This document shows positions 1 through 64,000 of a stretch of DNA of 64,000 bases, piece by piece. How positions within the stretch are numbered: position 1 is the first letter of the stretch; each line of letters begins with the position of its first letter. Position numbers and translations under genes: made by a program. The stretch comes from Schmidtea polychroa. Taxonomy: Eukaryota. The stretch spans positions 25,484,001-25,548,000 of the forward strand of contig CM097885.1 of assembly GCA_044892525.1 (NCBI GenBank), in the 5' to 3' direction. Below the pieces are notes generated by a model that saw nothing but the letters and a program-made list of their open reading frames with translations, was not told the DNA's origin and made no database searches.

Positions 1-1269
1 GTGTGCATGAGTTTTTGAATGATTTTCCGATTGCTCCGGAAAAGATGTGCCCGCCAGATTCGAAAGTTGGGAAGCTGATGCTCACGCATTGGCCGAAGAA
101 GAACTATGTTCTTCATTGGCGACTTCTCAAATTGTATATAGAATTGGGGGCTATAATTAAAACTGTACATAGAGCAATTTAATTTAAGCATGTACCCAAT
201 TTTTAAAGATTATATAGAGACCAATACTATTTTGCGCTCAAATTCTACATGCGAGCTGCACAGAGATTTATATAAACTATTTAATGATAGTCTGTATGGG
301 AAATCCGTGGAAAACCTTAAAAAACGGATGAATTTGAGGCTATGCAATTCAGCTGAAAAGATGATTGTATGTGCTTCAAAGCCGACTTTCAAGAAAGCAA
401 TCAAAATTGATGATGACTTGATTGCTGCACATCTAAATAAGGATTCTATGTGTTTAGACAGGCCTAGCTACATTGGCCAATCTGTGCTAGACCTGTCTAA
501 ACTGAGGATGTACCAGTTACAGTATATAGAATTGGCAAAATATCGTCTAGAGTTTAACTGTGATATAAATATCGATTCCGGCGAAACAGACTCCTTTCTC
601 TTTGAGATCAATCACTGTAAGCTTGACACTCTTTTGCCGGCAATGATTCGTGATAATCTTTTAGATACTAGCAATTATGATCCTGCTCATCCTTTGCATT
701 AAAAGAGCTTGGATTCTGTGATAGGGAAATTTAAGGACGAAAGTAAAGGGCTTGGTTATAAAGAGTGGGTTTTCTTGCGCTCTAAGTGTTATAATTTGTT
801 AGGAGATAAGGCAACACTTAGGGCTAAGGGAGTTCAGCTTGGTAATACTGAGATAAGGCACCAGTCTTATTTAGACTGCTACAACAACAGCGTAGTATAT
901 ACAGTGCTGCAAACGAGAATAGGTACAAGAAATCACCAGCTCTTTACTTTTAAGAATAGCAAAATAGCCTTGTCGAACAACGATGACAAGAGACTATGGG
1001 TGGGGCCTAATTCCAGTCTGGCATATGGGCATTATTTAGGATTTGACGAAACTGATGATGGTCAGATATTTTCTGAAGTAGGACAACTTTTTGGTTGCTT
1101 GAGTCCTGACTTTGATGAGGAATCAGATCCGGATAATGTTGGTCAGATATTCGAAGAGATTGGCCCACTTTTTGGTGGCTTGAGCCCTGATTTTGATGAA
1201 GAATCAGACGATCAAATTTACGTTCCGGAAATCGGAATCGATATTGACGATGTGATTTTATCTGATTAA
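1..1269 (+). pseudogene. Protein-primed type B DNA polymerase (pPolB) of Polinton/Maverick type, C-terminal part, disrupted
   Basis: From position 3 reads VHEFLNDFPIAPEK..KLMLTHWPKKNYVLHWRLLKLYIELG, then a stop at 180-182 and a +1 frameshift near 199. Continues YKLFNDSLYGKSVEN (PolB KxxxNSxYGK), SGETDS (decayed DTDS), a stop at 700-702, then GKFKDE, LRSKCY, AKGV and DDKR. Runs off the window start. Confidence 0.88.
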
Positions 1270-1560
1270 TCTGTTATTTAATATATTTTTTCAAAAAATA
1301 ATCTTTATATTGTTTTATATTGTTTTATTTAAAACTGGTTATAGTTTTCAAGGTTCTTACAGCAGTTAAATGCCTGTATAAATGTATAAAAATTTGATTA
1401 TTTCACACAAGTGTTAACTTTTGTAAGAATTTTTATAATAATATATTTTTATTGTGTAATAGTGTTGCAGTGGGTACGCAACATTAATTATTTTTTATAG
1501 TACTTTTTATTGTTGATATTTTATGGTTTAAAAACTCTAAAGGAAATTTGACACCGAAAC

Positions 1561-1578
1561 AATAATAATATTAATAAC

Positions 1579-1645
<67 letters not shown>
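1561..1645. repeat. (AAT)n microsatellite
   Basis: Direct reading; the other pPolB copy has a similar tract downstream (49838-49898). Confidence 0.95.
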
Positions 1646-1730
1646 TTGATTAAAACTTTGAAAATAATAATATTAATTTTGAAAATAACATCTTCCGCGC
1701 GGGCGTTAATATCTTTCCCAATAATAATGA

Positions 1731-1900
1731 TAAATTAAATTATTGCGTAATCGATAATTAAAACATTAAAAAATATTATTGTATAATCAACGATTTAAAC
1801 AAAATTAAATTATTACGTAATCGACAATTTAAAAATATATAATTATATAATCAATGATTTAGACGAAATTAAATTATTACGTAATCGATAATTAAAACAA
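1731..1900. repeat. About 2.5 copies of a ~65-70 bp tandem repeat (AATTAAATTATTACGTAATCGA...), probably subterminal to the pPolB element
   Basis: The motif recurs at about 1733, 1803 and 1867; it is followed by a candidate terminus ...CATCCTATTACT ending at 1936. Confidence 0.75.
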
Positions 1901-4139
1901 ATAAATAGTGTGCTGGAGGTGACACATCCTATTACTTATTTTGTTTATTCAATTGCCAAAATAATTGTGATTACGTAATATAAATCATCGTAAGATGTCA
2001 AAAAATTCATAATTAATTCTAAGATTTTTTTAATAAGTCAAAACATTTTAACATTAAAAAATCAAATAATCTGAAAAATCTGAGCGGAAATCTCAATTTT
2101 GACTTTCTGATTGGTTTACAACCGAGTCACCTCCAAAATGGCGATAATATGATAAGGTTTTATTTGGTACCACCAAATTTCTATTATTTTCCCCGTTATT
2201 TAATGTTGTTTGATTATTTCTAACAATAAGTAACTGATAATTTTTACTTGTTATCCTAGTACAGTAAAACTCCGATTGGTTTTGTGACAATTCAGGTACA
2301 ACTGACTTTATACTAATACCTTTATATATACCCTTCTACCTTCATGTTTTTTTTATTGACTGAAAGACTACATCCTTTAACTTTAAGAAACATTGATTTC
2401 TGGTATAAAATCCCTTTATAATAGACTTTGGAATTGACAAATCAAAGTTTCTTGAATACACTGAATGGTTTGAATCATAAATGACAGTGATCAATGGATT
2501 TTATGTGTAAAAGTTAATGAAGCTTTTAATTCATAATTTCCAAAAAGGAAGATTCAATGAACCAAACAATAATATTAATTTTGCCGCTAAATTTGTTACG
2601 GTATTTTAAAACACTTCGTATTGCTGCTGATGAAACCTCAGTTTTAATAGATCTAGTACTGATTGACCAATCCAATTGAGTCTATCCAAACACACAGATA
2701 GTTTATTTAAGAATGTAATTAGATAATTGTGAGTTTTAAAGTTTTCTAAACGGTGGTTTCAAATTATAATTAAATAGTCTAGAAGCTTTATTACATAGCC
2801 TCAATTTCAAAATATTACGGTCCTAATACAGAGGCAATTACTTAATAATTGAAAGTATTTCCCCCAAAGTATAACCTGATACGTCCGGAAGTCGAGTGTA
2901 GATATCAGTGTAATCTTTCAAAAATAGAACAATGAAAGAAATAGGATAGCGATAAAAAAAGATGGACATTATAAGTTAATGCCATGGGAGCTCGCTAACT
3001 CATAGTTATTTAGAAACGTAATTTAAACCACCTTAAAGAAACATGAAAGAATTGTCATCAGCAAAACTAAAGGTCTTATAAAACTATTTCATTTTCCAAA
3101 TGAAAATTTTCAACATTCTCAGAGACTTGCACTAGTGCAACGGAAATACTCATAAATTCATGTTTTCATATTTATAACTATCTTCCTATGAAAATTAGAA
3201 AAAGTCACGATCATCAAAATTGAGTGTCTCAAAAATCTCAAAGAATCTTCTCCTAGAAAATATTTTTCTCCGTGAAAAATTTAAAATTATTTTTATCGCC
3301 TTTTTGAAGAGACACGAAAAATTTGACTTCAGCAAAAGTGTACATGTCGACAATCTCTAAATTTTTGCGACAAAAATATTTACAAAAACTTTGACACTCG
3401 CACCATAATGAAATGAATTTTAACCCCAAAAATCTTCATTTTTAGCACATTTTTGCACTTTTAAATAAATATTAACATTTTCTTAAGGTCAAAGGAATTC
3501 CTGCCACTAAAAGTGCTATTGGCTATAGTCAGAATTGGCACTGCATTTAAAATCAATCATACAAATTCAAATATTTTTGACCTGAAGATTTTATAACTCA
3601 CATTATAAGCTTTTGTGAGGGGTTTAATAACTTAAAATAAGTTAGAAAGCTTAATCCTCCTACTAATATATAATAACTATATTTTCATTAGTTACAGCAT
3701 GATATTTGTTGACAAATGTAAGTTCTTTACCTATTCTAACCCCATAGAAATTGTACATTTCCATCTCTTGCAGTAATTGTATTAGTATTGTATTAATTAA
3801 AAACCTGACAATGAATCTGTAAAGATATCGATGTTTTTGTGATAAATCAAGTTTTTAATAAATATAATGTCAATTGAAAAGAAATCAGTAGAGAAAATTG
3901 AAAAAAGTTCTGATAATTGTATTAGTCATTATAATGTCATGAGTGAAGTTGTTTATCGTGGTTTTTTTACAAAGATTGAAAAACATACAACATTTTATAC
4001 AACATTAATTTATTATAAATTATCTCTAAAATCTTCCTAATTCCGCTGGTAAGTGGATCTTTTCATATAATTGTTTTGTTTTCTTTAGATTATATTCTTC
4101 CAGGATACCTTAATAATTATAGATTCATTAATAATTATG

Positions 4140-4530
4140 CCGTTTTATGCTCCAACATCTGGATTCGATACAGATCTAGTCTGAACTAAATAATGCAATT
4201 AAAGTTTCCAAGCACTGAAGAAAAGGTTGTGCGAGACACCTATTCTCAACTATCCAAAAAGAGGTATAACAGTTATCTTGGATACAGATACTAGATTTAG
4301 AACTATCGGAGCTGTTTTGAGTATAATTAAAGAAGACGGAGAAAAGTTTGTTATAGTTTATGGTTCAATACATATGGAAGTGCGTGACAAAGCCTACCGT
4401 GTAACCAGAAAAATACTTCTCGTAGTACATGAATATGTCATACATTTTAGAGAACACGGCAAATATTTATGATTCTCACCGACCACAAAGCATTGTTGTT
4501 TATGAATACTACAAAGATACCAATCAGTCC
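4140..4530 (+). mobile_element. Decayed Ty3/Gypsy RNase H fragment
   Basis: TPILNYP..ILDTD..TIGAVLS..VIVYGS..TRKILL, then TDHKALLFM in another frame; aligns with the pol RNase H encoded at 55150-55440. Confidence 0.75.
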
Positions 4531-6218
4531 CGATAAAAAAGATATATGCTTAGATAACTTGATTGAAAAGGAAAACGTGACTATGAATGTCATTTATGCA
4601 TAATTGATAATAGCTAATTGGACATTAAATAAAATCCGCTCAATTGCGCTTTGTGTTAATTTTAATAATAACGGTGATTTTTAATGTTAAATTCTACGTA
4701 ATTATATGATTTCTTTTATATTTAATATGAATATTTTCAAATATTTTTTAGATTTTATGATAAGAGGTAAAGCATTTAAAAAATATATTAATTCAAACAT
4801 GAAGAAAATCTTAACATTAATCCTAAAATGCCTTGTTTCATCATACATTTAGGATAAAACCTTTTAATGTGATGATAGTAATTTTTCAAATTACTCTATT
4901 GCCAAAAATATATTATTGAAATTTATTCTGCTAAAATCATGAGCTCAGGAATCTTTAATCCTTTCTCCATTTTAAATTTTAATAAATACGATCTTGGTGG
5001 AGTTCAAAAATGGGTTAGCATCAGAGATATCCTTAAATGTACTCATATTAAATCGTTTTAAGATTAAAAATTTGGAGTTTATTAAATATCCTGGAGTTTA
5101 ATTAATGTCCATTTGTGTGTAATTTTAATTATGTAGATTTTGTAAACAAAGTATTTATTTTTCTTCGAGCAATGAATTTTTCTATCCTTCTATAGTGTAA
5201 GCCTGTGGTTCTCAAAGTATGGCAAGAGTTAGCCTTTTTATTGGTACTTTTTAAACTTCCATATTTGTTAAAGTTTTCGAAACAATTACCCTAATCTTGA
5301 AATCAATAATTATTGTTTATTATTAATCTACAATTCAAAGAGAAAATTTGCCAATAATATTAATGAATGATTTTAAAAAATTTTAATTTTTTAAATTGGG
5401 ACTTATTAAAATATTGTGGGCATCACTGGTGAAAGCTATTATTTAATGTCACTTGGCTATGACACACACACACACATTTATTATAGGTAGACTTTATTTA
5501 TATTATTAATCTTTAAATACATATCCATTTAGCCATCTTCAAATGCCCTCTGGTGTGTTTTTGCTGAGCAATATGAAAGGCAAAAGAAAGAGTGGTGATA
5601 TGGCAGTCTCAGAGTACAAGATATGTGACTCTCCTCATATCCAAATGTGCTATGCAAGGAACTCTACAATGTCGTATTGTGATATCCACGCAACAGAAAC
5701 ATGTGCAATGTGAACCTCTTCGCTGTACTTCTGTAGGTACGAATAGACCAAGCAGCGTGTTCATAAAACGTGATCGCTTTCCATCATTCTCTTCTACTAC
5801 TGTCTTTCCTTTCGTATTTCCCGGAAAACCATTTGTGGTCGAGCTAAGGAAACAAATCTCCAGTCACCGTTTTGCACGTAATTCTCTCACAAATCCATAA
5901 TCGAACTAACCGCCGTTTACGGTGCTGCAAACATCGAAATACTGATTTCAAAATTAAATTTCTTACGACTAGTCAAATTTTATGTGCCTCATCCACCCGA
6001 TGTACATAGTGCAAGTAACTAACGGTACGCTGTGTTGCGCATGAAACATACCATAGAATACAAAATCCAAATTGATGCGCAAATTTTCATAATAAATACT
6101 GTAAAAAACAAAAACAATTCAAAATCAGTTGAAATTAAAAATAAATTTTTAGTTAATTCAAGTAGAAATTTTATAAAAAAGTAAAGTCGTATTAAAATTT
6201 TATTAGAATATTATAGCT

Positions 6219-6515
6219 TTAATTAAATGTTGAAGGGTCTTTGTCTGGTTTTTCTGTAAACTCAGCCATAATTTGCTCAATTTGACTAGTTTTAATACCA
6301 CAAACACCTTTAGAATATTTAGGAATATTGTACTTCTGACGATGGTAATTATTAGCAATTCGTAAAAAACTTTTAATTTCACTTTCAGAAATCTTTGATT
6401 CAAAATTAGTTGAGCCGATTTTATTTCTTACATAATCACCAAAATTATTACCGGGTTTTGTGATTTTCGGTAATTTATTCAAAATTTTAATTATTTCATT
6501 AAAGGGTCTATTCAT
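6219..6515 (-). CDS. UQCC2: Ubiquinol-cytochrome c reductase complex assembly factor 2-like protein (UQCC2/Cbp6 family), 98 aa
   Basis: FNEIIKILNKLPKITKPGNNFGDYVRNKI and EIKSFLRIANNYHRQKYNIPK..CGI resemble, from memory, the UQCC2 segments [30 protein letters not shown] and [20 protein letters not shown]. Intact ATG-to-stop ORF of suitable size. Confidence 0.62.
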   Translation of the reverse strand: MNRPFNEIIKILNKLPKITKPGNNFGDYVRNKIGSTNFESKISESEIKSFLRIANNYHRQKYNIPKYSKGVCGIKTSQIEQIMAEFTEKPDKDPSTFN

Positions 6516-6761
6516 AAAGCTAAAATAAATATAAATTTATTTAAATTTTTACAAAACTGTTAAAAATTACATTAAATTAAAAAATTATGCTAATAAATAA
6601 GGTAAATTAAAATAAAATCCTGATGACGAATATTAAAACAAATATATTTAATTATATTTAATTTTAATAATATATATTCTAGTAAAGATGGTAGGTTCGA
6701 ATTTTTATTTTATATTTTTTTTTCTTTAATGTTAAAAAAATTAATTATTTCATAAGTTTAA

Positions 6762-7335
6762 CCCTTTTTTGAGTTTTAAGATGAATAGACGACATTTGAA
6801 CAATTTATCTTCATTCCAATTATGATGAAAGCTTGTAGAAATCATGTATGCATTTTAAACTCTTAAGTCTATTGTATTGAAAATACACTTATTTGGTCAT
6901 CTGTTGGTTTTACGTGAAATCTCAACTATTAACACATTGAGCGATTGTGTCTACCACACCTTTTGTTCTATTTTAGTACAATATTAGTTCTACTTTTTTG
7001 TCTTCTCTCTTTGACAATGAAACATGATTCACAGACAACAGAACGTTAATTGCATTCCACTTTTTATCGCATATGAACCAAGAGTAAGTCACGATTTTTG
7101 AATCCCCAAAATGAAGGAAACTACTCACGCTAGGAATTTGTTAACAATTTAGGCGGAATTTGTTGTTTGTTAGATTTAGAATGTTCCAACTATTCGATCA
7201 ATTATTCCAATTAATCGATTATTTAACAAACTTTGAGCTAGTGGAACTGATGTAAAGAAATTATCAGTTGTGAGATTGCGACTTCTATTGTTCAGAGACC
7301 TTGAAAAATCTTCAAGTAATCTCTGACTAAATCAA
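6762..7335 (-). mobile_element. piggyBac transposase relic with candidate TTAA|CCCT end
   Basis: Minus strand reads RNLTTDNFFTSVPLAQSLL, VGT..SNKQQIP and ELILY*NRTKGVVDT (PGBD motifs) with stops and frameshifts. TTAA at 6758-6761 is followed by CCCT. Confidence 0.75.
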
Positions 7336-7679
7336 TAGAAGTTTGAATGACATGTAAAATAAGAATTTGTATGATTGAAAAGTTTGAAATGGATCACAAT
7401 TGATTATTAAAACGCATTAACAAATTTATTGCCGATTAAAGGAAAGGAAGAAACCAAATCATAAATTCAATACATTTTATTATTATTGTCATTTTCATGT
7501 TTGCATTGTACTTCTCATATTGCATACTTATTTATTAATAAAATTATATAGAATGTGTATTTGACCTATTTATTTTTGATTTAACCTACATTTATCCAAC
7601 TGTGTCCTATTTTTAATGTCAATTTTACCTGCATAAAACTCTTCAAAATTTCGTGAAAAACTTTAAAAATGATAAAAAA

Positions 7680-7839
7680 TCATCGACCTTGATTTGACTT
7701 CCATAAAGACTTTGAAAAATTTCGTTATGAAACATCGAAGATCGTTGAAAATCATAAAACTTGGTTACCTACATAAAAATACTAGGAATTTTAGGGGAAA
7801 CCCTCAGCAATGATCCGGTGGTGACCAATATCATCTACT
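7680..7839 (-). mobile_element. Isolated Polinton-family terminus (...GGTGACCAATATCATCTACT)
   Basis: Resembles the right end of the 48700-57110 element (...GGTGACCATACCATCTACT) and has a GACCTTGA motif upstream. No partner end with a matching TSD was found. Confidence 0.5.
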
Positions 7840-8299
7840 TTTATAAAGTCGATTTTTGTGTTTCATTTTGATTCGATAAAACAATTGATGAAAATCTTTT
7901 AATTGTTTTTGTCATCTTCATAAATTTTATTAATTTTTAATATTTTTGCTTTCATTAAAACCTAAAATTTTCTTGAATAAAATTATTTATTTAAATTTTT
8001 ATTTAAATCACATTTTAGTTATTTTAGAATTTTTTTGTCTAAAATTGGTTCACATTTTCTATTTTAAAGTAGTTTTTTTTTGTGGTCTCACATGTCATTT
8101 AAGTTTTTGTTTTTATTTTTCTATTTTGTTTTTTATTATTTAACAACTTCTTGGTACTTTATTTGTCTTAGATGATGTTTGATGTAATAGGCTTAAATCT
8201 TTAATGTTTCTTTGGTGTTGTTTTATTGTTGAGGTTTTATTTACGATGAACATCAAAATCAAATACAGAAAATTAAACGTTGGAAATTGTTCTTAGGCT

Positions 8300-11200
8300 G
8301 TATTGTACAACCCTTGTCCAAAGTTATCCGTCTACATTATCTTTACTCTTACAGCTGGGACTAGAATATCGCCAAATAACCGTTCTTTATATAGAATACT
8401 AAATAAATGCTGTGGATCCAGACGTTACTATTTTGGTCCTTAATTGTTACTCCTGAGACTATTTCTATGTGAAGCTCAATGGTATAGTTCTGCCAAATAT
8501 AGGATCACACATAATTTCATTATTTGCCCCTGGTCTTTACATTTGCTGGTCAGTAGGGATCGATGAGAACGCAACCAGGTTTTACGTATAAAACTTGATG
8601 CTAAATTCCAAGGGAGGTCCATAAATTTTTTTAAATATATTTGTAACATGATCAATAAAAATTCGTGATCTTCTTTTTGTTACAATTAAATTCATGCTGC
8701 TGAAACCATGATCGTATCCTGACGAACTGCAAGCTATAATTTTAGAATTTTTTAACGTTTCCAAATCATCTGAAATGTTACGACCACCACAAGCCAAGTA
8801 ATCTTTAGGACATTTAAAATTTCCCCAAAGGTAAATTAAAGGGTTGGCAAAGATTCTACTTTTTTTTCTTCAAATTCCATATTAATTTCAGATTGCCATT
8901 CGGTTGGTTCAACAATTCGCAATTCTTTAACAATGTAGGAACTGTAGGAAGTCAAAATTCCGACTGAATCTGAACAATTTGCAGATATAGTGTGTTTAGC
9001 CTATTCCTCTTACAATTAATAATACTAATTAAGAATTGAGCAGAAACTGCTTCCAACGACTTCTTTCTTTTCTGAAGATCTTTTAAATATTCTAAATAAG
9101 TGATTGTGCGGCGAATCAATTTGTCTGCATATACCGTATTTCTCCAAAAATATGACACTGACTTTATGAGGAAGTTGAAAGATTCTTAAAGATTAATTAG
9201 AAATTTTGTAAAAATTTAAAATATATTTTTATTGAAAAATATTTTAAAAATAAGAAAGAAATTTATCATTTTTAAAAAATATTTTTATGAAAAAATATTT
9301 TAAGAAAAACTGAAATTTGTTTAAATAACAAAAATAAGAAGAGAAAAGTTTTTTGAGAATATCATTTATTAAAAAAAATTTATGGAATTATTTAGTGATT
9401 TGAAAAAGGATATTCTCTCGGATGAGAATGATAATAGTCCTATTTCAAATTTAGAACAAAGAATCAAATTAGGTCTTGTTTTAAGATCCATATTTTCTAA
9501 ATAAATATAATTTCATTCCAAGTTGTCATTTATTCAAATATAGTCATATCATCTAACTCTCCCACATCGTCCCCATTATTATTCTCTTTCATCACTGGTT
9601 GAATTATCTGGGATTCTAATGTCTATAACACCATTGGGCCAAATTTCTCATGTTTGGCAATGTGACTATCTCTGAATGAATAATTTTTATCCAGATATCC
9701 CTCTCGTAATGAGTTACCAACGCTATCATCCGTGATCCCATCCCAGGATACAACTTCGTGTATGCCTGGCTTGACATAATTCCCACGTTGATTCCGAACC
9801 ATTCACTTCTCGATATAATCATTTATTTCTTCTCGTAGAAAATCTTTGAATTGTTTACTTATTGCAATGTCAAGTGATTGAAAGTATGCTGTCATTCTGG
9901 CGGGTATCATGATCTGATCAATTCTTCTTTCTGTAAGAAAGTTTTTAATGTCTTGTGCACGATGGTGCTGGCCGAATCCCATACAAGCATGCCTCTTTTC
10001 CCGGATCTTAAGACAATTGGTAGCATTAACTCTGTCCACTTCCTTATAACTGTCTGCGTACACCATACCTTTTTCGATTCAAGCACGTATATTCCAGAAA
10101 TATGCATCAGCTTGTCCTTCTTACCTTTCGCTATTATTAGAGGCGCGAGCTTCTTTCCGTCCAATCTAATCCCCCAAATACAAGTCACATGCATGCTTTC
10201 ATAACCAGTCGATGGGATATAAATTGATGATTCCCCTCTTTTGTTGATTGTTGTTTTTGATTCTGTACCCATGAACACGGTAGTTTCGTTCATAGCCACC
10301 ATGTTAGAGAGTTCATATTTCGAAAAATCAATTTTGTCAATAAATTATTTGAATTCAATCGCACGATTAATAATTTGTGCATCATCCAATTTGAATAGGG
10401 TCGTTGATGTTGATAACGACAGTTCATATCTTGAAAAAAACTTTAACCAGTGTTTTGAAGTTTGAATTCATCGGAGGAAATTAAAAATGTGGTATCAAAG
10501 ATAGTGCGAATTTCTAAACATCTGTCCTGCTAACAACCAATCCTACAGATCTCCTGTTAGCGATCCATTCAAATACAACATCTTCTAACCCAGGAAACAG
10601 CATTTGTCAGCCAGAACCCCATTTCGTTTCTCTGCATGTCCATCGACTACTTTTTGAACAAGGTTTTCATATTTGGTTCGCCATTTACGAACTAGTCGAA
10701 GATCTAGCTTTTTGTTCTCGCAGAAAAAAGTAAGATTCTTTCCTTGTGATTCCTCCACGATTGCTTTCTTATATTTGATTGAATAGCTCTTTCGATTTGC
10801 GTTCATTATATGGGCAATAAAAATTACAGTAAGATTTATAAATCTAATACATAATGAATCAAGTTGAATACTTTTATTTATCTCGTATTTACCTGATAAA
10901 TGTATTTAAGTCATATTCTATTATAAAAATCAAGTTTTAAATATTTATTTTTATTTCACAAAAAATAATAATTTTTTTAAATGATAATTATGACATATTT
11001 TTTAGAATTTTATTTAGATGGCAATTCTTATTTTAAAAATTTTTAAATAATAGAAGTGTTAATCCATATGAGCAATTATTCTTTGGTATTGTTTTTGAAT
11101 ACAATATTGTACTTATTTCTGCACTTCAATTTATATTAAAGATGGTTATGGTAAGTCTTATTTTCGGGGTAGGTCTTATTATGGGGGAATTACGGTACTA

Positions 11201-12200
11201 TTGAAGTTTCTCTTTTTTCCAATACTTCTGTTAGAATAGATAGTTCGAAAGGACATCACACATTAAGGCCAAATTTTGAATAAATTGTTTCGATGATGTT
11301 CTTTTATATAATCCATTGAACATGGATTGTTCCGTTTAAGTCCGGTTGTTGTCTTAACTCGTATTTTCGAAATGATGGCATAAAGATTATTAATTCTGCC
11401 AAACTGTTGATACAGTCCTAAAGGAGCAATGAAATAGTCATTAATGGGATTCGAACATCTGCACACTTGCGCATTCGCTCTATTGTTGAAGTTTAATAGT
11501 TTAGTAGTATGATATGTAGAATAGCCAACACAGAACACATGATGATTATTTGATTTAAAAGAAAAAAAACAAGACCTAAAAGCAAGATAAATTCTCTATT
11601 TTTTGAAATGTTTTTGCAAATTCTCCAATTTAAAATATAGTTTTATTTGAAATTAAAAAAACTACTAAAAAAAGATGCCGGAACGTCGTTCCATCACGTT
11701 CGCTTCAATTCACCGCTGCTTAATTCTTATTTTAATAATTAACTGTCACCAAATATATTTTTTGTTATTTTACACTGATATTGCGTCAAGGTCATATCCC
11801 AAGCAACCCCATAAATTGAGTTAGCAATTCTATTATATTTTATCTGTCATTGTTTAGTCTAGAAATAATGCTAGTGAAAATTTATCATTATACTTCAACT
11901 GTTCAAAATTATTGATTTTTAATGCTGTAGAAAAATGAAATATGTTATCTGAACAAAATTCTCAATAAATATCTTTTTAATATTAAACGTGTTTTATGGT
12001 AATTAAATATTTATAACAATTCAAATACCTTACCAATCATATATGATTATTTCCCATTATCCGGATACATATTCCTACGATTGTAAAACTACTAAAATAA
12101 TCAGCCAATAGAATTGCAGTATGTGTGCAAAACAATTCACAATTTGATTATCGTCAATAACAACAGTTAGATATTAAAACAATGGATAAAATCTATCATT
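8300..12200 (-). pseudogene. Decayed minus-strand coding sequence of unknown family, split by the pogo insertion
   Basis: Removing 9134-11195 plus one TA restores the in-frame reading ...LEKRETSIV|YADKLIRR.... There is an acceptor TTTTAG near 11577 and a donor G|GTAAG near 12033. Several in-frame stops. Confidence 0.4.
9134..11195 (-). mobile_element. pogo/Tigger-type (Tc1/mariner superfamily) DNA transposon, transposase decayed
   Basis: TIRs CCGTATTTCTCCAAAAATATGAC and CCGTAATTCCCCCATAATAAGAC (18/23) flanked by TA. Fragmented ORFs 10585-10806 (RKSYSIKYK, Brinker-like DBD), 9907-10302 (MNET..STG..LVWDSA) and 9803-10066 (IPARMTAYFQSLDIAISKQFK; DDE_1). Confidence 0.85.
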
Positions 12201-12263
12201 ACTAGGTTTTTAGATTTGTCCAAATTTTATCAAAATTTCAATTGTGGATATATTTTTAATAAC

Positions 12264-12381
12264 ATGAGTAATAAGCTAATTTTACATTTTGATGCTCGAA
12301 ACACATTATTTGTGTCGGATTTTAATTCTCGCTTCACGACAGAGAAAGCACTCAATACTTATATTTCTGGTCTGGCATGGG
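12264..12381 (+). CDS. Exon 1 of an uncharacterised conserved HAD-fold-like protein (359 aa in total)
   Basis: ATG at 12264 gives MSNKLILHFDARNTLFVSD...LNTYISGLAW-G, with a HAD motif I-like LHFD. Phase-1 donor G|GTTAGT at 12382 joins in frame to exon 2. Confidence 0.85.
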
Positions 12382-12970
12382 GTTAGTATAATATTTATTG
12401 AATTTGTTTTGATTAAAAAATAATTTTTATTTTAAATTTAATTTTAATCTTATTTAATTTTAATTAATTTATTATTTTGAATTTTCGGATTTTGGTGGAA
12501 AACTTCGAAAGTCGGATCGCTATTTGTATAATATTGATTTCTATTCTAGATTTTGTTTAATTAATACTTGTGTTTCTTCCCATGAGATTTGATGAGAATT
12601 TTCAGTCCTAATCCTCATTTCCTTTATCTCCTCATTTGTCTCCTTCATATCCTCATTTTTATCCAAAATTCAATAAAGTTATACACTAAGTGGCAACTGA
12701 TTGCTAAAATTGATAAAATTGTAAATTATGGACGATTCGGTTTATAAATTTTTAAATTTTGATAAAGATAATCGGTTGCACTTGTAAACAGTTTCTGTGT
12801 ATTGACTAATTTTTTGGTCTCCAGAGGTGATTATGATTTTTCATACGCCATGTTTACAAGTTTACAGATTTGTCTTGTGATGTGATTTCCAGTGTACCGG
12901 GGAAAGTATGCAATTGAGTTGAATCAGCAATATTGTATACTTACCTGGCGCGAGGAGAAATTTTCGCGTC

Positions 12971-13023
12971 TCCTGCATAGAACTGATGAGAGCCAAAAGC
13001 TCGAAACTAGTCTACTATTGGGA
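12971..13023 (+). ncRNA. Minimal type I hammerhead ribozyme (Penelope-like element/retrozyme type)
   Basis: Core CTGATGA 12983-12989; stem II GAGC/CAAAA/GCTC; GAAA 13003-13006; palindromic ACTAGT in place of stem III; GTC cleavage triplet ending 13012; stem I (TCCTG)CATAGAA pairs with TACTAT(TGGGA) with one A.A mismatch. Confidence 0.8.
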
Positions 13024-13518
13024 TTTGCACTGGGTATCACAAAGCTTGTACTGATTATATCATTCAAATTTTAGACATCCGGTAAAAATAAATTTTTTAT
13101 ACCATTATTTAAAAATTAAAAATAACTAACATTTTTTTGAAATAAATTTTCCATTAAAATTCATATAAATAATTAAAAAATGTGAAATTTCCATAATTTT
13201 TTATAAAATCTTTTTTTGGCACTAATAATTCATTTTTCTTTGTATGCAAATCTTGCCAGCTCACGCAATAATTTTTTTTTAATGAAGGGTAGGGTAAATG
13301 TTATTATTCCGTACAAATGGAATCAAATTTTAAGATTTTTTCTTACTTCCCTCGGTCCAATAAAGGTATCTGGAAAGCAGATGTTTGAGAAACATTTGTC
13401 TTATCATTGCAATTTGTCTGGGTCAGAACTTTTTTCATTGTTGTTTTGATTGACAATTGACGTCTTCACTTTTCTTCAATCGTAATGCTAAAGTGTTTTA
13501 TTCTACTTTATATGCAGG

Positions 13519-13721
<203 letters not shown>

Positions 13722-13879
13722 AGGGCTAGTATTAAATTGAGCATTAATTTATTTAAAGAACTATATTAATTTAAATGAAAAAATACATTAATCAATTTAA
13801 GAAATTACATTGGACAAAAATTTCATTATTTAATATTATTTTGAAATTAAAAAATCACAGATCATAATTAATAAAATTG

Positions 13880-14038
13880 TCATTGTCTTAGTGAGGCCTT
13901 TTTAGCTTTCGAAGGTCTTCCTCTCTTGCGCTTGGTTCGAATATCGACATTTTTTGCCTCTGATGATGGTTTGCAATATTTTAATATGATCCCCATACCA
14001 ACCACATGTTTGCAAATGTAATTCTTTAGAAATGCAGA
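13880..14038 (-). mobile_element. Mutator-like (MULE) transposase C-terminal fragment
   Basis: [10 protein letters not shown] (SWIM zinc finger end) followed, after a frameshift, by KPSSEAKNVDIRTKRKRGRPSKAKKASLRQ*, a typical invertebrate MULE tail. Confidence 0.65.
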
Positions 14039-14081
14039 TTTATTTCTCACGAATTTTCGGCACTGCCCTTTTCAAGTGAAC

Positions 14082-14228
<147 letters not shown>

Positions 14229-15396
14229 GTAAATAAATAAATAGCTCATAATATTTTATCTCAGCATATTTTGTCATTAATCGTATTTACATTATATTCA
14301 TATTTCAACTAATTCAATCAGAAGGTTGATTTAATTTAATTAAGCAATATAAACTAAATATTCCAACAAAATTCTCTCAACACATAATTATTTTAATTTT
14401 TTAGCACTTAAAATTGTGCTTTGTTAGAATTGTAGTCTTGTTATGATGCCTAGTGTCAATAATAATATTATATTTTTATAATTAGCCGTTATTATAATAA
14501 ATAATAGGTGTATAAGGGCGTATTTTCCTTTCTATCTAAATAAATTTCTTCTATCATCATATTAACCCTAAAATTAAAGACAAATCACTAAAAATATAAA
14601 AATATGATAATAAGCAAGTAAAAATAAAAAATATTACACTTAACAAATAACAAAAATTAAATACAAAATGAAATGGTCATTATTATCGCCACAAGGATCG
14701 GAATCATACAAGTCATCATAAGTTAATTGTCCGAATTTCAATTTCGAGCAGACCGCCAACCTCAGATTATTTTGTTGTCATATGTATGTTCATCCTATAT
14801 CTGTTAGGCCCTATCATGTAATATTTTAATTTAATGATGGGTAATATTCTTCCATCTTCCAAAATATTTGTGATATTATGTTTTCTATAGACATTTATAG
14901 CTGTCAATTATTTACTATGAATTTTCAATATGGTTTCAAACGAATGTTTTCAGATAATATTTTATTTATGAATTGTTATTTGCATTTTAATTTAAATAAA
15001 TTTTAGTATTAAACATTATTTCATTTAAACAAAAAATAAAAAATACTTTATTAAAACATTTAAAATTATCAATTGTTATTCCGATATTCTGCCGATCCTC
15101 AGACAGAGCAGCACTACAATTAAAATAGATGTCATTTGTGTTTTGTGTATTGTCAATTATTAGAATGTTATTGTACTTTCAATGACACTTCACAATTATC
15201 ATTTCTAGCTATATTATTGAGTGATTTGCATTTTTAAAAAGCTAGATAATTTTTTTCATATAGATTGCACCACCTTTCAAGTCACCTTGAAGCCCTTTCA
15301 CACAATTTATGACACCACAGAACTTTCAATAAATTATTTTTACAGCCAAAATCAAATTGCTTCTTTATTCATTGGAAATGGGAAATTTATTACCAA

Positions 15397-15591
15397 TTGT
15401 TAAAGGTTAATATAAAAATTGTAAATAAAATAAATTCACTATTTTTACAACTTTTTTTTGATATTTGTAAACCTTTATCAAACATTATCAATATGACATT
15501 TTTCACTGATTATTTTCCCTCAGACTTCATGATTTTTGTAATGCACAGTAAAATAATAAATAAATTTGAATTTGTAATTGGTAATTTTTGA
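15397..15591 (+). mobile_element. Decayed non-LTR (LINE) ORF2 fragment just upstream of the RT domain
   Basis: ICKPLSNIINMTFFTDYFPSDF resembles the IxxPLxxIINxSxxxGxFP motif of CR1/L2-type ORF2. Confidence 0.4.
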
Positions 15592-15810
15592 ATAAGGAAT
15601 CCAAACATTCTTAAGGCTCAATTTCTTCTCTTAAAAATCTGGAGAATGTGAAACCCTATTTTGTGAATAGATTGATATTTCAATACTTCTTTTCAAATCA
15701 TACACGGAATGTCAGAGGTTGTATATATATATATATATATATATAGTATTTATTAAAAACTTGACTATGAATCAGTAAAGATATCGATGTTCTTTTTATA
15801 TTCACGAATT

Positions 15811-15924
<114 letters not shown>

Positions 15925-15929
15925 GATAG

Positions 15930-16891
15930 GTTTAATTGTTAATGACCAATGGGAAATGACGCACAAGGAAATCAGTACTAACCAGCCAGATCGTTCTCTT
16001 ATTTCCTTTTATAAATACATGGAAAATAAAATTGTTAAAACGCCTGAAGACCGACCAAAATTAAGAGAAAAGTTAGGAAAATTTACTCATGAAAATGGAA
16101 TAGCGTTTCAAGACATATATTTTGAGCATTTGGAAAAACTTGTGTGGAACTATGAAAACCAACCAGATCTTACAGTTAAAGGAAATAATGACAAACTCTA
16201 TCATTATATTTTGCCTAATTTTTTTCAAACAATTAGCTTTTTATATAAAAACAAAAGAGATTTTGCCATTATCATTCGAACTTTTGGTTTAGACATTCCT
16301 CCGATACTTAGGGCTATTAAAGCATTCATCAATGGTGACCATCCGATGTTTCCTGAAAATATGGACATTAATCTTTGTGACTGGCAAAATGAATTGGTTA
16401 TGGACACAAATAATAAAGAATATGTTTACAACTTTAAGAGTTGTAATGACCAGGAAATCGAAACAACTACCGACGAAGAGGAAATTGTTAAACACTGGAA
16501 CTCTATAAACGGAATAGCCGCAGTAAAGGACGACTTTAAATATTGGTCAGACAACAATTTTCATTACACAGCCTCGAAGCCATTGTGGATCAACCATAAA
16601 TTGGAAGCATCAGGCAAAAATTGTCATCACATATTTTTTGATGACTGCATTCGACCAAGGGACACCGACAGCATTGTGCATTTACGTTACCTGAAACCAA
16701 ACAGAGCAGATCTTACGATTTCTTCGAATGGAATTCCAAACAGCAGTTCAATTCTAGATCAGCAACAAACAGAAAAGTATCTCAACATAAATTTGGTACA
16801 GTCGGATTTGCTTGACTGCATTCGTAATAATAATTATTTCATTGACAAAATCAAGAACTGCGAAAAGAATTTTTCTATGATCAAGTTTTGA
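15930..16891 (+). CDS. Exon 2 of the uncharacterised HAD-fold-like protein
   Basis: Acceptor GATAG| at 15928-15929; G|GT TTA ATT GTT restores frame. Motifs IIIRTFGLD and HIFFDDCI (HAD motif II/IV-like); stop TGA at 16891; AATAAA near 16993. Confidence 0.88.
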
Positions 16892-17239
16892 ATTGTTTTT
16901 TTATTCAACTAGAATCATTTTTGATTTGAGGACTTTATTATTTTATAATTTTTCTGAAGTAGGGATTTAAGAATTTATTTTATTTTTTGTTTAATAAATT
17001 TGAAAAATTTATTCAGTTTTTATTTGACAGCCAAGGGGTTTTGATCATTTAACCTTAATCATGACTTGTTGTGACAATATCACGTAAATGCAATATTTCA
17101 CAAAGTATATCATCCACTTTGAAATATTTGTTACTTTAGTGAACGTAGGGAAAATTCAAAAAATTTGGATGAAACCGCTGTGTAGATAAAAATGTGCAAT
17201 GCATTAAACTTGAAAATCTGTCATTTAGTATAGCACGAG

Positions 17240-17450
17240 AGTAGATGGATAGAGGCCCACTAACTCAGATACCCTCCTGGGTGTAGAAATTTTTTTTTAA
17301 ATTATGTAGGCCAACTGAAAAAACAGGAATTTTTTTGAAAAAATATGGAGGTCAACTCAAAGACAAAAGAATTTATTTAAATTTTTTGTAGGTAAACTCA
17401 TACTTAAAAAAAAATTTTTTAAATTAAAGTCATGCTGGAAGATGACTAAA
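17240..17450 (+). mobile_element. Isolated Polinton-family left terminus, same subtype as 51161
   Basis: AGTAGATGGATAGAGGCCCACTAACTCAGATACCC versus AGTAGATGGTTAGGAGCCCGCTAACTCACATACCC at 51161. Confidence 0.65.
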
Positions 17451-17654
17451 TTTTTATGTGTTGATAGAGTTGCATGTGTTCTACATTATGGTGTTACTTA
17501 GACCTTCGAGGGTTGAACCATGGTGTGTCAAAACCTATAAAGGGTAAAAATATTTGATTTAATCAAATATGCTTTAAAAGATCGGCACCATCGTGGAAAA
17601 CATGTTGAATAATACAAATTAATTTTTAATAAAATCATTAAACCTTTTTTTATT

Positions 17655-17741
17655 TTTGTTACTTCGACTTATACACCGGTTTCCAATTTAGGACTTAAAA
17701 ACCTCTTAAAATTTACTCGACTTATACGCGAATATATACGG
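17655..17741 (-). mobile_element. pogo-like transposon end
   Basis: ...TCGACTTATACGCGAATATATACGG|TA with a subterminal repeat TCGACTTATAC. It has the same TA-CCGTA start as the 9134-11195 element but a different TIR. Confidence 0.55.
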
Positions 17742-17744
17742 TAG

Positions 17745-18130
17745 TTATCTGTGGTAACATTTACCAACTATTTCAAACATTTAGCTACAAATACATGTTC
17801 ATTTAGGGTAACATTTAACAAAATCATAGATATTTTAAGTTTTTTAGTTAGATATACATGGCTAATTGACGTGGCATCCGACAAATTCATAGGTAATTTA
17901 TGTAAATTTGTAAAAAAATAGTTATTTAAGGGGTTCTTTAACAAGTTATTAATTAAATTATGTATATTTGTTAGAAATATATCGTTATCTGAGAAAACAT
18001 TTCACAAATCCACAGAGAATTTATATACCTATCTTAGAAATGCATGGGTATTTGGAGATTTTCATTTGAGAAACATTTAGCAAATTTATATTCAATCTAT
18101 GCATATTTGATGGGAAACTTTTCAAAATAA
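17745..18130. repeat. Degenerate ~60-63 bp tandem repeat, about 6 units
   Basis: A recurring pattern GTTATyTG..AACATTTAACAAA..ATAG..AATTTATG..TTTGTTAGAAATAyA. Confidence 0.5.
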
Positions 18131-19513
18131 ATAACATTTTGCATTATATTAGTGCAAATTTGCATAACGTACTACCCACTGGACGCATGCAACACTTATA
18201 AGAAAGCTCTTTAGTGTCAGAAAAAATAATTAATATTTAAAAAATAAATCTAATCTATATTTCATATGATACCAGTATTACCATTATTATACTATTAACT
18301 ACCTATTTGGCCTCAACTATGTTCCTTAAAATTTTGGACCCTCGGCGCTTCTTAAGTTGTGTAGGTCTGTATTAGTGTATTCTCTTTGCAGGTTATGAAA
18401 TTGTTATCTTAAATAACTATTATTTGTAAACACCAACAGTAAATTTATTTTTTAAATAAAAAAATAAAAACATTTAAACTTGAATTTTATTAATGTGATC
18501 AACGTAAAACAAAGATTTACGTGTTATTGAAATTAATTTAACTTGGATTTTTAAGCTTTGATTTTAGGTTTATACAGAGCCGGCGCTACTATTATTAAGG
18601 CGAATTAGGCGGTCGCCTATGGCGCTATCCAGAGAGGGCCGACAAATTTGTAATCGCCATTATTACAACATAACTAATAATTAATAACTTTGATTATATT
18701 ATATAAACTATAGACACAGGGTAATATAATAAGATAATTATCGTGTTTAATATAAATCTTTTAATTTCGAACATTGTAGATGGTTATCTAATTTTAATGT
18801 TGATTTAGAAATCACTCCAGCGCATTACGCGGTGTTCTACAACACGTGCAATTTTGATTTTTAATTCTACCGAGAACGTACTTTTCGATGTTATTGTTTG
18901 TGTATCACCATTTTTATCGCATACAACGAAATACAAACAGTCGCAGTAAACACAACAGTTATAGTTTACTGATAATTACAGTTTTACTGATAAGTGTAAT
19001 TTTGTGCATTATTAGAAAATTAATTGAATCAGTGAAGTTAGGTGCAGTAAATTTTATGTTGTTATCCTTCAAACGACTAAACATTAAACACTTCTTTGCT
19101 GGTAAGTTTAATAGCAAATATTACTTTGTTTTATTAAAATAATTAAATATTATTTATAGTGGTACATTAGTACTTTTAAAATGTCATCAAAATGTCATCA
19201 GATCACGCAGATGAAGGTATTTCAAACAAAAAAGAAAATAAAAGAGAAGAAAGTGTTTCAGAGTTTGATTTTATGATGCAAAGCGAATGCTCACGTGAAA
19301 TTAAATCCAGTACCAGTGTCACGATTAATTATGTATATTACAATGACCTAGGAAAATGGCCTGACTATTGTAATGATAATTTTCATCAGATTTTATTACA
19401 AAATCCACCACATCAAATTATTACATATAATTTTCCCAGAGATTCCAAAAATCGAATATTTTCTCCAATTCACTATAAGAGAAAACTAGCCAATGGTGCA
19501 GAAGTATACCGTT

Positions 19514-19917
19514 TGTTAGAAGAAGACATAGTTTCACAGAAATCTTTATTCACTTCAAAAATCTAAACGGAACACACAATCGTTATACTATTTATAGTAC
19601 ATTGAATTGCGTAATCTACAAAAGGGAGAATTATTAGTTTAAGTCAGTGGTACGCAAACCTTTTACCTCCCGGCACAAAATAGAAAAAAAAGTCAAGACA
19701 TAAATAGAAAGAATGTATTTTAAATTCTTTTACGGCACACTAATATGCCGCGGCACATAGTTTGCGTACCACTGGTTTAAGTGATACTGTTGACACAGAA
19801 GACAAACATACTTACTTAATTTAGTTAATCAAGCATTCCCGCATCATTCAATAGATATCAAGGTCTAGTGACCTGGTTATGTAAGTAATTCGTTGGAAAT
19901 TATTATATCATCTTACA
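19514..19917 (-). repeat. 3' LTR of Gypsy 1 (contains a MITE and the TATA box)
   Basis: Matches 25619-25872 (254 bp) after removing the 130-bp MITE, its 8-bp TSD and a 12-bp TATA-containing segment. Confidence 0.95.
19645..19774. mobile_element. 130-bp hAT (Buster-type) MITE
   Basis: TIR CAGTGGTACGCAAAC / GTTTGCGTACCACTG; perfect 8-bp TSD GTTTAAGT (nnnTAnnn); absent from the sister LTR. Confidence 0.95.
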
Positions 19918-21820
19918 TCCCCCTCCATTTAAAACTTTTGATCCATTCTACATTTCGAATTATTTCTTTGCCTTGCTTATTCTTTAGAACATAGCTTCTG
20001 TCATGTCGTTTTCCAGTTATTTCATAAGGCCCTTCATAACGTTCATCCATCTTTCTAGTATTTTCTTTTTAACCAATACTTGGTCTCCAACTTCAAAATT
20101 CCTATAATTTTGTGTAATTAAATTCTTTTCTATGTTTTGTTTATGTTTAATTCCCTCCACGATCTCCCTTCTTCGATTATTAGCATCATTATTTTGTATA
20201 TCCAAATTCTCTTTTTCCATCCATTGTCTACAAATATTCCGCCCAAATATTATTTCAGAGGGCGAAAATCCGGTTGTCTGCTGTATCGTCGCATTTAACA
20301 TAAATTCCACATCTGGCAATATTTCTGCCCAATCTTTATGCCGTTTGTCTTTTAACGTAATTGCAATTGCATCCCTTATAGTTCTAAATTGCCTCTCAAC
20401 TAAATCGTTTGTACTATGATGATATGGGCTTGAATATATTATTGTAATATGATGCGTTTTCAACACTTCTAAAAGGAGTTGAGATTCAAATGTTTTTCCT
20501 CTATAGGAGTGAATGATTTTAGGGGCACCAAATTTTGTTTTGCACCAAACTGTTTGGCACTTACTACATGAAGTACAGTCTTTTCTTGATAGGGCATCTG
20601 CGTTAGCATGGAATTCTCCTTTTCTGTATTCTAATTTGATATCTAGCCCACTTAAATAGTTAATCCATGTTTGGAATTGTGCTGTAATTGGCTTTTTTGT
20701 ATTTATCATAAAGGTTATAGCTTTATTATCGGTTCTTAAAGTAAATCTTTTTCCATATAGATAGTGTTTGAAATGCTGAGTAAAATGATAGATTGCAAGC
20801 AATTCCTTTCGCGTAATGCAGTAACCGATTTCGTGCTTATTCATTGTCTTTGATCCATATGCAATAACTTGTTCTTGTCCATTACTACTCAACTGCGAAA
20901 GCACTCCCCCAATCGTATCGAAACTAGCATCTGTATCTAAAATAAAGGTTTTTCGTAAATCCGGAAATCCTAGTACTGGGGTAGACGTTAACGCTTTCCT
21001 TAGAGTGTTGAAATTTGTTTCACATTCTTCAGTCCATATAAGTTTATCTTTGTTAGACCCACATAACCTTTCTAATGGTCTTGCATACTTGGCGTAATCT
21101 TTAACAAATTTTCGATAATAATTTGTTAAGCCTAGAAAGTTTCTTAAACGTTTAATACATTTTGGTTTTTCGTATTCTTGCATTGCTTTTATCTTTTCAT
21201 AATCTGTCTTAATACCATTTTTATTTATAATGTGTCCCAAAAATTTTATTTCTAGTTTGTAAAAACAACATTTTCAACTATTTTCAAACCAGCTTCTTGA
21301 ATCTTTCGAAAGACTCTTTCTAGTCTTTTTTATGTTCGATTTCATTGTCTGCAAATATAAGGATATCGTCTAAATAGACAATTGCTTCTCTCCAATTAAG
21401 ATCACCCAAAATTTGAGTCATTAATTTTTGAAAAGTTGCTGGGGCAGCTGAAATTCCAAAAGGCATTCGGTTAAAACAATATTGACCATCTTTTGTTGAA
21501 AATGCAGTCTTTATTTTTGATTCCTCTTCTAATTCCACTTGATAATAAGCATTATCAAGATCGATAGTGCTAAATATCTGTGCTCTATTTAGGATATCCA
21601 TCATCTCTTCAATATTTGGTATTGGAAATCGAGGTCTCTCCGTAATTGCATTTAGTGCCCGAAAATCCAAACATATTCTAATATCTGATTTATTCTTTTT
21701 TAACACACATACCAATGGGCTATTCCACACCGAGTCACATTTTTTTATAATTCCTGCTTCTTCCATGTCTTTTAGCATGTCTTGTATTTTGTGAGCAATA
21801 TGAATCGGCTGACGTCTAGG

Positions 21821-24618
21821 CAGTGGCGTAGCCAGAAATTTCAGAGGGGAGGGGTGCAAAATATTTTTTTTATTAAAAAAGTCCTAGAAATTCGTAATAA
21901 GTTTTGCCCTCAAAACCCCAGAGCTATTTCGAATGAATTTGATAAGTATATTTAAACATGGTAATAACATTTATTCTTGATCAAAGGAATTCACACGTCA
22001 AGTCGTCGTTTTCCTTTGCGGAACTCGCATATAAATTCATCAAAATTAACTTCCGTGTCACGATGAATGCTCAGAAACATTAGTCCGTTGAGTCTTTCCT
22101 CTCCTGTTGTATTTCTGTCGTCCGTTTTAAGTTGCTTCATTTTGCTGAAAGAGCGTTCGACGTCAGCGGTTGTTATGTGAATCACATTATAGATTTTCAG
22201 CAATCGGAACACGTTTGGGAACATTTCTTGAGGGCAAGCTTTTAAATGTTCCATTGAAGTCCGTGGTTTTACTGTTGCATTTCCCAGTCTTTTCTGCCAC
22301 ATCTCAACTTCTCCGAAAAACATCTGCACTGATCCGTTCAAATCTTCCACGTAGAAATGGTAAAGTTGCATAAGACTGTTCTGAACTTCTCTGCTCAACA
22401 GCCACTCTGGGTTGAACATTATATTTTTGAAATTTGCAAGCACTGCGTTTTCTCGAAATTTTTCTTTGAGCTCTCGACATACCGAATTCAACAGCGGGAT
22501 GAACAGACAACTATAATAAAACTCTACAGGCTGCTGATTTATTCCATCTAATCTTGGCCTTCCTTTATTTTTCAGCAATGAAATTTCAATTTCAAAGCAA
22601 GATGCTACGTCAGATGTTTCTTTGAATAAGGTTTGAAAATGGTCTTTGCTGTTCTCAGTAACCGTCTCAAGCTTCTCGATGAGATCATTGGTCGATGCTA
22701 TGGCAGTGCTATAATCTATTGAAGGTGATTGCAGAAGCCGACTTAACGGCAGGATGAAGTTGAACACGAATTTTAATGTGACAAGAGTAATAATGAAGTC
22801 GAAAGTCGACACTGTGTTAAGAAAACCTTGAGCTTTCACATTATCTTCGTTGTTACTCCATTCCGAAATTACATTCAACACGTCAATTGCTGGCTCGAAA
22901 AGTTCGAAGAATGTGTTGACTGCTTCGTGTCGTTCAATCCAGCGCGTTTCGCAAGTATTTTTTAGCTTTCTCTTAGCAGTTTCTGGCATTGTTTTCTCGA
23001 TTGATTTGCCAAATTCAACTTGTTTTTTCGGTGAGTTTAAGAAGTTGTAGATGCTTTTAATTGTGCCAAGACACAGGGTTATCTGCTTTACTTTGCAGCT
23101 TTCTCCAATGACCAAGTTTAATCGATGACTGAAACAATGTACGTAAGTAACCAGAGGAAAATTTTCCCGGACCATTGCCGAAACGCCTGATTTCCTTCCA
23201 CTCATCACTCTTGCTCCGTCTAAGCCAATTCCTCGACACTTTTCCATTCGTAACTTCATCGTGTTTGCCATGCTTAACAATGAGTCAGTAAGTCCTTTGT
23301 CAGTAACATCACACAAATCTGTGAGCATTGAAAATGTTTCAACAATATTATCGGCATCAATGTCGATAGAACGGAGTCCAATCGACATTTGTTATATTGC
23401 GGAAACATCCGATGACTCGTCGGCGAGAATAGAGAAAAATTCAGACTTTATAACTTTCTGAAGAAGCTTCGTCAAAGCAATCTCATTAATTATAACGATT
23501 ATTTCGTTCTGCATTGTGCTACTTAAGTATGTAGCATTTTTTGGCGAACTTTCTAATGCATTCCGAAAAAAATCGTCCCTCGAAGCAAGAAGTCTAATCA
23601 GATTTCTGAAGTTTCCGTCGTTGATGCCCTGTTGGTCGTTAAATATCCCGCCAGAATCTCTATGCGAGCGAGATAATTGATGGTGTCAAAAATTCCTTCC
23701 AAAAGAATCAAATTTTGCTTTCTTTCAACTTCTTTCTGCCTCGTCAACAGTCGTTCAATAGTTATTTCGGGGTTTTTGTTGACTACATAGAGAGTTTTTG
23801 CTGTTTCAATTGATCGTAAATGGTATGGCGCTTTTGCATGAGCAGTGAAAGTTTCACGGCACTTTTGGTAATTCTTGAAAGGTGTTCGGACAAGCAGTGA
23901 TCCAACTTGATCCCCGATCGCAAAGAAAAAGCAAAATTTGCAATAAAGTCCATCTCCTGCAACCGAGTAAATCAGCCAATCAAACTCACACAGCCAGTGA
24001 TAACTTAATTTCCGCTTTGTTGCCCCTTTCATTACTGCCGGGAAACTGAAGTGTGGTGGAGGATTTTTAAGCTTGCCCAAAGCATCAATTTTTTCAGAGT
24101 CATTTAATTGTGACCGCCGATATGACTCTATATCAGCTTCTTGGCTTTGAAAGGCACTACGTTCCTCCTTTTGTTCAGACCCCCCTCTTTTCGGCCACCG
24201 GTAACTCGAAGTTTTGATCGAAATCGTTTTCCTCCGTATCAACTTTTGATGTCTTAGCAAAAAATTTGGAAAGCGAACCCTGATGATGTTTTTTCATGGC
24301 TAAAATCGATTAAAAATTAAAATTCAATGCAAGTAAAGACATAAAATATAATTGCTATTTACTGCAACTTTACGAAATATGAAACTAATTTTATCGAGCA
24401 CTAACTATAATATTGTTTATTTACACTGTATCGTCCCTCGAAAAATTTATTGGGTCATTCCATTAGGACAATCTTCGATATTCAATTAATAGAAGCTTCT
24501 TGGCTCAATTAAATGTCTCATGAGACAATTATTCGGACAAAAAAAACCTAGCATTTCAATTATTTCGTCTGGAAGAAAGGGTGCAAATGCACCCTTGCAC
24601 CCCCTGGCTACGCGCCTG
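21821..24618 (-). mobile_element. hAT transposon B (P52rIPK/THAP12-like transposase) inserted in the Gypsy 1 pol
   Basis: TIRs CAGTGGCGTAGCCAG and CTGGCTACGCGCCTG; perfect 8-bp TSD CGTCTAGG at 21813-21820 and 24619-24626. Confidence 0.95.
21991..24297 (-). pseudogene. hAT-B transposase, frameshifted
   Basis: Likely ATG at 24297 (MKKHHQGSLSKFF). WLIYS..LYCKFC (TTF), ILADESSD, LDGA, HCFSHRLNL, CETRWIER and TTADVERSFSKMK; pieces in ORFs 23598-24260 and 21991-23388. Confidence 0.9.
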
Positions 24619-24899
24619 CGTCTAGGATTAATTGTCACTGGGATACCTCTAGTAACTATCTTATGTTTAATTAACTGTGTTTTTCCTACATCCCATTTAT
24701 TTTTCATGAATATATCCGAAAATTCTTTAAGTAATTTATTAGTCGTTGGGTCGATAATTCCTTTCAAATTGTTTTCCTCTAAATTCATTAATTGAATTTT
24801 TAATTTTACTTTAGTTACTGCCTATAATTTAATATCAAAACAATTCATCATTTCTACGCCTGCAATTACGCTCGGGTTAATCTTATTTGCCACAACATT

Positions 24900-25619
24900 G
24901 CTCTCCACACGCCCAACATCTCTGCAGTCTAAATCGCTTGGTCCCGTTCTTCCAGTCACTTTTATTTGGCATATTGAAATTCACGGCCTAATTGGTTCTA
25001 GAGTTAGAAAATATTGGCGTCTTATTCTGTTGGTACAACTGAGTTTTCTCGGACTTTTGACTGTCTCCGCATATGATTTATTTTCATGTAGAGATGCTAA
25101 TGATTGTTCACTTGAAAGCTCTTTTTGAATTTCTTCCATTCTTGATATCACTTCCTTGGCCTTATCTACTGATTTAACTTCTCTTAATTTCAATTCTTTT
25201 TTTGTTTCCATATCTTCCATTGCATTCTGCATTAAAAATAACATTAATGCCGGTTTTGTTAATTTGTGTCGAAGAACATTGTCGACGAGCTTTTCCACTT
25301 TATTGAAAAATTCGGTGCACGAGTCATTTCCTTTTCGATATCTTAAAGCTGCGTCTAGATCCATGGCTAGATTTTTCTTTGGCTCGAACGCTTTTCTTAA
25401 TCTTTCTTCATAGCCTGAATAATCGCTCTGTACTTCTTCATATTTCTGGATCAACTCTACCGACAGAAAGGCCTTGGTAAAAATTTCTTGAGTTTCTTGC
25501 GGTTGTTGAGTGACTTCGAAAAATCTCTTCAATTCCAAAATAAAAATTTTTAAATCACCATTTGGCAGCAATTGATTAGGTGGCTTGATATAGTTCTGGA
25601 GTCCTGGCGTGGTCGCCAT
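24900..25619 (-). pseudogene. Gypsy 1 gag (starts MATTPG at the LTR/PBS junction), truncated in the first zinc knuckle
   Basis: Aligns with the Gypsy 2 gag (FILELKRFF, EERLRKAF, FFNKVEKLVD); CWACGE is followed by a deletion. Confidence 0.85.
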
Positions 25620-25872
25620 GTTAGAAGAAGACATAGTTTTACAGAAATCTTTATTCACTTCAAAAATCTAAACGGAACACACAATCGTTGTACATTGAAT
25701 TGCGTAATCTACAAAAGGGAGAATTATTAGTTTAAGTGATAGTGTTGACACAGAAGACAAACATACTTACTTAATTTAATTATACAAGCATTCCCGCATC
25801 ATTCAATAGATATCAAGGTCTAGTGACCTGGTTATGTAAGTAATTCGTTGGAAATTATTATATCATCTTACA
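25619..25872 (-). repeat. 5' LTR of Gypsy 1 (254 bp, TATA deleted)
   Basis: TG...CA ends, near-identical to the 3' LTR, adjacent to the PBS. Confidence 0.95.
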
Positions 25873-28800
25873 CCGTTCATGGTTGATATATTCAACTATA
25901 AAAGATGCGTTTTTGTTTTTGCTGCAAGTTATTTAACAAAAACAGCTTGTCAATCCTAGAAAAATCAGGATCATAAGACTGGAAAAATATTGGAGCAATT
26001 CTATCTTCACGTGAAAGGAATACTTTCCATTTAGACAACTTTCAGACGTGGAAAGAACTTGATGTGTGTATATCCAAAGAAAAAAAAATTGATAATATTA
26101 ACCAGCAGAATATCAAAGAAGAAGAACAATATTGGCGGCAAATTTTGGAACGTTTGATCACTTTTATCAGAGTACTTGCCACTCAAAACTTAGCATTTCG
26201 GGGAACAATTGAAAAGTTGTACAATAACAACAACGGTAATTTTTTGAAGTTTGTAGAAAATCTAGCCCTCTTTGACTTTGTAATGAACGAACATTTGTGC
26301 AGAGTCATAAATCAAGATATTATGGTACATTATCTGGGGAAAGATATTCAAAATGAACTTATGCAGATCCTAGCAGGAGCTATTAAAAATAAAATTTTGT
26401 CACTTGTATAATCGGCAAAGTATTACTCAATTATTTTGGATTGCACACCAGACATTAGTCATATTGAACAGATGACTATGATTATACGTTTTGCTGATAT
26501 TATCAAATCGTTAGGTAGTGAGATATTCAAGCCTGCAGTAATAATAAGAGAACATTTCCTAGTATTTGTTCCATTAGAAGAAACTACTGGGGCATTCATA
26601 ACTGAAACTTTGATTAAAAAGCTTGAGCAAATTGAATTACAAATTGAAAATCTCCGTGGGCAAGGGTATGATAATGGAAGTAATATGAAAGGAAAAGAAA
26701 AAGGTGTACAATGCAGAATTCTACACATAAACCCGCGAGTCTTTTTTATTCCCTGCAATGCACATTCTTTAAACTTAGTTGTCAATGATGCCTCTAAATG
26801 TTGCCTAGAAGCGACTAATTTCTTCACTTTAGTTCAACAGATTTATAATTACTTTTCTGCATCGACTCAACGTTGCCATGTGTTTACTAGCCATATCGTG
26901 AATTTAACAGTTAAACCATTTAGCGAGACAAGATGGGAAAGTAGGATTGATGCTTTGAAGCCTATAAGGTATCAATTTGGTGCAATATATGATGCTTTAA
27001 TGGAGAATTTTGATGACCCAAGACTAAATAATTCACCTGTAAATAATTCCCGAACGGACGCAAAGGCTCTTGCTGATGCAATTTGTAAATTCAAGTTTAT
27101 GGTATCCCTTGTCACATGGTTCAACATTCTTAATGAAGTGAATGTTACAAGCAAAATACTACAGAAAGAGGATTCAGCTATAAATTCAGCTACAAAACAA
27201 CTTGAAGTGACTAAGAATTACCTCTTAAAATGTAAGAGTGATAATGGTTTTGAACAAGTTTTAGTTGATGCTGCCGAGTAGAGTAGAATGGCTATACAGT
27301 CTATTGAAGAGAGGTTCCAACAATTAGAACAACATGATATTTTATTTGGCTTCCTTTATGATATATCCAATATCAACAAAAAGACATTTGCGGTTATACT
27401 TACTGATTGCAAACATTTAGAAACGTCTTTGACGCATACAGATAATAAAGATATTGATGCCTATGATTTTTGTAATGAGCTTCAAGTAGAAGCTCAAAGG
27501 CTTCCAAAGCCTATGTCACCATCAGATGTGCTTCTCTGTATAGTACAACAAAAATTTGAAGATTGTATACCAAATGTTGTTGTTTCGTTGAGAATATTAT
27601 TAACACTTGCAGTGTCTGTGGCTAGTGGAGAACGCAGTTTTTCAAAATTGAAATTAATTAAAAGTTACTTGCGTTCAACTATGTCGCAAAGCAGACTTGT
27701 GGACTTAGCAACAATTTCAATAGAATGTGATTACGCTTCGACACTGGAATTGAAGGAATTAGTAGAAACGTTTGCGAGGAAGGCAAGAAAAATTAAATTT
27801 TAATTTTGTAACGTTTATGCAATTGATAATAAATTAATCTCACTTTAAATTTATTGTTTTCTTATATATATTTATTTTTTTATTAATTTGTGTGAAAAGG
27901 GGCGTTTTAACAAGTTTTGCCTAGAGCGATAAATAAGCTGGCGCCGGCCCTGGGTTTATAGGTTTATTGGCGCCATTTCTGTGGATCGATAAAAACCAAT
28001 AAGTTGACTTAGATATTTTTCAAAAAAATTTGTTTTATATATAAGAATTTATTCCTATAATAAAGTGATGTGACCTTCAATTATTAAGTACTATAAGTTG
28101 ATTTACATATTTTTCAAAATTTTTCTTAGTATTTTTCGTTGACCTACATATTTATTTCTTATGCTTTTGTTCATTGTCTCCAATTTATTTCTATAATATA
28201 ATTTTATCTGTGTTTGATAATATATGAAAGTTGTTATATTATGACATTTGATGATGATGGTATGTATTTTGTTGTGATGCTTAGCTTATTGTGTTTTGTA
28301 ACTAACAATCAATTGCATGTGTGTGTTTGAAGAGTTTGTAGTTTCCAGTAGAAGTCTCCTTTAAAATCTGTTTCGGGACTGCTGGGGTGTATGTGTGTTG
28401 TGTAAAATATATGCAAATAATAAAACTATAGAATTATAAAATAACCGACAATAATAATAATAAAACCTTTATTGAAATAAAATGTTGGCATATAGTTCTG
28501 GATATTGTGGTTTATCTATAATATAATTGATATTAGGATTTTCTTTATGGATATAAAATGTTTGAATTTTCTTTGATAAAATTCTTCTTGAAAACCAATA
28601 AGTAAAACCTTCAGAGTGGCTCGAGTGTAAATTATCCAAAACGTTGGAATATTGAATGATGAGAATTTTGGAAATAATTTTATTGTTAGTTTAATTTTTT
28701 TATTGATTATTTTTTTTATTTGAAATTTGTGATTTGTAATTCTATGTAGTAGCAATTTACTATACGGAAATACACTATATAGTTTTTTTAATTTTTTTTA

Positions 28801-29652
28801 TATAATAAACATAATAATAACAAAAATAATAATACTCTACAAATCTTAATTACAATTTCATTCAAAATGATAATAATAAAAATAACAACAAATTACAGTA
28901 TGCATTGTTTCATCATGTGTTAAGCATACGATTATAATTCTATAATAATTCTATAATATGAAAATATATGTACTTAATTCGATATTCAAAATGTTTTAAG
29001 ATATTGATGCCTCAGTAATTGACAATAGACGTCATATGCTTCAGGAAAACTATCGGCGTGGTATTTGATTCGGGAGATTATACCACATACTGTATCAACT
29101 TATGAATGTTATGCATTGCCTCATGCGATTTGCAGAATGGATTTGACTGCGAGAGATTTGACAGATTATTTGATGAAAATTAAACTAGTTCATGTTCATA
29201 AATCATTAAATAAAATTAATTAATTGTTCATAGGTTTTTTCGTAACTTCATTATAATATGCAAATGTTGTTAATTAAAAGTTTCATTTTTTATAAAGAGT
29301 CCTTATTTATGAACTACATAAAATAATTTAAATAACAATTGAACCTAACAAATTGTTTATAATTCTTAATCATGTGGTAATATAAAAATATAAATACGTT
29401 GTCAATTTTATTTTTAGAAATATCCTTTACATTTGATCACGTAAATTATTAATGAAATATTTTAATTATAAAAACGAATTTTTATTATCCTCCTTTCTTT
29501 TTATAGCCCGAAATAATATTAGATAATATTTTTGCAATTAAGTATAGGAGTGGCTCTTTATAAAGAAAATAGGCTAAGAATTCAGATGAGTTAAAACAAA
29601 AACCAAGAAATTAATTATCAATTAGATTAATCTAAAATAATATCCCATAGAA

Positions 29653-30323
29653 TAGTGGTTCCTAACCTTTATAATACTGCTACCCCTGTAACCTGTTAGG
29701 AAATCAAATTTTACCCCAATTTTAAAATGTTATAAAAACACTGAATGCAAGCGAATTCTAATGTTTATTAATTACAAAGTTGTCATTACCCAGCAGTTAG
29801 TCAGAAAACTGGTTACATTGTGGCTACATAAAACCACAACAATATTACGAAATTTTAACTATGAATTAGTAATAATAATCAGTGTGAGGTTTGAAATTGT
29901 TTTGCGTTTACAAGTTTTTTCATGTTAGGTTTAGTGTAACTTAAAGCACATCTCATGTCATGTTCCACATTGAGAGGGTTTCTGGCCTTTGTTTTCAATG
30001 AAACTAAAGTTGAAAAACCACTCTCGCATCTGTAAGTGGTGGCAAAAGGTACTATCGTTTTTAAAGCTCTGTTAGCTATAACAGGATATTCGGCACCTGC
30101 TTTAATCCAAAATCTGCTGAGATCATACATTTGATCTCAGTTCGGACAGGTTTATACATGTCGAGTATTTGTTTCGAGCGCGGAGGATTCCGCATGCGTG
30201 ATGCGCCGGTGACTCAGGATTCAGCCTTCGGTTAACAAATTGTTCTCTGTTACCCCTGAAGAATAGTTTGTTTACCCCCCCCCCCCCCGGGGGGGGTAAT
30301 TACCCCTAGGTTCGGAACCCCTG
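29653..30323 (-). mobile_element. Internally deleted Buster-type hAT (671 bp)
   Basis: TIRs TAGTGGTTCCTAACC and GGTTCGGAACCCCTG; perfect TSD CCATAGAA. Retains the transposase C-terminus at 29879-30130 (PFATTYRCESGFS..QFQTSH). Confidence 0.9.
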
Positions 30324-30489
30324 CCATAGAAAGACTTACTTATCTGTAAAATAGTTAAATAAATAATTATTGTGAAGAATAGTCTTTGTATGATTTCTGA
30401 ATCAGAATTGTGTTGAATCTATATTGTAAATATGTTTCAATATTGTTGTTTCTTAGTTATTAAATATGAAACACTTATGAAACACTCAT

Positions 30490-31075
30490 CAATCACTTTT
30501 TTTGATTTGCAAAAAAATCTAACACAGCTGTTGAAACTTGAAGCTCTTCCTAAGCTCATTGCCCCTGACTTCTAATCGGTAAAGTAAACTGCACCAAGTC
30601 TGCACCTGGTATTTTATTATCAATCCAGTTTGGGACATTTTCAGTCTATTGGCTTTTCATACTCCATACGCTAATTTTCTTAATTCTTGTATTTAAACCA
30701 AAATAAGTATTTGATATTTGCAGCAAATTATTAACAAGCTCATTTTCTGCATCAACCGAAAATACCTTCCGATTGTGTACATAGCAAAATGTATTAAAAG
30801 GACCTCAACATTGGTAAATATGTTTTCTTCTTTATATCTACTTAATGTACGATAATTTATTTTAAACTCTTTAGCTGTTTGACGAATTCAAATATTTTCT
30901 ATTTTACCTTTACTTACTGTTTCTTACTAAATTTCTTAACGACTAGTACTCTTTTTTAAATTCCTTACCATTTTATGGAGTGGAGTTATTTTCTAAAATG
31001 AAATGTAACCCACTAACTATATAGTTTTTACAAATGGAACAACTAGTCCCACGTATGCTGTGACAACCGACTATT
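30490..31075 (-). mobile_element. pogo/Jerky-like transposase N-terminal relic (Psq-HTH plus CENP-B HTH)
   Basis: Decayed reading MVRN..IRQTAKEFKINYRTLSRY...RKVFSVDAENELV..YFGL; upstream GTTGTCACA/CTAGTTGTTCCA subterminal-like repeats. Confidence 0.55.
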
Positions 31076-34000
31076 TGAAAACACGCAGCATGTTTTATTT
31101 CCAGAAAGCTATCAAATGAAATCTTTAATTCTGAGTTGATAATTTACTATTAATATTAATATATCAAAATTTAAAAAAATATAAAAATACTCACTCAGGA
31201 CCGAAAAAGTTAATGAGCTGTAAATATTTTTTGACATTCAACAAGGTTTCGGTGGACAGAAAGAAATCTAACCTAACATTGGAAACATATGCATGCACAA
31301 CGAACTACTTGATCAAAGCACATGCAGTAATGCTGGTCTAGTACCAAAGTGTTTTAGAAATTGTTTAAATGCGTCTAAAATATATACACACGCACCGCAC
31401 AACATTCAATTATATTTCGCGATTATATATCAATAAAACCAAAGTGATTAAGGCACAATAAGGAAAATAATAAAACACATGTAAATAAAATAAAAAACGC
31501 AAGAATTTGCAAACATCTATATAAAATGAAGATTAATAATATTCTCATAATTTGATGATTTTTTTTTAAAATTGTTGAGGATATCTAAATAACAAAAAGT
31601 AAATGATGTTTCAAAATGAATAAAAATTATCGAGAGAAAATAGCTATAATAAATAATGCCATGCTCTCAAGTTCGGGGAAAATGAAAGAAGTGAAAAAAT
31701 TGGAAAAAATAAAATTTATAGCAAAAAATCAATGAAATCAAACAATGGAATGCTACAAATTCGTTTGCAATTAATAACTGCAAATGAAAATGAGGAGAAC
31801 GAAAACAATTTGGGATTGGGAATCCCTTATCTTAAGAGTTGATACGAGATAATAAATAAATCACTAGAACAGTCGGAATAATAAAAAAGGAAGAAAACGA
31901 AATAGAATGATATATCTCTTTAGATGTCAGACATAATGAGGGAATTAGGAATGTCCAAATAAATATGCTGGAAAACAAGAGAATTATCTATAAGTGTCAG
32001 GAAATGCCAAGGTATAAAAGAAAGACAATAATTTAGAAGTACCGAAGAAAATTTATTGGAGAGACAGAATTAGAGAGGAGATTATAAAAGACCGAATATT
32101 GCGAATTTGAAGAGAGAAGAGGTGAAATTAAAACCGTATTTAAGAAAGGATAAAAAAATATCCAAAAGAGTAACAGAAAAAGAAATATAATTGTTAAATT
32201 AATAATCTAACTAACAACCAGATTTGTTGCAACAAATTGTTAAAGTAATAAGTCAAGGAACGAAAGTACCGGATGAATTATGTGAGGTGTCAGTCACTAG
32301 CACCATTTAAGTAGTCGTACAAGTAAAATATCCCCAAAGTGCTATTCTTCCCGAATACGTTTGAGTGGCATTGAGTAACTGGTATCATTGTAATTGTTGT
32401 AACCATTTGTGGTATTTAATAAAGTTATATTGTTCAGAATTCGTTATTGTTGTTAAATAAAACACTCTAAGAGTCAGATAGTAGTTATTGATTTGACAAC
32501 AGACCCCAACAAAATCCACCATTTTAAATTTGAAATCAATCATGGTGAACGAATGACAAAGTAAAAAGAGCAAACAATTATGGTTGCAATAACATAAGTG
32601 AGACCATCATTAGAGAGAAATATAATTAATTTTGGCTTTAACTAACATATGAAAGAGCCATAATTAAATCTGCCATGAAAGATAGAAAATAATTCAAAAT
32701 AATAATTAGTAAAATATTATGGTATTAATTTTCTTTCGAAAATACCGTAATAAATAAAAAATTAATTAAATTAAAATAGATGCGTAAAAACAGGTTCTCA
32801 GTCTCCCAGTGAATACCCAAGTTTCCAAATTTTACTAATATGGGTGACTATTGGCTAAGCTTTTGTCAAACATTTTATGATCAAGTGGTAGCTGAATTTG
32901 CGTGTAATGGTAATTGCAAGCAAATATGTTCTAAGCAATAAATGTTCAATATATTTTTATTTTGTTTTTAATTGATATTTCTAATGCTCATTGGCTCTGG
33001 AGTTGATAGTCAAACATCCCAAAATTTTTATGAGATCCGGCCGAGAGTACGGGCTTCTTGGGCTAAGTACTGCAAAATTTCCAGTCAGTGACGTTCGACT
33101 GATTGAACCCGTAGTACAGACCGCCTTTACGATCAGGGGAAATTTTGTTCGTAAAGTTTTAGGTTTCTGAGGAAGGACAATTCGAGCACTCAGCGGATTT
33201 TAACGAGTTCGGCTAAAGTGTCGAGTGGTGTAGGTAAGTTAAAATCAGCGAAGCAAAGCTAGAAGGTTATTAATAAATTAGTTTTAATGATGACTTTGGA
33301 AAATGTTTTTACAAATATACAATGATAGGAAATTTTCCGAAAATATAGGCAGGATCCTGCTCAAAAACTTAAAGGAGATTAAAAATTTAGTCGAATTTAT
33401 GAAAGTCGGTAAAACCTAACCGAATATATAACAGGTCAAGAAATAAATAATAAGAATAAGGACATTGATTAACACCCAATAATGAGAACCATGTAAAAAT
33501 AGCATCAAAAGAGTAATAAATCCTGCAATGAATTGAGAACCTTCCATCAGCAGTCATGAACCCGAAAGTGAAAATACAATGAGAAGTAGTTCAAGTAATG
33601 GAGCTCTTCTGCTAATCGATTTTCACCCACTGTGTAAATTACAAGACATGGTAGTTGTCATGGGTACACGGGTGGCAGAAAGGTAATAGTCATGAAGGCG
33701 TTAACAGAGGAATTGACGATAAATCTATCAGTGACCCAAGGACATTTTAACAACATACCCTTTAAGCGTCTGTACCGACGAACATTATACAAATGAGTAA
33801 TAAACATTTTTAACACCTTATCTAAATAACAAACAGCCCTTGTTTCCCTAATAATCATCAAAATAAAATAGGTCAAAGATGAAGAAAAATAAATGATTTT
33901 ATTGTTTATTATTTTTGTCTTTTTAAAATAAAAATTAATGAATAATTATTGAAGAAAAACTGATTAAAACATGTATCGTAAGCCCTCCTTTAAAAAGCAA

Positions 34001-36086
34001 TTTTTAAAATTTATATTATTATGACAATTTCTCTTGTAATTATTATAGGAAAATTAAAGAAAATTAATTTAAGTTATTTTTTCTAATCTTTAATCCAATG
34101 GTTGGTTGTTTAAACTTTGTTAAATTTTAAAATTTTATTTGCAAATGGAATAAGTTTGTTTTTTTTGTGATCAGTTTGAATTTTTAATAATAGAATAAAT
34201 CGAAATGATATTATTGTTAAATTCAATATCATTTTTGATTTTTAATGGATTCTCTAATACTAAGTTATAGAAACTGCTATTATAAAGGTTAGTAATTTTT
34301 GAAACTGTTAATGTTCTATATTGGCATATTTTGTAATATATAATAAGCATATTTTTAAATTTTATTAATAAATAAGTTTTTCAAAAAGTTTTTATAAAGG
34401 TTAGCAATTTTGTTAATTTAAGTTGAATTAAGACCAATTATATTTTCCAGTTTATATTTTTTAGCCTTTCAGTTTAACTTAAAAATCGGTTAGACTATGT
34501 GATGTGTACTATGGTTATATGTAGAAAGAAGTAGTTTTATCTGACGATGGTAGAAAAATGTTCACCTTGATTAATCGATCTTGAGTATTTTATAATTTAA
34601 TATATAATATTCACTACATGAAGTCTATTATTATTCTCAATGTTATACTATCATCTAGAGATCATTTTTCCAATGCCTCCTCTATTTCAGTACTCAATTC
34701 TTTTTGTCTAACCGCTTCGACAAATCTTGCCACTACAAAAATGTTAAACTAGCTTCAGTTTTTTCTATCTGGGCTTCTTGCAGTTTTGACTGAACTTATA
34801 ATTTTGGTTTTGTCTTACGAAGTGATTCAAGTTCTTCTGTGTAGTAGCTATTTATAACTGTTACAAAGTAATAACAGGCACAGAAATTGTCAGATACGGA
34901 GAAAATTATTAAAGCCCAAGATGTATTTCAGACATATTTGCATCCAAGGTTTGTTATTGATCTTGGTGGTTTTTGGGTCTAATTGTGTAGTCAGTAATCT
35001 GGACAAACAGACAAACGGACATTCATTCACAACTATATATTATATTTTTGGCTGATTATCTAATTATTATTTGCTTTTAAATACTAGTCAATACAATTAG
35101 TGTATAATTTCCTGATTTATGCTACTCTAACCCTCTGATCGCAATTCATATCCATCAGATGATATTATTTTTAAAGTCCCGGTTCGCAAAATGTAATTTA
35201 TATATTTAAAAACATGAACTGAACATTTTTATGAACGCCCCCCCCCCTCAAATCATACAGTCATTACCCATTACCTAGGTATACCAAATTAGTTTATTTT
35301 AATATATATTTAATGCATAATGTATTGGAAAATATAGATTGTAAGTTTTCATAAACGATCCCCCCTTTTGTGGTAACCTGAAAAAATACAAACTTACCTT
35401 TGTTAATATTATTATCATTATCAATATTATTATTATTATTATTATTATGATTCATAGTAATAACATTATTACCGTTAGTATTACCCCTCTCATTATTATT
35501 ATTTCTATTAGCATTATTATTATTACCATAATTTTATTCCAGTATTATTAAAATATTATATTTATTTTATACAACTAAAATTACAAAACAAATTATCGAT
35601 TTTAGGATTCCCCTTATTGTCGAGATTGGGGTTAGCGTACTTGATCCAATGAAAATCATCCAAATTATTAAAATCTATTTTTGGTAACACACACACCCCC
35701 CGCGAGAAACGATAGTAATAGCAATAATTTAAACCAAAATTACATATAGGTATGTGTGTGTGTGTGTGGATATAAAGGTATAAAATAATGTTTCCCCGAA
35801 TAAACTCCAAGATGTGCATTAACCATAACTCTAAGGTAATAGAATAAAAATACAATGGTGTATTAAAGTCATTGGTTATGTGCGTTTTTTGGCTTTGACA
35901 TTTGGATTGATTTGTGTGCGCCCACGGACGCGGACAATTGTCGAGTTTAATAATCGAATTTTTTTGTAAGTCAGATTTTGATATTTTCTTTAGCTGGAAA
36001 TTTTATGTGAATTTGTCAAGTTTGTTTTTTAAAGATTGGGAGTTTCTGGAAGTGTTTTTGAAAATAAATTTTTGTAAATTTCTTTA

Positions 36087-36655
36087 ATGGCTACGATTAA
36101 TACAGATAATTACTATTATCATAAATGCAACAAGGACGTTCACATATCTCAGGATGGTAAATGTGTGACGTGCAATGATGGATTTATTGAAAGAATTGAA
36201 TCTGATAACTCAATGGAAAGTGATGATGATGCCTTGAATGTTTTTCATATTATTCGTCATATTCCTGGTGGAAGTACTACAAACGAAACTGATGGTTCTT
36301 TTTTTATTACTCCAAGAGATCCTGATAACAGAAATAGTGTTTTTGGCCAACTAATATCAAATTTATTTGCTGGATTGCTACCTCTAGATTTTAGATCAGA
36401 TTCGTCATATTACATATTTTCAGATCAAAGTTTCGACAATTTTGTAACGAGAATTATGAACCAATTTGAACAGAGTGGTCCTCCAACAGCAAATGAGGCT
36501 GATATTGAGAAATTAGAAGTCAAGAAAATCACCGAAGCTAATGATACAGGTTCCATTTGTCTGTCAGATTATGAGGTGGCCGATGAAGTGTACGAGTTGC
36601 ACTGTCAACATAGAAACCCTGTTCAGTGTCTAAAAACGTGGTTAATTAAACAAGG
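36087..36655 (+). pseudogene. RNF115/RNF126-like E3 ligase (N-terminal zinc ribbon plus RING-H2), degenerate and 3'-truncated
   Basis: YYYHKC..CVTCNDGFIERI, FDNFVTRIMNQFEQSGPPTANEADIEKL and GSICLSDY..LHCQHRNPVQCLKTWL. Several zinc ligands are lost and the final CPxC is replaced by LTR sequence. Intronless. Confidence 0.75.
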
Positions 36656-37422
36656 TGTTTGGGAAAACAATTTCGGTAAGGGACCTGCGTAAATCGGACA
36701 CATGCCTTCTAAAGGTAGTCCGTGGACTCATAGAGTACTCGACAATTATATTGTTGTTGGTGCGCTCACTTTTTGCGAGTACTCACCCACTTGATACAGT
36801 ACCAACGTTGATTACTCAACGGGTATCAAGCGGTAAAACAATGTTGTTTTTTGGGTTACGCTGGTAACAGCACTATAGAATGAACAATTGACCACCATTA
36901 ACCCACCATCTGTCAGAGATAAGTAGGGACAGTGGAAAATGCGGAAGGAAAAAATGGGAAAACAAAATTATCTCAATGTAACGAACTATAAAAGGGTAAG
37001 ATACAGAAACCAGACAGAGTTAGAAAGGAATTAGAAAAGAGTTAGTTAAAAAAGAGTTAAAAAGTTGAATAAAAAGAGTTCAGAATTAAGGAGATATTTG
37101 ATTGGAAGGATAAAGAGAATCTTTGAAATCTAATATAAAGGTGAAAAAGGAGTGAATAATTGTGGTCAAAGCAATCGACTAATGTATTCCTGGGATTAAA
37201 TCGGTCGGCGATTAGTAATTATTATTGTTATTGGAATAATAAGCTCTGGATACTTGTCTATATTAGAATTGATAGGCTGTAATTGCAACTTGTAAAATCT
37301 ATTGTAATTATTAATAAAGGTTATCTTGTTTGAATTTGTAAATTTGTGAATTGATAAAACACGCTTAGAGTCAGACGTAATTTTTGAATTTATAACTCAT
37401 CACCGATCCTATAAACCCAACA
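36656..37422 (+). mobile_element. Solo LTR-like element
   Basis: TGTTTGGG...CCCAACA inverted ends, TATAAAAGG near 36988 and AATAAA near 37068 and 37313. Flanks CAAGG and TTATT do not match. Confidence 0.6.
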
Positions 37423-37496
37423 TTATTTTTCAAATTTTATAAGGATTATCATATATAATATGAATAATTAAATATTTTAACCTACATTATTATGGA

Positions 37497-38126
37497 AAGA
37501 GCCGTGTCTGACCAAAGTCCTTTGCGCTTGAAGCACACAGGCGGCCTAATTGAAATGCGCAACAGCATCATATTCCTTTTTGGGGTCAATTTAACATAAT
37601 AAAAAAGACAAACTTCACTATTTAGTTTTTTATAATTATATAAACAAATATAATTATAGTTGATGAATAGTGGCTCCCTGGGACAATTTTTAAAAAAATT
37701 TTTCAAAGTTATTTAAACTCATTCAAGGTCAAGTTCATATCAAATGAAGCTAAGAAAATGTTTGGTTCATTAACAAAATTTTTGGATAAATCATCAGAAA
37801 TGAGAAATACTTGCAGTAGTCAGTCAAATTCAACTAGTAAATTTGTTTCCGATAAAAATGAAAACGAATTATCGGCTGCAAATGCTGATGACAATATTAG
37901 TAGTGATGAGGAAATAGAAGATTACAAATATTAAGTCCAATTTTAAGGAAATTGATGAAGCATGGAATTAAATGATCCAGCTTGCTGGCCTTTAACACTT
38001 TATTAATAAAATGCTGAATATTTTACAATAATAAAAATTAAAAACTAAGACTTTTTTTCTTATGCCATCTCCGAGACGGCCATATAGACTGGCACACATA
38101 CGGTCATTCACCCAGGAACGGCACTG
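37497..38126 (+). mobile_element. Deleted hAT derivative (ZMYM1-like N-terminus)
   Basis: Ends AAGAGCCG and CGGCACTG with imperfect flanks ATTATGGA/ATTATAAA; relic peptides GSLTKFL and ELNDPACWP. Confidence 0.5.
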
Positions 38127-39671
38127 ATTATAAATATTAATTTGAACTACTTTTATGATATTATTCATATTAATATAAAGTGATGATTTCATGGTAGAAG
38201 CATTAAGTAAATGATAATATAAAAACTTTGCTGCAAACTATATATTGAATAAAATGGGAAAAAATTGATAAAAATTCAATATATACTTTGCAGTTAAATT
38301 ATCATTTATTTGTTTATAGCTATTTAACAATTATAATTAGTTTCTAGATAGTAATATATTATTTTATCTAAATACTTTTATTTTTTATTTTATGATAATA
38401 TATGTTTGTCCTTATGTTAATTGTTTTGTGACAGATAAATTAAAAAAATAAAATATATTAATGTACAAAATAAAAATGTAATTCAAATTGTTTAAACAAA
38501 AGAAGTTTTATACTGAGATGAATTTTCTGCCTTATTCATGTTATAATGAATCAAAATTTTCTTGCACATGCGTAACATAGTTAACATTATTCCGTATCGA
38601 ATGTTGATTATTATTTGTATCAGTAATTATGGTTTTAGAATTTACATCATCTATAAATTTTGTTGTTAACAAGGCGACTAAAATGATTTCATCCATTTGA
38701 ATATTTGTATTCTTAAAATAAGAAATTAACAAATTACATCACGTAATTAAAAAAAATCATCAGTTTTTTTCCATTTTCCTAAATACAATTCTGAATTAAT
38801 CTTTTAAAACAAGAAGTCTCAATTAATCTAAATTTAACTTAATTCCAAATTTGATATCAACAAAAGCTGACCAGAGTTAGGAACACTATAAAGAAAAGCT
38901 TACACGCAAGGCACACGCCAAAGCAAATTTAAGCATTTGATTGGGCGTATACCCTAAAGTAGTTCTATATTCTCGTTTCTATCAAAGTAGAACAGAGCCA
39001 AATATCGTTCAAAAGAAGTAGTTTTGCTATATTGCATTAGAAAAGTAAAATATCGGGGAAAGTTTCTAAAAATTTTAATTCAAGAACGAATTTTTTTAAA
39101 GGAGAAAGACATGTTGAGGATACTTAAATGATAAAATTATATGATTACTAAAGTGAGGAAAAGGTAAAAATTAATGTTATGTTGCTTCAGAATTCTGAGT
39201 AGCAGGAGCGACTCGAAGAAATAAAAAAATGAAAATGAAATAGAAAAGTCTCGATATAATCAAAAAATGAAACATGACCAGGTCGTTTTAAATTAACAAA
39301 CACAAATCTAAGAAGGAACAACAAAATCGAAATTAAATATTCATATCTCGACAACTAGTCCAAATTAATGGATGGAATAAAAGGGAAGTCGGAGATAAAG
39401 AAGATGACAGAATCAAATGAGATTTTTTTTAAACAGTTGTCTGAGAAAACAGAGAAATTAGTCACAGATTTTTTGGAGGCAAAAATAGAAAAACTTAGTT
39501 ATCTCCGAGTGTCAGCAAAGGAAAATCTTATAGAAGAGCGAGATACGAATGTAGTTGGTGAGAAAAAAATTTGAAAAAAATTTTTGTGAAAACTAAATAA
39601 GTTTAACTAAATAATTTTCACCATTTTTGATCATCACCTTGTATTTTTTCCCTCCCATATAATTTATGTAT

Positions 39672-40330
39672 TCATTTGGTGTCGAATTTTCTGCCTTTAT
39701 AGTAATGGCCTTGATACATATATTCCCAACCCTCCAGTTCCTTTAAAGTTGCATCGCGGAACTGGGCTAGTTTTGCCTTTCCTGCTTTTAAGTTCTTTAA
39801 TATGTGTAAAATTGCCTCACACCAGTTCTTATATACATCGGGTCGTGCTCCTCCAGCGTTAGGGTTATCAGTTGCGCATCCACATCCCGGTGGTGGTCTA
39901 TAGTAATACTTTATCTTTATATTTTTTCCATTCGTTTCTGGATAGCGTCCAATAGAAATTGTGTTCCGCTCGTTGTGCATATATTTATTGAAGTTAAGGT
40001 AATCGGAACTTCTTTGTTCCTTAGGAATAGCCCACCATTTTTCTTTTCATCCCATGTAGGAATTCATTTTCTTTTTATTTCATCCCAATATTCCATAGAA
40101 TTTCCTACCCCTGTTCCTTCATCGAACCATAGTTTGTCGCTACTGTATGTATGGTGATAAATTTCCTTATACCAACGTTTCGTTTTATTGTACCTGCTCT
40201 TATGCATTCTTTCTATAGCCTCATCTACATCTTCTAATGTGAAATCTACTGTTTCTCTCAATTTGGATATTCTCTCATGTTTCGATGCACTATGTGCGTC
40301 AAATTGGTTATAGTAACTCCATAGTTCCAT
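39672..40330 (-). pseudogene. Orphan intronless ORF of about 210 aa, split by a short local duplication
   Basis: ORFs 40064-40330 and 39672-39980 join as ...YWDEIKRK|WWAIPKEQRSSDYLNFNKYMHNER... when the duplicated TGGGATGAAA..AAGAAAA segment near 40040-40066 is removed. Confidence 0.55.
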
Positions 40331-40457
40331 GATACCATTGTTGGGCGCTTAGGAGTGTGTCGCGATGGTGGTTGCTAAGGGTAGCGGTTACTAGTCAGCA
40401 GGAGACTCCTTCCTAAACGCCCTTTATGACTATTGACTTTTCTCCCTCATGTGGACC

Positions 40458-41996
40458 CATAGTTTCCCAAACTTTTTTGGTCTACTGCCCCTTTTTCATA
40501 AAAAAAATTACTTAACGCCCCCTGGAACTCTTCATTATTTAAGGATTTAAGCAAATGAACTAAAATTTACAGTGGGTTTTTTATGTATCTATATTTGTAC
40601 CTAGGGGACAAAATAAAGAAAGATGTTGTTATAAGGCACCTTGACTTTCAAATTATAAAATTATTTATTAAATCAAAGAAATTCATTTTTAATACATAGA
40701 AAATTAATATTAATCCTAATGAGAAGGATGAACCTGGTGTACTGCTACCAATTTATTTACATTTGGCTCTATTTCTGTCAGAAGCATTCTTAAATCACCA
40801 CGATTAGTTATTTGCAGTCGGTTTCTCTTTTTGGTAAGCATATTTGTGACCGCACTGAAACCACGTTTCACTAAATAAGATGATGGAAAGGTTATGATAA
40901 ACTTCTGTACGATAGCCCATAATCCAGGATAAAGCGTGGGTATTTGCTTTTGCAGCCAAAACAACTGGTAGCCGTTTTTGAATTTAAATTTTAATTCCTC
41001 ATTTGTTGTTATTTCTATCAGTTCTTCTTGTAATTTTGGAGATTCTTCTGTATTTGCATTTGAAAAAGGGTCCAAAACCCAATCGGGTATGTTCATTTTA
41101 AGAATATCTTCAAATCGTGTATTGAAGTCAGAATGAAGAGCCTCCAAGTGCTGGCAATAAGCAATCAAGTCTTCATCATGTTTTTCCACTGTTGATAAAT
41201 TTGGAAACTGGCTGAATTCTCCTCTTCCCAAATTTCGTTTGTACAGAAGAAGTTTTGCTACAAATGAAGAAATAACCGTTTTTGTTTTAATTAAGTTCAG
41301 GTCATCGCCTTGGAGCTGTAGATTTGATTCATTAAATTTGTGAAACAAATCTGTCAAATAAGCTGCGTCATTTTTTGAATCAATCAATTTGGCTCGTAAA
41401 GCATCATCTTTGTTTTCTAGGAACACTAGCACTAGGTCAAAGAGTTTATAGAACCTAGCCAAACAGGCACCTTTTGACAGCCAACGAACTTCTGTATGAA
41501 GCAGCAAGCGATTAAATTCTTCATCGTTTTCACTACAAAGTTGTCTAAACAATCTGTCATTCAATGAATTGCTTCTTATTTTGTTAATTGCTTTAATGAC
41601 ATAATGCAATGACCTATGTAGACGTTCACTCAGATTTTTGGCAACTAAATGTTGACGATGAATGACACAGTTTATAGTTAATATATTCGGCACCGCTTTT
41701 TTTAAATAAGCAAGAAACCCTCTGTAGCGCCCTACCATCGCTGGAGCACCATCAGTAGCAGCTGATAAGATATTACTCAGGGGGATTTCTTTTTCTTTAA
41801 AAAACTCGTCCAATTCATGAAATATCGACTCTCCTTTAGTATCAGTCTGCAAATTTTTAGCAAATAATAACTCTTGGCAAATTTTTTCTTCTTTTATGAA
41901 TCGCACGTAAGCTAAAAGTAAGGCTTCATTTCCTGGCAAAGTTGACTCATCAAGCTGTATAGAGAAATGTTGAATAGAAAAAAATGTTGATTTCAA
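40458..41996 (-). mobile_element. 5'-truncated Buster-type hAT (SCAND3/ZBED8-like transposase, ORF 40716-41996)
   Basis: TIR CATAGTTTCCCAAAC at 40458. Motifs LDEST, TDGAPAMVG, CVIHRQHL, EVRWLSKG and FPSSYLVKRGFS (catalytic E replaced by K); ends HPSH. N-terminus and second TIR missing. Confidence 0.9.
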
Positions 41997-42227
41997 AGAA
42001 GTTGTCAGTATTCTGGTTTATATACATCCTGTCTATATACAAGTTTTTAGTTCAATTTACGGGGAAACTTTCGGGTCGCCTATGGCTAATACGATACAAC
42101 GACTATGATATTCAGAGTGTTCAGAATAATGTGACAAAAGGTGGTGCGATAAACAGTGATGACAATTGATCAACGGTAGTTTAAACTTTGGTATCTTCCA
42201 CGAAGTCGACTAATTTACAGTTGTGGT

Positions 42228-42470
42228 GTGAATTTAAATGTACATTATCTAACAATTTTTAAAAACCCTAGAGATGCAACAGTTATTGATTTTCTAGCAA
42301 GACAATCATACCCAAACAATAGGAAGTTTCTACTAGAAGCATTTCAAGATACAACTAAAATTCCTAATCGATATTTATTTCTAGACTTTACCCAAAAATG
42401 TTCGGATGAATTACGAGTTCGAACAAATATATTTAACAAAGACGGTACAACAGTATATAAGCAAAGTTTT
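42228..42470 (+). pseudogene. Polinton/Maverick packaging ATPase (A32/FtsK-like), C-terminal fragment
   Basis: LNVHYLTIFKNPRD..IDFLARQSYP..FL.EAFQDTT..PNRYLFLDF....ELRVRTNIF matches the Maverick ATPase C-terminal signature as I recall it. Walker motifs are absent. Confidence 0.75.
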
Positions 42471-42654
42471 CAAAAAGTAATTGTCAAACTTTCAAAGAAA
42501 TTGAAGAATTTGATTGCAAAGCGTTAGAAGAGGAAAATTAAAAATAAATTTACAAATAAAATTCCACCGAAAACTAGTTACTCGGAACCAAAAGAGTTTC
42601 AATTATCAAAACAAAAACCTAAAGTTTTTATAGCATCTAGACAAGTCAAAATTC

Positions 42655-44280
42655 TGTTGGGCTAAAATACGTGATTAATCTGAATTTTTCATAAAGTAAT
42701 TAAATAAAAAATCATTTAATATTAAATTGAGGTAATCGGTAAAGCAGTATGGAAAATAAAGAATAGGAAAAGGAGAAAATAATAATATAAAATAAAATTA
42801 GATAAAATAACCCAACAAAAATAAAACAAGAAAATAATTCCTAAACGAACAAGATACATAAGCACAACAGATAATCAAAACAAAACAGTTGGGAAAAATA
42901 AGACAAAATATTAAAAATAAAAAGAATAATAATCAACAAAAACTAAATTAAAAAATAAAATGAAATAAAATATAGTTACAAAAAGAATTACCAACAGGAT
43001 CCAACAAAAGAAAGGAAAAATAAAAATAACTAAATTAGCAAGTAGATTATAAAATAAAATAAATAAATATCCGCAAGAAAATAGTTAAAAGAAATAAAAT
43101 AGAAAAAACAGTATTTTACAACATAACCGGATCCTGATTGGACGAAAATTACTATATAAGGACAACGACTTGATCGATTCCTTCAATTCTAAAATTTCAA
43201 TTTCAGGACGATTTTAGCGCCAACCACTCCCACTCAGTTTAATCATTCTATAGCATCTTATTCGATTTAGATATTTAGAAATCATCGTATCAAGAAAGGA
43301 AAAACCAAGTAAATTTTGATTTATATTTATGTACAATTCATTATTATCAATTGTAATTTTATTGTAAGTTAAAATATCATTTATGAGATGTTCCTTTTTC
43401 TCTTCACTTTAGTTGTTCATTATTTAATAACATGCATCACGAGCCATTGAGTTATGACATTGAGTGCGATTCGGACAACCAATACGAATGATGAATAGTC
43501 CCGAACATTTTCTTGAGAGCCAGGACTTGGTAGGAATCAAATCGAATAGCCAATGTGGAGAATGAATGTTCCAGAATTGGTTTATAAGGATCGGGATTTA
43601 ATGGAAATCAATGTATTTGCACCATAGATAGCAAGGAGCAACGAACATCAGAAGTTAGAAATGATTGAACGAAAAAGTCGAACAAATAATGGAGATATGA
43701 TGAAGGGTAGAAGAAATGGATTCTAGTAAAGATCGGAGATAGGAATTGGATGGGAGGATGAAGCCACGCAGACAATGGATAGGCGAGTGTGTCCTTAGAG
43801 AGCAAGGTTAGGCAGAAAATCACCTAAATTATGCCCAAAAAACATAATCGAGTTGAGGAAATTAGTCATTCCAGAAGTAGTCATCTGGAGTTGGATCGAT
43901 TGAGGAGAGGAAATTTTCAGGTTTAGTTGAGGTCTAGGGAACCTAGAGATGAAATCAATGATCCGAGAATGGCACACTTCTAAAATTTTTATTACTTTAT
44001 TATGGTTATTTCATTGATTTATATGGCGAGACCTGTTCGGAAGAACGTTTGGGGATTGCTGGAACTTGTAACGGTGGTAATCAGATGATTCTCTCAGGTG
44101 GGCACCCAGGAGGTATAGTGTGAAATAAGATAGAACTAGAATGCAGTGATTCAAGTGTATAATTAGAGAATGGCAGTTCTTCACTTCAGTGGTGTACTTG
44201 AGCAGATAAACAAATTGTATTTGGATCATTCGTCCGACAACTGAAATCTGTCTTGCAAGTTCGAGATAATTCATAATTTC
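42655..44280 (+). mobile_element. Decayed LTR retroelement relic (LTR about 42655-43432 plus eroded internal region)
   Basis: TGTTGG...TAACA ends, TATATAAGG near 43153, a PBS-like stretch after 43432 and a purine-rich degraded interior. No intact domains. Confidence 0.4.
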
Positions 44281-47200
44281 ACATGAAAAGCAAGATTCCC
44301 TTTTTATAGTGATCAGTAAATCGACCTAAATGCACATTCTTAATGCAAGATAGATCCTAATCGTAATATATCGTAGTATATCTTCATTTATCGAACTTAT
44401 AAATTCTATGTAAATCCGACGATATACCATCGAAAATCAATTAGAATCGTAATCATCTAAACATAAAATTCTCTAAGAATTATAACTCGCGATAAGAACA
44501 TCAGGAAGCATGCTTGAATAGAGTCTCGGGCACCGCTCTGTCGGAGATATCGGCATGACATCCGGTACATTATAGAAACGATTCTAGTTTATTGTGGCAA
44601 CTCCTATAGATAAGTCGACAAAAACCGTTTTCTTCTTGCACACACAAACATAAATAGGATATCTTACGATGATTAGACGACATTAATTGATCGAAAACCA
44701 TCGTGAACCATGTACGTTAAATCCAACGAAGTTTAAAGGCCGATAACAAATCAGGTTTATCACATCAATTCGATCCACCATCAATTTTCATCTTGATACA
44801 CAAATTCTATCTGGATAAACATCCGTCATAAACAAACTAGCATCTCCATTTAAGACATGGTGAAGTCGACGTAAATTTCATTCAGGATGTTTACATTAAT
44901 ATAGGTAACCGTGGGGTATAATTGAATTTTCGGTTAATTCGCACGAAATCGCATCGAGAATAAACAAAATTGTCTGCTAACTGAAATAGAAGGCGACTGA
45001 ACTGAGACATTTAATTAATTAATTCGATAAATAATTAAAATCCACTACTTAAAAACGAACCGCCGTAAAAACAAATTTGTAATTTTTGACTGACAAAGAA
45101 CATAACACATTAAGTTGAAAGTCTGATTTTCACCTTCTAAATTGACTAATTTCTGTCGAACTCGGAGTTATTTGATTTCACCTACCTAACACTGATAACA
45201 AAAAAATTGTAGTTTTCGTGAGGTCCCCTCTGTAAGTTACCAATTACTAAGTTGTCTCACACCATTATAATGTTGGGCTAGAACTGATTTCTAGACCCAA
45301 AACTCTAATTTGTGACTGGAATGCGTAGGCACACAGCACACAAAAAGCAAAAAGTACAGTTAAATATAAAAATACATCAAGTAAACAATATTAATTAAGA
45401 GGGAAAACAACAAAAATATAAACACAGAAATAAAATAAAATAATACAAATGCAAGAAGTAGTACAAGAATCTAACTCAAAAATAGCAGAAACACAGAATT
45501 ACAAAAAACAGACTCGAATAGCTTAGAAAGATGGTAAAACATCGAAAAATTCTAGAAGATCCCAGAACATTTCATAAGAATGGCGATAACCATCATAAAA
45601 GCCATCTAGAGCAATAAAAGTCAGAAAAATAAATAAATTAGTAATAAATAAATAAATTAGAAATTAGGAAAAACATCATTAAAATAAAAATTAAATTAAA
45701 AGTAATATAGAATGTTCTGGAACCGTTCCAAATCTATCGTGGAGGTAAATTTAGCAAGAAATAATTAGAAAATAAAAATTATGGCGCAAAAATTGCCATT
45801 AAAAATATCAAAAATAGAAAATTCTAGAATAAAAGGAATTCGAGTTTGTTTTAATGCATCAATACATACACGTGTACTTGCACACACAAAAATAGGTATA
45901 TATACCGACGCATTTTAGTCACAAAAACACACTCTATGCCAAATTCATTTTAATCGCCGAAAAAACTTCGGAAAATCTTAATAGTAAGAATTGATTTATT
46001 TGCTCTATAATGTTTATTTTTTAAATCTATGTTGATCTTCAAAATCTCCCTCGAATTTTTTTTGATTATTGGATGTAGGAGTGATTAGAGTCGTACAGAT
46101 TGTCTGCGTCTCTGATCAGTCATGCATTCAACTAGATTAATGATTTACAACCACATGCAAACACGCATGAAGTCCATAGTGATTAAGGCCCAGAAATACT
46201 GCAGTGTCGCAATTTCAAAACCACACCAAGTGCCAAATAGACCTCAAGATCAAAGGCACAAAGATCAATAAACAATTAATATCATACACAAATGAACCAA
46301 TTCTGAATAAATTTGACAACTGATTTCAATATAAATTTCAATCATCTGAATCTATAACTAATTCTTTCGTTAATAGATGATGATTTTGATACTATTTACA
46401 TCTTATAATTTTGACATTTACACTGACACACAAGTCGTTTTTGATTATAAAATGCAAATTTTGGTAAATTTGCCCTTGCTTTTTTTGCTATTATTACATT
46501 AATCGTATTAGTTTTGCAATCCGCCATAACAGATTTTTCATTTTTCGGAAATATCACTAAAAGGTAAACATACATTTTTACTACTCTACTGCAGCCTGAC
46601 AAATCGCTATCGTTCTTTTTAGTTCGACGATCTTTTCCTTTTCCAATTAGAAAATATTAATACTGTCAATAATTTTTTTATTAATTAGTTTGTATTTTTA
46701 TGAGTACATTTGAAATTGACTAGTTTTTATTAAATAATACCCGAAAATTAATGAAAATGATGATGTTTCTTCGGATATATACAAAATTTGGCTATGATTT
46801 CACTAAATAAATTTAGCAAACAATGATTTTCAATATCAATATAAATTACTCAAGGAACATGAATTTTAATTGATAAGTAGCCATATATTCATTGAAAATA
46901 ATTATGAGATAAATATTAAATATGTAAAAAGATTTTCACTAAATAATACCCAGAAATTGACAAAAATGTTTGCTTAAATACAAAAATGACTTAGATTTTA
47001 CTAAATTTATAAAATTGACTGCGATTTTCACTATACAATATGAAACTTGTTTATAGAACTGCCAACTTAACAAAGATAACACAACGTCATAGACATTTGG
47101 AACATAATCTTCATTATCATTTGCGCTAAAATAAATTAATTTCAATAAATTGCATTTAGATAGGTGAAATAACAATTCTAGCAAAAAGTCCTAAATTCCA

Positions 47201-48960
47201 ATTTCGTCAAAATGAGAAAATAAATATATATCTTAATAGTTGATGCCAGTATTAAAAAGCTGAACGACATAATATATTCATGAAGTTGTTGCGATCGACC
47301 ATATCAAGAATTTTGCCTTGCCATTGTATTGGTGCAGTTAACCCAGCCCAGGGAATAAATTTTTGCAACCCCACAACATAGACTTACTATATTCTAACAA
47401 AATTGTCATTCAAAGTTTAATGTTTTCATGGAAAATGACTATAATGCAGATAGTTATAATGTTTAACCTGAAGTAATAATTGGAATAACCTTTCGTCTTC
47501 AAGATCCATTTTACCTAAAGTTGAATATCTTTAGCTAATAAAATAACCATTATCTACCAATAGCCGACAGATCTAGATAAAGAATTAGAAAATTTAATGA
47601 ATAAACGTTTCGAACAATAATAAGTATTCGTAAATTAATACCATGAAAAAACAAATATGGCCCAGTGGCCAATGAGTAAGCCGGAGCGTACAATCGTGCT
47701 TGGTGAAGGCGAAGTGGGTACCCAAACGTATAGCGGAGTACTAGCAGCTCGTCAGTCACCAGCAAGATTGAATTTTCCGGCAGCTGGTCATAAAATATCT
47801 CTAAAACCAAAATCTAAAATGGGACACTTAAATAATAATAATAATAAACAGTGGTGATATTAAATTTACGTAATGGTGTAGTCAAACACTGGATAATTAT
47901 TTCCAAATTTAATCAGGAAGTTTGATTGAAATAAAATTCTTAAAAAATTTTACAATAATTAGATTTGACTTGCCTGGGTAGGAAGAATTTTTTTTATTAA
48001 AAGAAAAAATTGATTAAACTAAATTCAACTGAGCTTTCTACTATTCAAAATTTTATAGAACCTGATCTAACACTTCGAAGTTATGTCATAATCGGTCCGA
48101 AGTTCTATCCAGCATAGACGATTGGTGTGATGAATCTTGATGAATAAATATATGTGTCCTCGAGTTTTGCATTGACTTCTTTTTAACGAATAGGGTAAAT
48201 AACTTATAGGTCGAATAGAAGTGATTCTCACTAGCCTATACAAAGTAATACGAGGCATAAACCCAATAGATACAATAACTCGCCGATATCGTATATAGAA
48301 AAATAGTAGTTTGCCTATAAGGATTAGGTGCATCGGTATAACGATGTGCGTGCATTTGAAGGTGCATGTGTGTGGTTTGCCTGAGATAGAATGTGTAATT
48401 AATAAAGGCACTGATAGACCGAAAAATCGATAAGCAAACCGATGGGTAAGTGTGGACACACCCAGTTGCACACCGGTATTGTCGCCAGCTATATAAGACA
48501 TAGTAAGTAAATAATCATCGAATTATTTCTAGTCAACTAATGCCTAGCTATAAACAACACGACGATGATTTCATTGTTTGCTTCGTTTTCTTTGGCTTGA
48601 TGTCCTTGCTGTTATTCGAAAATTAATATTTCTGTTTCATTTTGATATAATCTAGAAATATAAATTAATTAAGATTAACTTAAATTTTTGGTGGATTTTA
48701 GTAGATGGATTGGTCACCGCGAGAACAAAGACATTTTCACCCCCGGCCGGAAAATTTTTTTTCAAGGTCAAATTGAAAACAAAGACATATGACTCATCAA
48801 GGTCATTGAAACAAAGACCATGACTCGTCAAGGTCATTGAAACAAAGATCATGACTCATCCGATGACTCGCCAAGGTCATTGAAACCAAGACCATGACTC
48901 ATCCAAGGTCATTCTCAATGTCGTATGACTCATCAAGGTCATATTATTATTTTTAAAAAT

Positions 48961-49680
48961 ATTATTATTTCTAATGTCTTTGTTCTCGCGGTGACCTACT
49001 ATTTGGCCTGCCAAAAGTTATCGTTCCCATCAACTTATTTCATCGGTCGATAGCTTATTTTAAAGCTTGGTGCAAGACCTTTCGAATGAGCTATTGCTGT
49101 CATCACCATCTTCAATATTGACAAAGTTATTAACATTTTCCCAAGAGCATTTCCAAAGTCATTTGACAATTTTATTATTATTTTTAAAAATATTATTTTT
49201 TCAAAGTCTTTTTTCAAGGTCATATTTTAAAATTAAACTTTACAGAGTTTCCGCCAACGAAAATCAGTAAACGATAGCTCATTTTAAAGCCCAAATCAAG
49301 ACCTTTCATATGAGCTATATATCTTATTATTAACATTATTATTTCAAAAGTCTGTTCTTGCGGTGACCTACTATTTGGCCTGCCAAAAGTTATCGTTCCC
49401 ATCAACGTATTTCATCGCTCGATAGCTTACTTTAAAGCTTGGTGCAAGACCTTTCGAATGAGCTATTGTTGTCATCATCTTTAATATTGGCAAAGTTATT
49501 ACCATTTTCAAGGTCATTTGTTTTTTCTCAAGGTCATTTGTTTTCTCAAGGTCATATTTTAAAATTAAAATTTACAGAGCTTCCGCCAACGAAAATTAGT
49601 AAACGATAGCTCATTTTAAAGCCCAATTCAAGACCTTTCGTATGAGCCATATATCTTGTTATTAACATTATTATTTCTAA
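48961..49680. repeat. Tandem duplication of a ~350-375 bp TIR module
   Basis: GTGACCTACTATTTGGCCTGCCAAAAGTTATCG...GCCCAA.TCAAGACCTTTC occurs at about 48991 and 49363, and inverted at about 51370-51645. Confidence 0.9.
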
Positions 49681-49837
49681 AGATATTATTATTATTATTA
49701 TTAATAAAAAATCCTATCAACCGATAAATAATGTTGCGTGCCCACTGCAACACTATTACACAATAAAAATATAAAATTTCTAACAAAATTCTTTCAAAAG
49801 TTCTGTCATCAGGATCCACACGAATCTCCTCATTAAC

Positions 49838-49838
49838 A

Positions 49839-49898
<60 letters not shown>
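49838..49898. repeat. (TTA)n microsatellite inside the Polinton-like element
   Basis: Direct reading. Confidence 0.95.
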
Positions 49899-50156
49899 TT
49901 TCGTTGGAATCTTTTAATAAAATACTAACAACAGATAAATAATGTTGCATGCTCACTGCAACACTATTACACAATAAAAATATATTATTATAAAAATTCT
50001 TACAAAAGTTAACACTTGTGTGAAATAATCAAATTTTTATACATTTATACAAGCGTTTAACTGTTGTAAGAACCTTGAAAACTATCACCAGTTTTCAATA
50101 AAACGAAATAAAACAATATAAAGACTATTTTTTAAAAAAATATATTAAAACACAAA

Positions 50157-51160
50157 TTAATCTGATAAAATGACATCGTCAATATGGATGCCGATTTCGA
50201 ATATCTGGCCAGGATTATCAGGATCCGAGTGATCGTCAAAGTCTGGACTCAAGCCACCAAAAAGTGGTCCTACTTCAGAAAATATCTGACCATCATCAGT
50301 TTCGTCAAATCCTAAATAATGCCCATATGCCAGACTGGAATTAGGCCCCATCCATAGTCTCTTGTCATCGTTGTTCGACAAGGCTATTTTACTGTTCTTA
50401 AAAGTAAAGAGCTGGTGGTTACGCGTCCCTATTCTAGTTTGTGGCACCGTATATACTACGCTGTTGTTGTAGCAGTCTAAATAAGACTGGTGCCTTATCT
50501 CAGTATTACCAAGCTGAACTCCCTTAGCCCTAAGTGTTGCCTTATCTCCTAACAAACTATAACACTTAGGGCGCAAGAAAACCCACTCCTTATAACCAAG
50601 CCCTTTACTTTCGTCCTTAAATTTCCCTATCACAGAATCCAAACTCTTTGAATACAAAGGATGAGCAGGATCATAATTGCTGGTATCTAGAAGATTATCA
50701 CGAATCATTGCCGGCAAAAGAGTGTCAAGCTTACAGTGCTTTATCTCTAAGAAAAAAGAGTCGGTGTCGCCGGCAACGATATTTATATCACAGTTAAACT
50801 CTAAACGATATTTTGCCAATTCTATATACTGTAACTCGTACATCCTCAGTTTAGACACGTCTAGTACAGATTGGCCAATGTAGCTAGGCCTGTCTAAACT
50901 TATAGAATCCTTATTTAGATGTGCAGCAATCAAGTCATCATCAATTTTGATTGCTTTCTTGAAAGTCGGCTTTGAAGCATATACAATCATCTTTTCAGCT
51001 GAATTCCATAGCCTCAAATTCATCCGTTTTTAAGGTTTTCCACGGATTTCCCATACAGACTATCATTAAATAGTTTATATAAATCTCTGTGCAGCTCGCA
51101 TGTAGAATTTGAGCGCAAAATAGTATTGGTCTCTATATAATCTTTAAGAATGGGTACATG
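50157..51160 (-). pseudogene. pPolB C-terminal remnant (copy 2)
   Basis: Highly similar to 189-1269, with downstream similarity extending to about 49930 (equivalent to ~1490). AGDTDS motif intact; 1-nt deletion near 51030; cut abruptly at 51160. Confidence 0.9.
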
Positions 51161-52088
51161 AGTAGATGGTTAGGAGCCCGCTAACTCACATACCCCCTCC
51201 CCCGGTCTGAAAAATTTTATTTTTTAGAACGATGCCTCATATTTTTAGAATTAATAATAAAATCATATGATGGGATCACTAACTTGTTGCATTACCAAAA
51301 GTAGGTCTCCGCTAGAACAAAGACATTAAAAATAATGATGATAATAATAAGATATATAGATCATTCGAAAGGTCTTGAATTGGGCTTTAAAATGAGCTAT
51401 CGTTTACTAATTTTCGTTGGCGGAAACTCTGTAAATTTTAAAATATAACCTTGAAAAAATAATATTTTTAAAAATAATAATAAAATTGTCAAATGACTTT
51501 GAAAATGGTCTTGTCAATATTAAAGATGATGATGACAACAATAGCTCATTCGAAAGGTCTTGCACCAAGCCTCAAAATAAGCTATCGACCGATGAAATAA
51601 GTTGATGGGAACGATAACTTTTGGCAGGCCACATAGTAGGTCACCGCGAGAACAAAGACATTAGAAATAATAATATTTTTAAAAACAGTAATATGACCTT
51701 GATGAGTCATACGACCTTGAGCATGACCTTGGATGAGTCATACGACCTTGAGAATGACCTTGATGAGTCATGGTCTTTGTTTCAATGACCTTGGTGAGTC
51801 ATCGGACGAGTCATGGTTTTTGTTTCAATGACATTGATGAGTCATGTGAGGAAGATTTAATTATTAGCACAATATAATATTATAATAATAAATTACATCT
51901 GAATTATTACTATTAAGAAATTAACATATACATATATTAAAGTATTATATTCGTATTATATTATGGCGTACATAATTATTATTGTTATTTAGAAATGCTT
52001 AATCGTCAATTTAAGGATTTGTTTAGTCAAACCGATATTGTTATAATTTTTGAATATAATTTGAATTCGACTTCTAGTTTTATTTAAC

Positions 52089-53252
52089 ATGGCGACCCTG
52101 GCAATAGTGAATAAGATGATTCCGGATGTTTACGACGGAAGACACGAAATCGAAACTTTCATTGAAGAATGTAAGCGATATTTTCAGTTATGTGGGTTAG
52201 ATCAAGATAACCAAAATATGATGATAAAATGCCTTATTTCAAGAGATATTTTACCGATTTATGAAGCCGTCGATGTCAAATTTATTAATTTTGAAGATAG
52301 ACTCAGAGAAGCTTTCAAGAAGCCGTCAACACTGATAGGCGATTTTCTGAACTTATACAATTATGAGAAAGATAACGATGCAGCGCCAGTGTTTTTCGAA
52401 AAGATTGAGAAAATGGTCGACAAAGTATTGAAACACAAGTGGGATAAAAACGAATTAGTCGCTTATTTTTTGATACATTGTGTCAAAGACAAAGAAATCC
52501 AAAAAGAGATCAAGATGCGAGATGCTTTAAAAGTCGAAGAGATCAAGGACGTAATTCGTAAAGTTGATGCTATCAACATTGAAGTTTCTAGTATTGCAGT
52601 TATGCAAAGAAAAGAAACGTTCGCAAACGTAATAAAGAAACGACAAGGATTTGCCGATATACAAGATCGACAACGCAATTTTTCAAATGTTCAAGAAAGA
52701 CGAAATTTTGAACCAAGATTCAATTCTATTCCGCACGCTCAAAGCTTCGATTCTGGAAGGAATACTAATCAACAGTATTACCATAGAGACAACAGAGCAA
52801 GTGGAAGTCGCGTTGTTACATGTTGGAATTGTCAAGAACTAGGACATTCGAGTCGAGAATGCCCAAAAAAGAAGTGTTATGGATGTGGAAAAGAAGGACA
52901 CATGATTAGAGAATGTAAAAATAACAAGATAAATTCAGAATTGAGATGCAACGCTTGTAAGGAATCTGGCCATCACCGGGGAGAATGTCCATCGATTTCA
53001 TGCTCAGGATGTGGAAAACGTGGTCATTTGCGGTTTCAATGTTGGGCAACAGCAGACACACGATCATCAGGAAGAAACCAATCTAGAAATTACGAGGATA
53101 ACAGACGATATCAAGACAGATATGCCGATGGAAGAGTGGCAGCTATGGAAGACCGCGGAAACGAAGCGGAGGATTCTCAGTCTACCCGAAGTGATGGACA
53201 CCCAAATGGGAGGGCTCCATCATTAGGCGAGATGATAGGAGCCATGCATTAA
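52089..53252 (+). CDS. gag: Gag with four CCHC zinc knuckles (387 aa)
   Basis: CWNCQELGHSSREC, CYGCGKEGHMIREC, CNACKESGHHRGEC and CSGCGKRGHLRFQC. Confidence 0.93.
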   Translation: MATLAIVNKMIPDVYDGRHEIETFIEECKRYFQLCGLDQDNQNMMIKCLISRDILPIYEAVDVKFINFEDRLREAFKKPSTLIGDFLNLYNYEKDNDAAPVFFEKIEKMVDKVLKHKWDKNELVAYFLIHCVKDKEIQKEIKMRDALKVEEIKDVIRKVDAINIEVSSIAVMQRKETFANVIKKRQGFADIQDRQRNFSNVQERRNFEPRFNSIPHAQSFDSGRNTNQQYYHRDNRASGSRVVTCWNCQELGHSSRECPKKKCYGCGKEGHMIRECKNNKINSELRCNACKESGHHRGECPSISCSGCGKRGHLRFQCWATADTRSSGRNQSRNYEDNRRYQDRYADGRVAAMEDRGNEAEDSQSTRSDGHPNGRAPSLGEMIGAMH

Positions 53253-56200
53253 AAGGTAATAATGATGATTGTGTGCGCCAAGATAAGTATAGTATATTTT
53301 TTAATAATAATAGTAATAGTAATTTAGACAGTATGTATAATTTTAAAAGTAGTAATAATAATTTAGACAGTATATCTAAATCAAATTTAAAGGTAAAAAA
53401 TATTAGATTTAAATCAGATGTAATTTTAGAAGATAGTATTAAAAACGTGAAAAGTAAATTAAAAAAATATGATGTAATAAAGGAAGATAATCAGAGTAAC
53501 AGTAAGATTATATATGACGTAAGAGATAAAACTGATATTAATGATTGTAATTGGATGCGTGATAAAATTAATGTAATTGAAAATAAATGTGATCAGAATT
53601 GTAAGAAGATAATAAGTATTTGTGAGGCAAAATTAATAAATAGCAGTAAAAGGTTTGTTTATGACGAAACATTGGATAAACATATAAATAATATTTCTGT
53701 TTTAAATGACGATTTAGAAATTGTATATGATAAGATGGGTGGAAGACCAAGCGTAATAGTTGGGATTAATAGGATTTATTTCAAACATTGTCTATTGGAT
53801 ACGGGGGCTAGAATGAATGTAATAGATAGCTCGATCATCAAAGAAATAGGTGAGATAGATATTAAACCTCACAATGAAGGAATTTGGTGTGCAAATGGCA
53901 GTCCATTGGAAACATTTGGCAATGTTAAATTGAAGATTCAAATCGGTAACAAAGAAGAGAATGTGATTTTTGTTGTTGTTAAAAAGGTTTCACCGTCAAT
54001 TATTGGTGGGATAGATTTACTTCGTCAATTCAACATCAAGTTAATGAAAATAAACGATAGTATAACTGAAAATACGGAAATAGAAAATAATTTTAATGAA
54101 ATTTGTAATATTGAGGCAAGATTTAGCAACTCATATAATGATGAGAAAAGATTTAGTCGAGCAATAAAATTATTTGATTTAAAAAAAGGAGATAAAATGT
54201 ATCAGATAATTAATGAAAATAAAGAAGTTTTTATGGCTGATAAATGGGACATTGGAAAAACAGATTTATTATGGCACGAAATCAAAACTACTGAGGGCCC
54301 AATTTACATGAACCCTAGACGACAACCGGCTCATTTAGAAGAAAAGATTGAGGAGGCTATAAAAAATTTGGAAGAAAATGGTATTATTAGGAAATGTGAT
54401 TCGAGTTGGAATACTCCATTGGTATGTGTTTGGAAAAAAGAAAAGAATGACATCAGATTGTGTTTGGATTTTAGAAACCTAAATAAAATAACAGAAAGAC
54501 AAATATTTCCAATGCCTAATATTGAACAAATGTTAGATTCACTCAATGGATCCAAGTTTTTTAGTACTATAGATCTTGGAAGTGCATATTATCAAGTGGA
54601 GTTAACAAATAATTCACAAGAAAAAACCGCATTTTCAACAAGGAGCGGACAGTACTGTTTTAATAGAATGCCTTTTGGAATTGCTGCGGCACCGGCTACA
54701 TTTCAAAAACTAATGAATATGGTTTTAGGAAAACTTCTGTGGAATACAGCTATTGTATATTTGGATGACATATTAATATTTTCTACAAATAAAGAAGAGC
54801 ATTTTAAAAGAATAAATGAAGTATTAATGAAAATTAAGGAAGCGGGATTACGAGTAAATCCAGAAAAATGTATATTTTTAACAAATGAGACAAAATTTTT
54901 AGGCCATATAATTAATAATGAAGGTGTGAAAGTGGATGAAAATAAAATTGAAGCAATTAAAAATTTTGTAAGACCTCAATGTTTGAAACAACTAAGAAGT
55001 TTTTTGGGGTTGTGTAATTATTATAGAAAATTTATAAAAAATTATTCAATGTTTTCACGAATATTAGAGTCTATATGTGGTACGACTAATGAAAAACTTA
55101 TATGGTCAGAAAAATGTGAAGAAGCATTTGAAGAATTAAAAAATGCATTATCGAAAACACCAGTATTAATATACCCTAACTTTCAGAAAGAATTTATTTT
55201 GGACACTGATGCAAGTTTTGACACAATTGGTGCGGTGTTATCACAGTTAGACGAACAGGGACATGAGCGAGTAATTGCATATGGTTCGCATTCAATGAAT
55301 AAGCATGAAATAGGTTATTGTATAACAAGGAAGGAGTTATTGGCCATTTATTATTTTACTCAACATTTTAAACATTATTTGTATGGGAAAAAATTTAAAT
55401 TAAGAACGGACCATAAAGCAATAACATTCATGATGGCAACAAAAAAGCCAATCACGGCACAATTCCAAACTTGGATAAATTTTCTTAGCAGTTTGGATAT
55501 GGATATTTCATTTAGAAAAGGTATGGAACATACCAATGCAGATGCATTATCCCGAGATAAGTGTGGACGATGTACTCAATGTATGGAAGTTCATGAAAAT
55601 CCTAAAACAGAAAAAATGAAAACAAGACTTTTAACAATGACAGCTGTTAAGCAAGGTGTGATTTGGCAAAAGGGTAATGTTGAGATAGAAAATCAAAAAG
55701 AATTAATCATGAAAAATGTAAAAACTAAATTTAAGATTGATGATGATGTTATCATGACAAAAGAAAATAAAATTTGGATTCCTAAAAACAATCGCGAAAA
55801 ATTTATCAAAGAAATGCATAAAATCCTATGCCACGCAGGTTGCAAAAAAGTGATTGACTACATAAAAGTAAATTATGACATGGATGAATTACAAATGATA
55901 ACTACAGAAATTATTCAAAATTGTGAATTATGTCAAAAAAGAAAAACACTAACAACTAAAACAAAGGAAACTATACTAAAAACGGAAGTGTCGAAACCGT
56001 TTGAAACAATTGCTATAGATTTTTGTGGACCTTTGAAAACAAGTGTACATGGGAAAAAGTATATTTTAGGAATTATTGATATGTGCACTCGATATATTTC
56101 TCTTACAGCAGTTTCTAAGCAAGATGAGAAAACAACAGCGGACACAATAATGAAATTTTGGATTCTAAAATATGGTTCTCCTAAGATAATTCAAGTAGAT

Positions 56201-56800
56201 TGTGGGAAGACATTTGAATCAGGTGTGATGAAAGAATTAGCTAAAACCCATAACATAATGCTTCAATTTTCAAGTCCATACCATCATAGTGCAAATGGAT
56301 TAATAGAACGGCAATTTCGAACAATAAGAGATTTCATGAGTACCTCAATTAAAGATAGATTAAAAAGCAATTGGGTAGAGGTATTACCAGAAATTGAATT
56401 TGCTTTGAACGCAACCGTACAAAGTACATTAGGGAAAAGTCCAGCGGAAATAGTATTTGGGTTTCGAATAACAAGAGAATGGCAAAACAAAAAGGAAGTT
56501 ACTAATGACCGAATTAGAATCATTGAAGAGATACAAGAAAAGCAAAGAAATGTTAAGTACAGAAACGCAGATAGAATTAATAGAGAATTTAAAATAGATG
56601 ACAACGTTTTAGTAAAGATAGACACAAGAAAAAAAGAAGATGATAGATACAGAGGACCTTTTCGAGTGATAAAAAAACTACATGATAGAAGTTACGAACT
56701 TATGGATAAAGAAGGTAAAACAATGATTCGAAATGTAGAATGGCTAAAGCCTTTTAAACAGGGGGGATGTGAGGAAGATTTAATTATTAACACAATATAA
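53195..56800 (+). CDS. pol: Pol polyprotein (PR-RT-RNase H-IN) in the -1 frame
   Basis: LLDTGA protease, YLDD RT, ILDTDAS RNase H, H..H..CELC zinc finger, D-D-E (AIDF, QVDCG, LIERQF) and GPF motif. Uninterrupted; the stop lies inside the 3' LTR. Confidence 0.95.
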   Translation, partial: WTPKWEGSIIRRDDRSHALKGNNDDCVRQDKYSIFFNNNSNSNLDSMYNFKSSNNNLDSISKSNLKVKNIRFKSDVILEDSIKNVKSKLKKYDVIKEDNQSNSKIIYDVRDKTDINDCNWMRDKINVIENKCDQNCKKIISICEAKLINSSKRFVYDETLDKHINNISVLNDDLEIVYDKMGGRPSVIVGINRIYFKHCLLDTGARMNVIDSSIIKEIGEIDIKPHNEGIWCANGSPLETFGNVKLKIQIGNKEENVIFVVVKKVSPSIIGGIDLLRQFNIKLMKINDSITENTEIENNFNEICNIEARFSNSYNDEKRFSRAIKLFDLKKGDKMYQIINENKEVFMADKWDIGKTDLLWHEIKTTEGPIYMNPRRQPAHLEEKIEEAIKNLEENGIIRKCDSSWNTPLVCVWKKEKNDIRLCLDFRNLNKITERQIFPMPNIEQMLDSLNGSKFFSTIDLGSAYYQVELTNNSQEKTAFSTRSGQYCFNRMPFGIAAAPATFQKLMNMVLGKLLWNTAIVYLDDILIFSTNKEEHFKRINEVLMKIKEAGLRVNPEKCIFLTNETKFLGHIINNEGVKVDENKIEAIKNFVRPQCLKQLRSFLGLCNYYRKFIKNYSMFSRILESICGTTNEKLIWSEKCEEAFEELKNALSKTPVLIYPNFQKEFILDTDASFDTIGAVLSQLDEQGHERVIAYGSHSMNKHEIGYCITRKELLAIYYFTQHFKHYLYGKKFKLRTDHKAITFMMATKKPITAQFQTWINFLSSLDMDISFRKGMEHTNADALSRDKCGRCTQCMEVHENPKTEKMKTRLLTMTAVKQGVIWQKGNVEIENQKELIMKNVKTKFKIDDDVIMTKENKIWIPKNNREKFIKEMHKILCHAGCKKVIDYIKVNYDMDELQMITTEIIQNCELCQKRKTLTTKTKETILKTEVSKPFETIAIDFCGPLKTSVHGKKYILGIIDMCTRYISLTAVSKQDEKTTADTIMKFWILKYGSPKIIQVDCGKTFESGVMKELAKTHNIMLQFSSPYHHSANGLIERQFRTIRDFMSTSIKDRLKSNWVEVLPEIEFALNATVQSTLGKSPAEIVFGFRITREWQNKKEVTNDRIRIIEEIQEKQRNVKYRNADRINREFKIDDNVLVKIDTRKKEDDRYRGPFRVIKKLHDRSYELMDKEGKTMIRNVEWLKPFKQGGCEEDLIINTI
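53201..53243 (+). promoter_or_regulatory. Programmed -1 ribosomal frameshift signal (gag to pol)
   Basis: C CCA AAT slippery heptamer in the gag frame, 5-nt spacer, and hairpin GGCTCC-ATCAT/ATGAT-A-GGAGCC. The pol (-1) frame opens at 53195. Confidence 0.75.
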
Positions 56801-59513
56801 TATTATAATAATAAATTACATCTGAATTATTACTATTAAGAAATTAACATATACATATATTAAAGTATTATATTCGTATTATATTATGGCGTACATAATT
56901 ATTATTGTTATTTAGAAATGCTTAATCGTCAATTTAAGGATTTGTTTAGTCAAACCGATATTGTTATAATTTTTGAATATAATTTGAATTCGACTTCTAG
57001 TTTTATTTAACAAGTCATGTCTTTGTTTAATATTTTGACCTTAAAAAAATTTTCCGGTCGGGGAGTGGGGTAAAAATGTCTTTGTTCTCGCGGTGACCAT
57101 ACCATCTACTGATTTTGATTCTTTTGTTGAAATATTAAATTTAATTTTTCTCGATAAAATTATTGTTTTTTCTAATAAATTTCATTTAACTTGCTATAAG
57201 AGTAAATATAGAAGTGCAAATTTTTCATGCAAAGATGAAAAAAAATTCTTATTAAATATCATGAAAACATTTTTTAATTGCACATTTACGCAAATTTATA
57301 ACTTTGGAAACCGAATGTTGTTCAAATCTTTAATGTTCTGTTATCGCAAATAACTAAGCTTTATCATTGCTATCAAATAAACTTTAAATAGTTACCTGTT
57401 TAAATTCGCGCCTCATACAAATTGTCGCGTAATTTCCAAACTGAAGACGAATATCAATATTAGAAAATTTCTACGGAAGATTTTCTCATTAATTTAGTGT
57501 GATATGCAAAACGAATTTGTGAGTTTCTTGTCGTATCCTCGTTTTTAATTAAATGCTAAATGCTAGTAAATTTCTAAAAATGCCAGTAATAATTACTGAA
57601 CAATATCAAAAAAATTGTAACAAATGGTTATCTATCCATGAATAATTACTGGATAAATATTGGTTGATTTGTATGGTGGTTATTGTAATATGCACGATCA
57701 ACATCATTACGAATGGTATAGCTTTTGTTACTTTCTATTAAGATACGATGTTAACGTTCCTAATGAACTCTTCATCTTATCATCAGCGTCCTAAGGTACA
57801 AATCATGCAGCCTTGTTACATTGTTAACAAAAAATGATAATATTCCACATCGTATCTTTTGGTTCTACATGCCTTTTGATTGGAATTCATGGATAACAGC
57901 TTTCAAACACCCACCAAAATCCTTTTATCCTCGTGATCTTGCCTCAAATTATTAGTAGCACTTGAGATTAGCCTATTTTGGCAATATTCGTGACCCTGCC
58001 ATCCCTAATTACGAAAAGCTAGGATCCTTGATCTGTCAAACATCCATGACTTGCATTGAAGCCCAACGACAACTACTGACTTCTAAAGCAATCCTTAGAT
58101 TGGTCAGCCAAATCAGACTCGGGGCTCGTTAAATCTCGAGTTAGAATACTTCGTTATTTCAATTTCCATTCAATATTTAATTTTTAGTACCATCATTATT
58201 ATCAAATACAAACGATAAACAGAGAAGTTAAAAATGTATTAATGAAATTAGTTATTTGAAACTTGACTCAAAATATGGCAGAGATTATAAATATGAGACA
58301 AAAGAGTTAAAATTTGTGTACAACTTTTGCAAATCTCATAAACATGGTTTTAGGCATTAGACGAAAATTGGTTGATTCATATACAATTTTAGTTTCAAGT
58401 TCATCGAAGTTCTTTATGGAATTTTTGTATTAACTCTTGTTCAATAATTCATATAGATAAAAAGTAGGTATTAATAGTTTTGAATTCTTATGTTCAAATT
58501 TCCCATTTTCTAAACCATCATTTTATTATTGTAGTCAAAAAGCACTAATTAGGCAAACTGTGACTACCTAAAAATTTGGCATTTAATGATTTCATTTTAA
58601 GAAATTAGGCAAAACTGATATCAAATTTATTTAATTCAAATATTCAATGTCTAACACACTTTCAAAATTTCTATAAAAACAATTATACACTTGATGAAGT
58701 AAAACAAACAAAATAATAATTCCAGAAATTTGATTAATATGACATCAAGATTATCACAATACACAAAATAATTGCCTTGCCTTATATTCAGTTGTGCCAA
58801 TCACAATAATATTACGGGATCAATGTATTGTTAGTTCGTAACACAAAGATGAAATACTACTCACTCTCATAAAATATATCACTTAAAACATTTACACACC
58901 TAACTAAATTAGTTTTGTTGAAGTCTCTAAAATTAGTTGAGATTCTCAACATGCACCGGTTATATAAATATATTAAGAACAAAGACGTTAATGTTTTTCA
59001 AAAATTTAGTAATTATAAAATTTACCTACAAAAATATTCACTAATGCGATTCACAATGGCTTTCGAAGTCATAATTTCTGTTGGATCTTTTTTTCAAAAA
59101 GATGCAGGTTATATCATGTGTTTGTTATTTCTATATTGTGTTGCTTATATTTTGTAGCAGGGGCGTATATTCAGGGTGTGCTAGGTGTGCGGCGCACACC
59201 CGCAAAACCAACTAAAATATAAATTTAGAAATTTAGAAAATTTAGGGCATAAAGCGACCATATTGTTTTGCATACACTATATGCCATACAGTAGTATTTG
59301 TTGCGGATATTAAGCAGTTTTCTACCCAATCAACCGAGATGCGACCATTAGGTTGTTCAATGATGACATTATCTCCTGGTATGGACACGGAAAAACTGTT
59401 ATTATTCAGAAATAAAATGATTATGTGTTATTATGAATTTTATTATTATCAATTTTAATTGTTATTATCAATTTTAATAAGCCTATCACTTTCTTTTAAC
59501 ATTAATTCATTTT

Positions 59514-59665
59514 TCATGTAATCGATATCATCTTGGTCAATCTTACATCAGATATATCGTCCGCCCAAATAATATCATTTTTTGGGTCATCCATAGCATT
59601 AGTCAGACATTTCTTGAACACTTTGATAATAATTGGCTCGCAAACTGCACCCCACAATTCTTGCA
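59514..59665 (-). mobile_element. pogo transposase C-terminal relic
   Basis: WGAVCEPIIIKVFKKCLTNAMDDPKNDIIW resembles the pogo W..I....I..SFKKC.I.NA.DG.EDD..W motif. Confidence 0.55.
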
Positions 59666-60379
59666 GCGTTTTAAAGACATTATGTGGGAATAAAAAATTG
59701 AATTTTACCGAAATTGGATTATTTGAATATTGAATAATAATATTGATCAAATTCAAATTCTTTAATAATTATACATGTGTATTGTATTTGGGTGAGTACT
59801 ACATCAGTAATTAGTGGTCGGTAGGTTAAATAAATGAAGAAAAGGATGAGTTATTTATTTATAATTAAATTTGTGTTTTTGTGTATAATTTAAACAAACA
59901 ATTCCGTGGCAATAGATTACAAGAGATTTGTGACTATTCGAATAACAATATTGTTGTGTCGAAAATGTATCCTTGTTTGAATTCCATTTCACTAGCTTTT
60001 CTCGATCAATTTTTTAACAAAGGCCTCTTCCTCTCGAAATTTCTTTATATTTTAATATTTATATTTAATTCAAAATCAAATGCTTCCAGTTAAAGATTAT
60101 CTTGAAAAATCTATTTTTAAGAAGTCTTTCTTGAATACTGTTTTTCGGGGTTTTGATTCTAATTGATTTTAATAATTAATGTTCCCAAATTTTGTAGAAA
60201 ACTTAGGCGGGCTCTCCCTTATTCTAGGGTGTTTATATTATAATATTAATCGAGTTTTCAAATATCGTATTAATTAATTACTATATTTAGATTTACATCG
60301 GACCCCGGTTTAGGTTATCAATTTTGACGAAGTACCTCAAAACTCGGGGTAAATTAAATAAGTTTCATGATAAAAGCAT

Positions 60380-60800
60380 TTATTTTTTAATAAAAAAATC
60401 GGTAATTTTTATTTCACGAGCTTTTCTAATATCATTCAAAAGTTTTTTTCTGAATGCATAAAATTCTTTTAAAGAATATGAACTAAATATTCTAATATTT
60501 TTCTCTAATTTTTCTAATTGTTTTAAAATATTTGAAGTTTCAACATCATTTATGATCTCTTCGCCAATGTAAAATTGAATTTTTTCAATCCCATCAAGAT
60601 TTTTTAATGTTTCTTCTATTACTTTTTTCTTCAACTTCATCCTTTTTAATGCCAGCAAGGTCTGATTTACGATATTCATTAATTTTATTCCAACAATTTT
60701 TAATGGTTTCAACCCTTAACATTTCCCAAGCCTCATAATTTATAACAATAGCTTGGTGTATATTTCATTTTCAAAGAAAATTGGATGATTCGCAATCATT
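60380..60800 (-). mobile_element. Tigger-like transposase C-terminal relic
   Basis: EAWEM..ETIKNCWNK followed by an ORF ending KITDFFIKK, a typical Tigger tail. Confidence 0.5.
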
Positions 60801-61459
60801 AAGAAAAAAATTCATGTGTATTTACATAATAAGTTTTGAATATTTTTATGATGCCTATATCGAGATTGAATAAATGAAGTTGTTTTTATATTTTCGAATT
60901 TAAATCTTTGAAAGCTAAAACTCTTACTCTAACATAAATATATTCTACAGAATATTTGTCTAGTATCTTGATGTTGACTTAAGTTTATCATAACACAAAA
61001 TCACAGATTATATTATTGTATCGAACTCTTGAATAGATAAAAACTATGGTGTATTTCATGATATCATTGTTAGAATTAATTGTCTTGGATTCCTGCCTTC
61101 GTTTCAGCTTCAGTCGTTTTTCTATAATACATATTATTTATAACAATACAATCTTCAATAATTATTTTAAGACTAATTTATCAAAATACTCTATAGAGTT
61201 TCCCTACGCGACAGTAGAAGCCCTGATCTCAGCTACTTTATTCTGATTACCATTGTTACAAGTTAAATACATATGATGATCAGAATTGTACAGAATGCTG
61301 ATACTCACGGGTAATCTGTAAAAGCAATTAAAAATACAATTAATAAAGTTTTTGAGTTTTATGTGCAATCAGATTGCAAATCAATAGAAATTCCGACATA
61401 TTTTTATAGATTGATTTTAGGAGAAATTTCAGATATAATATGATAGTTAATAACTTATT

Positions 61460-61531
61460 CAGTGGTGAGCTATGCATGTCCCGCGGGGGCTCGGCGGAGC
61501 CCATTGTTGTGTTTTTCACAGCTTACCACTG
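61460..61531. mobile_element. 72-bp hAT-type MITE
   Basis: TIR CAGTGGTGAGCT / AGCTTACCACTG; 8-bp flanks AACTTATT and AACCTATT (7/8). Confidence 0.7.
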
Positions 61532-61784
61532 AACCTATTTGCCAGCTTGATATGCTAGGAAAATTTTTTGTACATAGTTTTATTGGATAACGAGTATATT
61601 TAAATTCTTTTTACCTGAGCCGAAGATAGATAATAAATAGATAAGAAATACAAGAATAGCAGATCATACTTTTTAATTACATTAACCTCTCTCATAAAAA
61701 ATTGTCATAAGTAGTATCAAAAAGCGATGTTTTAGTTTTACTATATAACATTTATTACTATTACACTAGAAAAACTTTTATTAA

Positions 61785-62016
61785 CCCAGTTATTCCTGAA
61801 ACTTTTTTTTCTTATATTTGATAATATTTTTCAAACGTGCTATCGGTAAAAAAGCCCAATCGCAACTAATAAAAAAATATGCATTGTCATTGTCATACCA
61901 TCTAGTGTCGCTATAATCAAAAATTGTATCAAAAATAATGTTCTCATATGATAAAATATTTTAATATATAACAGATTACCTACTGTCGTTTTAAAAGGAC
62001 AGTAGGTTAATCTGGG
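61785..62016. mobile_element. TTAA-flanked piggyBac-type MITE candidate
   Basis: TTAA|CCCAG...CTGGG|TTAA with a subterminal palindrome at 61972-62014. Confidence 0.5.
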
Positions 62017-62769
62017 TTAATATAATTAATTAGGTTTCAAATTATTATAAAGTTATTTATGGTAGATTTTTCAAAATAAAAAATAAAACTAATTTATTAT
62101 TTACTCATAAAGTAGTAATATTTATACACTATTTATATTCATATTCCTAAAAGCTACCAATTGACTTATTTCTTATAAAAACTTTCTGTAATGATTTCTG
62201 ACTCCAACATGCTCGTTCTTTAGTGGGTATCAGATGGAAAATTTCTTCTTTATATAACACGTTATAGCATGGCATCCTACCATATCTTTCGTTTTTCAGT
62301 GCAAATGTGTGGCAGAGCTACCATTTTTTCATGAATCGTTATATGCTCAGTGAGCTATAAAAGACAGTTTATAAATTAAGCTTTTATTCACTAAATTTGA
62401 AATATTTGAAATTTCAGATATTTAAACAACATTTATGTCATTCTTCTCTGCTAAGGTCTACATGAAGATTGAATTTTTGGATACTTTATTTACGAGATAG
62501 TCAATTTGTGGCATTTGATAAGAATCCAAATTTGTACATCTTTTGATAGTGTTTGAATAGTTTATCACAAGGCGTTGTTTATTGTTTCTATTTATTAAGA
62601 AGTAATGAGGTCTCCGGGGGCAGAGCCACTTGGAGGCCCAGGTCTGACATCATATGTGGCCCTTATATAATGAAAAATATAACAAAAATGTATACTTTTT
62701 ACTGAAAAAAAATTTAATATTTCTAAACTTTAGAAAATGTAATTCGAAATATATTAATTAATAAATAAA

Positions 62770-62940
62770 TTTAAAAATGAGCTTTTAGAGCTGCAAACGA
62801 ACTTATTAGTTCGGAATAGTCCACATTTCTTGCAATATCACAATTAATATTTAGCGTCCCCAAACCATTTACATGATCCTGGAGCATGGTTGATCTTAAA
62901 TAATTTTTTATGCGTTTGAGTACACTTAAACTCCTCTACT
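62770..62940 (-). mobile_element. hAT dimerisation-domain relic in a GC-rich-ended remnant (about 62610-63030)
   Basis: RSLSVLKRIKNYLRSTMLQDHVNGLGTLNINCDIARNVDYSELISSFA; GGCCC motifs in the flanks. Confidence 0.7.
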
Positions 62941-64000
62941 ACTAATATCAAAAAAGTGTTGGTTGGGGCCCCTTAAATTAAAATCCTGCCCCCCTTCTGG
63001 GGCCTGTCCGGGGGCTTCGGCTTTCCTGAATGTAGTTTTTTTAGAAATTTGACGATTTCCTGAATAATGGAGTCATTGTTTGTTAATGAGCAACGGATTT
63101 TCATTGCAACCGGTTTCAGTTTATATAGCAAATTCACTGGATCAATCACTATCTACACTGTTATATTAATTGAGCAAGTTTATCAAGGGTAAAACAATGA
63201 TTTCTCATCGAATGTTTCTATAATTTCTTTGACTTTTCTATAGTTTCTTACAATTTCCTGGTTTCTCTCGAATTTTAGTTTTTCTCTACCTTTTCTCCGA
63301 TTTTTCCCCTTTCGGTCTATTGCGGCCTATTCTTTTATATCATTTGATAGATAAGCCAATTATTGAATAAATCTCTAGTTTTAACCAGTTAATTACTGAT
63401 TCAAATTAGCCGATCACCTCCCAAACAGCGGTTCTCGTAAACCGTAATTATTTATCTGAATTAGGCGAACCTCTGCACTGTTCCAACATATATCTTATTC
63501 TCATTCATAATGATGGAATTACAATTTTTTTTAATTTAAACTTCATCTACTCCAATTTAGATTACATTTTCTTCCTTAAAATTAAAATTTTAATAAACAT
63601 TATACAATCGTATTGTCGGACAGTTAAACTGGCATTTGTCGTTAATACTTTAGACTTATTGTACAATGTGGACCGAGTCATTGTGTAACGTCCTAATGCT
63701 CTGAATAAGTTTACTTTCAGATACCTTTGCGTCACGATACCATACTCGCAAAAAGTAAATTGAGCAAATCTGTAACTCAACCGGCAAGTTTAAAATCGGA
63801 TAAGATTAAACTTTAGTTTGAACGTCGCATCCTAGATCTTGATCTACATTACAATAAGGGTCTACTTGATCGAAGTTCAGTATATAAGATCAAGTAGATA
63901 AATGAAGTTTATTACGATACAGAAATTCTTAGTTTCATTCAATGAATTTACAATGAGCTCAATATTGTTGCTCATTTAGCAAATATCTTATGCATTGTTC

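Follow-up and report, generated by a model that had tools for sequence, protein, structure and literature searches.

As described in PMC4209133, the canonical metazoan type I hammerhead has 6 bp in helix I, 4 bp in helix II and 1-2 bp in helix III, the last capped by a palindromic loop of 2-4 bases, whilst the minimal hammerheads of Penelope-like elements (PLEs) have an extra base after position 9, a longer helix II and a short helix I. Animal retrozymes are 170-400 nt long, have a GC content below 50% and are heavily self-paired (Cervera & de la Pena 2020, PMC7229834). They often occur as solo monomers and within introns, 43.9% being intronic in X. tropicalis (Li et al. 2026, bioRxiv 10.64898/2026.07.22.740005). 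Metazoan retrozymes are presented in a review (PMC7761336) as seemingly lacking promoters, and the same source leaves the origin of their very high RNA levels in animals as an open question. Among other hammerhead repeats, newt satellite 2 is credited with an internal snRNA promoter (Coats, Zhang & Epstein 1994, via PMC2220036), and the schistosome Sm-alpha repeat places its hammerhead (PMC6765202) behind a Pol III promoter (PMC2220036). The LIN families of planarians have rRNA and tRNA genes as their targets, and the passage on them in PMC4640811 does not mention U1.

Here we describe a hammerhead locus of Schmidtea polychroa, analysed within a stretch of 64,000 nucleotides (the window), whose features are collected in Table 1. 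The hammerhead itself is of an already known kind; what appears to be unreported is the start of U1 snRNA inside a retrozyme-like unit. The preliminary description had placed the ribozyme in sense orientation inside an intron of a HAD-like gene. This intron is backed by P0001, a single continuous protein that matches both exons, and the sense placement stands; the HAD-like label is not confirmed, none of P0001, P0004 and exon 2 having matched a Pfam family. The setting is that of an AT-rich animal gene, and the host gene (12264-16891) belongs to an animal family without a Pfam match, the named homologues from our searches being those of a mollusc and an annelid (34-36%).

Table 1. Features of the host gene, the structured unit and the hammerhead, in window coordinates.
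Feature	Position	Strand	Basis
Exon 1, host gene	12264-12381	+	39/39 identity to P0001 N-terminus; translation
Host intron, GT..AG, phase 1, element inside in sense	12382-15929	+	P0001 continuous across
Exon 2, host gene	15930-16891	+	269/318 identity to P0001; ORF
Structured unit, likely retrozyme monomer	12676-13050	+	Approximate ends, from folding only
Long predicted hairpin	12693-12779	+	z -5.10 (+), -0.49 (-); bounds picked after folding
Predicted branched domain, 11-bp closing stem	12780-12861	+	z -4.92 (+), -2.58 (-); bounds picked after folding
5' arm of stem enclosing hammerhead domain	12882-12896	+	Sequence, fold
Predicted hairpin; 3' arm is the U1-like stretch, 5' arm masks U1-like bases	12897-12948	+	z -5.10 (+), -1.92 (-)
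U1-like start, 16 bases	12937-12952	+	16/16 to Schmidtea mediterranea U1A1 snRNA 5' end, from base 1
Short predicted hairpin, GAAA tetraloop, between U1-like start and ribozyme	12949-12968	+	Fold
Type I hammerhead, whole motif	12977-13018	+	Sequence, Rfam, full descriptor
Helix I, AUAG-A-A / U-A-CUAU	12977-12982 / 13013-13018	+	5/6 pairs
CUGAUGA core	12983-12989	+	Sequence
Helix II GAGC/GCUC, loop CAAAA	12990-13002	+	Sequence; 4/4 pairs
GAAA core	13003-13006	+	Sequence
Palindrome ACUAGU, helix III	13006-13011	+	Sequence
GUC	13010-13012	+	Predicted cut after C13012
3' arm of enclosing stem	13026-13040	+	Sequence, fold

The hammerhead at 12977-13018 is a real motif, beyond what chance would provide. 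CUGANGA, GAAA and UH follow one another in order with G10.1-C11.1 present, and the full descriptor finds one site in the real window, whereas among 2546 dinucleotide shuffles 31 contain any site and 9 a site with a short helix III. The complete core, the 4-bp helix II, the ACUAGU palindrome and the GUC ending at 13012, all of which had been reported previously, can be read directly in the sequence; helix I has an A-A mismatch at its second pair, beside the core. The search with Rfam hammerhead models that had been proposed as a check did return RF00163 from a 191-nt stretch at 25.3 bits (E 2.4e-4), although below its gathering score of 34, and a 1-kb scan gave HH9 as the best match by E-value (20.3 bits, E 0.038), again below gathering. 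Across the window no Rfam match reached the gathering threshold, and the hammerhead is absent from the matches of the whole-window scan at E<=1. Further candidates were discarded, i.e. a minus-strand hammerhead (after strand reading and the descriptor scan), a decayed second hammerhead 394 bases upstream (its best alignment was equalled by 35 of 850 control tiles), and weak snoRNA and other Rfam matches.

Hammerheads of this kind are known and common, and intronic ones of such a type are ordinary in invertebrates. Read from its sequence, the build is of the canonical retrozyme type and not of the minimal Penelope style, in that helix II has four pairs with a canonical loop and no extra base stands after A9, between positions 9 and 10.1. 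This bears on the proposal that the locus is a solo pseudo-LTR (pLTR) of a Penelope-like element into which a piece of U1 was captured incidentally. The pLTR hammerheads are likewise type I with a palindromic helix III, occur mostly as single motifs and depend on dimers, as is predicted here, and a PLE with a hammerhead is on record for S. mediterranea, according to the available text of Cervera & De la Pena 2014 (PMC4209133); retrozymes have, moreover, been argued to derive from pLTRs (bioRxiv 10.64898/2026.07.22.740005, in part). The metazoan PLE motifs, that of S. mediterranea included, nevertheless differ from ours in exactly the two respects just named, and the extensive self-pairing described below resembles that of retrozymes. 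Consistent with the earlier remark that no Penelope reverse transcriptase or GIY-YIG domain is visible nearby, there is no PLE frame close to the unit, GIY-YIG matches number 0 in the 44 ORFs scanned (32 from 7.9-19.6 kb and 12 from the rest of the window), although a solo pLTR would not need one, and the RVT_1 matches fall within, or next to, frames that encode LTR-type RNase H domains. We consequently regard a pLTR origin as improbable. Of the two classes offered in the preliminary description, a dimer-needing retrozyme monomer fits best, with the family inferred, whilst the solo pLTR has become the less likely on account of the motif build.

The hammerhead sits near the 3' end of a larger structured unit, 12676-13050, overlapped by no reading frame longer than 62 codons. 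The enclosing stem previously reported is present, with arms starting at 12882 and 13026 as claimed, but of the ~375 structured bases that description took in only ~160, and the 16-base U1 start escaped it. On the plus strand the unit folds with an MFE of -118.9 kcal/mol (z -7.25, equalled by 0 of 100 shuffles), compared with z -1.83 and 6 of 100 on the minus strand; here and in Table 1 the fold boundaries were picked after inspection, which inflates the z-scores, and the folds are covariation-free predictions. The predicted fold is a series of back-to-back helices with 74% of bases paired and 20 G-U among 139 pairs. When 375-nt tiles are corrected for GC content and G-C skew, the unit is the most stable of 506 (six tiles over an AT microsatellite being excluded), and second in this ranking, with a nearly equal score, comes a grid tile at 12751 that was not chosen by hand. 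With 160-base tiles (1596 starts, both strands) the unit is ninth, the eight tiles ahead being AT microsatellite. The third most stable composition-corrected 375-base tile lies at 30001-30375 on the plus strand (-3.3 sd, GC 0.43). Taken alone, the upstream part (12680-12880) still folds on the plus strand, with z -3.76 (1 of 200 shuffles) as against -0.57 on the minus strand (58 of 200). It is therefore probably part of one RNA with the hammerhead, as a circular or tandem unit would predict.

With its canonical type I hammerhead, 2-bp palindromic helix III and non-coding, self-paired extent of ~375 nt, the unit resembles the animal non-LTR retrozymes, from which it differs in bearing a U1 5' end, unmentioned for theirs in the available parts of the sources, and in being known here from one genomic monomer. 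The unit is single, with no second copy or tandem unit in the 64-kb window, and the best candidates for a target-site duplication or terminal redundancy are 7 nt long, about chance level. Such a single copy might instead be a domesticated RNA comparable to the intronic hammerheads HH9/HH10 of amniotes, retained at this site for processing the intron or yielding a small RNA. That HH9 heads the Rfam matches by E-value in the 1-kb scan, that the ribozyme lies in sense in an intron, that the fold is strong and strand-specific, and that no second copy occurs in the window would all accord with this. The helix III palindrome, however, suggests a function in tandem copies, helix I is mismatched next to the core, and the missing copies reflect a 64-kb view together with collections that are mostly prokaryotic; domestication therefore appears doubtful to us.

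The U1-like start (ATACTTACCTGGCGCG, at 12937-12952) consists of the 11-base splice-site arm followed by 5 bases of helix H, and begins 76 bases upstream of the predicted cut. A comparison by eye was made with PMC6312358, whose S1 table gives 11 expressed S. mediterranea U1 variants, U1A1 having the most reads; U1A1 alone among the 11 matches all 16 bases, and beyond base 16 the sequences diverge. Given the conservation of the U1 5' end, the match does not hinge on a planarian source. Rfam RF00003 aligns to its first positions only (7.4-10.1 bits against a gathering score of 69.5), the consensus agreeing over the first 13 bases. The chance of the 16-mer is 1.4-4.7e-11 per site and ~0.5-2e-8 within a 375-nt unit, and, as the match was noticed post hoc, we estimate it at about 1e-6 once a hundred memorable motifs are allowed for. 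A single exact match to the 16-mer was found in 2.9 million viral contigs, in an unrelated sequence with no Rfam match at gathering. The presence of a U1 start inside a retrozyme-like unit is thus well supported as a fact of the sequence, known from one copy.

The unit is not a U1 gene. Compared with U1 snRNA (RF00003) it is without the U1-70K loop, the U1A loop in its stem and stem-loop III, none of which was found in or near the element or elsewhere in the window. We therefore rejected both a whole or variant U1 gene, given also the low Rfam scores, and an insertion at base 16 with the remainder of the gene elsewhere in the window. The Rfam scan showed no snRNA gene in the window, and an Sm-like run at 13091 is one of 130 such runs across it. 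Crocodilian SINEs of the SINEU type are alike in bearing U1 5' sequence within a mobile element (Kojima 2015, PMC4494074), but as far as the available text describes them they have long U1/U2 heads at the 5' end and a poly(A) tail, with no ribozyme mentioned, whereas here 16 bases lie internally and there is no tail.

The resemblance to U1 might also be fortuitous, or reflect a perfect minus-strand splice donor, in an otherwise ordinary retrozyme copy. The reverse complement of U1 bases 1-11 is indeed the donor consensus, near-donors are frequent in the window (2 sites with at most 1 mismatch and 15 within 2), and the U1-like stretch forms one arm of a hairpin. Against this, the next five bases match U1 helix H, which a donor does not constrain (a further factor of ~2e-4), each of the three minus-strand frames is interrupted by stops no more than 300 bases upstream of this supposed donor, and the ORFs in that area have no Pfam matches, so that we consider this explanation very unlikely.

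The predicted accessibility of the U1 piece depends on which RNA is considered. The probability that U1 bases 1-11 are unpaired is 0.11 in the whole unit, 0.89 in an RNA from 12937 to the cut and 0.51 in 12937-13050, and the hairpin that masks them pairs 5 bases past the U1 5' end. The stem arm at 12882-12896 falls 41-55 bases upstream of the U1-like start, which is about the position of the proximal promoter element of snRNA genes, taken from vertebrate genes in the available text of PMC4494074; it is accordingly a putative element, by analogy. A bacterial promoter scan was disregarded as irrelevant for an animal host.

We tentatively favour, with a probability of roughly 0.4, the reading in which 12676-13050 is a solo non-LTR retrozyme from a family that took up the beginning of a U1 gene along with the promoter. 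The capture would have occurred at the DNA level and included the upstream promoter. In the cycle that we envisage, RNA polymerase II would initiate at U1 +1 within a unit of some head-to-tail array elsewhere in the genome, two adjacent hammerheads would join by way of their ACUAGU palindromes and then cut, and the short capped leader, starting 76 bases before the hammerhead that trims it, would be discarded. In newt satellite 2 the distance from start site to cut is reportedly a few dozen bases. Closure of the unit-length RNA released by two cuts would give a tightly self-paired circle with the U1 bases masked in their hairpin, and a Penelope-type reverse transcriptase would copy such circles into DNA, giving dispersed monomers like the one described here. 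As snRNA promoters lie outside the transcribed RNA (PMC4494074, available text), such a promoter can travel only with a tandem or circular element, in which each unit copies the promoter of the next. Promoter capture is consistent with a motif beyond chance, the canonical metazoan build, the ~375-nt length, the GC content below 50% and the heavy self-pairing; it is weakened by the double role required of bases -40 to -23, as promoter DNA and as masking arm, and by the view, in the review cited above (PMC7761336), that metazoan retrozymes seem to be promoter-less. It would, as in newt satellite 2 and Sm-alpha, put a small-RNA-gene promoter upstream of the ribozyme inside the unit, with the differences that the snRNA piece itself is present here and the promoter inferred, unlike in newt satellite 2, and that the promoter of Sm-alpha is a Pol III promoter.

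A close, though somewhat unlikely, rival is that a retrozyme monomer took only the 16 bases of the U1 5' end by a template switch of reverse transcriptase, gaining no promoter and being transcribed by read-through; at the moment of capture, the donor-like arm at 12897-12914 may have held the U1 RNA by base pairing. The addition of U1/U2 pieces in this manner is documented for SINEU and chimeric retrocopies in the available text of PMC4494074, a template switch equally predicts a boundary at U1 base 1, and a near-complementary arm does lie 23-40 bases upstream. Yet two jumps would be required and nothing would explain why the piece was retained; the hairpin pairing extends 5 bases past the U1 5' end, and the piece stands just upstream of the hammerhead, the place of the promoter in other hammerhead repeats. 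Promoter capture is favoured because it supplies a selective reason to keep the U1 piece.

Under promoter capture, self-cleavage might additionally act as a switch, the circle hiding the U1 splice-site arm and the capped 76-base leader exposing it, such that the leader could be a U1 decoy at 5' splice sites. This rests on the predicted folds and seems to us improbable; if true, it would tie a selfish RNA circle to host splicing.

Folding predictions were also used to gauge the activity of this copy. In the predicted monomer ensemble helix III has no pairing probability and a competing helix invades the core, the opening of which costs 5.4 kcal/mol. The core helices of a double hammerhead evaluate at -9.4 kcal/mol versus -4.0 for two monomers, i.e. 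5.4 lower, so the monomer is predicted to be inactive and the double hammerhead to be favoured. It had been suggested that the element might cleave the host pre-mRNA. With one copy in the window, helix III unformed, the cost of opening the core and the mismatch in helix I, efficient cutting by a lone copy is unlikely on these models, and with no partner in cis and competing pairing in the core, the copy at 12676-13050 is predicted to be nearly inert for its host gene.

Relatives were sought in viral, prokaryote and metagenome collections rather than in animal genomes, and blanks in these carry little weight. Exact and degenerate hammerhead core patterns gave 0 matches in the viral contigs and 0 in the prokaryote genomes, and the true-U1 pattern gave 0 in the viral contigs. 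A metagenome scan for a U1 start plus hammerhead core returned 55 stretches, which we take as chance and rejected as relatives, since none is alike beyond the U1-like 12-23 bases; four pairs stand at the helix II position in 2 of the 55 (one sequence twice). Sequence words of 12700-13200 occur in 20 of the 23 sequencing runs listed, with at least half of them present in three runs, all from one study that is possibly the source of the window. None of the 23 listed is an RNA run with a substantial share, and the shares of 0.06-0.09 in runs guessed to be RNA or sediment are not evidence.

Our literature search, mainly of open-access texts and short of the supplement of PMC7229834 (invertebrate retrozymes), turned up no hammerhead repeat described as containing part of U1. 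The newt snRNA-promoter case stands rather alone, and a U1-headed unit in another phylum would offer a sharp test. If promoter capture is true, it would suggest a recurrent borrowing of small-RNA promoters by hammerhead repeats; if the piece is only a template-switch relic, it would still be a minor yet clear record of the capture of U1 by a ribozyme element.

The window contains further mobile and coding sequences. At 157-1496 and 49930-51154, ~49 kb apart, a decayed DNA polymerase B-like frame is present in two inverted copies that are 92-98% alike; they look Polinton-type by eye, and neither frame tested has a Pfam match. Around the second copy are nested short direct repeats (48789-49989 and 51257-51741) and a 231-base inverted pair (48894-49124 / 51511-51741) resembling the end of a Polinton-type element. 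An LTR retrotransposon at 51844-57012 is bounded by identical 246-base LTRs (51844-52089, 56767-57012) and is apparently very young; it contains a gag-like frame and a pol frame of 1201 codons that includes reverse transcriptase, RNase H and integrase. A related LTR element on the minus strand (19775-25872), with 143-base repeats 97% alike, is interrupted by a hAT transposase frame at 21991-23391. On the minus strand at 6219-6536 there is a very divergent frame of the UQCC2/CBP6 family (Pfam PF20180, 30.6 bits), for which the homologue search was empty. Finally, 36078-36692 is a single-frame zinc-ribbon and RING gene, its RING seemingly shortened, that is 90% identical to a 220-residue protein.

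Follow-up and report, generated by a model that had tools for sequence, protein, structure and literature searches.

A likely deleted and nested Polinton remnant in Schmidtea polychroa, with a terminus of a second end type at the break in its pPolB gene

Repbase includes non-autonomous Polinton entries. Polintons (Mavericks), whose general definition can be found in PMC6431247 and for which a racket-like replication model has been summarised (PMC4196379), are, when intact in vertebrates, 12.7-24.6 kb long, carry TIRs of 46-1,447 bp, have (AGT)2 or (AG)3 ends and are flanked by 6-bp TSDs, and 96% of the vertebrate Maverick loci are degraded (PMC8097293). Genomes of C. elegans contain remnants made up of a pPolB end and a TIR, without an integrase, at 10 loci, with several copies at one locus, rearranged by what is inferred to have been recombination between Polintons or TIRs (10.1101/2024.01.15.575659), and in Pieris, polintons that lack polB and carry cargo remain mobile (10.1101/2025.02.07.637071). 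The copies described for Mayetiola are short fragments (PMC8504770), and no non-autonomous copies are reported for Anolis (PMC3014272). Deleted Polinton remnants being common and mobile non-autonomous polintons having already been reported, the likely reading of the locus presented here is an ordinary one, namely that of a deleted, nested Polinton remnant, which is of an ordinary kind even if its anatomy is unusual.

The element lies in a 64,000-nt stretch of the Schmidtea polychroa genome (assembly GCA_044892525.1, contig CM097885.1, positions 25,484,001 to 25,548,000, forward strand), referred to below as the window, the first letter of which is position 1 of all the coordinates given. Its outer termini are two copies of AGTAGATGG, found at 48700 (+) and, as the reverse complement, at 57110 (-), and the target duplication, arms and spacer are arranged as follows.

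48694-48699, + strand: left TSD copy, GATTTT (sequence inspection)
48700-49690, + strand: left arm, end type A, consisting of the terminus, a 31/43-nt tandem zone (48762-48904) and two modules of ~370-400 nt
48950-49345 and 49324-49690, + strand: the two left-arm modules, at the start of each of which the terminal motif recurs as an inverted relic (self-comparison)
49691-50156, no strand: AT-rich spacer, GC 0.21, with (ATT)20 at 49839-49898
51346-51844, - strand: inner portion of the right arm, with a single type-A module (arm alignment)
57018-57110, - strand: outer portion of the right arm, bearing the type-A terminus (arm alignment)
57111-57116, + strand: right TSD copy, GATTTT (sequence inspection)

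The arms can be aligned over ~600-650 nt (48700-49345 against 57110-57018 plus 51844-51345), the left one holding two modules and the right one a single module plus the start of a diverged one, and they differ by 20 substitutions in 446 columns distant from gaps (4.5%, i.e., 2.2% per arm) as well as by indels of 2-20 nt, several of which are 6-20 nt long. All six TSD positions match, for which the chance probability is ~0.0009 at the composition of the flanks; the flanks are single-copy in the 64-kb window, which contains no empty-site paralogue. The element's own sequence amounts to 3,238 nt within 8.4 kb, and a Gypsy element takes up 5,168 nt of the remainder. Matching termini, TIRs of about 600 bp, a GATTTT TSD and some 3.2 kb of own sequence, all of which the original prediction had listed, are indeed present, and its assignment of the element to the Polintons/Mavericks is borne out by the long arms, the 6-bp TSD and the pPolB remnant adjoining an arm, with no support found within the window for a non-Polinton transposase behind these TIRs. 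The outer end begins with AGTAGA, close to the (AGT)2 motif given in PMC8097293 but not a perfect copy of it, and an IMG/VR element with a 1314-aa pPolB and an rve integrase (L001, 72-15426), of which one end was recovered, has AGTAGATGG immediately following an (AAT)n run; L001 contains this sequence a second time (12707) and L028 once, each time within an ORF, and these occurrences were attributed to chance. As an observation in its own right, inverted and shortened relics of the element's own terminal motif open the arm modules (48965-49003, 49342-49380, 51297-51335 and 51632-51670), so that inverted end motifs bound the initial ~300 nt of the arm.

The right arm is split by the Gypsy element, the position of which inside this arm is not mentioned in the original prediction, and which shows the TG..CA LTRs, the short TSD, the gag and the PR-RT-RH-INT order of pol domains that characterise Gypsy/Ty3 elements.

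51845-57012, + strand: Gypsy LTR retrotransposon (LTRs, TSD, gag and pol domain matches)
51845-52089 and 56768-57012, + strand: its LTRs, 245 nt each, 1 mismatch (LTR comparison)
51840-51844 and 57013-57017, + strand: its 5-bp TSD, AGTCA (sequence inspection)
52065-53252, + strand: gag (ORF)
53195-56800, + strand: pol, in the order PR-RT-RH-INT (domain matches)

Open gag and pol frames, taken together with LTRs that differ at one position in 245 nt, make this a recent insertion. Elsewhere in the window there is a decayed LTR element (19775-25872, - strand; 143-nt direct repeats that are 97% identical, with RT and RNase H matches) that has a hAT-type transposase ORF inside it (21991-23391), and an ORF of ~330 aa (15779-16891) with no credible Pfam match stands behind a (TTA)n run.

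Between the spacer and the break lies the only coding part that can be assigned to the Polinton itself, for which a second copy of the same family at the start of the window serves as a comparator.

50157-51160, - strand: pPolB 3' remnant, about the last 300 conserved residues plus the tail (homologue comparison)
1-1269 (similar stretch extending to 1620), + strand: second pPolB copy, belonging to the same family (94.6% identity) and uninterrupted at the junction position

The frame of the remnant is broken near 51030, leaving a 290-aa open stretch (50157-51029), and the remnant corresponds to residues ~943-1231 of a 1242-aa PF03175 protein, at 52-66% identity. A total of 89 homologues were found at E<=0.001 among 1768 candidates (longer proteins), the best being 68% identical and many having PF03175; searched on its own, the fragment gave no match in Pfam, PHROGs or PDB, and its exact protein is absent from the protein collection searched. 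When 301 ORFs from 83 related loci were compared with the element, matches inside it fell only on pPolB and Gypsy, which is a weak test for decayed genes, as these loci are distant, though little unexplained sequence remains. Neither the ORF list nor the ORFs of the related loci revealed an integrase, ATPase, protease or capsid gene of the element's own, and the earlier claim that the 3' part of pPolB is the sole coding remnant holds in that no other ORF of the element was found; the same can be said of its non-autonomy, considering that there is no element gene besides this remnant and that 3,238 nt of own sequence compare with 12-25 kb for autonomous elements. The spacer is, from 49839 onward, common to the pPolB copy at the start of the window (1-1620), and this copy has a stop at 700, its similarity ending in an (AAT)n run with no arm after it. 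An older pPolB relic (window ~2100-3780, - strand) can also be recognised by long pieces that are 26-33% identical to full-length homologues.

At the other edge of the pPolB remnant, a third AGTAGATGG, facing inward, starts at 51161, which is exactly the first base past the break in pPolB, and the expected number of such 9-mers in 3.2 kb is 0.018.

51155-51160, + strand: six pPolB bases that adjoin the inner terminus and match the uninterrupted copy (window 189-194) at every position
51161-51256, + strand: third terminus, type B, with no left-arm counterpart beyond the shared end motif
51257-51345, - strand: start of a diverged module, 77-78% identical to the type-A modules
17240-17310, + strand: comparator, a solo end resembling type B in a different flank, with no partner end in the window

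The joint (51160/51161) shows 0 nt of microhomology when set against the uninterrupted pPolB copy, and the six bases before it may be the single surviving copy of the target site of an inner element. Over 35 nt, 85.7% identity (E 5e-6; the similarity score of 63 was reached by 0/200 shuffles) links the type-B end at 51161 to the solo end at 17240; with type A, the end at 51161 has the general end motif in common (a score likewise reached in 0/200 shuffles), and no partner end for 51161 or 17240 was found in the window. Beyond this terminus, the innermost piece of the right arm has 19 substitutions in 87 columns (22%) as compared to 4.5% further out (P 9e-9), 5 of the 10 changes private to the right arm fall in 51329-51365, and the arm is of the outer type from ~51375, which would be consistent with 51257-51345 being a remnant of the inner element and with a switch to type A somewhere near 51330-51375. 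A pPolB cut flush by a type-B terminus, followed by an inner right arm that is 22% diverged, indicates that two end families are combined in the element, making it a chimera, and the view of it as a simple deletion derivative of one parent, as the original prediction had it, is not supported for the same two reasons, the coincidence of the break with the terminus of a second family having been missed. At least two Polinton end types occur within these 64 kb, and another solo end, at 7839 (-), resembles type A (score reached by 1/200 shuffles) and is likewise without a partner in the window; a module match in reverse orientation within it beat 200/200 shuffles but was rejected, as 15/432 ordinary window tiles reached it too.

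In a region this rich in repeats, one might suspect that the assembly is chimeric here or that ends of unrelated copies came to be paired by chance, yet the low chance probability of the TSD match, a joint that is base-precise at a terminus, and a nested Gypsy element with clean LTRs and TSD make such an artefact very improbable.

The explanation that arguably accommodates most of the above, with a probability that we would put at roughly one half, is that of a chimeric non-autonomous Polinton remnant formed in place, by a type-B insertion into pPolB and a subsequent deletion that joined it to the right arm. For everything that preceded the Gypsy insertion, we infer the following order of events: a full-length type-A Polinton would have integrated here, giving rise to the GATTTT duplication; a type-B-ended element, possibly itself short, would then have integrated into its pPolB, as suggested by the joint being flush and free of microhomology; and a crossover or annealing between the related subterminal modules of this insert and of the type-A right arm, as suggested by identity falling from ~95% to 78%, would have removed the rest of pPolB and all of the other genes. 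The Gypsy element inserted into the right arm last. That a joint lying flush with a terminus should be an integrase product follows from the established integration of Polintons with 6-bp TSDs, and the further solo ends and pPolB relics in the window point to there having been an opportunity for nesting. Intact ends plus a TSD are no proof that a short form moved, and the GATTTT duplication does not establish integration of the short form as a unit, because a deletion in place keeps it equally well and a TSD inherited through such a deletion carries no information on the size of the element at integration. Helper-driven movement of the 3.2-kb form would not be needed if the remnant was formed in place.

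The original prediction had instead envisaged a MITE-like or defective-interfering 3.2-kb family that amplifies and owes its spread to helper pPolB and integrase acting in trans, with which both ends and the TSD being intact would agree; however, no second 51160/51161 junction is present in the 64-kb window and the chimeric joint can be accounted for without any amplification, leaving this reading improbable. The exact end patterns gave 0 matches in viral contigs and metagenome contigs, and the presence, in 8 sequencing runs from 3 studies, of a fraction of 0.09-0.61 of the 323 words sampled from 48400-51840 carries no evidential weight.

What speaks against formation in place is, to begin with, the disparity between the arms and pPolB. 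The two pPolB copies, between which pN/pS is 0.23, have 18 amino-acid differences in 241 codons, only 5 of which are found in this element alone, the remaining 13 (one of them a stop) being private to the other copy, a split that is stable across homologue sets of 5 to 60. These 5 private changes in 575 non-synonymous sites correspond to a decay of 0.9% versus 2.2% for each arm, a mismatch with a Poisson P of 0.012 and a Fisher P of 0.06, the 95% ranges calculated by hand (0.3-2.0% for pPolB and 1.4-3.5% for the arms) overlapping. The several 6-20-nt indels that separate the arms add to this, differences of such a kind being easier to understand if the two arms already stemmed from separate copies by the time of the last integration, and no independent support was found for type-B ends carrying the module, as the matches in the 7839 and 17240 ends were reached by 15/432 and 41/432 ordinary window tiles, respectively. 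Were the age gap real, the arms might have already been different at integration, and a composite of ends from two copies would be favoured on what is a borderline difference; the gap can be regarded as one hint that the element may have moved as a unit.

Such a composite could have formed elsewhere, from a short element (777 nt without Gypsy) that sat inside pPolB, its left end being of type B and its right arm type-A-like, if the left end of the host and the right end of the insert were then used together, once or a few times, by helper enzymes that copied the whole and integrated it here, with a new GATTTT duplication. A single matching TSD enclosing arms that are 4.5% apart and have many indels between them, along with a pPolB that looks younger, would fit this, and so would the mobility of polB-lacking polintons in Pieris (10.1101/2025.02.07.637071). 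Galileo copies that combine TIRs from two subfamilies as a result of ectopic recombination had non-matching flanks (PMC3573991), from which it would follow that mismatched arms inside a matching TSD suggest a real integration. On the other hand, the age gap is borderline and its ranges overlap, the tandem units that make up the arms are prone to slippage (conversion among TIRs has been discussed for Galileo, PMC3573991), and more steps are required; we consider the composite move less probable than formation in place.

The more general proposition behind it, that a Polinton integrase can pair ends of different copies or families, a Polinton-ended miniature of ~0.8 kb first entering pPolB and the resulting composite mini-element then moving, is more speculative still and should be seen as rather unlikely. 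If true, a self-synthesising, virus-like transposon would be capable of composite transposition, and the minimal cis requirement common to the end families would be the terminal 9 nt, a C-run and GAAAATTTT. Should the junction recur with different TSDs, or should the arms turn out to stem from different copies, the locus would become a natural record of the end sequences that a Polinton integrase accepts, and also of whether it joins ends of different families, a direct test of either not having been found in the portions of the literature covered.

Compared with known systems, the element is like Polintons/Mavericks as described in PMC8097293, PMC6431247 and PMC4196379 in its long TIRs, 6-bp TSD, 5'-AG end and PF03175-type pPolB beside one of the arms, and unlike them in having just 3.2 kb of own sequence without integrase, ATPase, protease or capsid genes, with the AGTAGA form of its end and the inner third terminus additionally setting it apart from the vertebrate Mavericks. 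With the C. elegans remnants (eri-6/7 and other loci, 10.1101/2024.01.15.575659) it shares a pPolB end with a TIR and a missing integrase, whereas here both ends and a TSD bound the remnant and the terminus of a second family lies at the break, for which no counterpart is known from that account; a Polinton cut by the terminus of a second family was not found among the titles and abstract beginnings surveyed in general, and the bioRxiv supplements may list short polinton derivatives. The deletion, two-TIR and chimeric copies of Galileo are similar in having long, internally repetitive TIRs of variable length and in being subfamily chimeras that arose by recombination or conversion, but Galileo is a cut-and-paste element of the P superfamily with 7-bp TSDs, and its two-subfamily chimeras are without matching TSDs (PMC3573991). 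The polintons of Pieris, lastly, are non-autonomous as well and have LINE or Gypsy sequences nested in them, as is the case with Gypsy here, yet they are related to more complete copies and have polymorphic insertions, whereas the present element, known from its sequence, keeps a pPolB fragment alone, and, unlike the Pieris cargo, its Gypsy arrived later than the divergence of the arms.
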